From the NCBI GenBank assembly GCA_017508665.1, contig JAFVYL010000040.1, positions 8,309 through 72,308 on the forward strand: a stretch of 64,000 nucleotides of DNA, in the 5' to 3' direction. This document shows positions 1-64,000 of the stretch, one piece after another. Source of the DNA: Clostridia bacterium. Lineage in GTDB: Bacteria > Bacillota > Clostridia > Oscillospirales > CAG-272. Positions within the stretch are counted from its first letter, which is position 1, and each line of letters begins with the position of its first letter. Made by a program: the position numbers and the translations under genes. A model generated the notes under the pieces. It did no database searches and had not been told where the DNA came from. It saw nothing but the letters and a program-made list of their open reading frames with translations.

Positions 1-26
1 GTCCAAAGAAAGGTAGGTTTTTTATT

Positions 27-254
27 ATGAAGGATAAGGAATATATTAATATCAACCCCGACGGTGATGATAGAATTTCTATAAGCAATATGCCGCCTCT
101 GGTGGGTATGAATGATACCGAAATGGTAGTTCCCGCATATAATCCGCCTGTTCCAAACAGAGCTTGGACAGCTATGAGAGCAGGCAAGGATATCGATGAA
201 TTGACGGAAGAAGAAAAGAGGATGCTTTACTTGGGTAAAGACGATATTATCTGA
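27..254 (+). CDS. hypothetical small protein (75 aa)
   Basis: Intact ORF with a purine-rich RBS (AAAGGTAGG) upstream of the ATG. No family recognised. Confidence 0.3.
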   Translation: MKDKEYININPDGDDRISISNMPPLVGMNDTEMVVPAYNPPVPNRAWTAMRAGKDIDELTEEEKRMLYLGKDDII

Positions 255-439
255 TAAAACGGTAAAAAATAAAGAAATAAGCCGAAAAAACACGCATAAA
301 AAAGTAACTGTAGTAAAAAGTACGAAATTATGCAGTCATAATCAAAAAATGTAAAAAAATAAAGATTATGATATAAAAAATCCGCAGAAAATATAACAAA
401 AACGGGATTTTTCCATTTTTAGCGTTCAAATAAAGAAAT

Positions 440-475
440 GCTACCGCAGAATCGCTTCTGCGGTAGCTGTTTTTG
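440..475. terminator. bidirectional intrinsic terminator
   Basis: GCTACCGCAGAA-tcgc-TTCTGCGGTAGC stem with a T-run on the + side and an A-rich run on the other side. It sits between convergent genes. Confidence 0.7.
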
Positions 476-521
476 TGTGGCTATGAAATGATGCGCGCCA
501 TACAAATCTGCATATTTCTTT

Positions 522-2720
522 TTATGTGCGCTTTCCCCAAACGGTGTACTCACCTGCGGTGTAGCTTTTTGTCACACCGTCGATCGTTACATCTGCGGTA
601 GTTCCTTCAGGAATAGCGAAAGAATATCTTACTCCGTCATTTGTGTATTTCCACTCGGAGCGAATGATTCCCGAGCGAGTCTCGATCCTTGCCTTTGCAA
701 AGCCGAGCTTTTCGCAAGGGATAGGAGATATCTCAAAGGTTTTGTATGCGGGAGTGGTAGGTCTGACACCGAGAATCGTGCGGTAGAACCAAGCCGCGCA
801 CGCGCCGTATGCGTAATGATTAAAGGAGTTCATGTCGGTGCTCCAGAAGCTGCCGTCCTCTCTTTGGCTGTCCCAGTGCTCCCAAATAGTAGTAGCACCC
901 ATATTTACAGAGAAGAGCCATGAGGGGAATTTCTCCTGGAGAAGAAGCGTGTAGGCCTTGTCGGGGCGGCCGATCTCGGTCAGAGCATCGAGAAGATAAG
1001 GAGTACCTACAAAGCCTGTCTGAAGTCTGTCACCGAATTCTTCTATGATCTCAACGAGTCTCTTTCCAAGCTTTGCCTTGAGCTCTGCATCATCATCGAC
1101 AAGACCAAAGTGCAGGGTAAGGACGTGAGCGGTCTGTGTATCCGAGGTGAGCTTTCCGCGCTTGATAAACTTGGATCTGTACGCCTTGCGGATCCTCTCG
1201 GCAAGTCTGTCGTAGCCCTCAGCGTTATATCCGAGAACACGGCAGGTCTTAGCGAGTATAGTTGTAATTAAGAAGTAATATGCGCTCGCGATCAGATCCT
1301 TGTCTGTAGATCCGGTGTAAGAGCCTGCGGGCGCATCCATGCCTAGCCAGTCACCGAAATGGTTGTCACCGAGCCAAAGGCACTTTTTGCCTGCGCGCGA
1401 CTTTACGTAGCCGTGCCACTTTTTCATCATAGGGAAGTGCTCGCGCAACAGCTTCCTGTCGCCGTAAGCATTGTATATCTCCCAAGGAACAATACATGCC
1501 GCATCGCACCAAGCGGTGGAGTTTCTGGTTGAGTTGATACGGAGAGCATCGGGGATAACGTGAGGCATTTCACCATTTTCGAACTGCTCACTCGCCATAT
1601 CGCGCAACCATTTTCTGAAAAATATCTCTGTATCAAAGTTTATGGATGCCGCTCTTGCAAATACCTGTGTGTCACCCGTCCATCCGAGTCTCTCATCTCT
1701 CTGCGGACAGTCGGTCGGAATATCGAGATAGTTGTCTCTCTGACCCCAGATGATGTTGGAGTAGAGCTGGTTGAGCTTTTCGTGTCCGCTGGTAAAGTAT
1801 CCTGTGCGCTTCATATCCGAGTGCATAACTATAGCTCGGAAGTTGTCCGCGACTACCTCCTCGGGCCAGTCGATCAGCTTTATGTATCTGAAGCCGAAGA
1901 AGGTGTACACAGCCTTATAGGTCTGCTTTCCCGGCTTAGCCGTATATACCATCTCGCTCCTTGCGGTACGGTAGTTGGCATTGTAGAAGTTGCCGTCTTT
2001 GTCAAGGACCTCAGCGCACTTTATCTCTACACGCTCGCCACCCTTTGCATTGAGAGTAAACTCTAAAGTGCCTGTTATCTCCTGTCCGAAGTCGATGAGC
2101 GTCTCGCCACTCGGGGTAGTAAATACGCGTCTTGGCGCTACTGTTTCGATCTCTCTTGTAGGAACACCGTCCATGGGTGTGAGCACGTTCTTATCGAAGT
2201 CGAAGATGTGAGCATTTGTCTTGAACTCGGGTGTGATGCGCGCATCCGTGATCTCACCGTCGTATATTCCTGAGAAGAGACACTCGGACTTAGCTGTCTG
2301 CCAGCTCTCGTCGGTCAGAACTGTCTCGCTTGTGCCGTCCTTGTAAAGGATCTCGAGGGCTGCTATGAGTGCAGGGTGCGTACCGTACATGCCACACTTA
2401 GTGTCGGGGAATCCGCCGCGTGATGAGTACCATCCGTTACCTACACCGATCGTAAGCTCGGAATTCTTATCGAGCATGTTTGACACGTCATAAGTGAAAA
2501 ATTGTAAACGTTTGTTGTAATTTGTCCAGCCCGGTGCCATGTAATCCTTGCCGACACGTGTACCGTTTATCTTCGCTACAAATACTCCGAGAGAGGAAAT
2601 ATGAAGTGTTGCTTTCTTCACTTCGTCCCTGAGTGAAATGCTTTTTTTGAAATATGGAGTTGCGGGAATCCATGACTTTTCCGCACAGATAAAATTCGCC
2701 TTGTAAATGGGATTTTTCAT
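522..2720 (-). CDS. alpha-L-rhamnosidase (glycoside hydrolase family 78)
   Basis: 732-aa ORF with the DCPQRDERLGWTGD motif. Length and layout are typical of GH78 rhamnosidases. Confidence 0.85.
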   Translation of the reverse strand: MKNPIYKANFICAEKSWIPATPYFKKSISLRDEVKKATLHISSLGVFVAKINGTRVGKDYMAPGWTNYNKRLQFFTYDVSNMLDKNSELTIGVGNGWYSSRGGFPDTKCGMYGTHPALIAALEILYKDGTSETVLTDESWQTAKSECLFSGIYDGEITDARITPEFKTNAHIFDFDKNVLTPMDGVPTREIETVAPRRVFTTPSGETLIDFGQEITGTLEFTLNAKGGERVEIKCAEVLDKDGNFYNANYRTARSEMVYTAKPGKQTYKAVYTFFGFRYIKLIDWPEEVVADNFRAIVMHSDMKRTGYFTSGHEKLNQLYSNIIWGQRDNYLDIPTDCPQRDERLGWTGDTQVFARAASINFDTEIFFRKWLRDMASEQFENGEMPHVIPDALRINSTRNSTAWCDAACIVPWEIYNAYGDRKLLREHFPMMKKWHGYVKSRAGKKCLWLGDNHFGDWLGMDAPAGSYTGSTDKDLIASAYYFLITTILAKTCRVLGYNAEGYDRLAERIRKAYRSKFIKRGKLTSDTQTAHVLTLHFGLVDDDAELKAKLGKRLVEIIEEFGDRLQTGFVGTPYLLDALTEIGRPDKAYTLLLQEKFPSWLFSVNMGATTIWEHWDSQREDGSFWSTDMNSFNHYAYGACAAWFYRTILGVRPTTPAYKTFEISPIPCEKLGFAKARIETRSGIIRSEWKYTNDGVRYSFAIPEGTTADVTIDGVTKSYTAGEYTVWGKRT

Positions 2721-2867
2721 TTCGGACCTCCGTTTTTTGATGACGTAATTTTTAGATATATTTTTGATTAAATGTTACCATATTAACCATGAAAAGTCAA
2801 TATACCCCTTGAAAAAAACGCTCGTACGTGTTAAAATATATAAAACAAACTTTTTGAGGTGATAAAA

Positions 2868-3683
2868 ATGACTCATCAGACCTTTAACTTTGAAGTCTCC
2901 GGCCATCAGATAGAGCTCCACGCATACGTCGCCGAGGGCTCAAAGGACAGAGATTCTGTGCTTATTTTTCCCGGCGGAGGATATCAAAATCTCTCAGTTG
3001 ACCGCGAGGGAGTGTCCGTCGCGCACGCATACCTTGAGCGTGGACTGAATGCCTTTGTGCTCCACTACGCTGTAGGCACGGAATACGTATATCCGAGCCA
3101 TCTTACCGACGCGTCGTTCGCTATCACTTATATCAAGTCACACGCGGAGGATTTCGGCATAGATCCCGAACGCATTTTCACCGTAGGATTCTCTGCGGGA
3201 GGACATCTTTCCGGCTCAATGGCAATTCTTCATAAGGATCCCGAGGTGCTCTCGGCTCTCGGCATAGAAAAGGGAGATAACAAGCCTTGCGGAGCTATAC
3301 TCGCATACCCCGTGGTATCCGCTATGGTAGCGACTCACGAGGGATCTTTTGCAAGACTTGCCGGAAAGCCCTTCGCCGATATTGATGCGAAAGAGCGTGA
3401 AGAGCTCTCACTTGAATGTAACGTTGATGAGGACTCTGCACCCGTCTTTATCTGGCATACATCCGAAGATCCTGCCGTTCCTATGCTCGGGTCGCTCAGA
3501 CTCACCGAGGCGTACTATTCCATCGGCAGGGCGGTAACTCTGCACGTTTACCCTTACGGTCCACACGGTATAGCTCTTGCTAACGAGCAGTCCTCTTGCG
3601 GCAACCCTAATTGGATACAGCCGCTTGCCGAGAATTGGGTGGATGAAAGCGTAAGATGGATCAAAACGGTAAAAAGCTATTGA
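2868..3683 (+). CDS. alpha/beta hydrolase (acetyl esterase/lipase-like)
   Basis: GFSAGGHL nucleophile-elbow (GxSxG) motif. The ATG at 2868 follows a GAGGTG RBS and is preferred over the GTG at 2859. Confidence 0.75.
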   Translation: MTHQTFNFEVSGHQIELHAYVAEGSKDRDSVLIFPGGGYQNLSVDREGVSVAHAYLERGLNAFVLHYAVGTEYVYPSHLTDASFAITYIKSHAEDFGIDPERIFTVGFSAGGHLSGSMAILHKDPEVLSALGIEKGDNKPCGAILAYPVVSAMVATHEGSFARLAGKPFADIDAKEREELSLECNVDEDSAPVFIWHTSEDPAVPMLGSLRLTEAYYSIGRAVTLHVYPYGPHGIALANEQSSCGNPNWIQPLAENWVDESVRWIKTVKSY

Positions 3684-3748
3684 CAACAGTATAAAATATA
3701 TTTATAATAATAACGGTAATTTTATCGCTAAAGCGAAAGGACAGAATA

Positions 3749-5035
3749 ATGGAAAGAACTTTAATCAAAAACGTTACCCCCGGCTACCACAAGGTACAGG
3801 GCTTCGTTGAAAACTTCCGTAACAAGAGAACTATGGCGTTTATCGTAGTAAGAGATGCTTCCGGTAAGCTCCAGGTTACTATCGAAAAAGAGAAGCATCC
3901 CGAGATGCAGGAGATGCTCGATAAGCTCACTATCCACTCCGTAGTTACCTTTGAGGGCGAGGTCGTTGCCTCCGAGTACGTAAAGATGGGTGGCAAGGAG
4001 ATGTATCCCGACACGATGAGAGTTGAGTCCTATGCCAACGCTCTTCCCATCAAGGATGACTCCGAGATCGACGTAAAGATGGACTACAGATGGATAGACC
4101 TCCGCCGTGAGAAAAACCACCTTATGCTCTCTCTTCAGACCACTCTTACCGCAGCATTCAGAGAGTTCCTTCTTGAGCGTGACTTCGTAGAGATCCATAC
4201 TCCCAAGCTTATAGCGGCTGCTTCCGAGTCGGGCTCTGACGTTTTCGAAGTCAAGTACTTTGACGGAAACGCATATCTTGCTCAGTCTCCTCAGTTCTAC
4301 AAGCAGATGGCTATGGCTGCAGGTCTTGAGAGAATATTTGAGACAGGCCCCGTTTTCAGAGCAGAGAAGTCCTATACTAATAAGCACGCTACCGAGTTCA
4401 CCGGCTTCGATCTTGAGTTCTCCTACGTTGACGGCTGTGAGGACGTTATGAAGATGGAAGAGGAGCTTCTCGCGTACGCTCTTGCAAAGGTTAAGGCGGC
4501 GCACGGAGATGCTATCAAGGAGCTTTACGGCATGGACCTTGAGGTTCCCACGCTTCCGTTCCCCAGAATGAAGCTTGCTGACGTTTACCGCGAGCTCGAG
4601 GAGAGATACGGCTACACAGTTCCCGCGGAGCTTCACGGTGACCTCACCACCGAGGCAGAGAGAATGACCAAGCAGCTTTGCCGCGATAAGTTTAACCACG
4701 AATTCCTCTTTATCACCGACTACGATGCGAGTGAGAGAGCATTCTATCATATGAGAGATGAAAACGGTGTTCCTCAGGGCTACGACCTTATCTGGCGCGG
4801 CGTTGAGATCACTACCGGTGCTCAGAGAGAGCACAGATACGACGTGCTTAAGGCTCAGGCTGAGGAGAAGGGACTTGCAGAGGACGTTAAGTTCTACCTC
4901 GAGTTCTTCCGGTACGGCTGTCCTCCTCACGGTGGCTTCGGCCTTGGTATTGACCGACTCACCATGCTCTTCCTCGGTCTTTCCATCAAGGAGGTTCAGT
5001 TCCTCTTCAGAGGTCCTAACCGTCTTACTCCGTAA
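3749..5035 (+). CDS. aspS: aspartate--tRNA ligase, archaeal/type-2 form
   Basis: Class IIb aaRS motifs: FRAEKS...TEF, YLEFFRYGCPPHGGFGLGIDRL, and a C-terminal FRGPNRLTP. The 428-aa length matches the short AspRS type. Confidence 0.8.
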   Translation: MERTLIKNVTPGYHKVQGFVENFRNKRTMAFIVVRDASGKLQVTIEKEKHPEMQEMLDKLTIHSVVTFEGEVVASEYVKMGGKEMYPDTMRVESYANALPIKDDSEIDVKMDYRWIDLRREKNHLMLSLQTTLTAAFREFLLERDFVEIHTPKLIAAASESGSDVFEVKYFDGNAYLAQSPQFYKQMAMAAGLERIFETGPVFRAEKSYTNKHATEFTGFDLEFSYVDGCEDVMKMEEELLAYALAKVKAAHGDAIKELYGMDLEVPTLPFPRMKLADVYRELEERYGYTVPAELHGDLTTEAERMTKQLCRDKFNHEFLFITDYDASERAFYHMRDENGVPQGYDLIWRGVEITTGAQREHRYDVLKAQAEEKGLAEDVKFYLEFFRYGCPPHGGFGLGIDRLTMLFLGLSIKEVQFLFRGPNRLTP

Positions 5036-5131
5036 TGTTAGATGGACCTTTAAATCTTAGTATTTTGATAATAAAAGTTTGCAAATAACCGCTTAACTAC
5101 TTAAATTTTACGTTTGAAAGGAATAATTACA

Positions 5132-5773
5132 ATGAAAATTGCACTTATAAATGAGAATAGCCAGGCGGCTAAAAACGCGCTCATCTGCGATACTCTTAAG
5201 AAGGTTGTTGAGCCCCTCGGCCACGAGGTATACAACTACGGTATGTACTCTGCTGAGGACAAGGAGCAGCTCACCTACGTTCAGATAGGTATCCTCTCCG
5301 CAGTTCTTCTTAACTCAGGCGCATGCGACCTTGTTATCACCGGTTGCGGCACAGGTGAGGGTGCGATGCTCGCTTGCAACTCCTTCCCCGGTGTTCTTTG
5401 CGGTCATGTAGTCGATCCTACCGATGCTTACCAGTTCACTCAGGTAAACAACGGCAACGCTATTGCGATGCCCTTTGCAAAGGGCTGGGGCTGGGGCTGT
5501 GAGCTCAATCTCCAGTACGTATTCGAGAAGCTCTTCGTTTCCGAGTGGGGTCTTGGTTATCCCCGTGAGAGAGCAGTTCCCGAGCAGAGAAACAAGAAGA
5601 TTCTCGACGAGGTAAAGAAGGTTACTCACACCGACATCTGCTACATCCTTGAGAACCTTGACCGTGAGCTTGTAAAGGGTGCTCTCGGCGGAGCTAAGTT
5701 CCAGGAGCTCTTCTTCCCCAACTGCAAGGACGAGAGAATCGCAGCTTGTGTAAGAAAGGTTATCGCTGAGTAA
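5132..5773 (+). CDS. RpiB/LacA/LacB-family sugar-phosphate isomerase-like protein (long form)
   Basis: MKIALINE... N-terminus and a GCGTGEG active-site-like loop. The ATG at 5132 follows a GAAAGGAA RBS; the ORF-track TTG at 5114 is unlikely. Confidence 0.65.
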   Translation: MKIALINENSQAAKNALICDTLKKVVEPLGHEVYNYGMYSAEDKEQLTYVQIGILSAVLLNSGACDLVITGCGTGEGAMLACNSFPGVLCGHVVDPTDAYQFTQVNNGNAIAMPFAKGWGWGCELNLQYVFEKLFVSEWGLGYPRERAVPEQRNKKILDEVKKVTHTDICYILENLDRELVKGALGGAKFQELFFPNCKDERIAACVRKVIAE

Positions 5774-5812
5774 TTTTCTCACAGTACCTGTTTTTAAGTA
5801 TACGCAAAGATA

Positions 5813-5846
5813 GACCGCCACGTTGATTCGCGGCGGTCCTTTTTTT
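5813..5846 (+). terminator. intrinsic terminator
   Basis: GACCGCCACG-ttgatt-CGCGGCGGTC stem followed by a T7 run. Confidence 0.75.
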
Positions 5847-6069
5847 GTTTGTGTTATTAAGCGGTAATGCCTTTCGATCGTACCTGTAAAAGTCAAAAAT
5901 AATAGAATCGTCAAGTGTACCGCGATGCTTTTTTTGTATATTCAACATATTTTTACGGCGTGTATTGTGCATACATACGAAATATAAAAATAAACTTGTA
6001 ATCCTTGTACGCAAATGGTATAATGCAAGTATATGATTTGTATTAGTTAGGTAAAAGGAGACCAACAAT

Positions 6070-7269
6070 ATGGATTTTATCAAAGAGAGTGTGATTACTC
6101 CCAGAAAATACGAGTGCGACGTTTGTGTATGCGGTGGCGGTGTTGCGGGTATCGCGGCTGCCATAGCGGCTAAGCGTGCAGGTGCTGAGGAGGTCATACT
6201 GCTTGAGCGCTCCTTTATGCTCGGAGGCCTTGCTACCGCCGGACTTGTAACCATATATCTGGCACTGTGTGACGGATACGGACATCAGATCTGCTACGGA
6301 CTTGCCGAGGAGCTTTTCAAGCTTTCCATTGAATATGGCGCAGAAGCGAGATATCCTACCGCTTGGCTTGATGGCGGAACTGTAGAGGAAAGAGCCAAAC
6401 GTCGATTCGAGGTGCAGTTTAATGCTCAGCTGTTCGCTCTGAGTGCTGAGAGACTTCTGAGACAAGAAGGAATCAAAGTAATGTACGGTGCATCGGCAGT
6501 GGCTACCCATGTGGAGGATAGACGCATAACCGACGTTATAATTGAGGGAAAAGGCGGAAGAGAGGCTATACGCGTAAAGGGTTCTGTAGTTGATACTACG
6601 GGAGATGCCGACGTATGCAAGCTCGCGGGAGCTAAGACTGCCAATTTTGCCGCAGGAAACAAGCTCGCATCCTGGTACTACGGTGTAGCCGAGGGAAAGC
6701 TTGAGCTCTATATGGTCGGAGTACACGATGTGAATGATGACAAGAATGCGACCGATCTTAAGGATGAACGCAGATTTACAGGACTTGATACCGACGAGAT
6801 TTCCGAAATGGTTCAGATCGGACACTCCGCGATGATGAACAATCTGCTTACAAGAAGGGGCGTTACGTCTGATCTCGTTCCGGTTACAATATCCACCATT
6901 CCCGAACTCCGTATGACGAGACGTCTCGCCGGAGCTTACACACAGGATATAGACGAGGTAGACGTCGAATACCCCGATAGCGTGGGAATTTTCCCTAACT
7001 GGAAGAAGATAGGACCTGTCTATGAGCTTCCTTTCTCCGCTCTTTACGGCAAGGAGATAAAAAATCTTGCAGTTGCAGGCAGATGCATCTCGGTTACTGA
7101 CGAGATGTGGGACGTGACGCGAGTAATACCGGTGTGCGCGGTCTCCGGTGAGGCTGCGGGTGCTGCGGCAGCTATGTGCTCTGATTTTGCCAACATTGAT
7201 ATTAAAAAGCTGCAGAGCCATCTTATAAATTGCGGTGTTAAACTGCACAATTATTTAAAGGAGCAATAA
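6070..7269 (+). CDS. FAD-dependent oxidoreductase (FAD_oxidored-type, often linked to glycoside hydrolases)
   Basis: N-terminal dinucleotide-binding motif CDVCVCGGGVAGIAAAIAAKRAG. It is immediately followed by the GH2 gene with a 1-nt gap. Confidence 0.7.
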   Translation: MDFIKESVITPRKYECDVCVCGGGVAGIAAAIAAKRAGAEEVILLERSFMLGGLATAGLVTIYLALCDGYGHQICYGLAEELFKLSIEYGAEARYPTAWLDGGTVEERAKRRFEVQFNAQLFALSAERLLRQEGIKVMYGASAVATHVEDRRITDVIIEGKGGREAIRVKGSVVDTTGDADVCKLAGAKTANFAAGNKLASWYYGVAEGKLELYMVGVHDVNDDKNATDLKDERRFTGLDTDEISEMVQIGHSAMMNNLLTRRGVTSDLVPVTISTIPELRMTRRLAGAYTQDIDEVDVEYPDSVGIFPNWKKIGPVYELPFSALYGKEIKNLAVAGRCISVTDEMWDVTRVIPVCAVSGEAAGAAAAMCSDFANIDIKKLQSHLINCGVKLHNYLKEQ

Positions 7270-7270
7270 A

Positions 7271-9718
7271 ATGAGGAAAATATATTTGCACGACGGATGG
7301 AGCTTTTCAGAGGTGAGTCTCGGTGAGAGATTTGAAGCCAAAGTACCGGGCTGTCTTCATACCGATCTTATGGCGGCCGGAAAGGTCACCGATATATTCT
7401 ACAGAGATAATAACGACAAGTACGGCTGGATAGAGAATCTCTCGCCCGTGTACGAAACTTGTTTTGACGCACCTCTTTCCGATAACGTAAAGCTTAAGTT
7501 TGACGGTCTGGATACCTTTGCTTCGGTGTACCTTAACGGTGTGCATCTTGGTGATACTCACAATATGTTTATTCCGCACACCTTTGACGTCTCGGGTATT
7601 CTTAAAGAGCGTGAGAACACCCTCCGTGTCGAGTTTACTCCGCCTGTAAAGGCTGTTGAGGGTATGCCTGTAGCACCCGGATATGCATTTACCGGTGACA
7701 GAATAAATGCGCGCCGCATACAGTGTACGTACGTCTGGGACTGGGTTGACAGATTCGTCACGATGGGCATATTCCGTCCGGTATATCTTGAGTACAGAGA
7801 GGGTCTTGAGATCGAGGACGTGTACGTCCGTACTGATGCGCTCGACCGCTTTGGCGCGTCGATAGTTGCTGAGTACACTCTCTCGGGATTTGACAAACCC
7901 GGTATAGTTGAGGCAGAGCTCGTATCCCCCTCGGGCAAGGTGGTTTACCGTGACAGATTTTATGCGGATCATCCCCTTGTTGTCAGAAAGATGGACATTC
8001 CCGACCCTGAGCTCTGGTATCCCGCAGGCTACGGCGATCAGCCGCTTTACACTTTTAGAGCACACACGGACACCTCATCCTATGAGACACATCTCGGCAT
8101 AAGAACTATACGCATTATCAATCATAAGGACGAGCCGGGAAGTGAATATTACGATCGCGCTGCCGAAGCGGCAAAATCCGAGGTTGCAGGATGCCGTACC
8201 CGTGATGACGAATACTTCGGCTTCAAGGTAGTTGTAAACGGTACGGAAATATTCTGCAGAGGCGGAAACTGGGTACCGTGTGATCCCTTCCAGTCCGAGG
8301 AGAGCGACGAGAAAATACGCGCTCTTGTAAAGGGCGCACGCGAGATGGGTGCAAATATGCTCCGCGTGTGGGGAGGCGGACTGTTTGAGAAATTCTCATT
8401 CTTCGACGAGTGCGACAGACAGGGTATACTTATCTGCCACGATTTCCTTATGGCGTGCGGTCAGTATCCCGAAAAGGAACAGTGGTTCATTAATGAGCTT
8501 CGTCTTGAGTCTGAGTATGCGGTGAAATTTATGAGAAATCATCCGTGTCTTGCCTGGTTCCACGGTGACAATGAAAACGCGGTTGACGGAAACGATACGG
8601 CGGTAGATTACACCGGCAGAGACAGCGCGCTTGACGGCATATTCCCGAGCGTATATAAGTACTCCAAAAACATCCCCTTGCTCGCATCGAGTCCTTGGGG
8701 CGGAAACGTTTACAATTCCATAACCTCGGGTACTTCTCATAACACCAACTTCATCCCCGAAATCTTTAACTACGTAAATGGCACAGACTGTAACGGCTAC
8801 AAGGAATACTTCGCACAGCTTACCTCACGTTTCGTTGCGGAAGAGCCTACGTTCGGTGCTATCTGCCGTGAGTCAATGCTTGAATTTATGACCGAGGATG
8901 ATCTTCTCGGTGATGACGAGAGCATACTTAAATATCACTGTAAAACAAATCCCGCTCTGCCAAGACACATATACGATGATGTAAGAGCCTTTGCGGAGCA
9001 TATGCTCGGAGAATTCCGTGACGGCGAGGATAGGTACTTTAAGCTGAAGTATATGCAGTGCGAATGGGTTAAGATGACAATGGAGCTATCTCTGCGCAAT
9101 CTCGGATATACAAACGGTACAATATATTGGATGTTCAATGATTGTTGGCCCGCATCTGTCGGATGGGCATTCGTAGATTATTATCTGCGCAGAAAGCCTT
9201 CGTATTATACGTTCAAGCGTCTTGCAAACGACGTTGTAGGCTCGATCGACGTTATCACCGGACACCTTGTCCTCTCAAACACGTCAGGCGAGGCAAAGGC
9301 GGCAGAGCTGACACTTCATCTTCTTGATATGAGTGACGGTATGAGAGAGATAGATACGTTGAAGAGCTCTGTCGGACTTGGCGCGTATTCCTGCGCCGCG
9401 ATAGACGTTTCAGACCGTCTTGGGGAGAACATTCTTGCTGTCGTTGACGTTGACTGCGAGGGTAAAGTTTATCGCTCGCACTACAAGCGAGGTAAGCTTG
9501 AAATCAGACGCGATGACAGATTTACCGTTGTTGCAAGTGATGAAAAATCGATCACAATTCGCGCCGATGCGCATCTTCAGGCTGTGGAGCTCGAAGGAGA
9601 TTACACCTTCTCGGATAACTATTTCTCTATGCTTGACGGGGAGATCAAAACAGTTACTTTTGAAAAGTTCTCAGATAACGCTAAAGGCGTAAGTGTCAAA
9701 GCTTATGTGTTAAAGTAA
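7271..9718 (+). CDS. glycoside hydrolase family 2 protein (beta-mannosidase-like)
   Basis: 815 aa with GH2-like sugar-binding, Ig and TIM-barrel order, including segments MLRVWGGG and FHGDNEN. Confidence 0.7.
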   Translation: MRKIYLHDGWSFSEVSLGERFEAKVPGCLHTDLMAAGKVTDIFYRDNNDKYGWIENLSPVYETCFDAPLSDNVKLKFDGLDTFASVYLNGVHLGDTHNMFIPHTFDVSGILKERENTLRVEFTPPVKAVEGMPVAPGYAFTGDRINARRIQCTYVWDWVDRFVTMGIFRPVYLEYREGLEIEDVYVRTDALDRFGASIVAEYTLSGFDKPGIVEAELVSPSGKVVYRDRFYADHPLVVRKMDIPDPELWYPAGYGDQPLYTFRAHTDTSSYETHLGIRTIRIINHKDEPGSEYYDRAAEAAKSEVAGCRTRDDEYFGFKVVVNGTEIFCRGGNWVPCDPFQSEESDEKIRALVKGAREMGANMLRVWGGGLFEKFSFFDECDRQGILICHDFLMACGQYPEKEQWFINELRLESEYAVKFMRNHPCLAWFHGDNENAVDGNDTAVDYTGRDSALDGIFPSVYKYSKNIPLLASSPWGGNVYNSITSGTSHNTNFIPEIFNYVNGTDCNGYKEYFAQLTSRFVAEEPTFGAICRESMLEFMTEDDLLGDDESILKYHCKTNPALPRHIYDDVRAFAEHMLGEFRDGEDRYFKLKYMQCEWVKMTMELSLRNLGYTNGTIYWMFNDCWPASVGWAFVDYYLRRKPSYYTFKRLANDVVGSIDVITGHLVLSNTSGEAKAAELTLHLLDMSDGMREIDTLKSSVGLGAYSCAAIDVSDRLGENILAVVDVDCEGKVYRSHYKRGKLEIRRDDRFTVVASDEKSITIRADAHLQAVELEGDYTFSDNYFSMLDGEIKTVTFEKFSDNAKGVSVKAYVLK

Positions 9719-9779
9719 AGTTGAGTTGTCTTTTTAGCCGTTAAATGCTGTTTAAATATCATTTTCAGAAAGGAATTAT

Positions 9780-10511
9780 ATGGAGTTTTTACGTTTTCTT
9801 GAAAGTATAAGAACCGGTGTCGGAAACTTCTTTTTCGCCACGGTTACTCATCTCGGCGAGGAGGTATTCTTCCTTGCTATAGCGATCCTGTTCTATTGGT
9901 GTATCAGTAAAAGACAGGGGTACTACATTCTCCTGACCGGTGTCCTTGGCAGTGTTATAAATCAATGGCTCAAGATAGTGTGCCGAATTCCGAGACCGTG
10001 GATAATTGATCCCGGTTTTGAGCCTGTAGGTGACGCGGTTGCCGAGGCTACCGGATATTCCTTCCCCTCGGGACATACTCAGAATATCGCCGGTACGTTC
10101 GGTTGTATCGGCCGATACAACAGACAGAAATGGGTGAAGATCTCTTCCGCGGTAATAATACTTCTGGTTGCCTTCTCGAGAATGTATCTCGGAGTACACA
10201 CACCGCTTGACGTTTGTACTTCGCTCGGTATTGCAGCGGCTCTCGTCTTTGCTTTTTATTTCGTTTTTCGCACCGAGGAGAGCACCGATAGGTACCTCAT
10301 TTGGGTAGTGATAGGCTCGGTTATTTTCTCCGTTGCTTTTATACTGTACGTATTCCTTCTTCCCGAGAGCGGATTTGCTCCGGGTGCCGATCTTGCAAAT
10401 CTCCTCAGCGCAAAGAAAAACGCCGCGACTCTTACGGGATGCCTTTTCGGACTCGCTCTTGTGTATCCTCTTGACAAATACGTTATTAAGTTCGACACAA
10501 AGGGCAGATAG
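9780..10511 (+). CDS. PAP2-family phosphatase (membrane), terminated by an in-frame TAG
   Basis: PAP2 motifs KxxxxxRP (CRIPRPW), PSGHT and SRMYLGVHTPLDV, with multiple TM segments. Confidence 0.8.
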   Translation: MEFLRFLESIRTGVGNFFFATVTHLGEEVFFLAIAILFYWCISKRQGYYILLTGVLGSVINQWLKIVCRIPRPWIIDPGFEPVGDAVAEATGYSFPSGHTQNIAGTFGCIGRYNRQKWVKISSAVIILLVAFSRMYLGVHTPLDVCTSLGIAAALVFAFYFVFRTEESTDRYLIWVVIGSVIFSVAFILYVFLLPESGFAPGADLANLLSAKKNAATLTGCLFGLALVYPLDKYVIKFDTKGR

Positions 10512-10520
10512 TATTCTCAG

Positions 10521-10772
10521 GTGATAAAGCTCGTATGCGGACTTGCGGTAGTGCTCGGCATCAAATCGGGACTTTCCGCGCCGCTCGTCAGCCTTTTTGG
10601 CAACGAATACGTCGCAAGAGCTGTTAGATACTTCCTTATAGTTGCCTTTGCGGGCGGGGTATGGCCCCTCACCTTCAAGTTCTTCGAAAAGCTAAGAATC
10701 GATCGGCTTGAAAAATTCACCGCATGGGTGGTATCGAAATTCAGCAAAAAGGCTGAAGCTACAGAAGAATAA
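10521..10772 (+). CDS. small membrane protein, in the same frame as the PAP2 gene (probable detached C-terminus)
   Basis: Same reading frame as 9780-10511, separated only by TAG plus 3 codons. It has a GTG start, no obvious RBS, and two predicted TM helices. Confidence 0.4.
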   Translation: MIKLVCGLAVVLGIKSGLSAPLVSLFGNEYVARAVRYFLIVAFAGGVWPLTFKFFEKLRIDRLEKFTAWVVSKFSKKAEATEE

Positions 10773-10784
10773 TTGCATATAAAC

Positions 10785-10827
10785 TGCGCACAGGGTACAA
10801 AAAACGCCCCTGTGCGCAAATATTTTT
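10785..10827 (+). terminator. intrinsic terminator
   Basis: TGCGCACAGGG...CCCCTGTGCGCA stem followed by a T-rich tract. Confidence 0.7.
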
Positions 10828-10835
10828 CAAAACTC

Positions 10836-10864
10836 TTTACTTTTTAAATATTTCGTGCTATAAT
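10836..10864 (+). promoter_or_regulatory. sigma-A-type promoter upstream of nrdR
   Basis: TTTACT, 17 nt, then TGcTATAAT (extended -10). Confidence 0.5.
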
Positions 10865-10906
10865 ATTTGTTGCGAAATATTTTATTTGTATATGAAAGGC
10901 TTTCAT

Positions 10907-11389
10907 ATGAAGTGTCCCGTTTGTAATAATTCAGATTCAAGAGTGCTTGACTCCCGTCCTATCGAAGACGGATCAAGTATAAAGCGCCGCCGCGAATGTC
11001 CCTCGTGCGGTAAGCGTTTTACGACATACGAGGTGATAGAGACGGTTGCGATAAACGTGGTAAAGCGTAACGGCAGCCGCGAGTTCTTCGATGCCAACAA
11101 GCTCGCTCACGGTATCGAGCGCGCGTGTCAGAAGAGACCGGTTGATCCGCTTGCTATAGCCAAGGATATCGAGACAGAGCTTCAGAACGAGCTTGTCGAG
11201 GAGATCACAGCGAGGGATATCGGTGAGATGGTTCTCGCAAGACTCAAAGAACGTGACATAGTATCATATATCCGCTTTGCTTCGGTATACCGTGAGTTCT
11301 CGGATATAGACTCCTTTATGGAGGAGATAAAAAGCCTTGGAAAAAAGGGAAGGAAAAGAGTAGCGAAGCCTGCTCAGACAGAAGAATGA
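10907..11389 (+). CDS. nrdR: transcriptional repressor NrdR
   Basis: MKCPVCNN...CPSCGKRFTTYE zinc ribbon plus an ATP-cone. The start is set at the conserved MKCP. Confidence 0.9.
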   Translation: MKCPVCNNSDSRVLDSRPIEDGSSIKRRRECPSCGKRFTTYEVIETVAINVVKRNGSREFFDANKLAHGIERACQKRPVDPLAIAKDIETELQNELVEEITARDIGEMVLARLKERDIVSYIRFASVYREFSDIDSFMEEIKSLGKKGRKRVAKPAQTEE

Positions 11390-12273
11390 TTAAGAGCATG
11401 ACAGCCTTCGGCAGAGCAAAGCTTGAGGGCGCGGAAAAGGATATAACCGTCGAGATAAAGAGCGTGAACTCGCGCTTCTTCGATTGCTCGGTAAAAATGC
11501 CGAGAGCCTACCTTTCTCTCGAAGAGAGAATTAAGAATTACATACAGAAAAATGCGGTCTCCAGAGCAAAGGTCGACGTGTTCATCACGGTAGACAATCA
11601 CTCCACAGCACCGCAGAAGCTCGATCTTGATGAGGCGTACGCTGAGAGCTACATAGCGGCGCTTTGCGAGCTGCGTGACAGATTTGCCTTGAAGGACGAT
11701 ATCAGTGTGATGAGCGTGGCGAGAAACCAGGACGTTTTCAGAAGTACGAGAGTCGATGCCGATCTTGAGGCAGAGTGGGCGCTCCTTCGCCCTGTGCTTG
11801 ACTCGGCTATTGCAGATCACACCGCTATGCGTACCGCGGAGGGCGAGAAGGCTATTGCCGATATCAACGGCAAGATTGAGCTGATACGCACCTTTGTCGA
11901 CGAGATCGAGGCTATCTCCAAGGAGGATACCGTCGGCTACAGAGATAAGCTCGAGGAAAGACTTCGCAAGATCCTCGCGGACAACTCCGTCGAGATCGAC
12001 GAGGGACGCATACTTACCGAGTGTGCCGTATGGGCAGACAAGATCGCCATAGACGAGGAGCTCGTCAGACTTCGCAGTCACTTCGGCGCGTTTTACGATA
12101 TCGCTGAGGCAAAAGAGCCCTCGGGCAGAAAGCTTGACTTCCTTATGCAGGAGATGAACAGAGAGACAAATACCATAGGCTCAAAGGCGAACAACGCGAG
12201 GATAGCCCGCATAGTTGTAAATATCAAGGGCGAGCTCGAGAAGATCCGCGAGCAGGTTCAGAATATTGAGTAA
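11386..12273 (+). CDS. yicC: YicC-family stress-induced protein
   Basis: MIKSMTAFGRA N-terminus and a C-terminal EMNRETNTIGSKA motif. It overlaps the nrdR stop codon. Confidence 0.85.
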   Translation: MIKSMTAFGRAKLEGAEKDITVEIKSVNSRFFDCSVKMPRAYLSLEERIKNYIQKNAVSRAKVDVFITVDNHSTAPQKLDLDEAYAESYIAALCELRDRFALKDDISVMSVARNQDVFRSTRVDADLEAEWALLRPVLDSAIADHTAMRTAEGEKAIADINGKIELIRTFVDEIEAISKEDTVGYRDKLEERLRKILADNSVEIDEGRILTECAVWADKIAIDEELVRLRSHFGAFYDIAEAKEPSGRKLDFLMQEMNRETNTIGSKANNARIARIVVNIKGELEKIREQVQNIE

Positions 12274-12298
12274 GCCGTGATTGGCGAGGAGACAGAGT

Positions 12299-12568
12299 AT
12301 GATGAAGTTTATCAATATAGGATTCGGTAATATGGTCAGCGCGGGCAGAATAGTTGCCATCGCCTCCCCCGACTCAGCACCGGTTAAAAGACTCGTTCAG
12401 GACGCGCGTGAGGACGGCAGAGTTATCGACGTATCCTGCGGCAGAAGAACGAGAGCGGTTATTATCACCGACTCGGATCACGTTATCCTCTCCGCAATAC
12501 AGACGGAGACTATCACCAACAGACTGTCGAGTGACGAGGCTTATGACAGCGATGATGAGGAAGAGTAA
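12299..12568 (+). CDS. remA: RemA/DUF370 family regulator with an acidic C-terminal tail
   Basis: [20 protein letters not shown]...[10 protein letters not shown] is the canonical RemA core. The tail is [11 protein letters not shown]. Confidence 0.85.
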
Positions 12569-12623
12569 TTCCTCCACTAATTGAGTTTATTAAAATAGGC
12601 ATATACACGAAAGGAACAAAACT

Positions 12624-12887
12624 ATGATTTATCCTACCATTGAAAAGCTCACTCAGGGTGAGTTCAACCGCTATGAGCTCGTTATCGGCGTTGCAAAGGG
12701 CGCGCGTCTTGTTACCGACAAGTACGTTGAGATGAGACAAAAGGCTCAGAAGATGATCGAGAATCACGAGACCGACAAGCCCCTTGCGGCTCTTATCGAT
12801 CCCGAGTACAAGGATCAGAAGGCGGTTAAGATCGCCATCGCAAAGCTCGAGCGCGGTGAGTTCAAGCTCTCTCGCGGACAGGAATAA
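12624..12887 (+). CDS. rpoZ: DNA-directed RNA polymerase subunit omega
   Basis: IEKLTQGEFNRYELVIGVAKGARLV core, 87 aa, in the conserved position before priA. Confidence 0.8.
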   Translation: MIYPTIEKLTQGEFNRYELVIGVAKGARLVTDKYVEMRQKAQKMIENHETDKPLAALIDPEYKDQKAVKIAIAKLERGEFKLSRGQE

Positions 12888-12928
12888 TTCCTGAAAAAAA
12901 GACCATGGAATAATCAAGTAAGGAGGGG

Positions 12929-15178
12929 ATGCTGATGTTTTGCGAGGTATATCTTTTAGATGCGCCGTATCATATCGACAGACCCTTCGACTATTCTTGT
13001 GGGTCAGATACCGTGCCGGGCAATATCGTGCGCGTTCCGTTTGGACGCTCTACAAGACTCGGCGTCGTTACAAGGACCAAGGAGAGTGCCGAGCTCGGTG
13101 AGGGAATAACGGTTAAAGGGATCATCTCGGTGGTCTCGCGCATATTCACTCTGAATGAGGAAATGCTTGGGCTTTGCCGCTTTTTAAAGGAGTACACGCT
13201 TTGTACCTTTGGTGAAGCGGTAAGGACCGTTCTGCCTCCCGGAGCTATCTCCGACAGTCTTAATATCAGGTACAGAAGGACTGCCAGACTTCTCATAGAG
13301 AGGGAAGCGGTCGCCACACTTCTTTCCGCTACGGGAAGAAGCGGTATCAGGAGTGAGGGACAGCGCGCGATCCTCAGATATCTCTCTGAGATAGGCTCTG
13401 CGGATTTTGAGCTGCTCAAGAGAATTCCGTCTGTCACACTCGCCAATATCAATGCCCTTCGCGAAAAGGGTATAATAGCTGTGGATGAGGACGAGGCTAT
13501 CAGAAATCCGTACGCGGAGTATGCAAAGACAAGAGATACCTCCGAAATCGTGCTCAGCCGAGCGCAGAGTGCCGCATATTCTACCATCTCATCGCTTTAT
13601 AGCGAGCAGACCGCAAAAGCGGCTCTTCTCTACGGAGTGACGGGATCGGGCAAAACCAAGGTCATTATGAAAGCGATAGACCGTACCATAGCGGACGGCA
13701 GATCCGTAATTATGCTTGTGCCGGAAATATCGCTGACCCCACAGACCGTGAGTATTTTTTGCTCAAGGTACGGTGAGAGAGTGGCGGTCATACACTCATC
13801 TCTTTCGCAGGGTGAGAGGCTTGATGCGTGGAGAAGGATCAAGCGAGGGGACGTCGATCTCGTTATAGGCACTCGCTCAGCAATATTCGCGCCTCTTGAC
13901 AATATCGGTATGATCGTCATCGACGAGGAGCATGAGCATACCTATAAGTCGGAGAGCGACCCTAAATATCATGCTAAGGATGTGGCAAGCTATAGGTGCG
14001 GCAAGCATAACGCGCTTCTCGTGCTCGCATCAGCCACACCGTCTATTGAGAGCTTCTACAAAGCAAAAACGGGCACGTATACGCTTGTGCCCCTGCGCGA
14101 AAGATACGGTGGCGCGACTCTGCCAAAGGCCGTAATAGTAGATATGCGGGAGGAGCTCAGACTCGGTAATCCGTCTCCGATAAGCCAGAGACTTTACAAT
14201 ATGCTTACCGAGGTCAAGGAAAATGAAAAACAGGCTATACTTTTCCTGAACAGGAGAGGATATAGCAGTCATATAAGCTGCAAGGAGTGCGGAGAGGTGC
14301 TTGAATGTCCGAGATGCTCCGTATCACTTACACATCACACGGGGGGCGGGGTAGCAAGGCTTATCTGTCATACCTGCGGATACCGTACTCCCACACCGCG
14401 CGCCTGTCCGGCCTGCTCGGCTGAGGCACTCTCGTTCCTCGGCTTCGGAACTCAGAAGCTTGAGGCAGAGACGTCAAAGTATTTGCCCGATATGACGCTT
14501 ATGCGCATGGACGCCGATACCACGTCGGGAAAGCTTGCATACGACAGGATGCTTGACGATTTCAGGCAGGGTAAGGCGGATATACTTCTCGGCACGCAGA
14601 TGGTCGCAAAGGGACACGATTTTCCGAGGGTCACTCTTGTCGGAGTTGCCCTTGCGGACACTTCGCTGCACGTCAGTGACTTCCGCGCCTCCGAGCGTAC
14701 CTTCTCGCTTTTAACTCAGGTTATAGGCAGAGCCGGCAGAGCCGCAGACGAGGGCGTTGCCGTTATACAGACCTTCCAGCCGACAAACGAGACTATAAGA
14801 CTTGCTTGCAGGCAGGATTACGACAGCTTTTATGAGGGGGAGATAGCCCTCAGACGTGAGCTTTCATATCCGCCGTTTTGCGATATGGTACAGCTTCTTC
14901 TCACGGCTGACAATGAGGATTTGCTCGCCCGCGCTTCCGAGGGACTTTCTGAACTCGTAAGGTCTAAGCTCGAAGGTGAGTACTCTGATCTTCCGTTTGT
15001 GGTTTACGGTCCGTTCGAGGCTCAGATATATAAGCTCAACGAGAAGTACAGAATGAGAATGATGATAAAGTGTAAGCTTAATTCAAGGACGAGAGGGATG
15101 TTTTCATCGGTTCTTTCGGAGTTTGCCGAGAGGCGAGACGTAACACTCTCGATCGACCTGAACCCGCTTACCGTGTAA
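12929..15178 (+). CDS. priA: primosomal replication-restart helicase PriA
   Basis: Walker A GVTGSGKT, DEEHE box, and the Cys-rich zinc cluster CKECG...CPRCS...CHTCG...CPAC. Confidence 0.92.
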   Translation: MLMFCEVYLLDAPYHIDRPFDYSCGSDTVPGNIVRVPFGRSTRLGVVTRTKESAELGEGITVKGIISVVSRIFTLNEEMLGLCRFLKEYTLCTFGEAVRTVLPPGAISDSLNIRYRRTARLLIEREAVATLLSATGRSGIRSEGQRAILRYLSEIGSADFELLKRIPSVTLANINALREKGIIAVDEDEAIRNPYAEYAKTRDTSEIVLSRAQSAAYSTISSLYSEQTAKAALLYGVTGSGKTKVIMKAIDRTIADGRSVIMLVPEISLTPQTVSIFCSRYGERVAVIHSSLSQGERLDAWRRIKRGDVDLVIGTRSAIFAPLDNIGMIVIDEEHEHTYKSESDPKYHAKDVASYRCGKHNALLVLASATPSIESFYKAKTGTYTLVPLRERYGGATLPKAVIVDMREELRLGNPSPISQRLYNMLTEVKENEKQAILFLNRRGYSSHISCKECGEVLECPRCSVSLTHHTGGGVARLICHTCGYRTPTPRACPACSAEALSFLGFGTQKLEAETSKYLPDMTLMRMDADTTSGKLAYDRMLDDFRQGKADILLGTQMVAKGHDFPRVTLVGVALADTSLHVSDFRASERTFSLLTQVIGRAGRAADEGVAVIQTFQPTNETIRLACRQDYDSFYEGEIALRRELSYPPFCDMVQLLLTADNEDLLARASEGLSELVRSKLEGEYSDLPFVVYGPFEAQIYKLNEKYRMRMMIKCKLNSRTRGMFSSVLSEFAERRDVTLSIDLNPLTV

Positions 15179-15228
15179 AATATATGGACATTTTGTTCGG
15201 AAATACAGAAAAATAGGAGCAGACAGAA

Positions 15229-15684
15229 ATGGCTAAGCTTAAAATAGTAAAATTCGGTGATGAGACACTCCGTAAGGTTTGCCGTCCCGTGGAAGAAATA
15301 ACACCAAGGATCAAGCAACTGCTTGACGATATGATAGATACCATGCGTGCCGCTGAGGGCTGCGGACTTGCCGCTCCTCAGGTAGGAGTTCTTCGCAGAA
15401 TTGCTGTTATCGAGGTTGAAGAAGGGCAGGTATATGAGCTCATCAATCCTAAGATCATAGCCTTCAGCGGTGAGCAGCAGGACAGGGAGGGATGCCTCTC
15501 CAACCCCGGATACGCGGGCATCACAAAAAGACCTATGACTGTTACTGTCAGAGCTATGAACCGCAACGGAGAGATCTATGACCTCACCGGCTCCGAGCTT
15601 ATGGCGAGAGCTATATGTCACGAGTGCGATCACCTTGACGGAAAGCTTTATACCGACGTGCAGATCAGACCTATCAAGGAATAA
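15229..15684 (+). CDS. def: peptide deformylase
   Basis: GLAAPQVG, EGCLS and HECDHLDG motifs. Confidence 0.93.
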   Translation: MAKLKIVKFGDETLRKVCRPVEEITPRIKQLLDDMIDTMRAAEGCGLAAPQVGVLRRIAVIEVEEGQVYELINPKIIAFSGEQQDREGCLSNPGYAGITKRPMTVTVRAMNRNGEIYDLTGSELMARAICHECDHLDGKLYTDVQIRPIKE

Positions 15685-15699
15685 TTCAGAGGTTAAGTA

Positions 15700-16632
15700 A
15701 TGAAAATAATGTTTATGGGTACGCCCGACATATCCGCCACCTGCCTTAGAGAGCTTATCGCCTCTGACAATGAGATAGTTGCGGTAGTTACGGGCAAGGA
15801 TAAGCCTCGCGGCAGAGGTAACGTGATGACTCCCACGCCCGTTAAGGCGTTGGCACTCGAGCACTCGCTCCCCGTGTATACTCCCGACACCCTCAGAGAT
15901 GAGAGCTTCGCAAAGCTTCTTCGGGAGATAGACCCCGAGCTTATCATTGTAGTGGCATATGGAAAGATACTGCCGAAAAACGTACTTGATTACCCGAAAT
16001 ACGGCTGTGTAAATCTACACGTGTCCCTTCTTCCCAAGTACAGAGGAGCTGCTCCCATGCAGAGAGCTATCATCAACGGTGAGAAAGAAACGGGAGTTAC
16101 CGTTATGTATATGGCCGAGGGCGTTGACACGGGAGATATTATCACCGTAGAGAGTTTCCCGATCGGGCCTGAGGACGACTTTGAGGCCATTCACGATCGC
16201 TCCGCTGAGATCGGTGCGAAACTGCTTGTAAAAACTATCCCTCAGCTTGCAGACGGCACGGCAACGAGAACTCCGCAGGATCACTCGCTTGCAACTCATG
16301 CCGCTAAGATCGAGAAGGAAGACTGCAAGATAGATTTTACACGTAGCGCAAGCGTGCTTGACTGCGCTATCAGAGGCGTGACTCCCATTCCCGGAGCTTT
16401 TGCATATCTTAAAGGGAAGATGCTAAAGATATATAAGGCAACGCCTACCGAGGGCAAGGGTATGCCCGGCGAGGTTATCGCCACCGATGCCAAGGGCGTA
16501 GGATCATTCACCGTGGCTTGCGGTGAGGGCGCGCTGAAGATATGGGGCGTTATTCCCGAGGGCAAAGGAAAAATGAGTGCAGGCGATTTTGTCCGCGGCA
16601 GAAAAATTGATCTTGGAGATATACTCGAATAA
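15700..16632 (+). CDS. fmt: methionyl-tRNA formyltransferase
   Basis: MKIMFMGTPD N-terminus and HVSLLPKYRGAAP motif, located downstream of def. Confidence 0.92.
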   Translation: MKIMFMGTPDISATCLRELIASDNEIVAVVTGKDKPRGRGNVMTPTPVKALALEHSLPVYTPDTLRDESFAKLLREIDPELIIVVAYGKILPKNVLDYPKYGCVNLHVSLLPKYRGAAPMQRAIINGEKETGVTVMYMAEGVDTGDIITVESFPIGPEDDFEAIHDRSAEIGAKLLVKTIPQLADGTATRTPQDHSLATHAAKIEKEDCKIDFTRSASVLDCAIRGVTPIPGAFAYLKGKMLKIYKATPTEGKGMPGEVIATDAKGVGSFTVACGEGALKIWGVIPEGKGKMSAGDFVRGRKIDLGDILE

Positions 16633-17333
16633 TGGATATTTTATATTTGCTGTTTCTCTTGACCTTCGTTATGACTCTCATAGTGCAGATCAAGGTTTCA
16701 TCAACGTTTAACAAATTTTCTCACTTCCGTGCCGGCAGCGGCAGGACGGGAGCACAGGTGGCGCGCAGAATACTCGATGCCCACGGTCTTTTTGACGTCA
16801 GGATCGAGCGAGTGCACGGACATCTCACCGATCACTACGATCCTATGGCAAAAGTGCTCCGTCTCTCTGAGAGCGTGCACGATAACGCCTCTCCCTCGGC
16901 TGTAGGCGTTGCGGCTCACGAGGTCGGACACGCGATTCAGCACGCGCAGGACTATGCTCCTGTGAAATGGAGAACAAAGCTTGTTCCGGCGGTCAATTTT
17001 GCCTCCCGCTTCTCATGGGTAGCAATTATGCTTGGTATCATCGTAACCTATGCATCCGGCTTGAGTATAGTTGGAAACTATATTCTCGCATTCGGTATCG
17101 GACTTTTTGCTACTACTACCGTATTCCACCTCGTTACACTTCCTTGTGAGTTTAACGCATCGAAAAGAGCACTCACGGAGCTTGAGCTCTGCGGCTGGTA
17201 TTCGGATCAGGAGCTCGGAATGTCTAAAAAGGTTCTCGGTGCAGCGGCTATGACCTACGTTGCCGCGCTCGCTATGTCCTTCATTCAGCTTCTCCGACTG
17301 CTGACTCTTTTAGGAAATAACAAAAGAGATTGA
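16632..17333 (+). CDS. zinc metallopeptidase (YugP-like membrane peptidase)
   Basis: HEVGHAIQH zinc motif with flanking TM helices. The start overlaps the fmt stop codon. Confidence 0.75.
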   Translation: MDILYLLFLLTFVMTLIVQIKVSSTFNKFSHFRAGSGRTGAQVARRILDAHGLFDVRIERVHGHLTDHYDPMAKVLRLSESVHDNASPSAVGVAAHEVGHAIQHAQDYAPVKWRTKLVPAVNFASRFSWVAIMLGIIVTYASGLSIVGNYILAFGIGLFATTTVFHLVTLPCEFNASKRALTELELCGWYSDQELGMSKKVLGAAAMTYVAALAMSFIQLLRLLTLLGNNKRD

Positions 17334-17335
17334 TT

Positions 17336-18649
17336 ATGAACGTAAGAGAACTAACACTTTCTCTGCTCGGTGACTGTGAAGCAAACGGAAAGTATGTGAA
17401 TCTGTCGCTCTCATCCCGACGCACGGATAAGCTGTCGGCTGAGGAGCGTAGCTTCCTTACCGTCCTTCTGTACACCGTCGCTGAGCGAAAAATTACATAC
17501 GATTACTATATTACTGCGATCTCCGGTCGCAGTCTTGATAAAATAGACCCTACTACTCTCAATATTCTTCGCATCGGTATGTGTCAGATCGTTGATATAG
17601 CATCAGTGCCCGATCACGCGGCTGTAAACGAGACCGTATCACTTGCGAGAAATCCCGGTGAGCGCAGCTTCGTTAACGGAGTTTTAAGACAGGCGGTCAG
17701 ACTTAAGGAGCAGGGAGATCTGCCTTTGCCCAAGAGAGAGAAAAAGGTGTCGAGATACCTCTCGGTTGCCTATTCCTTCCCTCATTGGACCGTGAAGCAT
17801 TTTATTTCTCTATATGGAGAAGAGGCAACGGAGAAGCTTCTTGACCGCTTTAATAACGCACGTTACACCGATCTGACAGTTAATTTAACCAGGATAGATA
17901 AGGAAAGCCTCGCAAGGCTTCTTGAGGGGGCGGGATATACGGTAGAGCCGTCCGTCTGCACGTCCTTGAGCATAAGACTTGCAGGATCTGTAAATCCGCG
18001 GCTTCTTCCGGGCTTTGATGACGGACTCTTCTTTGTCCAGGATTGCGCGTGTGCTATCAGCACAGAGGCGCTCGGTATCAGAGAGGGCGACAGGATAATA
18101 GACGTGTGCGCATGCCCCGGCGGCAAGAGCTTTGCCGCCGCTATAGTGTCGCGCGGTGAGGTGTATTCCTTTGACGTCCACGAGAGTAAGCTCTCGCTTG
18201 TAGAGGACGGGGCAAGGAGACTCGGACTTGACGGTATTACTGTAGGAGAGTGTGACGCTACATGTCCTCGCGAAGAGCTCTTCGGACTCTTCGATAAGGT
18301 GATATGTGACGTGCCTTGCTCGGGGCTTGGAGTTCTTGGTAAAAAGCCGGATATCCGTCACCGTGACAACCAAAGCTTACAAAATCTGCCACAATTACAG
18401 TACGATATACTCTCCGCTTCCGTAAAATACCTCAAGGATGACGGAGTTATTCTTTATTCCACGTGCACTCTTAATCCCGATGAAAACGAGAGAGTTGTTG
18501 AGAGATTCCTCGCTGAGCACACCGGATTTACGTGCGTTGACTTTGCCGTGGGAGACATCAAGTCGGAGGGAGGTATGCTTACGCTTACACCTCATATTCA
18601 CGGCACGGACGGATTCTTTATCGCTAAAATACGTAAGGAAAAAATATGA
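17336..18649 (+). CDS. rsmB: 16S rRNA (cytosine967-C5)-methyltransferase RsmB
   Basis: NusB-like N-domain plus the SAM MTase motifs DVCACPGGKS and PCSGLGV. The ATG at 17336 is preferred over the TTG at 17330. Confidence 0.85.
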   Translation: MNVRELTLSLLGDCEANGKYVNLSLSSRRTDKLSAEERSFLTVLLYTVAERKITYDYYITAISGRSLDKIDPTTLNILRIGMCQIVDIASVPDHAAVNETVSLARNPGERSFVNGVLRQAVRLKEQGDLPLPKREKKVSRYLSVAYSFPHWTVKHFISLYGEEATEKLLDRFNNARYTDLTVNLTRIDKESLARLLEGAGYTVEPSVCTSLSIRLAGSVNPRLLPGFDDGLFFVQDCACAISTEALGIREGDRIIDVCACPGGKSFAAAIVSRGEVYSFDVHESKLSLVEDGARRLGLDGITVGECDATCPREELFGLFDKVICDVPCSGLGVLGKKPDIRHRDNQSLQNLPQLQYDILSASVKYLKDDGVILYSTCTLNPDENERVVERFLAEHTGFTCVDFAVGDIKSEGGMLTLTPHIHGTDGFFIAKIRKEKI

Positions 18650-19710
18650 CCGAAAAACACGATCTTTATTCAATGACTGACACCGAGCTTGAGGAGTATT
18701 TCATCTCACTCGGCGAGCCAAAGTTCAGGGCAAAGCAGGTCTTTCCGCGTCTTGCGGAGGGCACTCCGTTGTCCGAGATGACAAACCTTCCTAAAAAGCT
18801 CAGGGAAAGACTCGAGTCCGAGACTCTTGACACTCTCCCTCGCGTTGAGGCAAAGTTCACTTCAAAAATAGACGGCACGGTAAAATATCTTTTCCGCCTC
18901 CACGACGGTGAGTGTGTCGAGAGCGTTTTTATGCGCTATAAGCACGGAAACACGCTTTGCATATCGAGTCAGGTAGGTTGCCGTATGGGTTGCCGCTTCT
19001 GTGCCTCTACTATCGGCGGTAAGGTGCGCGACCTTCTCCCGTCCGAGCTTCTCGGACAGGTTATTGCGGCATCGCGTGACACAGGTGAGAGAGTCTCTAA
19101 CATCGTAATGATGGGTATAGGTGAGCCTCTTGATAACTTTGACAACGTGGTTAAATTCTTGAAGCTTGTAAACCTCCCCGGCGGTCTTAATATAGGCTAC
19201 AGACATATATCTCTGTCGACCTGCGGAGTCGTTACCGGTATAGATAAATTAGCCGAGGTTGACATTCCAATAACGCTTTCGATATCGCTCCACGCGGCGA
19301 CCGACGAGAAGCGCTCGGCAATAATGCCCGTCAACAACAAATGGAAGATAAAGGATCTTCTCGAGGGATGCGTCCGCTACTACAACCGCACCGGCAGAAG
19401 AATATCCTTTGAATACACCTTGATCAGCGGAAAAAATGACACGCCTGCCGATGCAGAGGAGCTTGCGGCTCTTTTGAACTCCTACTTTAAGCCGATCAAC
19501 GCCCCGATACACGTCAATCTTATCCGTGTAAACGAGGTCAAGGAAACGGGCTTTAAGCAGGGAAGCACGACAGAGGCAAACGCCTTTGCGGCTCTGCTTG
19601 AGAAGAGAGGTATAACCGCAACGGTAAGACGCCGTTTAGGATCGGATGTTAACGCCGCCTGCGGACAATTAAGACGCGCCTCGGTAAATTCAGGTGAGAC
19701 CAAGGTATAA
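18646..19710 (+). CDS. rlmN: 23S rRNA/tRNA (adenine-C2)-methyltransferase RlmN (radical SAM)
   Basis: CISSQVGCRMGCRFCAST radical-SAM cluster and C-terminal AACGQL motif. Confidence 0.9.
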   Translation: MTEKHDLYSMTDTELEEYFISLGEPKFRAKQVFPRLAEGTPLSEMTNLPKKLRERLESETLDTLPRVEAKFTSKIDGTVKYLFRLHDGECVESVFMRYKHGNTLCISSQVGCRMGCRFCASTIGGKVRDLLPSELLGQVIAASRDTGERVSNIVMMGIGEPLDNFDNVVKFLKLVNLPGGLNIGYRHISLSTCGVVTGIDKLAEVDIPITLSISLHAATDEKRSAIMPVNNKWKIKDLLEGCVRYYNRTGRRISFEYTLISGKNDTPADAEELAALLNSYFKPINAPIHVNLIRVNEVKETGFKQGSTTEANAFAALLEKRGITATVRRRLGSDVNAACGQLRRASVNSGETKV

Positions 19711-19822
19711 AGCAATTTCACTTCTCCCACCGAATCTACTCTCGCCGATGCCTCGGTAAATTCAGGTGAGACCAAGGTATGAAGCAATTTCACTTCTCCC
19801 ACCGAATCTACTCTTGCCGATG
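19679..19822 (+). repeat. 72-bp tandem duplication (2 copies, 2 mismatches) spanning the rlmN stop codon
   Basis: 19679-19750 and 19751-19822 are identical except A->G (TAA->TGA) and C->T. Copy 1 holds the last 29 coding nt of rlmN, its stop codon and 40 nt downstream. Confidence 0.95.
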
Positions 19823-19883
19823 CTTTTCGGTTTTCGAGAAAATACAATCCAATTGATTTTACAACACGAAAGAGAGAACTCTA

Positions 19884-25772: not shown

Positions 25773-26301
25773 AGGCTTCGCCAAAACGCTGGTAGTGGAC
25801 TATCTCGCGCTGGCGCAGGAATTTGATTACGTCGTTTACGTCGGGATCGTCTGAAAGGCGAAGAATGTTGTCGTAGGTCACTCTCGCTTTCTGCTCTGCG
25901 GCAAGGTCCTCGTTGAGATCCGAGAGGGGATCGCCCTTAGACGAGATAGCCATAGCAGAGAAGGGCTCGCCCGATGCGGCACAGGGGTAAACACCCGACC
26001 CGTGTCCAATATAATACTTATCTAGGCCTCCGGCCTTTATCTGCTCGGGGGTGAGATTGCGTGTGAGCTGATAGATAATACTGCCCACCATCTCCGCGTG
26101 ACCTAGCTCCTCGTTTCCTATATCGGTCAGTGTTCCTATAATCTTGCCCGACGGCATTGTGAAACGCTGATTCAGATATCTTGTAGCCGCGCCCAGCTCA
26201 CCGTCAGGGCCGCCGAGGGCATCTATAATAAGGCTCGCAAGTCGAGCATTGGGGTTCTTGATCCTTACAGGATACTGCAGCTTTTTCTCATATATCCACA
26301 T
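25753..26301 (-). CDS. cotJC: spore coat protein CotJC (manganese-catalase family)
   Basis: MWIYEKKLQYPV N-terminus, the LNQRFTMP...ELGHAEMV di-metal motif, and REIVHYQRFGEAL near the C-terminus. Confidence 0.9.
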   Translation of the reverse strand: MWIYEKKLQYPVRIKNPNARLASLIIDALGGPDGELGAATRYLNQRFTMPSGKIIGTLTDIGNEELGHAEMVGSIIYQLTRNLTPEQIKAGGLDKYYIGHGSGVYPCAASGEPFSAMAISSKGDPLSDLNEDLAAEQKARVTYDNILRLSDDPDVNDVIKFLRQREIVHYQRFGEALRSLTE

Positions 26302-26304
26302 ACT

Positions 26305-26580
26305 TTACCTCTCCTTCCCGTTGTGCTGCCATGGCCACGGGCCGTCAACCCACGTCCATTTATCTCCGACAGTCATATCCGCAAAGAGCGGGCCGTACTT
26401 GTTCTGGTATTCTGTCATAGCGGTGTCCAGCTCTTCTCTCATATTCTTGAAATAGGTCAGAGCATCGCGGCAGTCGGGGTGCGTGTCAAGAAAAAGCTGT
26501 GCTTCTGTCATGGCAAAGGAGAGCGCATGTATCTTTTTCATAAGCTCATCCCGATTCATCATAGGTGTGTCACTGTTCAT
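26305..26580 (-). CDS. cotJB: spore coat protein CotJB
   Basis: LMKKIHALSFAMTEAQLFLDTHPDCRDAL and WTWVDGPWPW motifs. The start is set at MNSDTP; the longer ORF-track N-terminus overlaps cotJA. Confidence 0.85.
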   Translation of the reverse strand: MNSDTPMMNRDELMKKIHALSFAMTEAQLFLDTHPDCRDALTYFKNMREELDTAMTEYQNKYGPLFADMTVGDKWTWVDGPWPWQHNGKER

Positions 26581-26839
26581 TTCCGTACACCTCCATAGGC
26601 ATATCCAATTCCTCAAACACCGTACCGCGAGCGAGTCCCATCTCGGGAGTGTAGAGCATACGCCAGCGTTGGATAGGCACGTATGCATATCCGAGAGGCT
26701 TATCGCCGAGAGTTGCGGAATCGTTCACGGGACAGCCCTCGCGCATATCCGCTCTTTCCTCGGGTATGCCTTTCACATTTCTTTCCATTTGTTTTTCGTC
26801 CTTTTGTTTTCTTTCAGAGTGATGCAAAAAACGCATCAC
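26570..26839 (-). CDS. cotJA: spore coat-associated protein CotJA
   Basis: LGYAYVPIQRWRMLYTPEMGLARGTVFEELDMP matches the CotJA signature. The exact start is uncertain. Confidence 0.75.
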   Translation of the reverse strand: MMRFLHHSERKQKDEKQMERNVKGIPEERADMREGCPVNDSATLGDKPLGYAYVPIQRWRMLYTPEMGLARGTVFEELDMPMEVYGNEQ

Positions 26840-27023
26840 CCTCTACAACAGTATATTCTTTTTGTCGCTTTTTGACCGTCAATTCTTGAGGCATCACCCG
26901 CCATTTTGAAAGTGCAAAACAGTCACACAGCACGCCGACCCCTCCTCGACAAAGGCGGCATCGGTACATACAGCACCTTTAGGCATATTGACGTGCGAGC
27001 AAATCGCTCACGTTGGAATGGAT

Positions 27024-27052
27024 AAAAAAAGCGAGCCGAATTTCGGCTCGCT
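27024..27052 (-). terminator. intrinsic terminator of the YD-repeat lipoprotein gene
   Basis: GCGAGCCGAA-t-TTCGGCTCGC stem followed by T7 on the minus strand. Confidence 0.8.
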
Positions 27053-27104
27053 AATTTCATATTATACAGGCATCTAAGTTTGTGGAAATATGTATGTTAT
27101 CCGA

Positions 27105-28124
27105 TTAAAAATCCAAATATTCTTCAAAGAAATCTTCAGATGAAAACTCAAATGGAATATAAACAAACTTATAAGTTAAGTTGAAGATGTACTTGTCACC
27201 GTCGGAATCTGTGTAAACTTTCTTAATAAGATTACCCTTTTCGTCGTAGGTGTAGTCGGTGATGCGCTTATCACCGTAGGAAGATGTGTAAACTTCCTTA
27301 ATAAGATTACCCTTTTCGTCGTAGGTGTAGTCGTAGATGGACTTATCACCGTCGGAATATGTCTCAACTTTCTTAATAAGATTACCCTTTTCGTCGTAGG
27401 TGTAGTCGGTGATGTGCTTATTTCCGTTTGAATCTGTGTAAACTTCCTTAATAAGATTACCCTTTTCGTCGTAGGTGTAGTCGGTGATGTTCTTATAACC
27501 GCCAGGATGTGTGCAAACTTCCTTAATAAGATTACCCTTTTCGTCGTAGGTGTAGTCGTAGATGGACTTATAGCCGTCAGAATATGTCTTAACTTCCTTA
27601 ATAAGATTACCTTTTTCGTCGTAGGTGTAGTCGTAGATGGACTTATCGCCGTTAGAATGTATGTAAACTTCCTTAATAAGATTACCTTTTTCGTCGTAGG
27701 TGTAGTCTATGATGTACTTATTGCCGCTGGAATATGTCCCAACTTCCTTAATAAGATTACCCTTTTCGTCATAGGTGAAATCAATTGTACATTTTCCACC
27801 GTATTCGGCGTTTAGTGATACTATTTGTGAGGGAAGGTTTTGTTTGTTTAAGGAGATAGTCGCAGTTAGAACAGCTTGTTTTTCGCCATCAACTTGAAGC
27901 TTTACATATGTGGGAAGATAATAGAATTTCCCAACTCCATCATCAACGTCATCATTATTGTCGGGTAATTCATCAACATTATTATCGTTTGGTAATTCAT
28001 TAATAATGTCATCATTCTCGCTGGGCAATTCACTTTGTACCCCTATGTATTTTAGAAGCTCACAAGATGACAGACATACGATTAATATTGAAACAAGCAA
28101 CAGGATTGAAAAAAGCTTTTTCAT
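27105..28124 (-). CDS. lipoprotein with eight tandem YD-type repeats
   Basis: Lipobox LSSC. Eight 25-aa units of the form DYTYDEKGNLIKEVYT.S.G.K.I, which fit the YD/Rhs-repeat consensus YxYDxxGNL. AT-rich. Confidence 0.7.
   Translation of the reverse strand: MKKLFSILLLVSILIVCLSSCELLKYIGVQSELPSENDDIINELPNDNNVDELPDNNDDVDDGVGKFYYLPTYVKLQVDGEKQAVLTATISLNKQNLPSQIVSLNAEYGGKCTIDFTYDEKGNLIKEVGTYSSGNKYIIDYTYDEKGNLIKEVYIHSNGDKSIYDYTYDEKGNLIKEVKTYSDGYKSIYDYTYDEKGNLIKEVCTHPGGYKNITDYTYDEKGNLIKEVYTDSNGNKHITDYTYDEKGNLIKKVETYSDGDKSIYDYTYDEKGNLIKEVYTSSYGDKRITDYTYDEKGNLIKKVYTDSDGDKYIFNLTYKFVYIPFEFSSEDFFEEYLDF
27186..27786 (-). repeat. eight 75-bp near-identical tandem repeats (coding)
   Basis: TTAATAAGATTACCC recurs exactly every 75 nt at 27223, 27298, 27373, 27448, 27523, 27598, 27673 and 27748. 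Confidence 0.95.
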
Positions 28125-28292
28125 TTTATTTCTCCGTTTCTTTTTAAGACTTTAAGATCTTCTGTAAATGCATTATATCATATTTTTCGGAATTTGTAAA
28201 GCTTTATCTGTTTTTGAATAAAAGAAGGGGAAGGCATTGACTAAATGCGAAAAACGAGGTATAATGTTTTTAACAAAAAAGCGGAGGCAAAC

Positions 28293-28838
28293 GTGGGACA
28301 GGTATTTGATTTTGAACTTGAAAAATTGATCGTCGGTGTTATATACAACGACGAGGAGATATACGAAAAGGCTTTGAAAATGCTTATAGACGAGTTCGGA
28401 GAGATTGACGGCGAGTCTGAGAGATTTTCGTTTTCACGCGAGTTTTCCGACTACTATGACGAGGAGCTCGGCGGTGAAGGGCAGAGAGTCATTTTCTCTT
28501 TCCGTGAGTGCGTAGATCCTGCAAGGCAGGCGGAAATAAAGCAAAAAACCAACGAGATGGAGCGTATTCTATCCGACACTAACGGCAACAGACTGATAAA
28601 TCTCGACCCCGGATTTATCAATCACGGCAGACTTATGCTCGCGACAACAAAAAAGGCAGGCTTCCGTATTCCGCTCTCCGACGGAATCTATACCGAGCTG
28701 ACACTCTTCTGGGCGAGAGGCGAGTGGCACAAGCTCCCCTGGTCCTACAGAGATTATCAGTCCGAGAGAGTGCAGAAGTTCCTCACCGAAACAAGAAAAA
28801 GATATCTCGAGGATAGAAAAGCTAAAATGCATAACTGA
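28293..28838 (+). CDS. DUF4416-family protein
   Basis: KLIVGVIY...LINLDPGFINHGRLMLATTKKAGFRIPL matches my recollection of DUF4416. The GTG at 28293 sits behind a GGAGG RBS. Confidence 0.6.
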   Translation: MGQVFDFELEKLIVGVIYNDEEIYEKALKMLIDEFGEIDGESERFSFSREFSDYYDEELGGEGQRVIFSFRECVDPARQAEIKQKTNEMERILSDTNGNRLINLDPGFINHGRLMLATTKKAGFRIPLSDGIYTELTLFWARGEWHKLPWSYRDYQSERVQKFLTETRKRYLEDRKAKMHN

Positions 28839-28888
28839 TTCACGGTATACGTTTGTATCCGTTAAGTGCGGAGTTGACCACCGCAGAA

Positions 28889-28922
28889 AAGGACGGCTGA
28901 TCATCAGCCGTCCTTTATTTTG
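28889..28922 (+). terminator. intrinsic terminator
   Basis: AAGGACGGCTGA-tca-TCAGCCGTCCTT stem followed by a T-rich tract. Confidence 0.75.
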
Positions 28923-29001
28923 TAAACAAAAACTTCCGTTGCACTTGAAAAAGACATATATTTATGATAAAATATATAGGATAAGGATTTTAGGAGGATT
29001 T

Positions 29002-29856
29002 ATGTACGAAATATTCAAGAAAAAAGTATTGAATCCCTACGTAACCGAAATGGATATATTTGCGCCCTTCGTGGCTAAAAAGGCAGAGGCGGGACAGTTT
29101 ATAATCCTGCGCACCGATTCCGAGGGCGAGAGAATACCCCTCACGGTTGCCGGATATGACAGAGCGGCAGGAATGGTCAAGATAATCTTTCAGACCGTAG
29201 GCGCGACTACAAAAAAGCTTGCTCAAATGAACGAGGGCGACTCACTCGCGGACTTTGCAGGGCCTCTCGGAGTGCCCACTGCGACAGAGGGACTTCGTGA
29301 CGTTCTTATAGTCGGCGGCGGTGTCGGATGCGCCATAGCCCTTCCGATAGCTCAAAAGCTGAAGAGTCAGGGCGCGAGAGTGACCTCTGTTATCGGCTTC
29401 AGAAGTAAGGACCTCGTTATTCTTGAGCGAGAGTTCCGCGCGGCATCCCACGAGCTCACCGTTATGACGGATGACGGCTCATACGGCAGAGAGGGTAACG
29501 TCTGCGCACCTCTGAGTGAGATGTTCGCACAGGGCAGACGCTTCGACAAGGTTATAGCCATAGGGCCTCTTGTAATGATGAAATTCGTAGTAGAAGCTAC
29601 ACGTCCCACGGGTATTCCTTGCGACGTGTCTATGAATCCTATAATGATAGACGGTACGGGAATGTGCGGCGGATGTCGACTTACCCTAAACGCAGATGGC
29701 AAAAAGGTGACAAAATTTGCCTGTGTTGACGGCCCCGACTTCAACGGTTATGAGGTCGATTTTGATGAGGCGATCTCGCGCGGAAATATGTACCGCGACT
29801 TTGAAAGACACGCCTATGAGAAGACCTGTAATCTCTTCGCAAAGGAGGGCAAGTAA
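29002..29856 (+). CDS. nfnA: ferredoxin-NADP+ reductase-like FAD/NAD-binding subunit (NfnA-type, sulfide/dihydroorotate dehydrogenase-like)
   Basis: FNR-like fold with a C-terminal CGGCR...FACVDGP iron-sulfur motif. Paired with a GltD-like gene. The ATG at 29002 follows a GGAGG RBS. Confidence 0.65.
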   Translation: MYEIFKKKVLNPYVTEMDIFAPFVAKKAEAGQFIILRTDSEGERIPLTVAGYDRAAGMVKIIFQTVGATTKKLAQMNEGDSLADFAGPLGVPTATEGLRDVLIVGGGVGCAIALPIAQKLKSQGARVTSVIGFRSKDLVILEREFRAASHELTVMTDDGSYGREGNVCAPLSEMFAQGRRFDKVIAIGPLVMMKFVVEATRPTGIPCDVSMNPIMIDGTGMCGGCRLTLNADGKKVTKFACVDGPDFNGYEVDFDEAISRGNMYRDFERHAYEKTCNLFAKEGK

Positions 29857-31272
29857 GTGGCTAATATGAATCCTAAAAAGACTCCTATGCCCACCCTTGA
29901 TCCCGTCAAGCGCGGCAGAGTATTCGACGAGGTTGCCATAGGTTACACTGACGTTATGGCTATGGACGAGGCGGAGCGCTGTCTTAATTGCAAGACTATG
30001 CCTTGTGTTTCCGGCTGTCCTGTAAAAATACATATACCGGCATTTATATCAAAGATACGTGAGCTCGACTTTGACGGCGCGTACGAGGTGATTAGCAAGT
30101 CGTCTTCTCTCCCTGCGGTCTGCGGCAGAGTATGTCCGCAGGAAACACAGTGCGAGTCGAAGTGCGTCAGAGGTGTCAAGGGCGAGCCGGTAGGCATCGG
30201 CAGACTTGAGCGCTTCGTGGCAGATTGGCATAATGCTCACAGTATCGACACACCAAGGACCGCACCGAAGAACGGTGTCAAGGTTGCAGTAGTCGGTTCA
30301 GGCCCATCGGGACTCACCTGCGCGGGTGATCTTGCCAGACTTGGCTACTCCGTCACCGTCTTTGAGGCGCTTCACACAGCCGGCGGCGTTTTAGTGTACG
30401 GTATTCCCGAGTTCAGACTCCCGAAGTCCATCGTTGCCAAGGAGGTAGATACCCTTAAGGCCATGGGCGTGGAGATTCTCACCAATATGATAATAGGAAA
30501 AACGCTCACGGTAGATGAGCTGTTTGATATGGGATACGAGGCGGTCTTCATCGGCTCGGGCGCAGGACTCCCTAACTTTATGGGTATTCCGGGCGAGAGT
30601 CTTAAGGGCGTGTATTCCGCAAACGAGTTCCTCACCAGAGCCAATTTGATGAAGGCTTACCGCGTTGGCGCTGACACCCCGATAATGAAGGGCGGCAGTG
30701 TAGCGGTGGTAGGTGGCGGAAACGTTGCCATGGATGCCGCGCGTACAGCTCTCAGACTCGGAGCGGAGAAGGTATATATCGTTTACCGCCGTTCTATGGA
30801 CGAGCTTCCCGCAAGGCGCGAGGAGGTCGAGCACGCACAGGAGGAGGGCATAGAGTTTAAGCTCCTTACCAATCCTACCGAAATACTCGGCTATACAAAC
30901 CCGGATGATCCCCGTGATCCGAGAAACGGCTTTGTCACCGGTATCAAGTGTATCAGAATGGAGCTCGGCGCGCCGGATGAAAGAGGCAGACGCCGTCCCG
31001 TAGAGATTACAGGCAGTGAGCACGTAATAGACGTTGACACGGTTATTATCTCTATAGGAACTTCACCCAATCCTCTTATAAAGGACACCACTGACGGCCT
31101 TGAGGTAAATGCGAGAGGCGGCATAGTAGTAAACGAATCGGCCGCAACCAGTCGCGAGGGCGTATACGCAGGCGGTGATGCCGTAACAGGCGCTGCCACC
31201 GTAATTTCAGCCATGGGCGCAGGTAAGCTCGCCGCCGAGGCGATACACAATTACATTAAAAGTAAACAGTAA
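29857..31272 (+). CDS. nfnB: NADPH-dependent glutamate-synthase small-subunit-like oxidoreductase (NfnB/GltD family)
   Basis: N-terminal 2x[4Fe-4S] Cys motifs (CLNCK..PCVSGCP; CGRVCPQETQCESKC) and two dinucleotide folds (VAVVGSGPSG; VAVVGGGNVAMD). Confidence 0.75.
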   Translation: MANMNPKKTPMPTLDPVKRGRVFDEVAIGYTDVMAMDEAERCLNCKTMPCVSGCPVKIHIPAFISKIRELDFDGAYEVISKSSSLPAVCGRVCPQETQCESKCVRGVKGEPVGIGRLERFVADWHNAHSIDTPRTAPKNGVKVAVVGSGPSGLTCAGDLARLGYSVTVFEALHTAGGVLVYGIPEFRLPKSIVAKEVDTLKAMGVEILTNMIIGKTLTVDELFDMGYEAVFIGSGAGLPNFMGIPGESLKGVYSANEFLTRANLMKAYRVGADTPIMKGGSVAVVGGGNVAMDAARTALRLGAEKVYIVYRRSMDELPARREEVEHAQEEGIEFKLLTNPTEILGYTNPDDPRDPRNGFVTGIKCIRMELGAPDERGRRRPVEITGSEHVIDVDTVIISIGTSPNPLIKDTTDGLEVNARGGIVVNESAATSREGVYAGGDAVTGAATVISAMGAGKLAAEAIHNYIKSKQ

Positions 31273-31311
31273 ACATATTCTCTTCTTAAATCGGAGAGAT
31301 ACGGAGGTAAT

Positions 31312-32163
31312 ATGAAAATCAAGTATTGGGGTACGGCTGCGGCAGAGGGCGTTCCCGGAATATTCTGCAACTGTGAGGTTTGCCGCCTTGCGAGAGCAGA
31401 AAAGGGCAGAAAGCTCCGCACACGCTCACAGCTACTTATCAACGATGATCTGCTTGTCGATTTTGGCCCTGACACATACACTAACAGTGTTAAATATGAT
31501 TTCAATATGACGAATCTCAAGCATATCATCATAACACATCCTCACGAGGATCACCTCTACTCCGAGGAGCTCGAGCACAGGTTGAGTGGCTTTGCATGCG
31601 AAATAGGTACACCCGTGTTAGTTTTACACGGCTCTGCGGATACTCTTGAGACGATTCGACGTGTTACCGACAGAATTCCGGGCTTCAAGGGGCAGGACCG
31701 CGTAATATATGATATAATGAAGCCTTATGAGACACGTGCGATAGGACGTTACTACGTGACACCCTTACCTGCAGAGCACGGCACGGCAACTCCGTTTGTT
31801 TATCTTATCGAGGAAGGCGATAAATCTTTCCTGCTTCTCAATGATACGGGCAGACCGTCATATGAGGTTTATCAGTATCTTGTAAAGCGCGGAATATTGC
31901 TTGATGCGATATCCTTTGATACTACCTATGGCTTCGAGAACGTCCTTGTAAAGTACGGCAAGGCCGATCACCATATGGGACTACTTGACAACGTAGCCGT
32001 AAAAGGATTCCTTGATATGAACGGTGTGTCGGATAGACACACGGTGTGTATAGCTACCCATTTCTCGCATCAGGGCATTGATGCGGATTATCACAAGATG
32101 GCAGAGCATAGCGCAAAGTACGGATTTATTACCAGCTATGACGGACTTGAGATAGAGGTGTGA
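31312..32163 (+). CDS. MBL-fold metallo-hydrolase (PhnP-like)
   Basis: ITHPHEDH variant of the HxHxDH motif, with an N-terminal CNCEVC zinc knuckle as in PhnP-type proteins. Confidence 0.6.
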   Translation: MKIKYWGTAAAEGVPGIFCNCEVCRLARAEKGRKLRTRSQLLINDDLLVDFGPDTYTNSVKYDFNMTNLKHIIITHPHEDHLYSEELEHRLSGFACEIGTPVLVLHGSADTLETIRRVTDRIPGFKGQDRVIYDIMKPYETRAIGRYYVTPLPAEHGTATPFVYLIEEGDKSFLLLNDTGRPSYEVYQYLVKRGILLDAISFDTTYGFENVLVKYGKADHHMGLLDNVAVKGFLDMNGVSDRHTVCIATHFSHQGIDADYHKMAEHSAKYGFITSYDGLEIEV

Positions 32164-32167
32164 CGTT

Positions 32168-33034
32168 ATGCTGTTTTCTAATCAGACGGACTTTCTTTCG
32201 AGAAAATACGGGCTCACTCGCGCTGTAGAAATGATGATAGAGGCGGGATATCCCGCGATAGATATTTCTATGTTTGATACGGGAGCGTGTCCGTTTACCG
32301 ACGATTATCGCGAGGTTGCCGCCACTCTTCGCAAGATGGCTGATGCAAAGGGCGTAAAGTTCATACAGGCGCATGCACCGTTTGGAGGTGGGTATGAACG
32401 TTATCTTAATGAGCTCGTTCCTCTTTTTCCTCGTGCGTTTGAGTTCTGCGCGTTACTCGGCATAGAAAATATAGTTGTACACCCGATAATGAAGGGGCAC
32501 TACTACGGTCATGAGGCTGAGCATTTTGATATGAACATGAAGTTTTATCGAGCATTAGCACCTCTTTCCCGTACTCACGGTGTCAGGATCGCTATAGAGA
32601 ATATGTGGGACAGACATCCCGTGACAGGAAGGATATGCGACCACGTTTGCGCTGATCCCGAGGAGCTTTGCCGATATTACGACGAGCTTGCCGATCCTGA
32701 CGTCTTTACGGTTTGTCTTGACCTCGGTCACGTCGCCCTTTGCGGCAGAGAGCCCGAGGATGCGGTACGTATAATAGGCCGTGACAGACTCGGTTGTATA
32801 CATGCGCACGACGTTGATTATGTTGCCGATCTGCACACTATCCCCGGTGCATCAAGGATGAATTGGGAGAGAATCGCTCACGCCCTCGGCGAGATAGATT
32901 ATCGCGGATCATTCAATATGGAGGCGGATTGCTTCTTCGAGGGATTTATGGAGGAACACTATCCTGCGGTTGCAAAATTTATGGTCGATACCGCAAGAGT
33001 TATATCTGATAAAATTGATCTGTACCGCCCATAA
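32168..33034 (+). CDS. sugar phosphate isomerase/epimerase (xylose-isomerase-like TIM barrel)
   Basis: IENIVVHP, IAIEN and LDLGH segments are typical of the AP_endonuc_2 TIM-barrel family. Confidence 0.6.
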   Translation: MLFSNQTDFLSRKYGLTRAVEMMIEAGYPAIDISMFDTGACPFTDDYREVAATLRKMADAKGVKFIQAHAPFGGGYERYLNELVPLFPRAFEFCALLGIENIVVHPIMKGHYYGHEAEHFDMNMKFYRALAPLSRTHGVRIAIENMWDRHPVTGRICDHVCADPEELCRYYDELADPDVFTVCLDLGHVALCGREPEDAVRIIGRDRLGCIHAHDVDYVADLHTIPGASRMNWERIAHALGEIDYRGSFNMEADCFFEGFMEEHYPAVAKFMVDTARVISDKIDLYRP

Positions 33035-33112
33035 TGTGAATTTATGTTTGCATATTTGCACAATAATACGGTGATAATCTACCGTTTAACTGTGCAGGTA
33101 GGAGTAATAAAT

Positions 33113-33145
33113 AAAAAAAGCATCCGCAATTTGCGGATGCTTTTT
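33113..33145. terminator. bidirectional intrinsic terminator
   Basis: GCATCCGCAA-tt-TGCGGATGC stem flanked by A7 and T5, between convergent genes. Confidence 0.8.
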
Positions 33146-33155
33146 ACGTCTTTAA

Positions 33156-33785
33156 TTACTTTTCCATAAGGCTCTTTACAGCCGCGCAGATAAGATCTGC
33201 AGAGCCATCGATACCGAGAGTAGATGAGTTGATTGCGATATCGTAGTTGTCGTACTTTCCCCACTTGTTTCCTGTGTAGAAATTGTAGTAGGATGCACGG
33301 CGTTTATCTGTCTTGTTTATAATGTCGACTATTTGAGAGGATTTCAGCTCGGGATGTCTTTCAGCAACTCTCGCCTGTCTGTGGTCGAGATCCCCGTAGA
33401 TGAATATTCTGAAAAGATTCTCCTCGTTTCTGAGCACGTAGTCACCGCATCTTCCTATTATTATGCAGCTCTCTTCCTTGGCAGCCTCCTTGATGATATC
33501 AGACTGAAGAATGAAGAGCTTATCGTTCAGGGGCATTTTGTATCCGAAGTGCATGGTTGTGCCGAGCACGTTCGATCCCATAGCAAGGGTGTATAGCAGA
33601 CTGTTTGCCGATGATTCATCGGCTGCCTCGGAGACACTTTCGTCGAGTGAGCCTCTCGCGGCCGCCGCTTTGATGAGCTCTTTATCGTAGAGCTTGATGC
33701 CGAGCTTTTCAGCTACCTTTTCTCCTATTTCACGTCCGCCGCTTCCGAACTGACGGGCTATTGTAATTATGATCTTGTCATTCAT
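33156..33785 (-). CDS. cytidylate kinase-like family protein
   Basis: IITIARQFGSGGREIGEKVAEKLGIKLYDKELI is the signature N-terminus of this family. Confidence 0.75.
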   Translation of the reverse strand: MNDKIIITIARQFGSGGREIGEKVAEKLGIKLYDKELIKAAAARGSLDESVSEAADESSANSLLYTLAMGSNVLGTTMHFGYKMPLNDKLFILQSDIIKEAAKEESCIIIGRCGDYVLRNEENLFRIFIYGDLDHRQARVAERHPELKSSQIVDIINKTDKRRASYYNFYTGNKWGKYDNYDIAINSSTLGIDGSADLICAAVKSLMEK

Positions 33786-33927
33786 AGATAGCCTCCTTGA
33801 TAATGTGCTGATTATATTTTACCAAAAAAAGAGCTCTTTGTAAATACCTAAAACAGGATTTTGTTCAATATTATTGAAAAATGATAGCCTATGTGATACA
33901 ATATATACATAAAAGTGAAAGGAAAAT

Positions 33928-35478
33928 GTGAAAATGATCCTTATAGACCCATCAAAGATACCGGAAATAGACAGATTTGCGTGTGATGAGTTAGGAATCT
34001 CGGTACGTGAGCTTATGCTCCGCGCAGGCGAGGCTGTGGCGCGTGCTGTCAGAGAAAACGTTCCTACGGGCAGTAAGGTGCGCATTTTCGCGGGTAAGGG
34101 GAATAACGGCGGTGACGGATATGCCGCGGCAACTCTGCTTAAGGGGTGCTACGACGTTATTGTATATGATGTTTTTGCCGCAGGGCAGAGAAGCGATGAG
34201 GGAAGGTATTTTCTTGAAAAATTCATATCGTCAGGCGGATGTGTAGTAAAGCTTTCCGACACTATGGCACTCCGGGATGACTTGCTTGAGAGCCACTGTG
34301 TGATCGATGCGATTTTCGGTACGGGATTCGTCGGTTCGTATCCTCGCATTACCGTCGAGCTGGCACAGATTTTCTCATCTCTTAAGGATGCTTTTAAGAT
34401 TGCCATAGACCTTCCTCTTGGCGTGAATGCCTCCGACGGCTCTCTCGATATAGGTGCATCTTATCCTGCTGACCTAACTGTAGCACTTGGGTTTGTCAAG
34501 CCCGGGTTGGTTTCTTATCCGGCTAAAGAAAATGTAGGAAAGCTTGTATATGACAATTTAGGTTTACAAAATGAGGCGGTTTTATCGCATTTTTCGGCGG
34601 ACGGCTACTATATAGACCGCGAGCTCGCCGCAGAACTTATACCGAAAAGACGTGATGATTCACACAAGGGTACGTACGGCAAGCTCTTGATGATAACGGG
34701 GTCTCCCGAGTTTCCAGGTGCAGCTCATCTTTCGCTTGAGGCAGCTCTTAGAGGAGGCGTCGGCTACGTTACGTATCTTGGTGAGCCCAAGCTTTGCGAC
34801 TCGCTTTTGCCTAAGCTTCCCGAAGCTATTTACAAGCCTTTTGCCTTCCGTTCCCAAGAGGAAAACCCGGCGGATATTGCCGTCGCTCTCTCGTCCTCGC
34901 ATACCGCTACACTTATCGGCTCAGGCTCGTCAAGATGCGATGCGGTGCGTATGGCGGTTGAAGCCATGCTTAAATCACCCGGTACGCCCGTTGTTCTTGA
35001 TGCCGATGCTATCAATGTACTCGCAGAAGCTCCGGAACGCGGCAGAGAGCTTATACGTCTTTCTTCGCGTAAGCTGATACTCACACCGCATCCGCTTGAG
35101 TTCTCCCGTATCTGTGGGGTTCCGATTGCCGAGATACAGCAAAACAGAATCGCACTCGCAAAGGCTTTTGCAAAGGAAAACAACTGTGTCCTTGTCCTTA
35201 AGGGTGCTGCGACGATAGTCACCGACGGAGAAGGGCTGTATATCAACTCGTCCGGTTCATCCGCTCTTGCCAAAGCGGGCAGCGGTGACGTCCTTGCGGG
35301 ATTTCTCGCATCGCTTGTTGCCTCGGGGCTTGACGGACTCCGCGCTTCGGCTCTGGCAGTCTATCTTCACGGCCTTGCCGCAGATACCTTATCGGAGCAA
35401 TATTCCGACTTCGGTGTGACTCCGTCAGATCTTCCAAAGGAGATAGCAAGGCAGCTTGCCATCTGCTTGAAAACCTAA
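33928..35478 (+). CDS. nnr: bifunctional NAD(P)H-hydrate repair enzyme Nnr (epimerase/dehydratase)
   Basis: YjeF-N domain (GKGNNGGDG) plus a C-terminal carbohydrate-kinase domain (HKGTYG...GSGDVLAG). Confidence 0.88.
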   Translation: MKMILIDPSKIPEIDRFACDELGISVRELMLRAGEAVARAVRENVPTGSKVRIFAGKGNNGGDGYAAATLLKGCYDVIVYDVFAAGQRSDEGRYFLEKFISSGGCVVKLSDTMALRDDLLESHCVIDAIFGTGFVGSYPRITVELAQIFSSLKDAFKIAIDLPLGVNASDGSLDIGASYPADLTVALGFVKPGLVSYPAKENVGKLVYDNLGLQNEAVLSHFSADGYYIDRELAAELIPKRRDDSHKGTYGKLLMITGSPEFPGAAHLSLEAALRGGVGYVTYLGEPKLCDSLLPKLPEAIYKPFAFRSQEENPADIAVALSSSHTATLIGSGSSRCDAVRMAVEAMLKSPGTPVVLDADAINVLAEAPERGRELIRLSSRKLILTPHPLEFSRICGVPIAEIQQNRIALAKAFAKENNCVLVLKGAATIVTDGEGLYINSSGSSALAKAGSGDVLAGFLASLVASGLDGLRASALAVYLHGLAADTLSEQYSDFGVTPSDLPKEIARQLAICLKT

Positions 35479-35494
35479 CCCGTGTCAATAAAAA

Positions 35495-35530
35495 AACCGT
35501 ATCGGTAGAAAATCCGATACGGTTTTCTTT
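35495..35530. terminator. bidirectional intrinsic terminator
   Basis: AACCGTATCGG-8 nt-CCGATACGGTT stem flanked by A- and T-runs. Confidence 0.8.
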
Positions 35531-36793
35531 TTAAATTCGGTACAAATACTCCGCCGCATTCGCGCGTGTCACTATATCCGTGCCGGTAAAATCGGCTATA
35601 TCACCGTCGAAGATTCCGAGCGTGAACATAGCCGCGACGCTAGCTCTCGCAGATACCGTCACCGATGCGTTGTCGAGGTAAATACCATCCTCCTCGCTTG
35701 TTACGATACCGAGAATACCCGTGATTATCTTGGCAGCTTCATTCTTTGTAATGCCTCGGTTGGGATCGAATATAAGTCCTGCCTCGGTCAGATCACCGTC
35801 TATTATACCCAGCCTTTGCGCTGTCGCGACGTATGAGATGAGAGCCGTCGGGATCTCGGTATTGTCATCGAAGAATGTCTTGGTCAATGACGTGTCTGCT
35901 CTCATACCCGTTGCCTTCATAGCCATGGCAACGAATTCCGCCTTGCTGACCGTATCGTCGGGCATAAAATATTTTCCGTCACCCAGAGTTCTGCCACTCA
36001 TTATACCGAGAGCGCTCATAGCTATCGCGGCATTGTACTCGCTTCTGTTTGTCATATCGGCATACACCTCGTTGCTCATTCTCTCGATCACGTGTATACC
36101 TACCTCGCGAGGTTCGGAGTAGTTGCCGTATTCGTCGCGCAGAACATAGGTGAACGAGTCATATCCCGTAAACTCGCCACTCGGTGTATATTTGTAGCGG
36201 CCTGTGTCGCGGTCGATTACCGTAAGCGAGCCGCGCTTGGGATATGCCGCGATTATATATTCAAGGCTGTCACCCTCGGGGTCTGTGCCTTCCATACGTC
36301 CGAAAACCGATATCTCCGCCTGAGTCGTGAGTGAGAGAGAGGCTTCCTTTTCCTCAGGTGCTTTCGGGGCATAATTCACTCTGTCGATGAATTTCATTTC
36401 ACACGTACCCGCACTTTCCATGCCTCCGCGCTTCAAAATGTAATTGAAAGCCGCCGCATCCACGTCTGCTGATGCGGGTACGAATACAAGTGCGGCAATA
36501 TTTCGCCTTTTTATCACCTGTGAGGTCTTTACACGTCTGCCCGCAAGCAGGAGAGTGCCTTCGTTGGACGATGGGAGTGAATCAATGGTTATGCTGTCAA
36601 AATCTGTTATCGCGTAAGCACTTTTGAAGTCGGTGTCCGCAAAGGTGAGCTTGTGACCGAGCAACCCGGTTTTGATGACCTTTACCTCACTTGCTACAAC
36701 CGAATATCCTGTACCGAAGCGTGCGCTTGCGGCAAATCCTATGATTGGGAGCAGCATAAATACAAGAATTAATATGACAATCGCTTTTTTCAT
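35531..36793 (-). CDS. secreted protein with an Ig/cadherin-like domain and three C-terminal SLH-like repeats
   Basis: Signal peptide. DPEGDSLEYII...GYDSFTYVLRD is a cadherin-like segment. There are three about 60-aa repeats with an SLH-like pattern (AAIAMSALGIMSG..., YVATAQRLGIIDG..., AAMFTLGIFDG...). Confidence 0.55.
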   Translation of the reverse strand: MKKAIVILILVFMLLPIIGFAASARFGTGYSVVASEVKVIKTGLLGHKLTFADTDFKSAYAITDFDSITIDSLPSSNEGTLLLAGRRVKTSQVIKRRNIAALVFVPASADVDAAAFNYILKRGGMESAGTCEMKFIDRVNYAPKAPEEKEASLSLTTQAEISVFGRMEGTDPEGDSLEYIIAAYPKRGSLTVIDRDTGRYKYTPSGEFTGYDSFTYVLRDEYGNYSEPREVGIHVIERMSNEVYADMTNRSEYNAAIAMSALGIMSGRTLGDGKYFMPDDTVSKAEFVAMAMKATGMRADTSLTKTFFDDNTEIPTALISYVATAQRLGIIDGDLTEAGLIFDPNRGITKNEAAKIITGILGIVTSEEDGIYLDNASVTVSARASVAAMFTLGIFDGDIADFTGTDIVTRANAAEYLYRI

Positions 36794-36949
36794 TTTTGTC
36801 TGACCTTTCGGTCTTCCTCCTTTTTGTAGTTATGGAATTATTTTACCCCAAGAGGCAGATGATATACGGCAATTCGACGGAAAAACGGAAAAATATTGGC
36901 CTTTTTGCCGAAAATATTTTAAAAAAGTTTTAAAACGCGCGCATTTAGA

Positions 36950-36978
36950 TTGACAATACGGTGCGTGTAGTGTATAAT
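36950..36978 (+). promoter_or_regulatory. consensus sigma-A promoter of the LRR-protein operon
   Basis: TTGACA, 17 nt, then TATAAT. Confidence 0.6.
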
Positions 36979-37014
36979 AAATCGGTTAAAGAATTTTTTT
37001 TACGGGTATTTATT

Positions 37015-39867
37015 ATGAAGTTGACAAAAAAACAGCTTATTATTACAATAACCGCTGCCGTCCTTGTCTTAGCCGTCCTCACAGTCGCATTGGTATTTAT
37101 CCTCCGGGATAAAGGCGGGGAAAGACAGGTCTTTTACTACGAGGATTTCTCCTACGTTATAAGAGATGACGGTAAGCTTGAGATAATTGGATATTCCGGT
37201 ACCGACAAAGACGTTACCGTTCCAACCTCAATAAACAGTAGATCTGTTTATTCCATAGGAGAAGGGGCATTTCGCGGCAATACTGCCATCTCAACCCTTA
37301 CTCTCGGCGCTATGGTGCGCGAGATCGGGCGCAGCGCCTTTGAGTCCTGCTCCTCTCTTGAGAAGATAACTTGGGGCTCTCTCGTCACCTCGATAGGCCC
37401 TGCCGCATTCCGTGAGTGCCTGACGCTTTCGGCAATCGAGCTGCCCGAGAGCATCACGTCGATAGGCGAGTATGCGTTCTACGGCTGCAGTGCGGTTGAA
37501 AAACTCTCTCTTCCTTCGGCAATCAGGACAATTCCCGATTATGCCTTCTGCGGTTGCTCCAAGCTCGAGTCGTTCGATGCGAGCAATATTGACACCGTTG
37601 GCGCATACGCGTTCAAGAACTGCGCCGCGCTCAAGCTGACCGGTACGGAAAATATAAAGAGCTTCGGTAAATTTGCCTTTGAAAACTGCAAGGCAATCAC
37701 CTCTTTCTCCATAGGAGCGGCAGCTGAAAATATAGGCATCTGTTTTCTCAAGGGTGCATCTAACGTTGCTTCGGTTACTGTAGCCGATGGCAATACCCGT
37801 TATTCCGCATCTACAGGCGCGCTTTACGACCTTGCGGAAAAGAGACTTATGTATTATCCTCCCAAATCCTTGAATAGCTCCTATACATTACCTGCTGATG
37901 CCAAGGTTATCGAGAGCTATGCCTTTGAGGCATGCGGCAATCTTGATATGGTTGTCCTCCCGAGCGGATTGACAAGCATTAACGACTATGCTTTTTCGAA
38001 CTCCTTAGGTCTTGGACGTATCGTTTCGAATACCGCATCCGTGTCAAACTGCGACATTCCCGCATCGGTCACTCATATAGGCGGCAACGCATTTGCGGGT
38101 ACACACTTTAAAAAGTATCTTCCTGCCGGCTTTACCGTAGTAGGTGATAGCATACTTATAAACTATACTCCCGAGAATGATACGGCAGGTAAGTCGGTCG
38201 TTGTTCCTGACGGAGTTAAGAAGATTTCCTCCGCGTTTACCGGCTCGGATAACGTAATAGAGGTTACACTTCCCGCATCTGTTACCGAGCTTTCTTCACA
38301 TACTTTCGCAGGCGCGAGCGGACTTGTCAGAGTAGATATGTCCCGTACGTCTGTAAATCATCTGCCGGATGCTCTCTTTGAGAACACTATGCGACTCACC
38401 GAGGTCATCCTTCCCGATTGCGTACGCACCTCGGGCGCACTCGTTTTCTCGGGCACGCCCGAGCTCAAGTCTATATCCTTGCCGTCCTCCCTTGAGGAAA
38501 TAGGACACAGTATGTTTATGGACAGCGGTCTTACCGCTATTTCGATCCCGAAGAGCGTTAAAGTAATAAGCGCATACGCATTTGCGCGCACAAAGTCGCT
38601 CACCGAGATAAAGATCCCATCAAGCGTTGAGAGCCTTGGCGCTTATGCCTTCGCAGAGTCGGGCCTTGTCGAAATAAAGATACCCAATATTCAGGTCGGT
38701 GATTATCTTCTCTTTAATTGCCAATCCTTGACTAAGGCTAAGTCGAAAATAAAGGGAGAGCTGCCACGCGGTACGTTCATGGGCTGTACGGCACTCACCA
38801 AGGTCAAGCTTCACAGAAAAACTACCTCTATAGGTGATGAGGCGTTTTCCAACTGTACCGCTCTTGAGAAGATAAGAATACCGAGGAGGGTTACCTCGAT
38901 CGGTGACTATGCGTTTGAGAGCTGTACTGCTCTTAAGCGGGTGAAAAGATTTGGCAATCGTTTGCTTGAGATAGGTAATAATGCCTTCTATCTTGACACA
39001 AATCTTAAAAGATTCAGATTTAACAGAAATCTCACGGTAGTCGGTGATGCGGCATTTTACGGATGCGCAAGTCTGAAAAATCCTAATCTTCGACGTGTAG
39101 AAGAGATAGGCGACGGAACATTTGCGGAATGCAAGAACATTACTAAGGTCAAGCTAAAGAATTTAAAATACAACATACCCGCAGGCGCGTTCCGCGGGTG
39201 CACAAGCCTTAAAAAAATCAAGCTCAGCCCGACGGTTGCCGAGATAGGCAATTCGGCATTTGTGAGCTGTATGTCTCTTAAGAAAATTAAGCTTCCGGAC
39301 TCACTTGCTTATATAGGACGTAATGCGTTTGCCGGTTGTGACGGGCTTGAGGAGATAAAGTTTAACGGTCAGCTCAAGAAAATAGATGACTACGCGTTCT
39401 ACCTTTGCGTGTCTCTTGTGAGGGCAGAGCTTCCGGACACGTTAGAGAGCATTGGATCATTCGCCTTCCACGAGTGTGTCAGCCTTGGCAGAGTCGTTAT
39501 GGGAAGCGGTGTCCGCAGCGTTGGCAGCTACGCGTTTGGCAATTGCACAGTGCTTGCCTCTGTAGAGCTTTCTCCCCGTATTACCTCAATAGCCGAGGGC
39601 ACGTTTGCAAATTGCGAAAGCCTCGCTGCTATAAGTATACCGAGCGGAGTAACCGTAATTGAAAAGGGCGCTTTTTCCGCTTGCACGTCGCTTAAGACTC
39701 TGGAGCTTCCGCTCACTCTTCAGACCGTGTATGAGAATGCCTTTGAGGGATGTGGCGCTCTAATTAATCTCGTTTACGGTGCTGATATATCAAATATCTT
39801 TATCGGTGAGGGTAACGATGCGCTCTTGCGCGCAGATGCAAACACTCCCCGTAAGGAGGCGGAATGA
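37015..39867 (+). CDS. BspA-type leucine-rich-repeat surface protein
   Basis: N-terminal TM or signal anchor, then more than 30 units of the LRR_5 pattern (I..IG..AF..C..L..I.LP..V..I). The start is set at MKLTKKQ (37015). Confidence 0.8.
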   Translation: MKLTKKQLIITITAAVLVLAVLTVALVFILRDKGGERQVFYYEDFSYVIRDDGKLEIIGYSGTDKDVTVPTSINSRSVYSIGEGAFRGNTAISTLTLGAMVREIGRSAFESCSSLEKITWGSLVTSIGPAAFRECLTLSAIELPESITSIGEYAFYGCSAVEKLSLPSAIRTIPDYAFCGCSKLESFDASNIDTVGAYAFKNCAALKLTGTENIKSFGKFAFENCKAITSFSIGAAAENIGICFLKGASNVASVTVADGNTRYSASTGALYDLAEKRLMYYPPKSLNSSYTLPADAKVIESYAFEACGNLDMVVLPSGLTSINDYAFSNSLGLGRIVSNTASVSNCDIPASVTHIGGNAFAGTHFKKYLPAGFTVVGDSILINYTPENDTAGKSVVVPDGVKKISSAFTGSDNVIEVTLPASVTELSSHTFAGASGLVRVDMSRTSVNHLPDALFENTMRLTEVILPDCVRTSGALVFSGTPELKSISLPSSLEEIGHSMFMDSGLTAISIPKSVKVISAYAFARTKSLTEIKIPSSVESLGAYAFAESGLVEIKIPNIQVGDYLLFNCQSLTKAKSKIKGELPRGTFMGCTALTKVKLHRKTTSIGDEAFSNCTALEKIRIPRRVTSIGDYAFESCTALKRVKRFGNRLLEIGNNAFYLDTNLKRFRFNRNLTVVGDAAFYGCASLKNPNLRRVEEIGDGTFAECKNITKVKLKNLKYNIPAGAFRGCTSLKKIKLSPTVAEIGNSAFVSCMSLKKIKLPDSLAYIGRNAFAGCDGLEEIKFNGQLKKIDDYAFYLCVSLVRAELPDTLESIGSFAFHECVSLGRVVMGSGVRSVGSYAFGNCTVLASVELSPRITSIAEGTFANCESLAAISIPSGVTVIEKGAFSACTSLKTLELPLTLQTVYENAFEGCGALINLVYGADISNIFIGEGNDALLRADANTPRKEAE

Positions 39868-40565
39868 TTACCGTTAAAATTGCGGGTATCCCTATAGGGA
39901 TAGATAACCGATTTGAATATGTAAAAAGTATATCAGCCGACTATCTTACCGATGACTCTCCCGAGTTTACGGTCGCGGCTACGGATTCGGATCTGGATCG
40001 CGAGAGGGAGATAGCGGGTGAGGACTTCTCGAGAGGATACCTTGAGAGTACCGTAGCTTTTCGCAAGATTGCGGAGAAGCTTCCCGAGTATGACGCGGTC
40101 GTATTTCACGGTGCTGTAATAGCAAAGGGCGGATTGGCTTATGCCTTCACCGCTAAGAGCGGAGTCGGAAAGACTACACATACACGTCTTTGGATCTCCG
40201 AGTTCGGCAGAGATGTTCACTATATCAACGGTGACAAGCCGGTGATAAGAATAATTGACGGTGTGCCGCACGTATTCGGTACTCCGTGGCGAGGTAAAGA
40301 GGGCTACGGCACTAATGAGTCCGCGCCCCTTGCCGCTATAGCTCTGCTCGAGAGAGGGGAGCGAAATACCGCTGAGGTGATCGACCCAAGGGACGGTACT
40401 GTCAGACTTGTAAAGCAGATCTATATTCCCAATTCCCCTGTTTCCGCCGCGCTCACGATGCGTGTGGCAGATCGCATTATTTCATCGGTTCGATTCGTAG
40501 AGCTGAAATGTAATACAGACAGCGAGGCCGCTTGGGTAGCCGCTCGGGCGATGCTCGTTGAATAA
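39864..40565 (+). CDS. P-loop protein, HPr-kinase-C-terminal-like, unknown function
   Basis: Walker A-like AKSGVGKTTH in the context HGAVIAKGGLAYAFTAKSGVGKTT. ATGA start/stop overlap with the LRR gene. Confidence 0.4.
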   Translation: MITVKIAGIPIGIDNRFEYVKSISADYLTDDSPEFTVAATDSDLDREREIAGEDFSRGYLESTVAFRKIAEKLPEYDAVVFHGAVIAKGGLAYAFTAKSGVGKTTHTRLWISEFGRDVHYINGDKPVIRIIDGVPHVFGTPWRGKEGYGTNESAPLAAIALLERGERNTAEVIDPRDGTVRLVKQIYIPNSPVSAALTMRVADRIISSVRFVELKCNTDSEAAWVAARAMLVE

Positions 40566-40585
40566 ATAAAATGAACGGAGTTTTT

Positions 40586-41998
40586 ATGAAAAACAGATAT
40601 GACGTTATAATTGTAGGCGCAGGCCCTGCAGGTATTTTTACCGCTATCGAAATGCTCAGATGCGGCACAAAGCAGTCAATACTTATCATAGAGAAGGGTA
40701 AAGCGATAGAAAAGCGTACCTGTCCCAAGCACAAGCTCGGTAAGTGCGTTAACTGCAAGCCCTGTAACATAACCACCGGATTCTCGGGTGCGGGCGCGTT
40801 CTCAGACGGAAAGCTCTCGCTCTGTGAGGAGGTTGGCGGCGATCTCCCCAGCCTCATCGGCGCAGAGTATGCTAAGTCTATGATCGACTATACCGACGGA
40901 ATCTATCTCGAATTCGGTGCAGATCCGCACGTCGAGGGACTTGATTGCGATGATGAGAAGAAAGAAATACGCCGTAATGCGATTTCTGCCGGACTCAAGC
41001 TCGTTGACTGTCCTATCAGACATCTCGGCACGGAAAAGGCGCAGGAAATTTATTACGCCATAGAGCAGCACTTGCTCGACAACGGTGTTGAGATTGAGTT
41101 CAACAGAGAATGCCTTGATCTTGTTATCGACGAGAACGAGACGTGCAAGGGCGTTATCGTTAAGAACGGTAATGATGAGTTGACTCTTGAGGCAGATACA
41201 GTTGTTATCGCTACCGGCAGACGCGGAGCTGATTGGCTTGAGAAGCGTTGCGCAGAGCATAATATAGCTCATCAGCCCGGTACGGTCGATATCGGTGTCA
41301 GAGTTGAGGTTAGAAACGAGGTTATGGAGAAGGTAAACAATGTTCTCTATGAGTCCAAGCTCATCGGGCATCCCACACCCTTTAAAAACAAGGTTCGTAC
41401 CTTCTGCCAGAATCCCGGCGGATTTGTAAGCCAGGAAAACTACGACAACGATCTCGCCGTAGTAAACGGACATTCCTACAAGGATATGAAGAGCAACAAC
41501 ACCAACCTCGCTATTCTTGTATCTCATAATTTCTCCGAGCCCTTCAATCAGCCTATTGAGTATGCAAGAAAGGTCGGTGAGCTCACCAATATGCTCGGTG
41601 CGGGACATATTCTCGTTCAGCGCTTCGGTGACATTCTCGACGGCAAGCGCACTTGGCAGAAGGAGCTCTCCGAGTCTAACGTAAGACCTACGCTCCCTGA
41701 TGCCGTGGCAGGTGACATTACCGCTGCTATGCCTTATCGCGCTATGATGAATATCATCAACTTCATTATAGCTGTTGACAAGGTAGTGCCCGGATTTGCA
41801 TCATACGAGACTCTTCTTTACTCCCCTGAGCTTAAGTTCTATTCCAACAGAGTTAAGATGGACGAGAACCTCACAACCAGCGTCAAGGGACTCCACTGTC
41901 TCGGCGACTCATCCGGATGGACACGCGGTCTGATGATGGCATCTGTGATGGGCGTTATTATGGGTAGAAAGATTGTAGAAAAGGAAAAAGCGCAGTAA
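40586..41998 (+). CDS. FAD-dependent dehydrogenase (COG2509-like)
   Basis: YDVIIVGAGPAGIFTA dinucleotide fold and a Cys cluster CPKHKLGKCVNCKPC. The ATG at 40586 follows a GGAG RBS. Confidence 0.65.
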   Translation: MKNRYDVIIVGAGPAGIFTAIEMLRCGTKQSILIIEKGKAIEKRTCPKHKLGKCVNCKPCNITTGFSGAGAFSDGKLSLCEEVGGDLPSLIGAEYAKSMIDYTDGIYLEFGADPHVEGLDCDDEKKEIRRNAISAGLKLVDCPIRHLGTEKAQEIYYAIEQHLLDNGVEIEFNRECLDLVIDENETCKGVIVKNGNDELTLEADTVVIATGRRGADWLEKRCAEHNIAHQPGTVDIGVRVEVRNEVMEKVNNVLYESKLIGHPTPFKNKVRTFCQNPGGFVSQENYDNDLAVVNGHSYKDMKSNNTNLAILVSHNFSEPFNQPIEYARKVGELTNMLGAGHILVQRFGDILDGKRTWQKELSESNVRPTLPDAVAGDITAAMPYRAMMNIINFIIAVDKVVPGFASYETLLYSPELKFYSNRVKMDENLTTSVKGLHCLGDSSGWTRGLMMASVMGVIMGRKIVEKEKAQ

Positions 41999-42099
41999 AT
42001 GTAAATATTTATTGCTGAAAAGTGATGAATAAACTGACTTTTTCATAAAAAACAAATTTCAGCAAATACTATCTAAAACAGAGAAAAGTGTGAAAATAA

Positions 42100-43488
42100 A
42101 TGTTTTCTAAAGCAAAAAAGAGAACTACCGACGTAGATATGACAGAGGGTAGTATAGCAAAGCATATTATAAGCTTTTCTATCCCTCTTCTCGTAGGTAA
42201 TCTCTTTCAGATGATGTATAATATGGTCGACACGTGGGTCGTCGGCCAGTTTGTAAGCGATGCCGCATTCTCCGCAGTTGGTACTCTCGGCTCGGTCACC
42301 AATCTGATGATTGGGTTCTTTATGGGACTTGCAAGCGGAGCAGGAGTCGTTATATCCCGTTTCTTCGGTGCAAAGCGGTATGACAGGGTCAAGGATACCG
42401 TCAACACGTCGGTAATTCTGACAGCGGTGCTGTGTATTCTCTTTACCGTACTCGGACTTGGACTCATACCTGCGTTTATGAAGATGCTGGCGATGCCGGA
42501 CGAGGTTATGACCGAGGCAGTGACCTATCTTTCGATATGGTTCTCGGGTATATCGGGACTTATGATATATAATATGGGCTCGGCTATAATGCGAGCAGTC
42601 GGTGATTCGCGCCGTCCCTTTATATATCTCGTTGTTGCCGCAGTGACAAATACGGTGCTCGACCTCCTCTTTGTAATAGTGTTCAAGTGGGGTGTTGCCG
42701 GCGTAGCTATCGCTACCGTAATATCTCAGGGTGTATCCTCGCTTCTGACGGTAATCTCACTTTGCCGGAATGACTCCTGCGTTAAAATTTCCTTCAAGGG
42801 TATGAAGTTCCATAATCCAATAATGAAGGAGATCTTCGTTATAGGATTTCCGGCTGCTCTGCAGATGACTATTACTGCATTCTCAAATATATTCGTACAG
42901 AGCTATATCAATTTCTTCGGTATGGAGGTTATGGGAGGTTGGACGGCATACAACAAGGTTGGTCAGCTGGTGCTTCTGCCGATGCAGTCCGTCTCGCTTG
43001 CCTCTACCACGTTTGTCGGACAGAATATAGGACAAAATCAGGTGAAGAGGGCAGAGAAAGGCGCAAACGTCTCTCTTCTGATTACTCTTATATCGACGGC
43101 AATCCTCGTTGCTCCGATTATGATCTTCGCCAGAGCTTTTGTATCTATTTTCAATTCAAACACCGCAATCATAGATTACGGCTCTATATTCATCCGCATG
43201 ATGATTCCGTTCTACCTTGTATGGTGTGTGAACCAGGTGTACTCGGGTGCTCTGCGCGGAGTGGGTAAGAGTATCGGCCCTATGATTATAATGCTCGTCT
43301 CCTTCGTGGCATTCCGTCAGGCATACCTTTTCGTAGTTGCGAGATTTATCTCCAACACCATTCTGCCGATAGCCATGGGCTTCCCTGCAGGCTGGGTTCT
43401 CTCGGCTATAATTACCTTGATCTACTATAAAATTACGGGTCTAAAGCCTAAGGAGAAAAAAGAGAGCTTTGTAGATCAAGTGGCATAA
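42100..43488 (+). CDS. MATE-family efflux transporter
   Basis: 462 aa with 12 predicted TM segments and the N-terminal PLLVGNLFQMMYNMVDTWVVG signature. Confidence 0.85.
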   Translation: MFSKAKKRTTDVDMTEGSIAKHIISFSIPLLVGNLFQMMYNMVDTWVVGQFVSDAAFSAVGTLGSVTNLMIGFFMGLASGAGVVISRFFGAKRYDRVKDTVNTSVILTAVLCILFTVLGLGLIPAFMKMLAMPDEVMTEAVTYLSIWFSGISGLMIYNMGSAIMRAVGDSRRPFIYLVVAAVTNTVLDLLFVIVFKWGVAGVAIATVISQGVSSLLTVISLCRNDSCVKISFKGMKFHNPIMKEIFVIGFPAALQMTITAFSNIFVQSYINFFGMEVMGGWTAYNKVGQLVLLPMQSVSLASTTFVGQNIGQNQVKRAEKGANVSLLITLISTAILVAPIMIFARAFVSIFNSNTAIIDYGSIFIRMMIPFYLVWCVNQVYSGALRGVGKSIGPMIIMLVSFVAFRQAYLFVVARFISNTILPIAMGFPAGWVLSAIITLIYYKITGLKPKEKKESFVDQVA

Positions 43489-43520
43489 TAACCATATAAT
43501 GTAAACAATAGATAACAAAA

Positions 43521-43556
43521 AACCGCTATGCACTCAAAATGCATAGCGGTTTTCAT
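43521..43556 (+). terminator. intrinsic terminator
   Basis: AACCGCTATGCA-7 nt-TGCATAGCGGTT stem followed by a T-rich tract. Confidence 0.75.
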
Positions 43557-43776
43557 ATTTATCTTGGAAAATATCATATCCCAAGCCGACGGATTTCGCT
43601 AAAGCGAATATACCTGCACTCGCCTTAAGAAAGCGAGCTTTCTACGGCTTCGTTTGGTATGTGCACCCGTATCCGCGCACACGGCTGTGTGCTAACAATG
43701 CGGTCTTGATAACTTTAGCTATGATAGAAAGCAGAGTGCAAAGCGCGGGCGGGTTCAACCGCGGCTCACAAAATAA

Positions 43777-43802
43777 TATAGGCACCCGAGTGGGTGCCTA
43801 TA
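43777..43802 (-). terminator. ssrA terminator
   Basis: TATAGGCACCC-gagt-GGGTGCCTATA stem immediately 3' of the tmRNA CCA end, with a T-rich tract on the minus strand. Confidence 0.7.
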
Positions 43803-43809
43803 TTATTTT

Positions 43810-44175
43810 TGGTGGAGCCGACGGGAATTGAACCCGTGTCCAAAGACCAATCCATACAACTTTCTCCGTAGACAGTCAATCTATTAAGCTTCCCACATCG
43901 GAGCGCCGAGTGACAGGCTCACCTCAGGGTAGCGCATTAATGCGTGACCGATACATGCGCGACTCTCGGTTCACGTGCACTACTCATTTGACGCACGGCT
44001 TGGGCCGTAGTCCTCCCAAGCGGTACGGGCGGCATTATTGCCGCATCAGCAGCTTACGCTGCCATAGCAACTTTATTGTTGTCGTTTATTATTTAAGTTT
44101 GGACATTTTGACGCGATTATCCGGCGCGCTACGCTTATCATACTTCACGACCCCTGTCGAAACCATTGCGGCCCC
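43810..44175 (-). ncRNA. ssrA: transfer-messenger RNA (tmRNA)
   Basis: On the minus strand it reads GGGGCCGCAATGGTTTCGACAGGGG...GGGTTCAATTCCCGTCGGCTCCACCA. The internal tag reading frame ends ...AAC AAT AAA GTT GCT ATG GCA GCG TAA (..NNKVAMAA-stop). Confidence 0.93.
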
Positions 44176-44343
44176 GTAAAGGACGGGCAGAGCACGTGCC
44201 CGTGTAAGTTATTTTACACTTTTTCACCGTGTTTGTCAATAGTGAAATGTGCCCAAATATCAAATGTTTCGCGTACTATATAATAATAAGGTAGAAAATC
44301 TGTAAAAAAATGTTGGAAAATAGTTCTTTTTTCTCCAAGACTA

Positions 44344-44372
44344 TTGCACACGCCCCCGATTTGTGCTACAAT
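44344..44372 (+). promoter_or_regulatory. sigma-A-type promoter
   Basis: TTGCAC, 17 nt, then TGcTACAAT (extended -10). Confidence 0.5.
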
Positions 44373-44413
44373 GAAATATATTAATTGAAAAACGAGACAC
44401 GCCCATACCCGAA

Positions 44414-45691
44414 ATGGAGATATCTATGATCAACAAACAGAGAATTGACTATTACGTCGGTATACTGTCTGACGAGCTTGTTCCTGCTATGGGATGCACC
44501 GAGCCGATTGCCATCGCTTATGCATCTGCCAAGGCACGTGCGACTCTCGGTACATTTCCCACGTCCTGCGACGTAGCGGTCAGCGGAAATATAATTAAAA
44601 ATGCAAAATCCGTTGTTGTTCCTCACACGGGTGGCATGAAGGGAATAGAAACTGCCGCTCTTGCCGGAATAGTTGCCGGAAATGCTGATGCGAGGCTTGA
44701 GGTGCTCTCAAGCGTTACTCCCGAGGACACCGCAAGAATGTACTCATTAAGGGATACGATCCCGATAAATGTGCGACTTTACGACACGGAATACCCCTTT
44801 GATATACTCGTCACAGTAACCGACGGAGAAAATACTGCATCCGTCAGAGTTACCAACAGACACACCAATGTTGTTTCAATAGAGCGCAACGGAGAGAGAC
44901 TGTTTACCGGTGAAATAAACGAGGCTATCGAGGTTAAAAAACAGGACTTGTCGATAGAAGAAATAGTTGAGTTTGCCGACTCGGTGGACATAGATCTCGT
45001 CAGACCGATACTCAAGCGTCAGATCGATTGCAATATGGCTATAGCAGAGGCGGGACTCAGCGGGAACTACGGTGCTAATATAGGCAAGGTATATCTCTCA
45101 AGTTATCTTCCCGACATCAGCGTTAAGGCTAAGGCTTATGCCGCGGCCGGCAGTGACGCGAGAATGAACGGCTGCGAGCTTCCTGTTATCATAAACTCGG
45201 GTAGCGGCAATCAGGGTATGACCGCCTCTATTCCGGTCGTTATATATTGGAGAGAGCTTGGACTCGACGAGGATAAGCTCTATCGCGCGCTTTGTGTATC
45301 CAATCTTTCCACCATCCGTGTAAAGCAGGGGATCGGTACTCTCTCCGCCTATTGCGGAGCGGTAGCGGCAGGTGCAGGCGCGGGCGCGGGAATAGCTTAT
45401 CTTTACGGCGGCGGATTCAAGGACGTCGCGCACACTATTGTTAATGCGCTTGCCATAGACTCCGGACTCATATGCGACGGTGCTAAGGCAAGCTGTGCCG
45501 CTAAGATAGCCACCGCTGTCGAGAACGGTATTCTCGGATTTAATCTTTACCGCTCGGGTAATCAGTTCCTCGGCGGTGACGGTATAGTAAAAAAAGGTGT
45601 TGAAAACACAATCGAGAGCATATCCAGACTCGCAAAGGACGGTATGCGTGATACAGACAAAGCAATTCTTGAAATAATGCTGAATAAATAG
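44414..45691 (+). CDS. UPF0597 / serine-dehydratase-alpha-like protein (L-cysteine desulfidase family)
   Basis: LVPAMGCTEPIAIAYA N-terminal motif and SGSGNQG loop, 425 aa. Confidence 0.75.
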   Translation: MEISMINKQRIDYYVGILSDELVPAMGCTEPIAIAYASAKARATLGTFPTSCDVAVSGNIIKNAKSVVVPHTGGMKGIETAALAGIVAGNADARLEVLSSVTPEDTARMYSLRDTIPINVRLYDTEYPFDILVTVTDGENTASVRVTNRHTNVVSIERNGERLFTGEINEAIEVKKQDLSIEEIVEFADSVDIDLVRPILKRQIDCNMAIAEAGLSGNYGANIGKVYLSSYLPDISVKAKAYAAAGSDARMNGCELPVIINSGSGNQGMTASIPVVIYWRELGLDEDKLYRALCVSNLSTIRVKQGIGTLSAYCGAVAAGAGAGAGIAYLYGGGFKDVAHTIVNALAIDSGLICDGAKASCAAKIATAVENGILGFNLYRSGNQFLGGDGIVKKGVENTIESISRLAKDGMRDTDKAILEIMLNK

Positions 45692-45699
45692 GTGACGAA

Positions 45700-48600
45700 A
45701 TGAAGATAAAACGATTAGCTTTACTTATGCTCTGCGCGGTAATGATACTTACCTCCGCGGTTATACCCACCGTATTCACCGCAAAGGCCGCAGAGCCGAT
45801 TAACGATTACAACTATTCAAATCCCGCATCCGACCGCAATCTCACTCTCACCGCGGCGGAGTTCCTTACGGACCTCGGATACACTCTGTCAGATGCAGAG
45901 GCCGATTATCTTAACGCTTTTTGCGATTTCAAGCTCCGATATGACCGTGTTTCTCAGGACATGGTGGAAAAGAGAGTTACCGGAGCTGACGGAGAGCCTA
46001 AAAGGGTAGAGATACAGGCGCAATATTATACGTATACGGCCGCTGACGGAAATACCGTTATTACCTGGACTCCTGTAAAGGCGGAGATAGTCATGGGAGA
46101 TACCGTCATCTCTTCCGCAACCTCTTACACAGAAGAGAGCGGCAAGCGTATCTTTACTATCGAGAACATTGACATCGATTTGAGCTATGACTACAGAGTT
46201 CAGTATCAGATATCCGACGGCATTACCGTTTTTGCCAATGACGTTAATTTCTTGCTTGATTATACCTATGATAAGATTACCGAGGCACAGCCTCACCTCG
46301 ACTTTTACAAGAATAACGAGGATGCCGTAAACGCGTATCTCGGATATCTCAAGGATAAGCGCATATGGGATCAGAATAAGGCGGCATATGACGCTTACCC
46401 ACAGCTTCTTGAAAAGTACGGAGAGGATCTCGTTAAGTACAATAAATACCGTGACGTAACTCTTCCCGAATATATGCGCTTATTAAGCGAATATAATACG
46501 GAGCTTAACAATTATAACCAAGAACTCAAGCTATACAACGAATATCTTGCTAAGCTTGATACGATGAAGGCTCAGATAGATACCTTTGATACCGCGTTGA
46601 CAAAGAAGATGACCTACCTCGACCGCGAGGTGTACGCATGCTTCTTCGCATCGCTCGTTGACGAGGTCGTGGCAAACAAGGAAAAGCTTATTGCAGGCTT
46701 TGGTGAAAAGATGAGAGGTCCTATAGACAACTCCAAGGCCGCCACGGAGAATATCCGCAAGATATTCAGACCGTCCGACGGAACTCACTATGATAAGCTC
46801 GAGTCGATCGATGACAAGTACACCTTCTATATAAACAACTACGAGGCACTTTGTGCCAACATATACCTTCTTACTGAGTCGCTCTATACGATCTACACCA
46901 CTAACGGTATGGTACAGCTGATGCATACGGCATCCTCAATGATGGACAGAGAGGACTACACCGAGAGACTTGCTATCTTTATTGCTCAGCTTGTAGGAAT
47001 TTGTGACGTCCTCAGTGACACACCCCTGACTTACACAAGCGGACAGGGCAAGGAGCACAGTGCTGCAAATATGTCCTTCAACTACAGAACAAAGGCCGGT
47101 GCGGACGTAAAGAACAGGACTATATCACAGATCTTTGAGGGAGAGGAGTTCGTCAAGGATACGAACAACGCGACTCCTATCGCGCCTCCGGCAAAGGTAG
47201 ATCCCCCGACACCTATGACCTCCGTTCCTCCTGTGGAGCCTGAGGAGATCATAGAGCCCACTAAGCCGGTACAGCCCGCAGATCCCGGAAATCCTCCGAC
47301 TGAGGTCTTTAAGCCCGACGGTATGCCCGAGGGCGGCTTCGATTGGACGAAATTTATCAGCGATACCTCATATCATACTCTTATGCAGACACTTCTTGCC
47401 GAGAAGCTTGGCGGCGTGCTTACTGACAGAGATGATGTTTCGGATATCAATTATGTACCCACCTATAACGTGCAGAAGCCTTTTGATGACTCATCCTACG
47501 TTAAGATCGGTCTTCATGATGCAAACAGAGAGCTTATTGACAGGATAGAGATTAAAAAGGGAAGCGACGTTGATTTCAGAGCGCTCGGATATTCAAATCC
47601 CGTGAAGGCGGAGGATATCGGTGCGACCTATACCTTCATCGGTTGGGAAAGCTCTGACGGTCAGCCCTTTGATTATTCCGCAACCCGCGACGTCGATCTG
47701 TATCCCGTTTTTGAAGTCAATCACAAGGATAATTATGAGATAGACGGAAAAAAACTCGTTGCCACCACCGACGCTGATCTCGTACGTCTGCCCATAGCAA
47801 AATTTACCGATATCGTTGACAGTGAACGCCTTGAGGGGCTCAAGGCGATGGCTAAGGACGTAGGTATTGAGATCAAGTACGAGAGCTTGCTTGAACTTCG
47901 TGCGGCAGGTGTCGATTACCTTGTTGTCAGAGCAGATTCCTCAAATGCTGCTTCTCCCGTGTGTCAGGTTCTTGCATATACCGACGGCGGCAATAGGGTA
48001 GAGATCTCATCTCCTATCACCGTTTACCTCGCCTTTGCCGATCTGAAGTCCGACGTCACCTACACCGATTTGAATAACGAGAGCAATAAGGCAGGAACCG
48101 AAAGCATTAAGCTGAGCGGCGATGCCGAGAGCAATACTAACTATATATACTTCCAAACCGCACTTAATAAGAGCGACACGCTTTCCGTAAAATACGATAT
48201 CAGCTGCATCTCGTCTGTTCAAGCTCCTACTACGGCAGCACCCGGTGAGACTGTCAGCATTGATATTACCGATATCCTTGGTATGAGGGCAGAGGCATAT
48301 TACATGCATAACGGAGTGAAGTATGCTATAAGCGGCAAGAGCTTTGTTATGCCCGAGGGCAGTGTTCAGCTCGGCGTAAGCTATACCGATATCATATGCA
48401 CGGTTACCTTCATAAGCAACGGCAAGGAAATAAAGAAGGATTCCTATAAGTGGGGAAGTCCGCTTGATAAATGGCCGAGCAATCCCACTAAAGCAAACGA
48501 CAGTGAGTACAGCTATAAGTTTAAAAGATGGTCTCCTTTAAGAGAGGACTTTGTATATGAAGACCTCGTTTATATTGCTATCTTTGAGCGCACCCCTCTT

Positions 48601-48867
48601 CCTAAAGAGCCCATCAAGATAAATTGGCTGAGAGTACTCGTAGTTACCGCAATGGTACTCGTAGTTACCGGACTTGTTGCTCTTGTGCTTCTGATACTTC
48701 ATAAGACAAAGGTTATCAACGTCAAGAAGATAATCCCCGCTATATGCAGTATCTTTAAGAAAAGGGGAGATAAAGGCACGGACGTTATAGCTGACAGCAC
48801 TGAGGTGCAGCCCCCCGAAGAATGCGATAAAACTCCGAAGTCTGACGAGGCGGATCCCGAAAAATAA
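45700..48867 (+). CDS. large type-I membrane-anchored surface protein (1055 aa)
   Basis: Signal peptide, N/Y/K-rich helical region, Pro-rich linker, a Listeria-Bacteroides (InlB B-type) repeat (TYTFIGWESSDGQPFDY), a C-terminal TM helix and a short charged tail. Confidence 0.6.
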   Translation: MKIKRLALLMLCAVMILTSAVIPTVFTAKAAEPINDYNYSNPASDRNLTLTAAEFLTDLGYTLSDAEADYLNAFCDFKLRYDRVSQDMVEKRVTGADGEPKRVEIQAQYYTYTAADGNTVITWTPVKAEIVMGDTVISSATSYTEESGKRIFTIENIDIDLSYDYRVQYQISDGITVFANDVNFLLDYTYDKITEAQPHLDFYKNNEDAVNAYLGYLKDKRIWDQNKAAYDAYPQLLEKYGEDLVKYNKYRDVTLPEYMRLLSEYNTELNNYNQELKLYNEYLAKLDTMKAQIDTFDTALTKKMTYLDREVYACFFASLVDEVVANKEKLIAGFGEKMRGPIDNSKAATENIRKIFRPSDGTHYDKLESIDDKYTFYINNYEALCANIYLLTESLYTIYTTNGMVQLMHTASSMMDREDYTERLAIFIAQLVGICDVLSDTPLTYTSGQGKEHSAANMSFNYRTKAGADVKNRTISQIFEGEEFVKDTNNATPIAPPAKVDPPTPMTSVPPVEPEEIIEPTKPVQPADPGNPPTEVFKPDGMPEGGFDWTKFISDTSYHTLMQTLLAEKLGGVLTDRDDVSDINYVPTYNVQKPFDDSSYVKIGLHDANRELIDRIEIKKGSDVDFRALGYSNPVKAEDIGATYTFIGWESSDGQPFDYSATRDVDLYPVFEVNHKDNYEIDGKKLVATTDADLVRLPIAKFTDIVDSERLEGLKAMAKDVGIEIKYESLLELRAAGVDYLVVRADSSNAASPVCQVLAYTDGGNRVEISSPITVYLAFADLKSDVTYTDLNNESNKAGTESIKLSGDAESNTNYIYFQTALNKSDTLSVKYDISCISSVQAPTTAAPGETVSIDITDILGMRAEAYYMHNGVKYAISGKSFVMPEGSVQLGVSYTDIICTVTFISNGKEIKKDSYKWGSPLDKWPSNPTKANDSEYSYKFKRWSPLREDFVYEDLVYIAIFERTPLPKEPIKINWLRVLVVTAMVLVVTGLVALVLLILHKTKVINVKKIIPAICSIFKKRGDKGTDVIADSTEVQPPEECDKTPKSDEADPEK

Positions 48868-49063
48868 AAGGCGATACCCGTGTTAAAAAACGCAAATCGC
48901 CCCCTTACCCGTGTTACGTTTTGAAAACATCAAAAACAGCCCCAAAAGGCTATGAATTGACAAAATGAACAAAAAAGAAATGGGTTTTTTGTGCTCTAAG
49001 CGCAAAAGGCCCGTTTTTTTTACAAAAAAATTAATAATTCTTTAAATATTTTCGCAAGAAGCA

Positions 49064-49092
49064 TTGACAAAGCTTACACGGGGTGCTATAAT
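49064..49092 (+). promoter_or_regulatory. consensus sigma-A promoter of the giant-protein gene
   Basis: TTGACA, 17 nt, then TGcTATAAT. Confidence 0.6.
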
Positions 49093-49160
49093 TTTGCTAT
49101 AATGTAATATATATAAATATTATTTTATAAAAATTCACACACGAAAGGTAGACAAACAAA

Positions 49161-52100
49161 ATGAAAAAGACGTTAGTTTCAGTTTTGACTTTGTTGCTTG
49201 TTTCTGTGATGCTCTTTACAGGCTTCGTTCCTGTAATCAGCCATGCAGCAACCAAGGCGTCTGTTAAGGACGAGATAGCAGCAGTCATTCCGGACAGTGT
49301 CACAAGCACCAATTGGGTTGACTTGGAGCTTGAAGGCGATCAGTTTATTCTGACCGTTAATCCCGACCTCAGCGTTCTTCAGGACGTTGATAAGGATCAG
49401 CTCAAGGCTCTTCTTGCTAAGGCTCTTGAGTACTTCAAGGATAAGGTTAAGACCGCTTGGGACAACAAGACAATTCTCAAGGAACACCTTTGGGATCTTG
49501 CTCTTGAGATCTATAGCGACGTTAAGGGCCACGGCAGCATTACCGCGACACTTACCGATCCTAATCTCCCCTACGAGCTTGCGCACTATGCAAAGCTTCT
49601 TCTCATCGCTGCCAATGCGGCAGAGATCATCAGCATCGAGGAGCTTAAGAATTATGCAGTGGCTGCTAAGGAAGCATTCCCTGTATATGCAAAGGCTCTT
49701 GTTGAGAAGTACGGCCCCGCAGTAAATGCAAAGGTTACCGAACTTGTTAACCAGATTGCAGGTACCGACTTTGAGAACGTTCAGGATATGGTTAGCACCG
49801 CTAAGAATATGCTCAACCAGTTCAAGAATGCGATACTCGAGCTTGAGAAGTACGGCCTCAATCCTGCAGATTTCGTTACATATCTTCAGAATCCCGGCAG
49901 CGCTTCCGCGACTATCGCAGAGCAGATAAAGGCGGAGCTTGAAAGCAAGGCTGATGCGATCGTTGATACTCTTGCTGCAGACAAGTCCAATGCAGAAGCA
50001 GTAGCTGATCAGCTTGCCGCTCTTCTTGCAGAGTACGGCGTTGTTCTTACCGATGAGCAGGTTAATAATGTTGCTACAGCTCTTGCAAACGGTGAGCCTA
50101 TTGATTTTACAGGCCTTGATATCGATGCTTTCATAGCAGATAAGCAGGCTGAGTTCGAGAGCCTTCTCAACATCAGCGACACCAAGCTTAAGCTCCTTGG
50201 TATCGCAAAGAAGATTCTTAACAAGGTTATGACCGATGAGGAGATCATCGAGCTCGTAAAGAGCGAGAACGTTGTTGCCGCTGTTAAGGATAAGATCGTT
50301 GAGATCGTATCCGGCATCGATAAGTCCGATATAGTTAACTATGCAACCAAGATCATTAACGCTATTGAGACCGTTAAGATCAACAACTCCGTTATCTTCC
50401 ACAAGACAGAAAACGGTCCTCAGGTAAACTTAGCAGGTATCAAGGAGCTCCTTCTCTCCGTTCCCGGCTTCGGTAAGATCTCCGAGATGGGTGACGATGA
50501 GATGTCCTTCCCTGTAAGATTTGCTATTGATACCATCTACACAAATGAGATCGACTTCGGTATCACTCTCAGAATTAATCCCGAGAGCGCTAAGTACGTA
50601 AGAGCAGCTGCAGAGCTCCTTACCAGATACTTCAACCTCGATTTCACCAACGGCACCGTAGTCTTCGAGATGAAGATGCCCGAGATATTCACTAAGGCAA
50701 TTCTTAAGGCTGCTAACTCCAGCGTTATCGATCCCGCGCTTAAGCAGAAGGTATTCGCTGCGTTCTCAGCAACCGGCAACGATGTTTACGCACTTATTCA
50801 GAGCCTCTCCTATGATGATATGATCGCTCTTATCAACTGCGTAGACTTCGGTGCAATATTCGATCACGACTTCGTAAAGAAGTTTGTAGACCTTTCCGCG
50901 TATGATAATGAGGATATCATCAACGTAGTAGAGAAGTACAGATCCTACTTCGAGGCTGCTATTAAGTACGGTATCAAGCTTGCTACAGCGATCAAGAACA
51001 GAATCCCCTCAAGATTTATGGACGATTCCTTCCTTGACATCGTTGACAACCACAGCACCATTTCTTATGACTCCGGTAAGTTTGGCTATAAGGCAACTCA
51101 TACCATTACCGTAGATCATATTGATACAGTTCTCGGTAAGATCGCAGATCTTCTCGGCATCAACAGGGATGCAGTATCCTTTGTTCTTTACAAGTTCCTT
51201 CCCGATAGCTTCGTTTCCGATGGCTTCACCGTAGGACTTGATTTCAGCGTTCAGTTCAAGAACATCTACCGTATCAACTATGTTGATGCAAACGGTAATG
51301 CTATCAAGAGCGGCTTCCTTCCCGTTGGCGCTAAGCTTAACGATTTCGTTAACGTTGCAGACGTTACCGGTTGGAAGGATGAGAACGGTATTGTTCTTAC
51401 CACCATGCCCGACAGAGACGTAACTGTAAGCCCTGTATTCGTTGAACAGATTGATCATACCATAGACCTTTCCAGAATTACCTGGGTTGATGATCACTTC
51501 GTAGAGGGCGCACTCCTTGAGCGTCTTTACACAGGTAATAATTACGAGATCACTCTTTACGTACCCAGTGAGTATGAGGGACTTATTAAGGTGACTCCCG
51601 CAGGCAACGTTGCTAAGGATGCCGGTAATTACACCGCGACCTACACCTATGAGCTTCTCGGTTCCAATATCAAGGTAGTTGGTACTCCCGCAGAGTACGC
51701 TTGGACTATTGCTCCCAAGACACTTACTGCTGCTGACGTTGCAGGCTACGCTTGGAACAATCCTACCTACACCGGTGCTCCCCTCACAGGTACTATCGTT
51801 CTTCCCAATAGCCTCGAGGTTGTAAAATATGAGTTCCCCAACAACTGTGTAAACGCAGGTGAATACACCGCAACCGTTACCATCGCTTCTGTACAGAACG
51901 CTAACGGCGCCTACAACTACAACTTCATCTCCGGCAACGTAGTTTCTTACGAGGGCACCTTTGAGAATCTCACTTGGAGAATTGAGAAGGCTGATATCTC
52001 CGATCTCAGAACTCTCGTTCAGCTTGTAGGCAAGACTGTTAACTACGACAGCAAGAAGAATCAGAAGCTTGAGGTTAGCCTTACCAACACTGCACTCAAC

Positions 52101-54233
52101 GATGAGTACAACCGTTATGCTGACCTTCTTAAGTATCTCAATGTTTCCTACTTCTATGACGGTATTGCTAACAATCTCGGTGTAAACCTTGTAAAAACAT
52201 ACAGAGTTACCGCAAGCGTTGAGCTTGTTAACCATCCTAACTTCAATGACGCATCTCTTGATCAGCTCGGTCCTGTAAACTTTGTTATCACAGGTGACAA
52301 GGTAAGCGAGTTCCAGCTTGCAGGCGGTACCGTTATTGTAGAGGCAGTCGGCGGCCTTACTCCCGACCACACTCTTAACGTTAAGAAGGCTACTCACGTT
52401 AAGCCTACTTATGAGATCGATAAGAAGAACGCAGTAGTTATTATCTCTTATGACATCTTCTTCACCAAGGGTCTTCAGAAGATTCCCGCAAACGTTGATG
52501 GCAGAGAGTTCATCGTTAAGATCCTTATTCCCGAAAGCCAGCGCGAAATAGGTCGCAGAGATCAGTTCCAGGTTATCCACGTAAACGAGGATGGCACTTT
52601 CGAGATCATGAACGCTACTCGCGAAGGCAATTACATGGTATTCACTACCGACCACTTCTCCGAGTACGCTATAGTACGCGTTGAGGCTAAGAGCCTTGCT
52701 TGGCTCTGGATACTCCTCTTCGCTATACTTGCAGGCGGTATCGCAGTAGGCGTATACTTCTTCACTAAGAACCGTAAGGAAACTGCAGAGGCACTTGCAG
52801 CTGAGGCAACTGAGGAAACTCCCGCAGAGGAAACTCCCGCAGAGGAAACTCCCGCAGAGGAAACTCCCGCAGAAGAAACACCTGCTGAGGAAGCACCTGC
52901 TGAAGAAGCTCCTGTAGAGGAAGCACCTGCAGAGGAAACACCTGTTGAGGAAGCACCCGTAGAGGAAGCTCCTGTAGCAGAAGAGCCTCAGACCGCAGTT
53001 CTTGTTATGGGTCAGGACGGCAAGGAAGCTACCGCGGTTATCGGCGGTGAGACCGTTCACATCAGATTCAGAAGCTCCTTCCTCTCCAGACTTATCCAGT
53101 CCAGCGAGAATATTCAGGACTTCTACTCCACAATTAAGAACTATATTCTTTCCTTCAAGGGCATCAAGGCGAGAAGCAGCTGGAACTATGAGGCCTTCAA
53201 TAAGGGCAGAGTACAGCTTGTTAAGCTTAACATCAAGGGTAAGACTCTCGTTGTTAACCTCAACCTCGATCCTAAGGAATTCAACGTTAATAAGTATCAC
53301 TTCGTAGATTGCTCCGACAAGCCTAAGTTCGCTAAGGTTCCTATGATGATGAAGGTAAGAAGTGCAAGAGCACTTAAGTACACTCTTGAACTCATCGATG
53401 AGATGATGAAGAAGTATGAGCTTAAGCAGCTTGAGATTCCTACCGTTGATTACCGTATGCCTTACGAGACCACCGAGGAGCTTGCTAAGCGCGGTATCGT
53501 TAAGGTCATTCTTCCCGCAGGCGTAACCCTCAGTGATGATATGACATTCGTACACGTTAACGTAAGCGAGCTTATCGAGTCCGGCACGACTGTAAAGACT
53601 ACTGAACAGGTTGTAACCGGAGAGACTCCCGTAGTTGATGAAACTCCCGTAGTTGAAGAAACTCCCGTAGTTGAAGAGACTCCCGTAGTTGAAGAGACTC
53701 CCGTAGTTGAAGAGACTCCTGTAGTTGAAGAGACTCCCGTAGTTGAAGAGACTCCTGTAGTTGAAGAAGCTCCCGTAGTTGAAGAGACTCCTGTAGTTGA
53801 AGAAGCTCCCGTAGTTGAAGAGACTCCCGTAGTTGAAGAGACTCCCGTAGTTGAAGAAGCTCCCGTAGTCGCAGCTCCTGTAGTTGAGGTACTCGAGGAC
53901 GGTACAGTTCATGCAGATGCAGACTCAGCTGACCAGCTCGTTTCCGACGAGGAAGCAGAAGCTCAGCTTGAGGTTTCTGCAGAGGGCGTGAGCCGCAGCG
54001 GTAAGATGGGCGAGGTTAACCTCGACGTCATCTGTGAAAACTTCGATGACGGTGACGTTGTCGATGTAGACTCCCTTAAGGCAAAGCGCCTTGTGTCCGC
54101 TAAGATCGGCAGAGTAAAGATCCTTGCTCGCGGTGTTATGACCAAGAAGCTTACCGTAAAGGCAAGCAAGTTCTCCCTTCAGGCTGTAAAGATGATCACT
54201 CTTGCAGGCGGTAAGGCAGAGCTTGAGGAGTAA
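49161..54233 (+). CDS. giant single-pass membrane protein (1690 aa): about 1175-aa ectodomain, TM helix, acidic-repeat cytoplasmic region and a C-terminal uL15-like domain
   Basis: Signal peptide. TM helix [23 protein letters not shown] near aa 1180. ETPAE and ETPVVE repeats. The last about 74 aa align by eye with the ribosomal protein L15 C-terminus. Confidence 0.7.
52812..52976 (+). repeat. eleven 15-bp in-frame tandem repeats (E-T/A-P-A/V-E)
   Basis: GAGGAAACTCCCGCA units follow directly after the TM helix. Confidence 0.9.
53622..53888 (+). repeat. about fifteen 18-bp in-frame tandem repeats (E-T/A-P-V-V-E)
   Basis: GAGACTCCCGTAGTTGAA units with synonymous and T/A variation. Confidence 0.9.
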
Positions 54234-54264
54234 TAAAAATACTCAAAGCTAACGCTTGAAAAAA

Positions 54265-54303
54265 GGCGCGAGTGTCCTTCGGGACATTCGCGCCTCATTT
54301 TTT
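54265..54303 (+). terminator. intrinsic terminator
   Basis: GGCGCGAGTGTCC-ttcg-GGACATTCGCGCC stem followed by a T-run. Confidence 0.85.
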
Positions 54304-54476
54304 CCTGTTATTTGACCGACAAAAAAGAGAGAACATTTCGGTTTTCCGATTTGTTCTCTCTTTATGTTTTATAAGGGGACTTAGCCCGTTGACACTTGAT
54401 CACTCATGCGCGGTGCTCTTGCGCTTTTGTTAAAGTATAATTTTCCGTTTAGGATATCATACATTTTAGGGCAATC

Positions 54477-54986
54477 TTATTTTAAGATCTTAGCATCACT
54501 CATGGCATAATACAAAACAGTTCCGCCTATAACACCGCAGACGAGCTCTCCTATACCTACCGAGAGCGACAGAGCGAAGAAGCCTGCCTCCACACCGTAT
54601 GCGTACATAAGTACGAAGGGCACGATGATCATGTTTGAGAAGAGATTAGGCAGAGTGGTCATCCACTTGAGCTTTTTTGGCAGATTTCTCAAAGCATATG
54701 CGCCGAGCGCACCTATCAGAGTGGCGATGCTTCCGAAAATAATATCCCAAAGCACGCAGCCCGCAATTATGTTTGAGAGTATGCAACCGATAAACAGACC
54801 TGCGATTGCTTCAGGCATAAACAGCGGCAGGATACATAGAACCTCCGCTATGCGGAACTGTATAGCTCCGCTTGATAGACCGAATACGGTCGACACGTAG
54901 CACAAACCTACGTAAAGGGCAGCAATAAGTGCTCCGCGTGTCAGCGCACGGGTAGAACCCGTGATTCTTTTGACGTTCCTTTTCAT
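54477..54986 (-). CDS. queT: queuosine-precursor transporter QueT
   Basis: 169-aa, 5-TM protein with a TRALTRGALIAALYVGLCYV N-terminus typical of QueT (COG4708). Confidence 0.75.
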   Translation of the reverse strand: MKRNVKRITGSTRALTRGALIAALYVGLCYVSTVFGLSSGAIQFRIAEVLCILPLFMPEAIAGLFIGCILSNIIAGCVLWDIIFGSIATLIGALGAYALRNLPKKLKWMTTLPNLFSNMIIVPFVLMYAYGVEAGFFALSLSVGIGELVCGVIGGTVLYYAMSDAKILK

Positions 54987-54989
54987 TTT

Positions 54990-55065
54990 TTCTCCTTTAG
55001 TTTTGTTTTTGTTTGAAAGCGTGAGCTTTCGTCGGTGAGGAAGGTCTCGAACTCACCGCGCGATA
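54990..55065 (-). promoter_or_regulatory. candidate preQ1 riboswitch (class I tail, with an embedded hairpin as in class II/III)
   Basis: On the minus strand: CGGTGAG-12 nt-CTCACCG, then GAAAGC-tcac-GCTTTC, then AAACAAAAACAAAACTAAAGGAG and the ATG. The loop CCTT can pair with the SD AAGG. The queT context supports the call. Confidence 0.5.
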
Positions 55066-55235
55066 TATTTTAGCACATCGCGGTAGAAAATGCAACACTT
55101 TTTTCTAAAAAAGGAAAAGATAAGAGAATAACGGCGAAAAGTGCAGAAGCTGCACGTATTTCCGTATATTACTTGTAGCACTCAGCGCCGAAATATAGTA
55201 GAATGAATATAGCGAAAGTTTAAGGGGTACATAGC

Positions 55236-55817
55236 TTGAAGTTTTTAAATATAAGTGATATAAAGTTAAAGGTAACACTTAGCCCGGAAGATTGTCGGGA
55301 TTACGGCATAGACACCGCTAAGGGTGAGATTTCCACACGCGAGGTCAGACGTGCGGTGCGCGTGATAATAGAGAGAGCGCGTGAGGAGTGCGGCTTTTCA
55401 GTAGGCTCTGACAGGATATTGGTGCAGACGTATCCTTTGCCGAGCGGAGAGTGTGAGCTCCTCATCACAAGACTTAGCGCTGTGCCGCACAGAGAACGCG
55501 CTGTCCTGACGTCCTCTGACGGTATGTCGACGATGGAGCATAGGAGAGGGGTATACCGCTTCTCATCTATTGACGATCTGCGCTCGGCAGTCAGAGCCGC
55601 ATACCGTGAAGATGCGGAGTGCGACCTTTACCTCGATGACCTTGGCAGATATTATCTGCATGTCAGCGAGCACGTCACCGACGGACTCTCCGAGTTTGAG
55701 ATATTCATAGAGTATGGCGAGCGCCTTGCCGCTCTTCCTATAGCCGTCCTCTCGGAATACGGTACTCACCTCGCAGGCCCCCACGCCTTTGAATATGTTA
55801 TGCATGATGAAATATAA
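55236..55817 (+). CDS. MecA-like adaptor protein
   Basis: The N-terminus MKFLNISDIKLKVTLSPEDCRDYGID resembles the MecA N-domain. TTG start, 193 aa. Confidence 0.45.
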   Translation: MKFLNISDIKLKVTLSPEDCRDYGIDTAKGEISTREVRRAVRVIIERAREECGFSVGSDRILVQTYPLPSGECELLITRLSAVPHRERAVLTSSDGMSTMEHRRGVYRFSSIDDLRSAVRAAYREDAECDLYLDDLGRYYLHVSEHVTDGLSEFEIFIEYGERLAALPIAVLSEYGTHLAGPHAFEYVMHDEI

Positions 55818-55941
55818 AAAAACAGAGCGGAAAATGGGTGATGTTCTTAGCGGAGAAATTGAAAACTCTACTAAGTGCGAGCATCGCATTTGTCCGGACA
55901 AATGCAAAATGGGCTAAGCCCAAGCCCTTATACAAACAGAA

Positions 55942-55990
55942 AGAGCAAGAATAGAAGGATTTTCTCCTCTTATTCTTGCTCTTATTTTTT
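55942..55990 (+). terminator. intrinsic terminator
   Basis: AGAGCAAGAATA-17 nt-TATTCTTGCTCT stem followed by TATTTTTT. Confidence 0.75.
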
Positions 55991-55993
55991 CTG

Positions 55994-56272
55994 TCGATAT
56001 ATTCACTTTCGTGAAATATCTTCACGAAAGATGAATTCGATATGTTCTTGCTTTGCTCGAACTCGATATATTGTCGCTTCGCTCCAATTCGATATGAGAT
56101 AAATCCCTTTCGCTTTTGACATATCTCGCCTTTGGTGAGGAATGCAAAAGCATATCGAGTGCGTCAGCACATATCGAGGTTGTATATCTCGCCTGTGGCG
56201 AGGTATGCAAACCATATCGAAAATCCCGTGAGGGATTTATCTCGATGCGTGTTCTCCGTTAAGGATAACACG
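55994..56272. repeat. second mini-hairpin array (TCGATAT / ATATCGA linkers)
   Basis: TCGATAT at 55994, 56037, 56063 and 56089. Its reverse complement ATATCGA at 56152, 56171 and 56214. Small hairpins lie between the linkers. A 38-nt unit is repeated (56121-56159 and 56184-56220). Confidence 0.8.
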
Positions 56273-56309
56273 CTAAATCCGCTCTGTCTTTTATGTACTT
56301 TCCTCGGAA

Positions 56310-59045
56310 TTATTCGGGAAGAATGGGATAGATATAATTCTCAAGGTAGTAAAGACGGTCTGCCTTAACACCAACAACGGCCGCATACTGAGCTCTCATA
56401 TCAGTAAGGCTGAAGTTAGCATTCTTGATCATAGTATGCCACTTATCCTGCTCGGAGTTACCGCCGGTCTGAGCCTTGTAGAACTCACCGAGTGCGTCCT
56501 CGAACGTCTTATCGAAATTAGAACGGACGTTGTAACGGATGTACTGAAGCATCTCTACGTTACCTACTGTGTCAAGCACCTGAGGGGTAGCCTTGAGCTT
56601 GTAATCGTAGTACTCGATAAGTACCTTGTTAGAATTGGTGGACTGATAGTTGAGGTAAGCTGTGCACTGTGCAAACTTCCGAGTAGAGAATGCGATAGCA
56701 CCGATCTTACCGTTGTTATGGATCTGAGTGAGGTAATCGTCGCCGCCCTCGGAGTGATAAAGCGGAACGGGAGCGATACCGTAACCCTTCTTACCTGCGC
56801 CCTTCATGCCGAGGTAATCCTCATGCTCAAGAGCACCAAGCAGGGTAACGCCGCCGAAGAGGATCTTACCGTTCGCAAAGTTATGGCGGATAGCCTCGGT
56901 GTCGTTAGCAAAGCCTGCGGCACGAGCCTCGTTAGTGCTTACGGTGATAACACCGTTAGTGTTAACAAGTTCGGAAAGGTTCTTACAGAATACGTCGAGC
57001 TGCTCGAAGGTAGCATATTCGCCATTATCGTTGAACTCGAACTGACCGGGAGCTACTTCCTTGGTGTTGGGGTAGTTGTAGGTGTACTCAATGGTATCGA
57101 AAGTTCTGTTAACGATAGTGATAGAGGTGCTGTAAAGCATACCGGATGCGGGAAGACCTGAACCGGTACCGAGTGCAAAGCCAACTCTGTCTGCGATAGT
57201 GATGTTAGCGTCGCCGCCCTGCTCTTGAACAATAGCCTCGGAGAAGGCAGCGAGAGTCTCGTAGGTCCAATTCATGTTCCATACGAGATCATAGAAATCG
57301 ATGATGTCGTACTTGCCGTTCTCGTTAGAGTCGTAGTTGAACTCACCCTCAACGTTGGAGGGAGTGATCATCTCAAGAAGCTCAATGTTAACGGGAACTA
57401 CCATCGATGCCCGTATTGCGTCGATAAAGTAGTCGGAAGAAAGGCAATACATCTTCCACTTGGAAAGGGTGAGAGATCTCATGTACTCGTACATGTAGTC
57501 TACACCGGTATCCTCGTAGGTTCTGTCATCCTCGAATGCGAAGTAGTTGTACTCAGTGCCTGCATACTGATGGCCATCCTCATACATAGTGGTGGAGTAG
57601 AGGTTAGCAAAGTTACCTCTGAGAGAGGAAGCTACCATATCGTATACGAAGCTGATGAATACGTCGGGAGTCTCAGGGTCACCGCTCTTTACAAGCTCAT
57701 CGATGAAATAGATGCTCTGGCTCCAACCATAGCTTGCACCGTCGGGAAGGTACAGATACTTAGCCTTAACGTTGGTAACATTTTCCGCGTCAGCGTTTCT
57801 GTCTGCTACGTAGTCATCTACGTGAGCCTGATCATCCTCATAACCGGAAAGGTCACCTGCGAGATATCTTCTGGAAGTAGAAGGAAGCTGAGAAGAGTTA
57901 GAGTCCTCGTTTATGCAGATGGTAATGTCTGTCTTGCTCCAAGGATATGGACTGTCTGACGATATCCACATAGCATAGAAAGTGTGTGAAGAGAAGAAGT
58001 CGATCGAATTTAAAGCGGATGAATAATCGGTATACCAACCGGCAAAAATATAGCCTTCCTTAGTGGGGTCGCTGAGCTGTATCGGATATCTATCTCCGCT
58101 ATATATTACAGTCGGATTATTGTACGAGTTTGTACCACCGTCAAGCTCATATCTGACGGGCGCACTCCATCTTCCTACAAGGGAGATGTCATCGGTTATA
58201 GGCGTGTTGAAGTCCCATTTTGTGTTACCGTTATACCATCCCTCAAACGTCCATCCTGATACTGAAGGGGGTATCGGCTCGGATATTGTAGTTCCGGTGA
58301 CCACCGACGTTCTGAATACAAAGTCTGCGGTCTGGCATACAACTTCATGCACCTTTACCCAGCTTGCGGTCAAGTCGAGACTTGAGGTTACAGGGGCGTT
58401 GAAGTCCCATTTTGTGCCGTTGTTATACCAACCGTCAAAAGCGTAGCCGCTTTTACTCGGCTCTTCGGGTTCTGTTATTTTATCTCCGTACTGTGCGTTC
58501 TGGGAGCTTAGCAAGACTCCGTTTTCATTGACGAACCTTATCGTATAGGTCAGTGAATTCCATCTGGCGGTAAGCGTGATATCTTCGGTGACCGAGTATC
58601 CGATAAAGGACCAAGCCTCATCACCTACATACCAACCGATGAAGATTGAGCCATCCTTGTTAGGATCTGCAGGCTTTTGAATTTTACCTCCGTGCTCAAC
58701 CGCTTGGGTGGAGATTAGTGTACCGTCTTCGTCAACGAAATTGACGTTGTATGTCAATACGTTCCATTTTGCCTTAAGAGTTATACTCTCGGTTACGGTA
58801 GAGCTGAAGTCCCACTTTGAGTCTTCGAGATACCAGCCGGCGAATACATAGCCGTCTTTAGTGGGATCCTCAGGCTCGACAATAGGTTCATCTTTTGATA
58901 CGCGTTGCTCTGCAATTTTACTGCCGCCATCTGTATCAAAGGTAATTGTGAACGTGTCATCGGTGAAACGACCAAAATAGTCGCATGAAACAAATGTAAA
59001 GCAAAGCAGTACCAATGCTAAAGCAATAAGCAAATACTTTTTCAT
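56310..59045 (-). CDS. lipoprotein with five InlB-B/Listeria-Bacteroides repeats and a large uncharacterised C-terminal domain (911 aa)
   Basis: Lipobox FVSC. Five about 65-aa units with a ...P.K.GY.F.GWY......WDF... pattern. The C-terminal about 550 aa is unassigned and may be solute-binding-like. Confidence 0.6.
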   Translation of the reverse strand: MKKYLLIALALVLLCFTFVSCDYFGRFTDDTFTITFDTDGGSKIAEQRVSKDEPIVEPEDPTKDGYVFAGWYLEDSKWDFSSTVTESITLKAKWNVLTYNVNFVDEDGTLISTQAVEHGGKIQKPADPNKDGSIFIGWYVGDEAWSFIGYSVTEDITLTARWNSLTYTIRFVNENGVLLSSQNAQYGDKITEPEEPSKSGYAFDGWYNNGTKWDFNAPVTSSLDLTASWVKVHEVVCQTADFVFRTSVVTGTTISEPIPPSVSGWTFEGWYNGNTKWDFNTPITDDISLVGRWSAPVRYELDGGTNSYNNPTVIYSGDRYPIQLSDPTKEGYIFAGWYTDYSSALNSIDFFSSHTFYAMWISSDSPYPWSKTDITICINEDSNSSQLPSTSRRYLAGDLSGYEDDQAHVDDYVADRNADAENVTNVKAKYLYLPDGASYGWSQSIYFIDELVKSGDPETPDVFISFVYDMVASSLRGNFANLYSTTMYEDGHQYAGTEYNYFAFEDDRTYEDTGVDYMYEYMRSLTLSKWKMYCLSSDYFIDAIRASMVVPVNIELLEMITPSNVEGEFNYDSNENGKYDIIDFYDLVWNMNWTYETLAAFSEAIVQEQGGDANITIADRVGFALGTGSGLPASGMLYSTSITIVNRTFDTIEYTYNYPNTKEVAPGQFEFNDNGEYATFEQLDVFCKNLSELVNTNGVITVSTNEARAAGFANDTEAIRHNFANGKILFGGVTLLGALEHEDYLGMKGAGKKGYGIAPVPLYHSEGGDDYLTQIHNNGKIGAIAFSTRKFAQCTAYLNYQSTNSNKVLIEYYDYKLKATPQVLDTVGNVEMLQYIRYNVRSNFDKTFEDALGEFYKAQTGGNSEQDKWHTMIKNANFSLTDMRAQYAAVVGVKADRLYYLENYIYPILPE

Positions 59046-59180
59046 ACCTAACTCCTTTCATTTTTCTGGATTTGGCGGTCATTTGTATATTTCCGTCCTC
59101 CATAATTTAATTGTAACACAATTTTCATAGAAATTCAATATACATATATTATCAAAAAAATAGGGAAAATGCACAAATGT

Positions 59181-59208
59181 AAAAAAGTCGCAGATCAATC
59201 CTGCGACT
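59181..59208 (-). terminator. intrinsic terminator of the rpiB operon
   Basis: AGTCGCAG-7 nt-CTGCGACT stem followed by T6 on the minus strand. Confidence 0.7.
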
Positions 59209-59226
59209 TTTCATAAAGGGAAAATT

Positions 59227-59679
59227 TTACTTATTCTCGATCTCCATCATCATTTCGACACGCACGGCATGGCGGCCGCCCTCAAAACCGTTTGAGAGAA
59301 ACGCATCTACTATGTCAAGAGCGAGGCATGAACCGATGACTCTCGCGCCTATGCAGAGCACGTTGGCATCGTTGTGCTGTCTTGTCATTTTTGCAGAATA
59401 GGTATCCGAGCAAACTGCCGCACGGATGCCTTTATACTTGTTGGCACACATGGACATGCCTATACCCGTGCCGCAAATAAGGATGCCAAAGGAGGTGTCG
59501 AGCTCTTTTTTTACATTCTCGCATACCGCACCTGCAAAGTCGGGATAATGGCAGGATGCAGTGCTGTCTGTTCCGCAGTCTACAACCTCGTATCCGCGCT
59601 CAAGAAGGTAGGGGATAACCTCGCGTTTAAGCTCATATCCGGCACTGTCAGCACCGATGTAAATCTTTCTTTTCTCCAT
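59227..59679 (-). CDS. rpiB: ribose-5-phosphate isomerase B
   Basis: IYIGADSAGYELK and CGTGIGMSMCANKYKGIRAA motifs, 150 aa. Confidence 0.9.
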   Translation of the reverse strand: MEKRKIYIGADSAGYELKREVIPYLLERGYEVVDCGTDSTASCHYPDFAGAVCENVKKELDTSFGILICGTGIGMSMCANKYKGIRAAVCSDTYSAKMTRQHNDANVLCIGARVIGSCLALDIVDAFLSNGFEGGRHAVRVEMMMEIENK

Positions 59680-59680
59680 C

Positions 59681-60406
59681 TTATCTCTCCTTGCCTGAAT
59701 TTTCTTTTTCTGCGAGTCTTTCGAGTCTCTCGCGCTCAGCCTGCGGCATGCGCAGATATGTGGGTGCTATTTCAAGATCTGTCGTGTACTCGCCCAGGTC
59801 GTATTTTCTTTTAGCTATCTTAGCTACCGAATAGGCGTTTTCGGTTATGAGAAGCTCCGGAGTATTCTGCACAGTGACTCCCGCTGCCTCAAGGCCGCGT
59901 TTAGCAACATCGTAACCGTCACCCGAGAGGTATATCGGCTCGTCATACTTCTTGAGCTCGTCCGCGAGCTCTGTTATAGAGATAGCTCTGTCAGGCGTTA
60001 GCTTTTCGAGTATACCGCCCTTGCCTCTGTAGGTTGCGGTGTAGACCTGCTGACGTCTTGCATCCATACAGGGAACTATGATTCCCTCAAGTCCCGCGAG
60101 ATTTTCCGCGAGCTCATCAAGAGTGGAAACGGATACGCAGGGAATATTTCTGCCGAATGCGATGCCCTTTACAAGGGCAACACCTATTCTTACGCCTGTA
60201 AATGAGCCGGGTCCTACCGCACATGCAAGCAGCTCAACGTCCGAGAAAGTGAGTCCGAGGCTCTTTAGGATATTCTCGGCCATGGGGAGAAGTAATTCGC
60301 TCTGTGTCAGACCGTTGTCAATATTATACAGTGCGAGCAGCTTCTCATCATCGCACACCGCGACCGATGCCGCCTTGGCCGTACTGTCAAATGCAAGTGT
60401 TATCAT
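59681..60406 (-). CDS. tsaB: tRNA t6A37 biosynthesis protein TsaB
   Basis: ITLAFDSTAKAASVAV...GPGSFTGVRIGVA signature, adjacent to tsaE. Confidence 0.85.
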   Translation of the reverse strand: MITLAFDSTAKAASVAVCDDEKLLALYNIDNGLTQSELLLPMAENILKSLGLTFSDVELLACAVGPGSFTGVRIGVALVKGIAFGRNIPCVSVSTLDELAENLAGLEGIIVPCMDARRQQVYTATYRGKGGILEKLTPDRAISITELADELKKYDEPIYLSGDGYDVAKRGLEAAGVTVQNTPELLITENAYSVAKIAKRKYDLGEYTTDLEIAPTYLRMPQAERERLERLAEKENSGKER

Positions 60407-60840
60407 AATTCAACTCCCTCAATGATAATATCTCTCGCCGATTCGTTCTCCGCCACTCTCGATATCGTGACGGTGATAGCATCGTCGGGGATATACTCGG
60501 GTACTCGCTCACTCCACTCAACGATAGAATAAGCATCCGACTCAACGTACTCGTGATAGCCTATGCTCTCAAGATCGTCAGAGCCGTCTATTCTGTATAG
60601 GTCAAAGTGGTAGATCCTCTTACCGCCTGCGCGGTACTCGTTCACGATAGTGTAGGTCGGACTCTTGACGTTGGCACGTCCAAAGTGGGATACAAATCCT
60701 CTTGTAAAGACTGTTTTGCCCACGCCCATCTCACCTCTCATGGCAATATAAGCGCGTTTTTTGTCAAGTATAGTTAACTTTTCTGCGAGTTTTTTACCGA
60801 TTTCTTCGGTCTCGACGTCATTGTATACTCTGTAGATCAT
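60403..60840 (-). CDS. tsaE: tRNA t6A37 biosynthesis ATPase TsaE
   Basis: GEMGVGKTVFTRG Walker A and SPTYTIVNEY motif. Confidence 0.88.
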   Translation of the reverse strand: MIYRVYNDVETEEIGKKLAEKLTILDKKRAYIAMRGEMGVGKTVFTRGFVSHFGRANVKSPTYTIVNEYRAGGKRIYHFDLYRIDGSDDLESIGYHEYVESDAYSIVEWSERVPEYIPDDAITVTISRVAENESARDIIIEGVEL

Positions 60841-60852
60841 ATTGTATTCCGA

Positions 60853-62025
60853 TCAGATGTTTTTTAAATATTCGTTCTTCATATCTCCGAGGACGTACTC
60901 GAGGATAGCCTTATATCTCTCCCTTGCGGCATCGTTGCCCTCACTCTTGCGGATAGCCTTGATCAGCGTGTTCTTGGGAGTGTCGTCGGGATCGACGAGC
61001 TCGAGTGCCGCCACAGAGTAGCCGTACGCCTCAAGTCTCGCGGCTCTTATCGCATCGGTCAGGACGTCGCCGAGCTTGTTTCTCAGATGTGGGTATTCGG
61101 TGACAAAGGCGAGAGCAGGGGACTTGATTTTATCGTTTATGTGCCTGTGACAGCAAGGGGTAGAGAGTATCACTCCTGTGCCAAGCTCCGCCGCCTTGTT
61201 TATTACTATATCCGTGGCTATATCGCACGCGTGGAGTGAGATGACCATATCGGGCACAACTCCCCTAGGGGTATTCCGTACGTCATCGGTGACAAAGGTC
61301 ATACCGCTATAGCCGAGTGTGTCTGCGAGCTCCTGACACCATTTGATGCAGTCGCGCTTGAGGTCGATGCCGAGCATCTTGACCCCTCTCTTTTTTCTCT
61401 CGGTGAGATAATAATATACCGCGAAGCTTAGGTAGCTCTTTCCGCAGCAGAGGTCATACACTGTGATATCCCCCGTCCTCGGGAGCTTCGGATATACGTC
61501 CTCGATTATCTCGAGAAAGCGGTTTATCTGTCTGAATTTACCTTGACGCTTGTCATGTACACGCCCTGTTTTATCACTGATCCCGAGCTTTATGAGAAAC
61601 TCTTCACCGCCTGTGAGCAGATAGTTTTTCTTGTTATCAAGCGCCTCTATAGCCGCCTCAAAGTCTGCACGGCTGCCGCTTAACTTGTTTTTTAGCTTGT
61701 CCGCGCCGAGGAGGGCCTCTTTACCGGACTTCGATAGCTTCCATTCCACGTCCCCCTCAGTAGTGATGAGGTTAGCCTGCATATAATCACCGAGCAGCTC
61801 CGCGATCATATCACCGACGGAGTCCTCGCTTACGTTTTTGTGCGATACAGTATTTCCGGGGAGATTATACTCAAACGCGAGCATTCGTCTGCCTCTGTGA
61901 GCTACGAGTCTTGCGGATACCTTCTGTATTTCGTTATCTCGCGGACGTGAGAAGACAAGCTTTTTTAGTACTTCCTTCTCGGCGGCAAGAAGCACCGCTT
62001 CTATGAACGATTCGGCTTTAGTCAT
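60853..62025 (-). CDS. class I SAM-dependent methyltransferase (N-terminal extension, unknown substrate)
   Basis: VYDLCCGKSYLSF (motif I-like) and LHACDIATD segments, 390 aa. Confidence 0.6.
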   Translation of the reverse strand: MTKAESFIEAVLLAAEKEVLKKLVFSRPRDNEIQKVSARLVAHRGRRMLAFEYNLPGNTVSHKNVSEDSVGDMIAELLGDYMQANLITTEGDVEWKLSKSGKEALLGADKLKNKLSGSRADFEAAIEALDNKKNYLLTGGEEFLIKLGISDKTGRVHDKRQGKFRQINRFLEIIEDVYPKLPRTGDITVYDLCCGKSYLSFAVYYYLTERKKRGVKMLGIDLKRDCIKWCQELADTLGYSGMTFVTDDVRNTPRGVVPDMVISLHACDIATDIVINKAAELGTGVILSTPCCHRHINDKIKSPALAFVTEYPHLRNKLGDVLTDAIRAARLEAYGYSVAALELVDPDDTPKNTLIKAIRKSEGNDAARERYKAILEYVLGDMKNEYLKNI

Positions 62026-62731
62026 GCTTTTTCTTTCTTAAGTAAGTTTTTCTTTCTGTTCTCTCGGATATTCTCTGCAGATTTCCTCTGTGGCACCATA
62101 CGATAAGGCAGGCGAGGATTATGGACGCCAGCGCGATCTCACCGTACATCGCACCTCCTATAATGGAAAACGTACCGTGCAGAATGACAGGATAGAGCAT
62201 CGCCGCACATACCGATGCGAGAGATACGTAGTGTGACATAGCAAATACGGCAGCAAATACGCCGAATAGGATAGCAAAGGGAAGAGGGCTGAGGATGAGG
62301 GCCATCGTCGAGGTAACAAGAACACCCTTACCGCCTTTGAATTTATAGTATATGGGAAATACGTGTCCGAGAACGGCGAACAGACCTGCAAAGTAGCAGT
62401 ATCCCTGAATGGAGATTCCTGCGGGAATGTATCGGAATCCGAACACAAGTCCTGCGATGAATATAGAAAGCGCGGTTTTTCCAAGGTCACCTGCAAGTGT
62501 AAGCAGTGCCGCCTTGCCGCCGTAGGTACGGAGCATATTCGTCATACCGCCGTTACCGCTGCCGTGCTTACGTATGTCGTCCTTGTACACGAGCTTTGAG
62601 AAAAGAATAGCAGAGTTTATGCTTCCGAGAAGATAGGATACGGTGAGCACCGCAAAAAGAGACCCGAAAAGAACTAACGGGTGACATCCATCGGGGAAGA
62701 AATACTCGATCAATCCATTGTTAAGATTCAT
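62018..62731 (-). CDS. plsY: glycerol-3-phosphate acyltransferase PlsY
   Basis: HGSGNGGMTN and GGKG motifs with multiple TM helices. Confidence 0.85.
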   Translation of the reverse strand: MNLNNGLIEYFFPDGCHPLVLFGSLFAVLTVSYLLGSINSAILFSKLVYKDDIRKHGSGNGGMTNMLRTYGGKAALLTLAGDLGKTALSIFIAGLVFGFRYIPAGISIQGYCYFAGLFAVLGHVFPIYYKFKGGKGVLVTSTMALILSPLPFAILFGVFAAVFAMSHYVSLASVCAAMLYPVILHGTFSIIGGAMYGEIALASIILACLIVWCHRGNLQRISERTERKTYLRKKKHD

Positions 62732-62902
62732 AAAAACCTCCTTAATGTAATCAAGTGAATGTGGGAAGTGCCGTTAAGCAATATTTTGCTAAATACATTA
62801 TATAACATTACGCGCATAAAGTCAATATTATATTGGCGAGACTACCTTGCTTTTTTCACGCCCGTATGCTAAAATATAAGCATAACGCACGGAGAGAGGA
62901 CT

Positions 62903-63712
62903 ATGAAAGACACCTTAAGAAATTATTTTTCATCCCAAAATATAGAATATTATGCCGTTCTGCCGTACAGTGCTTGCCGCGAGATCAATCCCGGTATTAT
63001 GCAAAGAGAGGACTTTACACCAAAGAGCGTGATAGTTTATCTTCTGCCGTATTACACGGGCGAGACGGTAAATCTATCTCGCTATGCAGCCTCGCTTGAC
63101 TATCATATCGCGCTGAGAGAGTGCGCTGACGGGCTTATATCTGCGCTAAGGACGGTATCTCCCGATATACGCGCCAAGGGGTACGGTGACCATAGCCCTA
63201 TTTCCGAGGTGTCTGCCGCACTTATCGCAGGGCTCGGTGCTATCGGCGACAACGGATTGATCCTCAACGAGAAATATGGCTCGTATGTTTTTATCGGAGA
63301 TGTTGTGACCGATATTCCCCCGGAGCTTCTCGGTGCCATAGAGCCGCGCGAGGTTATGACCTGTCACCATTGCGGCGCGTGTAAGAGAGCCTGCCCGACA
63401 GGAATACTTCGCGCAGAGGGGCAGGATTGCCTTAGTGCAATAACTCAGCGCAAGGGCGATTTGACCGAAGAAGAGAAGGGAATTATGCGTGAATACAACA
63501 CTGCATGGGGCTGTGACCTTTGTCAGAGTGTATGCCCGTACAACCGTGACCCTGCGATAACTCCTATAGATTTCTTCCACCGTGAGCGCATATCCGAGCT
63601 TACTCGCGATCTTCTCGATTCGATGGATAAATCATCGTTTATGCGACGCGCATTCGCTTGGCGCGGAAGAAAAACCGTTGAGCGCAATCTTGACATCCTA
63701 TCAGATAAATAA
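62903..63712 (+). CDS. 4Fe-4S protein, epoxyqueuosine-reductase (QueG)-like
   Basis: Two ferredoxin-type motifs, CHHCGACKRACP and CDLCQSVCP, with an N-terminal DUF1730-like region. Confidence 0.55.
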   Translation: MKDTLRNYFSSQNIEYYAVLPYSACREINPGIMQREDFTPKSVIVYLLPYYTGETVNLSRYAASLDYHIALRECADGLISALRTVSPDIRAKGYGDHSPISEVSAALIAGLGAIGDNGLILNEKYGSYVFIGDVVTDIPPELLGAIEPREVMTCHHCGACKRACPTGILRAEGQDCLSAITQRKGDLTEEEKGIMREYNTAWGCDLCQSVCPYNRDPAITPIDFFHRERISELTRDLLDSMDKSSFMRRAFAWRGRKTVERNLDILSDK

Positions 63713-63716
63713 AATG

Positions 63717-63752
63717 ACCCGCCGTGGTACTCACGGCGGGTTTTATCATTTT
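63717..63752. terminator. bidirectional intrinsic terminator
   Basis: ACCCGCCGTG-gtact-CACGGCGGGT stem with T-rich tracts on both sides. Confidence 0.75.
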
Positions 63753-63756
63753 GAAA

Positions 63757-64000
63757 TTAAAGTGAATCTGCCATTTCAAATATTAGCTTTTCGGTCTTAT
63801 TCCAACCGAGGCAGGGGTCTGTTATAGATTTGCCGTACACCTCGCACTCGGAGATCTCTTGCGCTCCGTCCTCGAGATAGCTTTCTATCATAAAGCCCTT
63901 GACAAGAGATGCGACGGAATCGGATTTTCGCATACTATTTAACACGTCCCCGACTATTTTAGGCTGTTCGAGGTGGTTTTTGCCCGAGTTGGCATGGTTT
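63757..64000 (-). CDS. 3-deoxy-7-phosphoheptulonate (DAHP) synthase, AroG-like, 3' part only (runs off the window)
   Basis: HANSGKNH...MIESYLEDGAQ...YGKSITDPCLGW matches the class I DAHP synthase C-terminus. The frame stays open to position 64000. Confidence 0.75.
   Translation of the reverse strand, partial: NHANSGKNHLEQPKIVGDVLNSMRKSDSVASLVKGFMIESYLEDGAQEISECEVYGKSITDPCLGWNKTEKLIFEMADSL

Follow-up and report, generated by a model that had tools for sequence, protein, structure and literature searches.

It is already known that non-ribosomal proteins can recruit domains of ribosomal proteins, and membrane proteins that bind ribosomes are known as well, such as YidC/Oxa1 with their basic C-terminal tails, mitochondrial Mba1/mL45 and p180 of the ER. 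MmcQ/YjbR, YdhG (DUF1801) and DUF5655 proteins have a CyaY/frataxin-like α/β sandwich with a DNA-binding motif termed "double-wing". In uL15 (RplO; PF00828, TIGR01071), an rRNA-penetrating N-terminal extension contributes to ribosome binding. It is a small stand-alone protein of ca. 145 amino acids. Its gene lies beside secY in the spc operon (PMC10931766), whereas the protein described here is 1690 amino acids long, is encoded elsewhere and carries at its end the globular domain of uL15. We found nothing in the literature on a membrane-anchored uL15 paralogue.

The protein is encoded by the uninterrupted forward-strand reading frame 49161..54233 of the window, i.e. of the whole 64-kb stretch of DNA that was analyzed. 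The frame has its own putative σ70-type promoter (TTGACA-17 nt-TATAAT with an extended TG, 49064..49092, + strand), which was located by consensus match only, agrees with the consensus at 12 of 12 positions and sits upstream of the start codon at a distance of ca. 70 nt. An intrinsic-terminator-like element, made up of a hairpin whose 14-bp stem has nine G-C pairs and then a T run, is found 30 nt past the stop codon (54264..54305, + strand).

A hydropathy scan places a signal peptide at residues 1–29 (49161..49247, + strand; MKK, a hydrophobic core and SHA|A, where an AxA-like motif suggests the probable cleavage site) and a single transmembrane helix at residues 1179–1202 (52695..52766, + strand), followed by a basic stop-transfer sequence, KNRK. 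Residues 30–1178 between them (ca. 1150 amino acids; 49248..52694, + strand) form a large, fast-diverging ectodomain that is related to the ectodomains of giant relatives and has no match among Pfam, NCBIfam, PADLOC or PHROG families. Family-wide, the C-terminal flank of the transmembrane helix contains on average 2.79 lysines and arginines vs. 0.73 in the N-terminal flank; the bias points inward in 132 of 179 members and outward in 18 (p = 1e-20). Since a signal peptide, a single transmembrane helix and a positive-inside bias are all present, the tail should lie in the cytoplasm, as the original prediction had it, and the gene product is by these sequence features a predicted type-I membrane protein with a 488-residue cytoplasmic tail.

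The tail consists, in order, of an acidic linker, a basic module, a second acidic linker, and a short acidic helix with the uL15 paralogue domain. Linker 1 (52767..53039, + strand) has a net charge of −25 and contains a PAEET-type repeat, with a 15-nt unit present in 10.9 copies at positions 52812–52974. Linker 2 (53529..53906, + strand) has a net charge of about −40 and an ETPVVE repeat, with an 18-nt unit present in 13.8 copies at positions 53621–53869. Both linkers are disordered in the AlphaFold2 model. Thus, the signal peptide, the large ectodomain, the one transmembrane helix and the two acidic repeat tracts noticed in the original prediction were all recovered.

The uL15-like globular domain occupies residues 1615–1690, at the extreme C-terminus (54003..54233, stop codon included, + strand). 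Translation of positions 54009–54233 yields exactly the peptide that had been proposed to be a uL15 C-terminal domain, followed by the stop codon. The Pfam model PF00828 (Ribosomal_L27A) matches residues 1618–1687 over its full length (model positions 1–72 of 72), with a score of 54–60 bits that is well above the gathering cut-off of 21.5; E is 2e-14 when the whole protein is scanned and 3.9e-16 when the 74-residue piece is scanned alone. In phmmer searches against PDB sequences, 28–31 uL15 chains were retrieved, all of them aligned over their residues ca. 74–145 only; these include 6o8w_M of E. faecalis (E = 2.7e-9) and 3j3v_L of B. subtilis, whose alignment reproduces the B. subtilis one given in the original prediction. 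The AlphaFold2 model of the domain has a pLDDT of ca. 96, and the top Foldseek matches in the PDB are uL15 chains only (E = 2e-5, 38% identity). We therefore conclude that the last ca. 74 residues are a genuine uL15 globular domain. Neither of the two outcomes that would have contradicted the original prediction, a C-terminus devoid of a significant L15 profile hit or a tail predicted to lie outside the cell, occurred. Chance explains none of the signals, whether the uL15 match, the transmembrane helix, the repeats or the module.

As can be seen from the comparison with uL15, the globular domain, the predicted fold and the core motifs are common to both proteins (34–38% identity to uL15 of Listeria and Enterococcus), but the N-terminal Gly/Arg-rich extension of ca. 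70 residues is missing from the tail. The NCBIfam model TIGR01071 (rplO_bact) is matched at positions 72–143 of 144 only, with a score of 45–50 bits, which is below the equivalog cut-off of 77.95. Since the extension is absent, the domain should be a paralogue and not the cell's own uL15, in whose place it would be unable to serve in the ribosome. Conservation within the paralogue is highest at positions that it has in common with Firmicute uL15 (NLD, F.DG, KvL..G and K.LtV.A..FS..A...I..aGG). Paralogue-specific changes include the replacement of the G-x-G loop by ARG and of AKEAIE in the last helix by AVKMI.L, which makes this helix more hydrophobic and basic. The window protein has KILARG, and its domain stops one to two residues before the stop codon. 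The net charge of the domain is +4, and the family mean is +2.9 vs. −1 to 0 in the C-terminal domains of Firmicute uL15. In aligned family members, module-less ones included, the uL15-like domain comes after a conserved acidic helical motif (53907..53975, + strand), which was identified from the alignment, the AlphaFold2 model (helices with pLDDT 87–94) and relative P0269. In P0269, the domain ends an acidic cytoplasmic stretch of ca. 840 residues that lacks the module.

The conserved module of about 200 residues that the original prediction had placed in the tail is real and somewhat shorter, ca. 165 residues (53040..53528, + strand). A family HMM built from 18 sequences, the window sequence among them, matches residues 1294–1456 (domain E = 2e-74), and the AlphaFold2 model is ordered over residues 1281–1450 with pLDDT 95–98. 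The module has a net charge of +11 (family mean +7), and its family comprises 3570 cluster representatives at 50% identity. No Pfam match to the module at E ≤ 5, be it to PF04237, PF08818, PF18899 or another model, was found in the 18 members scanned, and the module profile retrieved nothing from PDB sequences at E ≤ 10. NCBIfam and PHROG models gave no significant match to the module either.

The module is modeled with high predicted confidence as an α/β sandwich. Its best Foldseek match in the PDB is YjbR 2fki (prob 0.99, TMt 0.60), with E values of 0.07–0.6 for the PDB matches; further fold neighbors are the YdhG-like 9t2w and 2oc6, COG5646 2i8d and DUF1801, and among the viral models of BFVD, Foldseek ranks a DUF5655 protein from a phage first (E = 1.5e-3, prob 1.0). 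The predicted fold thus weakly resembles "double-wing" DNA-binding-like proteins of the YjbR/YdhG/DUF5655 type, and the module is basic, as would befit a nucleic-acid binder. It differs from them in being longer, with additional strands at the N-terminus and a helix-strand element at the C-terminus, and in the lack of Pfam or PDB profile matches, while the Foldseek E values are marginal (0.07 for PDB, 1.5e-3 for BFVD). An assignment to DUF5655 made by eye was not supported by sequence profiles and has weak to moderate support at the level of the fold. The module appears to be a new, widespread, basic double-wing-like unit that has no Pfam model.

The original prediction described the fusion in one giant protein as unexpected and called for a survey of its distribution. 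The survey revealed the paralogue-type uL15 domain, with its paralogue-specific motifs (KVLARG / AVKMI.L.GG), in at least 538 loci of species-representative genomes; thus, the fusion is by no means unique to the window protein. Almost all of these loci belong to uncultured gut Clostridia, and a few relatives are found in Erysipelotrichaceae and Bacilli. In 80 loci that were inspected, the uL15-like domain lies at or within ca. 15 residues of the C-terminus where the reading frame is complete, and is preceded by a transmembrane helix, acidic disordered linkers and one to three basic modules. It is C-terminal in all 57 representative proteins that carry it. An initial homologue search gave only proteins of ≤520 amino acids, which made the giant form look like an exception; this was a search artefact, and a genome scan together with an exhaustive search of representatives revealed that giant forms of 1600–6300 amino acids are common. 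Some relatives go by the automatic NCBI name "uL15 family ribosomal protein", others by "hypothetical".

Compared with the closest orthologues, the module and the C-terminal domain have dN/dS of 0.10–0.21, i.e. purifying selection acts on the cytoplasmic domains. Divergence is much faster in the ectodomain than in the tail, with 31–35% identity in relatives whose tail domains are 83–88% identical, and fewer than 60 residues lie outside the membrane in 77 of 179 members. Since the combination of transmembrane helix, acidic linker, module(s) and uL15-like C-terminus recurs in at least 538 loci, roughly half of which nearly lack an ectodomain, it is the cytoplasmic tail that forms the conserved functional unit, whereas the giant ectodomain is a variable add-on that is freely exchanged or absent. 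We conclude that this is a large family of gut Clostridia with a conserved tail; its size, its purifying selection and its concentration in abundant uncultured gut bacteria are what make it of interest.

What might the tail do? Our tentative preference, which falls somewhat short of even confidence, is that a membrane-anchored acidic tether displays domains that bind nucleic acid, its most plausible target being 23S rRNA or 50S particles. The transmembrane helix would anchor the protein, with the two polyanionic linkers as flexible spacers that membrane and nucleic acid alike would repel. Structured nucleic acid would be bound by the basic module or modules and by the terminal uL15-like domain; for the latter, the likeliest ligand would be the inherited one, 23S rRNA, either in the 50S subunit or in a late pre-50S particle. 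In this way, large subunits, precursors of them or rRNA would be held by the protein at the membrane's inner face. The distribution of charge, −25 and −40 in the linkers vs. +11 in the module and +4 in the uL15-like domain, is in favor of such a tether. The identity of the uL15-like domain, the predicted topology, the conservation of the tail, the disorder of the linkers and the position of the domain in P0269 count for this reading as well, as do the fold neighbors of the module, its match to the candidate defence protein PDC-S18 and the DUF2357 that follows the modules in other family members. Several observations count against it: the N-terminal extension of uL15 is absent; uL15 already fills the corresponding site on the mature 50S subunit; the likeness of the module fold is weak (E of 0.07–0.6 in the PDB), with no profile link to YjbR, DUF1801 or DUF5655; and the neighborhood gives no general ribosome signal. 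The substitutions in the last helix and the loop could, in addition, mark a new interface.

If the tether were real, the protein would be analogous to YidC/Oxa1, Mba1/mL45 and p180, which are also membrane-anchored and contact the large subunit with a cytoplasmic or matrix part. These proteins, however, are not paralogues of ribosomal proteins and act at the tunnel exit in co-translational insertion, whereas the putative hook of the window protein is a copy of uL15 on a long acidic leash. Binding of the 50S subunit or rRNA by the tail would constitute a new bacterial mechanism to position or sequester ribosomes at the membrane, and the small and well-folding domain would then offer a directly testable handle. 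It seems unlikely, to put the idea in its boldest form, that hundreds of gut Clostridia species possess a membrane receptor dedicated to large subunits or to late precursors of these, made of a duplicated uL15 globular domain on a polyanionic leash and often located beneath fast-evolving giant surface proteins; if they do, this would be a previously unrecognized route to localize, sequester or quality-control ribosomes at the membrane.

The substitutions just mentioned also speak for a different reading, that of a recycled fold, which the original prediction had offered as the alternative. Here, the uL15-like domain would have lost ribosome binding and would serve as an end-piece for protein-protein contacts or another ligand, docking a cytoplasmic partner or oligomerizing the tails, its ribosomal ancestry being historical only. 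The strong conservation of ARG in place of G-x-G and of AVKMI.L in place of AKEAIE, with the resulting more hydrophobic and more basic last helix, the loss of the N-terminal extension and the conserved acidic helix, which may pack on the domain, agree with it. A 2024 review of extraribosomal functions of ribosomal proteins in bacteria, which names uL15 only as a member of the spc operon (PMC10931766), also speaks for it. We nevertheless consider this reading doubtful: the paralogue is most conserved at exactly those positions that it shares with uL15, the domain is more basic than its Firmicute uL15 counterparts (+2.9 vs. −1 to 0), and it travels with other putative nucleic-acid-binding modules. 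Were the tail to bind something else than ribosomes or rRNA, it would provide a clean case of a neofunctionalized universal ribosomal protein domain.

The module itself also invites a reading in terms of DNA. It matches the C-terminal ca. 105 positions of both PADLOC models of the phage-defence candidate PDC-S18 (positions 195–301 of 302, E = 7e-11, and 207–330 of 365, E = 1e-9), and in other family members modules are followed by DUF2357 in place of the uL15-like domain. DUF2357 accompanies restriction-type nucleases. Together with the YjbR/DUF5655-like fold and an ectodomain that diverges far faster than the tail, this could mean that the modules tether the nucleoid or sense foreign DNA, binding the chromosome or incoming phage or plasmid DNA at the membrane, with a phage-exposed ectodomain outside and the uL15-like end as an accessory nucleic-acid clamp. 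Such a role is distinctly unlikely, since the window and the related loci are housekeeping neighborhoods and not defence islands, the window protein has no nuclease or other effector, and about half of the family has no ectodomain to sense with. PDC-S18 is, moreover, merely a candidate system on which we found nothing relevant in the literature, and its N-terminal ca. 190 positions are missing here, so that the match falls short of full length.

The same architecture, a single-pass protein with a big variable part outside and conserved nucleic-acid-binding-like domains inside, joined by long disordered juxtamembrane linkers that could be protease substrates, would also suit transmembrane signaling, in which the ectodomain senses a surface event and regulated proteolysis frees the tail to act on ribosomes or nucleic acid, much as membrane-tethered regulators do. 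We regard this purely architectural idea as very unlikely, given the 77 of 179 members that expose fewer than 60 residues outside the membrane; a conserved site-1/site-2 protease or partner was not found nearby. Finally, although some relatives bear the automatic uL15 name and one orthologue (L007) has a frameshift in the repeat tract, it is hardly credible that an assembly or frameshift error joined rplO to a surface gene or that this is the organism's only uL15, both of which are effectively refuted by the recurrence of the same architecture in independent loci and assemblies (at least 538), the continuous frame with its own promoter- and terminator-like elements, the restriction of the rplO match to positions 72–143 below the equivalog cut-off, the missing spc-operon context and dN/dS of ca. 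0.1–0.2.

No canonical rplO is present within the 64-kb window. A tmRNA gene is located 5 kb upstream of the gene within the window and directly upstream of it in a related locus (L032), and RNase R adjoins the family gene in eight loci. A link to trans-translation was considered and rejected, since these adjacencies did not generalize across loci; beyond them, and they are lineage-restricted, no ribosome-related signal was detected in the neighborhoods. In 50 of the 80 loci, a membrane protein of ca. 200 amino acids that matches no known family is encoded downstream; it is absent from the window. In the window, the gene has a surface-protein gene, QueT and a MecA-like gene as its neighbors, and neighbors such as MetY/MetA-like, SHMT and ABC-transporter genes reflect lineage synteny. 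The surface protein, which is encoded upstream in the same direction (45700..48867, + strand; 1055 amino acids, with a signal peptide and a C-terminal transmembrane helix), represents a type that is conserved as the upstream partner at 20 of the 80 related loci.

The original prediction had placed a uL15 C-terminal domain at the end of the 1690-aa membrane protein, and the peptide quoted there is the exact translation of 54009-54233. Pfam, phmmer and AlphaFold2 combined with Foldseek all bore out this assignment. The Pfam Ribosomal_L27A/uL15 model covered residues 1618-1687 over its whole length (1-72/72), with 54-60 bits (E 2e-14 to 3.9e-16) and a gathering cut-off of 21.5 bits. A phmmer search of all PDB sequences matched about 30 uL15 chains, aligned in each case from around residue 74 up to the C-terminus, and the B. 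subtilis uL15 used in the original comparison was among them. In the AlphaFold2 model, computed from 116 family sequences, the domain had a pLDDT of ~96, and the top Foldseek matches in the PDB were uL15 chains only (E 2e-5, 34-38% identity). The uL15-like tail is real, far beyond chance.

The NCBIfam rplO equivalog model aligned through its second half alone (positions 72-143/144), scoring 45-50 bits, below its cut-off of 78 bits. Of four features that define a bona fide RplO, the tail domain has one, homology to uL15; it falls short on the other three, namely the N-terminal extension, the full-length equivalog score and the spc-operon context. The domain is thus a paralogue of uL15 and not a member of RplO. 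The missing extension, the lack of spc-operon context and the membrane anchorage exclude the protein as the uL15 of the ribosome itself.

The continuous ORF (49161-54233, + strand, 1690 aa on translation) starts with a signal peptide (residues 1-29; MKK, a hydrophobic core and SHA/A), followed by an ectodomain without a recognisable family (30-1178) and the sole other hydrophobic helix, a TM helix (1179-1202) with KNRK directly after it. Downstream are an acidic linker with a net charge of -25 and a 15-nt tandem repeat (~1207-1280), a basic module (1294-1456; net charge +11, pLDDT 95-98), a second acidic, disordered linker (~1457-1582; net charge about -40, 18-nt repeat x13.8), a short conserved acidic helical motif (1583-1605) and the uL15-like domain (1615-1690). 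The signal peptide and the single TM helix followed by basic residues predict an N-out, C-in topology. Among 179 family members, the 15-residue stretch following the last TM helix ahead of the module held 2.79 K+R on average vs. 0.73 before that helix; 132 members were biased inward and 18 outward (Wilcoxon p=1e-20). Thus, both the TM prediction and the family-wide charge bias put the tail inside the cell.

Pattern matching located a perfect -35/-10 consensus with an extended TG ~70 nt 5' of the start codon and a strong hairpin with a T-run 30 nt past the stop codon, which suggests that the gene may be its own transcription unit. Two very long antisense ORFs inside the gene (51009-53912 (-), 967 aa; 49179-50402 (-), 407 aa) are low-complexity translations of the repeats, and nothing marks them as genes.

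A search with the module and the C-terminal domain retrieved 118 relatives with a common layout: TM helix, basic stop-transfer, acidic linker, module, acidic linker and uL15-like end. When one genome from each GTDB species was scanned with two paralogue-specific motifs (K[VI]LARG... and AVKMIxLxGG), at least 538 loci were confirmed; the fusion belongs to a family and is not a one-off. Carriers among the matches listed were almost all uncultured gut Clostridia/Eubacteriales of ruminants, chickens and humans, plus one "Bacilli" MAG. In the 80 loci inspected, complete ORFs had the uL15-like domain at the C-terminus or no more than ~15 residues from it, with one TM helix and 1-3 copies of the module ahead of it. 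The extracellular part was bimodal (<60 residues ahead of the TM helix in 77/179 members, >500 in 70/179), and the closest relatives of the window protein were mostly giant forms of 1600-2600 aa. NCBI names relatives "uL15 family ribosomal protein" or "hypothetical protein"; the exact window protein was absent from a collection of 15 billion proteins. Identity to the closest orthologues was 83-88% in the module and C-terminal domain (dN/dS 0.10-0.21) and just 31-35% in the ectodomain. Judged from these alignments, the cytoplasmic tail is the conserved functional unit, with the ectodomain a fast-evolving add-on. In the closest orthologue (L007, tail 87% identical), the reading frame is split into overlapping ORFs (1603-6969 and 6836-7324) between the module and the uL15-like domain, the cause being a genuine frameshift or else an error of assembly or sequencing.

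The module-only profile matched 3570 cluster representatives at 50% identity (3244 at E<=1e-10), with 1-7 module copies and lengths of up to 6312 aa. Among the best 150 of these, 57 had the uL15-like end, always C-terminal; others ended in DUF2357 (E 2e-8 to 6e-8), short basic tails or two small unnamed domains. The C-terminal position looks like an exchangeable "hook" slot. Representatives with alternative ends (P0147, P0177, P0138, P0179, P0212, P0119, P0189 and P0194) carry DUF2357, a ~70-aa "VVGVMFRRRGRKVYWFDPDGK" domain, a ~100-aa basic helical "PYTREEY.AL.RK.KK" domain or a short basic tail (...LFKRRK). In one further protein, P0269, ~840 aa of acidic cytoplasmic repeats lead up to the uL15-like end, and the module is lacking altogether.

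The module itself had no Pfam match in 18/18 members scanned and no sequence relative in the PDB. Its AlphaFold2 model (pLDDT 86, pTM 0.79) best matched YjbR 2fki (prob 0.99, TMt 0.60, E 0.07), with YdhG-like/DUF1801 proteins and COG5646 as further neighbours; among viral models, the top match was a phage DUF5655 protein (E 1.5e-3, prob 1.0, rmsd 3.2 A over 111 columns). The module may work like members of this YjbR/YdhG/DUF5655 group, but membership is not demonstrable; because the profile test was negative, we treat this weak, model-based assignment as a lead. The module also matched PDC-S18, a defence candidate in PADLOC, across the C-terminal third of that protein (E 7e-11).

Domain identities, topology, conservation and a tether-like charge pattern are the established part of the picture. 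The window protein would be a membrane-anchored, polyanionic, flexible leash presenting basic modules resembling nucleic-acid-binding ones, with a copy of the uL15 globular domain at its tip. The most economical ligand of the tip would be the inherited one, 23S rRNA in 50S or late pre-50S particles, and we tentatively propose that the protein retains large subunits, or rRNA, on the cytoplasmic face of the membrane. The nearest functional analogies are membrane-bound ribosome-binding elements such as the YidC/Oxa1 tails, Mba1/mL45 and p180, none of which is known to be a ribosomal-protein paralogue. The finding is real, widespread and unexpected, and we found no description of the family in the literature searched. 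Here, a non-ribosomal protein has co-opted the domain of a ribosomal protein; in its putative role, it may be a new kind of membrane tether.

Positions conserved in at least 80% of the 80 paralogue domains are largely those shared with Firmicute uL15 (NLD, F.DG, K.L..G, K.L and A..FS..A...I..GG). Family-specific changes are a fixed A-R-G where uL15 has G-x-G, AVKMI.LaGG in place of AKEAIEAAGG in the last helix, and a mean net charge of +2.9 vs. -1 to 0 in aligned Firmicute uL15 C-terminal domains. This pattern would fit retained rRNA binding with altered detail and a partly new interface alike. The substitutions favour a recycled fold with a non-ribosomal partner, as does a 2024 review (PMC10931766) that mentions no extraribosomal role of uL15; we regard this alternative as possible, if rather unlikely. 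The links to PDC-S18 and DUF2357 and the fast evolution of the ectodomain point to a DNA/nucleoid tether or a defence-type role, which is improbable given the housekeeping genomic context and the many members without an ectodomain. Release of the tail by a signal, suggested by the architecture alone, is quite improbable. An assembly artefact or a sole uL15 is hardly credible given the half-matched, sub-threshold rplO model, the number of loci and their common architecture, the promoter- and terminator-like signals of the gene itself and the low dN/dS.

The window also has a tmRNA gene (43810-44175 (-), tag peptide DNNKVAMAA), 5 kb upstream of the gene for the membrane protein. At L032, a related locus, a tmRNA gene (4418-4782) is ~280 nt upstream of a family member and divergent from it, and RNase R (RNB+CSD2+S1) is the divergent upstream neighbour in eight loci of another subclade (L063, L065, L066, L072, L073, L076, L078 and L080). 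This adjacency did not generalise to the other loci examined and may be lineage synteny with a trans-translation locus. Directly upstream of the family gene in the window, and co-directional with it, lies the gene for a 1055-aa surface protein (45700-48867 (+)) bearing a signal peptide as well as a C-terminal TM helix and a short charged tail. Its homologues are found at this position in 20/80 related loci; the pattern suggests that this gene and the giant forms are a conserved pair. A ~200-aa predicted two-TM protein without a Pfam family directly follows the family gene, in either orientation, in 50/80 loci (within L002-L051, L056, L071, L074 and L075; e.g., L003 7392-7997, L015 7124-7735); it is absent from the window, which has QueT (54477-54986 (-)) there instead. 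Big secreted or anchored proteins are unusually numerous in the window, including a 968-aa BspA-type LRR_5 protein (36961-39867 (+), E 4e-187) and a 911-aa Listeria-Bacteroides-repeat (Flg_new) protein (56310-59045 (-)). A 193-aa ORF with a TTG start (55236-55817 (+)) matches the N-terminal part of the ClpC adaptor MecA (E 1.5e-14, best stretch model positions 1-82/221) and may be a short or divergent MecA paralogue.

Follow-up and report, generated by a model that had tools for sequence, protein, structure and literature searches.

What fills the gap between the convergent MecA and Flg_new-repeat genes of this Clostridia bacterium, and where did it come from? The gap (492 nt, 55818-56309 of the window, by which we mean the whole 64-kb stretch of DNA that was analysed) holds a series of small hairpins separated by copies of a short constant linker, TCGATAT. 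Such an array could be a cluster of terminators grown in place, a structured RNA, a recombination site or a piece of mobile DNA. The sequence-only reading had described it as a second locus with the design of the hairpin arrays at 24-26 kb of the same window, and had suggested a dispersed repeat family.

The hairpin array between these genes is confirmed (Table 1). The four plus-strand copies of TCGATAT that had been counted within 55994-56095 were all located. Together with the minus-strand copies, the locus (hereafter locus 2) holds 7 of the 19 copies of this heptamer in the whole 64-kb window, packed in 230 nt; shuffles give an expectation of about 14 copies per whole 64-kb window. Its minimum free energy (MFE) lies far below that of shuffled sequences, with z-scores of -9.4 for the plus-strand RNA, -8.6 for the minus-strand RNA, and -9.7 for the DNA. 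Within the window, comparable linker arrays are confined to this locus and 24.1-25.8 kb; generic scans for hairpin clusters and for MFE density were too noisy to be of use. All of the literal features first read from the letters are present where they had been placed, including the perfect 20-nt palindrome, a strong terminator (a hairpin and T-run at 55936-55998, of -25.8 kcal/mol on the plus strand and -29.2 kcal/mol on the minus strand), and all of the small hairpins. Two details had to be amended: the loop of CTCGCC/GGTGAG is ttt, not tttg, and TGC-aaaa-GCA is the tip of a longer hairpin (56109-56151).

Table 1. Features of locus 2 and of the genes and terminator that flank it (positions in the window).
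Feature	Position	Strand	Remarks
MecA gene	55236-55817	+	Pfam MecA
Left stem arm ACAGAGCGGA of the pre-existing bidirectional terminator	55822-55831		flank, outside the element
Flanking AAA	55832-55834		corresponds to TAA at 56274-56276; perhaps what is left of a 3-nt target duplication
Whole non-coding element, probably a mobile mosaic	55835-56273 (439 bp)	-	homology end to end with L264/L265, partial with L132
Terminal inverted repeat, far end, TGGGTGATGTTCTTAGCGGAGAA	55835-55857		kept in L264 and L265
20-nt perfect palindrome GCATTTGTCCGGACAAATGC	55886-55905		inside the element
Element-borne bidirectional intrinsic terminator AAGAGCAAGAATA..TATTCTTGCTCTT plus T-run	55936-55992		folds on both strands
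Array arm with four TCGATAT linkers	55994-56095	+	TCGATAT at 55994, 56037, 56063, 56089; hairpins 56001-56036, 56044-56062, 56070-56088
GAGATAAATCCCT	56096-56108		pairs with 56231-56243 (13 bp, perfect), enclosing the other arm
Array arm with TCGATAT on the minus strand	56109-56246	-	ATATCGA at 56152, 56171, 56214; linker variants ATATCTCG at 56121 and 56184, ATCTCGA at 56239; hairpins 56109-56151, 56159-56170, 56178-56213, 56221-56238
Terminal hairpin E (GCGTGTTCTCC-gttaa-GGATAACACGC)	56247-56273		gene-proximal end of the element
Flanking TAA (TTA on minus)	56274-56276		L003 breakpoint within 56274-56278
Right stem arm TCCGCTCTGT of the pre-existing terminator	56278-56287		flank, outside the element
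911-aa Flg_new-repeat gene	56310-59045	-	

The inverted repeat ACAGAGCGGA/TCCGCTCTGT, which had been read as the bracket of the array, is exact and can be extended to a 41-nt inverted repeat with 76% complementarity. It lies outside the element, however: its two 10-nt halves are the split stem of the original terminator, with the element in the loop, because the reconstructed empty site folds as a terminator and the hairpin is intact in L016. On the minus strand the window copy reads ACAGAGCGGAT-TTA-(GCGTG...CACCCA)-TTT-TCCGCTCTGT, with the element in parentheses. Removing the element in silico yields ATAAAAAAACAGAGCGGATAAATCCGCTCTGTCTTTTATG, a canonical A-tract/stem/T-tract terminator (-20.9 kcal/mol, z -9.5). 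The mecA locus of two syntenic relatives (L016 and L017, with MecA 72% and 65% identical) has gaps of 130 and 103 nt, and L016 bears at the same position an uninterrupted plain hairpin, AGAGCGGAGA..TCTCCGCTC. The metagenome contigs with an identical MecA bear the identical array, and several of them break inside it. A scan of the GTDB representative set with MecA returned nothing, and one with a MecA alignment returned only three distant loci.

In one contig (L003) the sequence departs from the window at 56274-56278 and continues into a PHP-family gene and then folD. We traced this PHP gene to L264 and L265, whose coding DNA is 98.6% identical to the flank of L003 and which are thus other strains of the same species. 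Downstream of the PHP gene they carry a paralogue of the whole element, with the same ends, linkers, terminator, and palindrome; these copies align with the window copy from end to end and do not differ from it over the first 66 nt. L003 may be a recombinant, but an assembly join across this 66-nt end is the likelier origin; under both readings it shows that a second copy exists in the sampled population. The relatives at the PHP locus (L268-L275, with the PHP gene 88% identical) have gaps of 39-63 nt with a plain bidirectional terminator, aaaaaACGGTTGAGCattttGCTCAACCGTttttttt. The empty allele of L269 reads ACGGTTGAACAT-TTA-CGCTCAACCGT, and its flanks are identical to those of the filled allele of L264, ACGGTTGAACAT-TTA-(GCGTGTTATCC...ATCACCCA)-TTA-CGCTCAACCGT. 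The duplication is perfect (TTA/TTA) in L264 alone, the window copy having TTA/TTT on the minus strand; an ATTTA 5' of hairpin E is common to the sites and also fits a target-specific insertion without duplication. At both of the fully resolved insertion sites (n = 2, mecA and PHP), the element sits inside the loop of a bidirectional terminator hairpin.

Because the element has at least one paralogue in the same species, a homologue elsewhere (L132), and empty sites in relatives, we conclude that the array of locus 2 is not locally grown but is a discrete dispersed element. Positions 55835-56273 are probably one copy of a non-coding and non-autonomous mobile mosaic of about 440 bp, of the MITE/BIME type.

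Both ends of the element were located by fuzzy search. Read on the minus strand, it begins with hairpin E, the X hairpin, three units of TCGATAT plus hairpin, and X''; these are followed by units of ATATCGA plus hairpin, the terminator, a small GC hairpin, the palindrome, and the far inverted-repeat end. On this strand the X and X' segments are ATCGAGATAAATCCC-loop-GGGATTT, and X'' is GGGATTTATCTC. When the hairpin-E end is reverse-complemented, the far end agrees with it at 17 of 22 positions. The change of polarity in mid-array, seen already in the letters, is an inverted duplication, since a covariance model of one TCGATAT arm (R1) matches both arms on opposite strands, with 86.7 bits at 56090-56250 (minus) and 23.2 bits (E 0.005) at 55989-56112 (plus). 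Between copies, the linkers and the frame are conserved, and the hairpin stems are replaced with their pairing kept. The palindrome of L264 (ATTTGACTAGTCAAAT) has three symmetric central pairs altered and is still perfect to its centre, the central 8 nt having diverged between the two copies. Hairpin E is identical in L264-L267 and near-identical in L254, and in L132 its stem has changed with the pairing retained. The terminator of locus 2 recurs in L132, L264, L265, L254, and L020. Within the plus-strand arm, the hairpins at 56044-56062 and 56070-56088 differ at six positions, which include two compensatory pairs. The ORFs of the element are not conserved between copies.

The homologue in L132 shares its terminator, linkers, X segments, and hairpin E with locus 2, and lies between unrelated genes in another organism. 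We scanned the JGI metagenomes for the pattern of the core layout, and filtered out most of the metagenome and viral matches as tandem repeats or chance. The same core layout is found in L087, L091, L078 (twice), L062, L047, L068, L023, L045, L132, and L137; L047 has three paralogues within 11.6 kb that are 83-88% identical. Contigs flagged as phage bear two-armed ATGAATTG/CAATTCAT arrays in intercistronic gaps, where they end just before the next RBS, and one of them (L251, with terS, terL, and portal genes) has three such arrays. The suggestion of a dispersed repeat family is thus borne out, by copies in the same species (L264/L265, L003), in other organisms, and on phage contigs. The link with convergent genes is secondary to the insertion into terminator loops, other members being found directly upstream of small genes or between phage cistrons. 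Repeats of this hairpin-array family, hosted by uncultured gut Clostridia and their phages, are largely undescribed. Searches of Rfam 15 at the gathering threshold and at E<=10 gave no match for locus 2 save terminator-like noise, and neither the element nor one phage array had a BLAST match among GenBank phages or PLSDB plasmids. In the literature searched, such arrays are not described beyond Gut-1 and a paper on generic hairpin-cluster terminators (PMC8355165).

The alignment of seven elements shows how the structure is maintained. The linkers are invariant, 97.4% of the cells are paired, and 23 of the 29 pairs are compensatory; none of 500 shuffles reaches this pairing, and slid alignments give 25-50%. 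The X:X'' pairing (12-13 bp) encloses one arm and is 95% paired, with four compensatory pairs across the seven elements. It competes with the local X:X' hairpin, and both of these mutually exclusive pairings covary. G:U cells are rare in the stems of the seven elements (4/193, 2%), and pooled near-pairs are G:T in 10 cases and A:C in 8 of 610. The core is co-directional with the neighbouring gene in 5/5 non-convergent contexts (L087, L091, L078 twice, and rpsI of L264). This co-directionality and the covarying alternative X pairings would also fit a primary RNA role.

How is locus 2 related to the arrays at 24-26 kb? The two loci have a design in common (constant short linkers, variable hairpins, a polarity flip), as had been proposed, but the kinship does not extend to statistical similarity: when locus 2 was compared with the remaining window by blastn, no match was significant and none fell in the 24-26 kb region, and R1 found nothing there at E<=1. 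The sequence-only reading had made the idea depend on similarity to these arrays and on further copies; the similarity is absent, but the copies do exist. At 24-26 kb, two small genes come after cotJC (minus strand), both equipped with a TGnTATAAT promoter of their own, and each unit is bounded by a copy of the 3' coding end of cotJC, hairpin modules, and a terminator. The 3'-end copies encode NCFGEAMRSLTE and DCIAEALRSLTE, each followed by a stop, and CotJC in relatives ends in QRFGEAMRSLTE and a stop. An exact-protein look-up of the 173-aa cassette protein gave no match. The cassette hairpin with CTCTGT, whose CTCTGT, GTTAAGGA core, and GCGT..ACGC closure had been taken as shared with locus 2, is the coding 3' end of cotJC (..RSLTE and stop) and corresponds to the codons for T-E-stop. 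Its resemblance to hairpin E is therefore most likely a coincidence, and the CTCTGT of locus 2 belongs to the stem of the flanking, pre-existing terminator.

The link between the two loci passes instead through other contigs. The Gut-1 motif, reported from human gut metagenomes (PMC2864571), has a consensus of exactly three variable hairpins with (G)UGAAAU linkers between them. Positions 24149-24220 of the window (minus strand) match the Gut-1 model of Rfam (RF01706) with 45.3 bits (E 4e-7, threshold 50), and a second module of the 24-26 kb locus matches with 33.8 bits; locus 2 has no match to this model at E<=10. L020 combines the terminator of locus 2 and an E-like hairpin with a Gut-1 match of 50.8 bits, above the gathering threshold of 50. 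L254 has hairpin E and the terminator of locus 2 with ATGAATTG/CAATTCAT arms in between, and the GCGATAT arms of L047 match Gut-1 weakly (41.9 bits). In L264, a TCGATAT array lies downstream of rpsI and is followed by a terminator/promoter header as in the cotJC cassettes. Behind its cotJC, a distant relative, Clostridia bacterium RGIG3901 (L022), carries four such cassettes, in which the linkers are unchanged and some of the stems recur. The linker variants GUGAAAU, GCGAUAU, UCGAUAU, AUGAAUUG, and GUGAAGU all fit NYGAWDU. Since L254, L020, and L264 combine both linker types on the same chassis, the two loci of the window are members of one modular superfamily and not copies of one repeat; their relation consists in the shared design and in the chassis modules shared in other contigs alone. 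Gut-1 is the only described member of this superfamily of linkers plus hairpins.

At locus 2 the element lies in what used to be the 3-4-nt loop of the terminator shared by the mecA-like and 911-aa genes, whose stem arms are now about 445 nt apart, and it supplies a replacement bidirectional terminator, the palindrome, and the two inverted arms of heptamers plus hairpins. These observations suggest a scenario for transcription and mobility. Transcripts of mecA would now stop at the element's terminator, around 55990. Those of the 911-aa gene would run across hairpin E and then the two arms until they meet that terminator from the opposite side, and would thereby gain a hairpin-rich 3' UTR of some 320-370 nt. 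The element was presumably mobilised in trans by an enzyme encoded elsewhere. Against the mobile reading, none of the 20 window ORFs scanned is a transposase or recombinase, and no autonomous partner with the element's ends came to light. The 17/22 terminal inverted repeat and the TTA duplication suggest a DDE transposase, with a single-strand (HUH) route as a possible alternative. The arms may have been retained because mobility, the transcript, or both require them to fold when single-stranded.

Could the structure instead be primarily a Gut-1-like RNA, acting as a 3'-UTR or intercistronic element or as a small RNA, with the dispersal being secondary? Single-stranded UCGAUAU linkers could then be bound or cleaved by a protein, or the hairpins could block exonucleases. 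Weinberg et al. 2010 (PMC2864571) judged Gut-1 to be an RNA with certainty, and the strong covariation, the switch-like X:X' and X:X'' alternatives, and the co-directional core that often ends just before an RBS all speak for such a role, as does the fact that every window array lies, on the minus strand, after a stop codon and before a terminator. The arm at 56096-56277 has five G:U pairs when read on the plus strand and one on the minus strand, but this excess is antisense to the sole gene able to transcribe through locus 2, and the pooled data lack strand asymmetry, the stems being nearly pure Watson-Crick. The inverted arms would give one transcript with two different linker sequences, the palindrome is loopless, locus 2 lacks an Rfam match, and there is presence/absence polymorphism with defined ends. 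We regard a primarily RNA nature as unlikely. Given the defined ends, the empty sites, the dispersal, the Watson-Crick stems, the inverted arms, and the palindrome perfect to its centre, we conclude that the entity is mobile DNA, whose arms may act as single-stranded DNA, as RNA, or as both.

The association with gene stacks raises another reading, in which the arrays are folded single-strand recombination sites, akin to attC in function, of a cassette system that piles up small genes with promoters behind housekeeping genes, and locus 2 is the remnant of a cassette that has no gene. Stacks bounded by arrays are found at the 3' end of cotJC (two genes in the window, four in L022) and downstream of rpsI (L264), with repeated cotJC 3' ends and a shared terminator/promoter header; small genes of L078 are flanked by two arrays, and one such cassette (L264) contains a TCGATAT array. 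Yet no integrase is adjacent at any locus seen, locus 2 has no cotJC mimic, cassette header, or gene, its GTTAAGG misses the attC core GTTRRRY, and the MITE-like ends and insertion into a terminator loop take the place of an att site. This makes the attC-like reading quite improbable for locus 2. We give hardly any credence to a cluster of hairpins that grew in place by local duplication, was never mobile, and serves generic termination: neighbouring units are indeed diverged duplicates, and a terminator role has been proposed for hairpin clusters that follow stop codons (PMC8355165), but homologous copies sharing both ends are found at unrelated loci and in other organisms, and the sites are empty in relatives. 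A bolder extension of the mobile-element reading, which we hold to be rather doubtful, is that the arrays (Gut-1, CAATTCATG, TCGATAT, and related ones) serve mobility or recombination in a cassette system of uncultured gut Clostridia and their phages that works without an integrase and has gone unrecognised. Such a system would stack single accessory genes equipped with promoters downstream of conserved genes (cotJC, rpsI), and would also place copies that carry no gene, locus 2 among them, in the loops of terminators. If this were true, Gut-1 would be mobile DNA read as single strands, and not a small-RNA gene.

What makes the locus interesting is above all its connection with Gut-1, together with the insertion into terminator loops and the cassette stacks that go with the arrays. 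It provides a genomic context for Gut-1, an orphan Rfam motif of unknown function since 2010, and shows that hairpin arrays of uncultured gut and rumen Clostridia and their phages, as an entire class, behave like dispersed, modular DNA. The elements replace native terminators, lengthen 3' UTRs, and accompany stacks of small accessory genes. They also break metagenome assemblies (L002 and L005 end inside the array) and can give rise to chimeric joins, probably as in L003. Invariant linkers with freely covarying stems are unusual among bacterial repeats and make a clean test case for whether selection or templated repair maintains the structure.

Several known systems were compared with the element. 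Integron attC sites are likewise defined by structure, variable in sequence, palindromic, and placed at cassette boundaries, but locus 2 lies off cassette boundaries and lacks IntI and the R/L core boxes. It was rejected as an attC because GTTAAGG fails at the last position of the core (RYYYAAC/GTTRRRY), with no integrase in the window ORFs scanned and no cassette gene. Type III toxin-antitoxin repeats and CRISPR were rejected as well, since the units differ, the linkers are as short as 7 nt, and neither a toxin gene nor cas genes lie next to the array; the Rfam scan of locus 2 gave a CRISPR-DR match at noise level only. CRISPR or anti-CRISPR repeat mimics were considered and discarded, as were hAT-like excision footprints (hairpin P-nucleotides), the stems being unrelated to the flanks. 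The pneumococcal BOX elements are modular repeats of the form boxA-boxB(n)-boxC. They resemble the element in being intergenic and modular, with a variable number of tandem sub-units and strong folding; their sequence is unrelated, and their sub-units are copies that stay conserved, in contrast to the variable hairpins that the fixed linkers separate here. Gut-1 has the identical design, comes from gut-derived uncultured Clostridia, and its arms share the terminator/hairpin E chassis with the TCGATAT type (L020, L254). It differs from locus 2 in the linker, which is UCGAUAU here; locus 2 does not match its model at E<=10, and Gut-1 has been described as a free-standing non-coding RNA (PMC2864571), not as an arm of a two-armed mobile DNA.

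The mobile families are, with BOX, the closest in kind. REP, BIME, and REPIN sequences (PMC2817692, PMC3116915, PMC3479197) are also short hairpins with a conserved motif at their foot, are clustered in alternating or inverted order with linkers in 3' intergenic regions, and have an inverted doublet as the mobile unit; the element has such a doublet in its two inverted arms, matched by one model on both strands. It is not a REP sensu stricto. The REP palindrome is conserved and has the head GTAG, whereas here this head is absent, the stems vary freely between units and copies, and the TCGATAT-type linker alone is fixed. In addition, the host is a Firmicute and not a Proteobacterium, no RAYT was found in the 64 kb analysed, and the element has a terminal inverted repeat and an apparent target duplication. 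With MITEs (Correia/NEMIS, RUP, ERIC/RU-1; PMC2229807, PMC3184786) the element shares a non-coding sequence of less than 600 bp (439 bp here), imperfect terminal inverted repeats, perhaps a short A/T target duplication, and an intergenic location in multiple copies, with one species harbouring those of the mecA and PHP loci plus the array downstream of rpsI. Empty (L016, L017, L268-L275) and filled alleles are found in both cases, and MITEs too can bear terminators and fold into long stem-loops in transcripts. The element lacks a known partner insertion sequence, and its interior consists of two inverted arrays of invariant heptamers and variable hairpins and not of a simple long hairpin. What further sets it apart from MITEs is its placement in the loops of terminator hairpins (2/2 resolved sites) and modules that can be exchanged between elements and that also occur in the intercistronic gaps of phages.

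The copy of the element in the window, which lies between the mecA-like gene and the 911-aa gene, carries in two of its hairpins an additional nested mini-hairpin (ATWCCTCRCC-nnn-GGCGAGATAT) relative to the paralogue at the PHP locus of the same species (L264), which suggests, from sequence comparison, that hairpin units get duplicated or inserted inside loops. Metagenome contigs are also interrupted within the array, as at the contig ends of L002 and L005. In L003 the PHP-locus flank is fused to the mecA-locus copy via a 66-nt identical element end, so this contig probably arose either by chimeric assembly or by recombination.

Arrays were found in other settings as well. The intercistronic gaps of phage-flagged contigs (terS, terL, portal) hold two-armed arrays that stop immediately 5' of the next RBS; their copies are paralogous and show compensatory changes in their stems. 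In two metagenome contigs (L087 and L091), TCGATAT-type arrays lie immediately upstream of genes encoding 23S_rRNA_IVP (four-helix-bundle) proteins. Gut-1 (RF01706), an orphan Rfam motif, appears to be a single arm of these hairpin-array elements; it matched the window at 45.3 and 33.8 bits and another contig (L020) at 50.8 bits, for a threshold of 50.

Elsewhere in the window, many hairpins and strong folding were observed immediately past the 3' end of the tmRNA gene (tag DNNKVAMAA), and tandem repeats were also present.

Location of arrays, repeats and other features (window positions unless a contig is named)
Feature	Location	Detail
Hairpins with nested mini-hairpin	56109-56151; 56178-56213	
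Join at identical element end	L003 2560-2620	
ATGAATTG..CAATTCAT arrays	L251 230-385, 2870-3030, 4510-4770; also L257, L260, L252, L254, L262	two-armed
Arrays upstream of 23S_rRNA_IVP genes	L087 268-699; L091 681-1046	
Gut-1 matches	24149-24220 (-); 25676-25745 (-); L020 326-401 (-)	
rplL 3' end and terminator, twice	23562-24138	
Direct repeat, rplL 3' end/terminator	23622-23680 / 24080-24138	59 nt, 98% identical
Inverted ends of element between rplL repeats	23915-23938 / 24055-24078	24 nt; element 164 bp
Stacks of single small genes	24140-25790; L022 1-4800; L264 about 11030-11560	
tmRNA gene	43810-44175 (-)	
Hairpin-rich region	43560-43809	
Tandem repeats	19678-19823; 27185-27777; 52812-52974; 53621-53869	
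Tandem repeat		72 nt x2, 97% identical
Tandem repeats		75/225-nt, within RHS-repeat gene
Tandem coding repeats		15- and 18-nt, in gene for 1690-aa protein

Between the direct repeats at rplL there is a partial second copy of the coding end, with an insert of roughly 144 nt. Small genes are stacked downstream of cotJC, two in the window and four in a distant relative (L022, Clostridia bacterium RGIG3901), and likewise downstream of rpsI in L264. Each has its own TGnTATAAT promoter. At the boundaries of each unit the 3' coding end of cotJC is repeated, together with hairpin-array modules and a terminator that is conserved. The layout of the stacks resembles integron or CIME organisation, and no recombinase was found near them in the window, L022 or L264.
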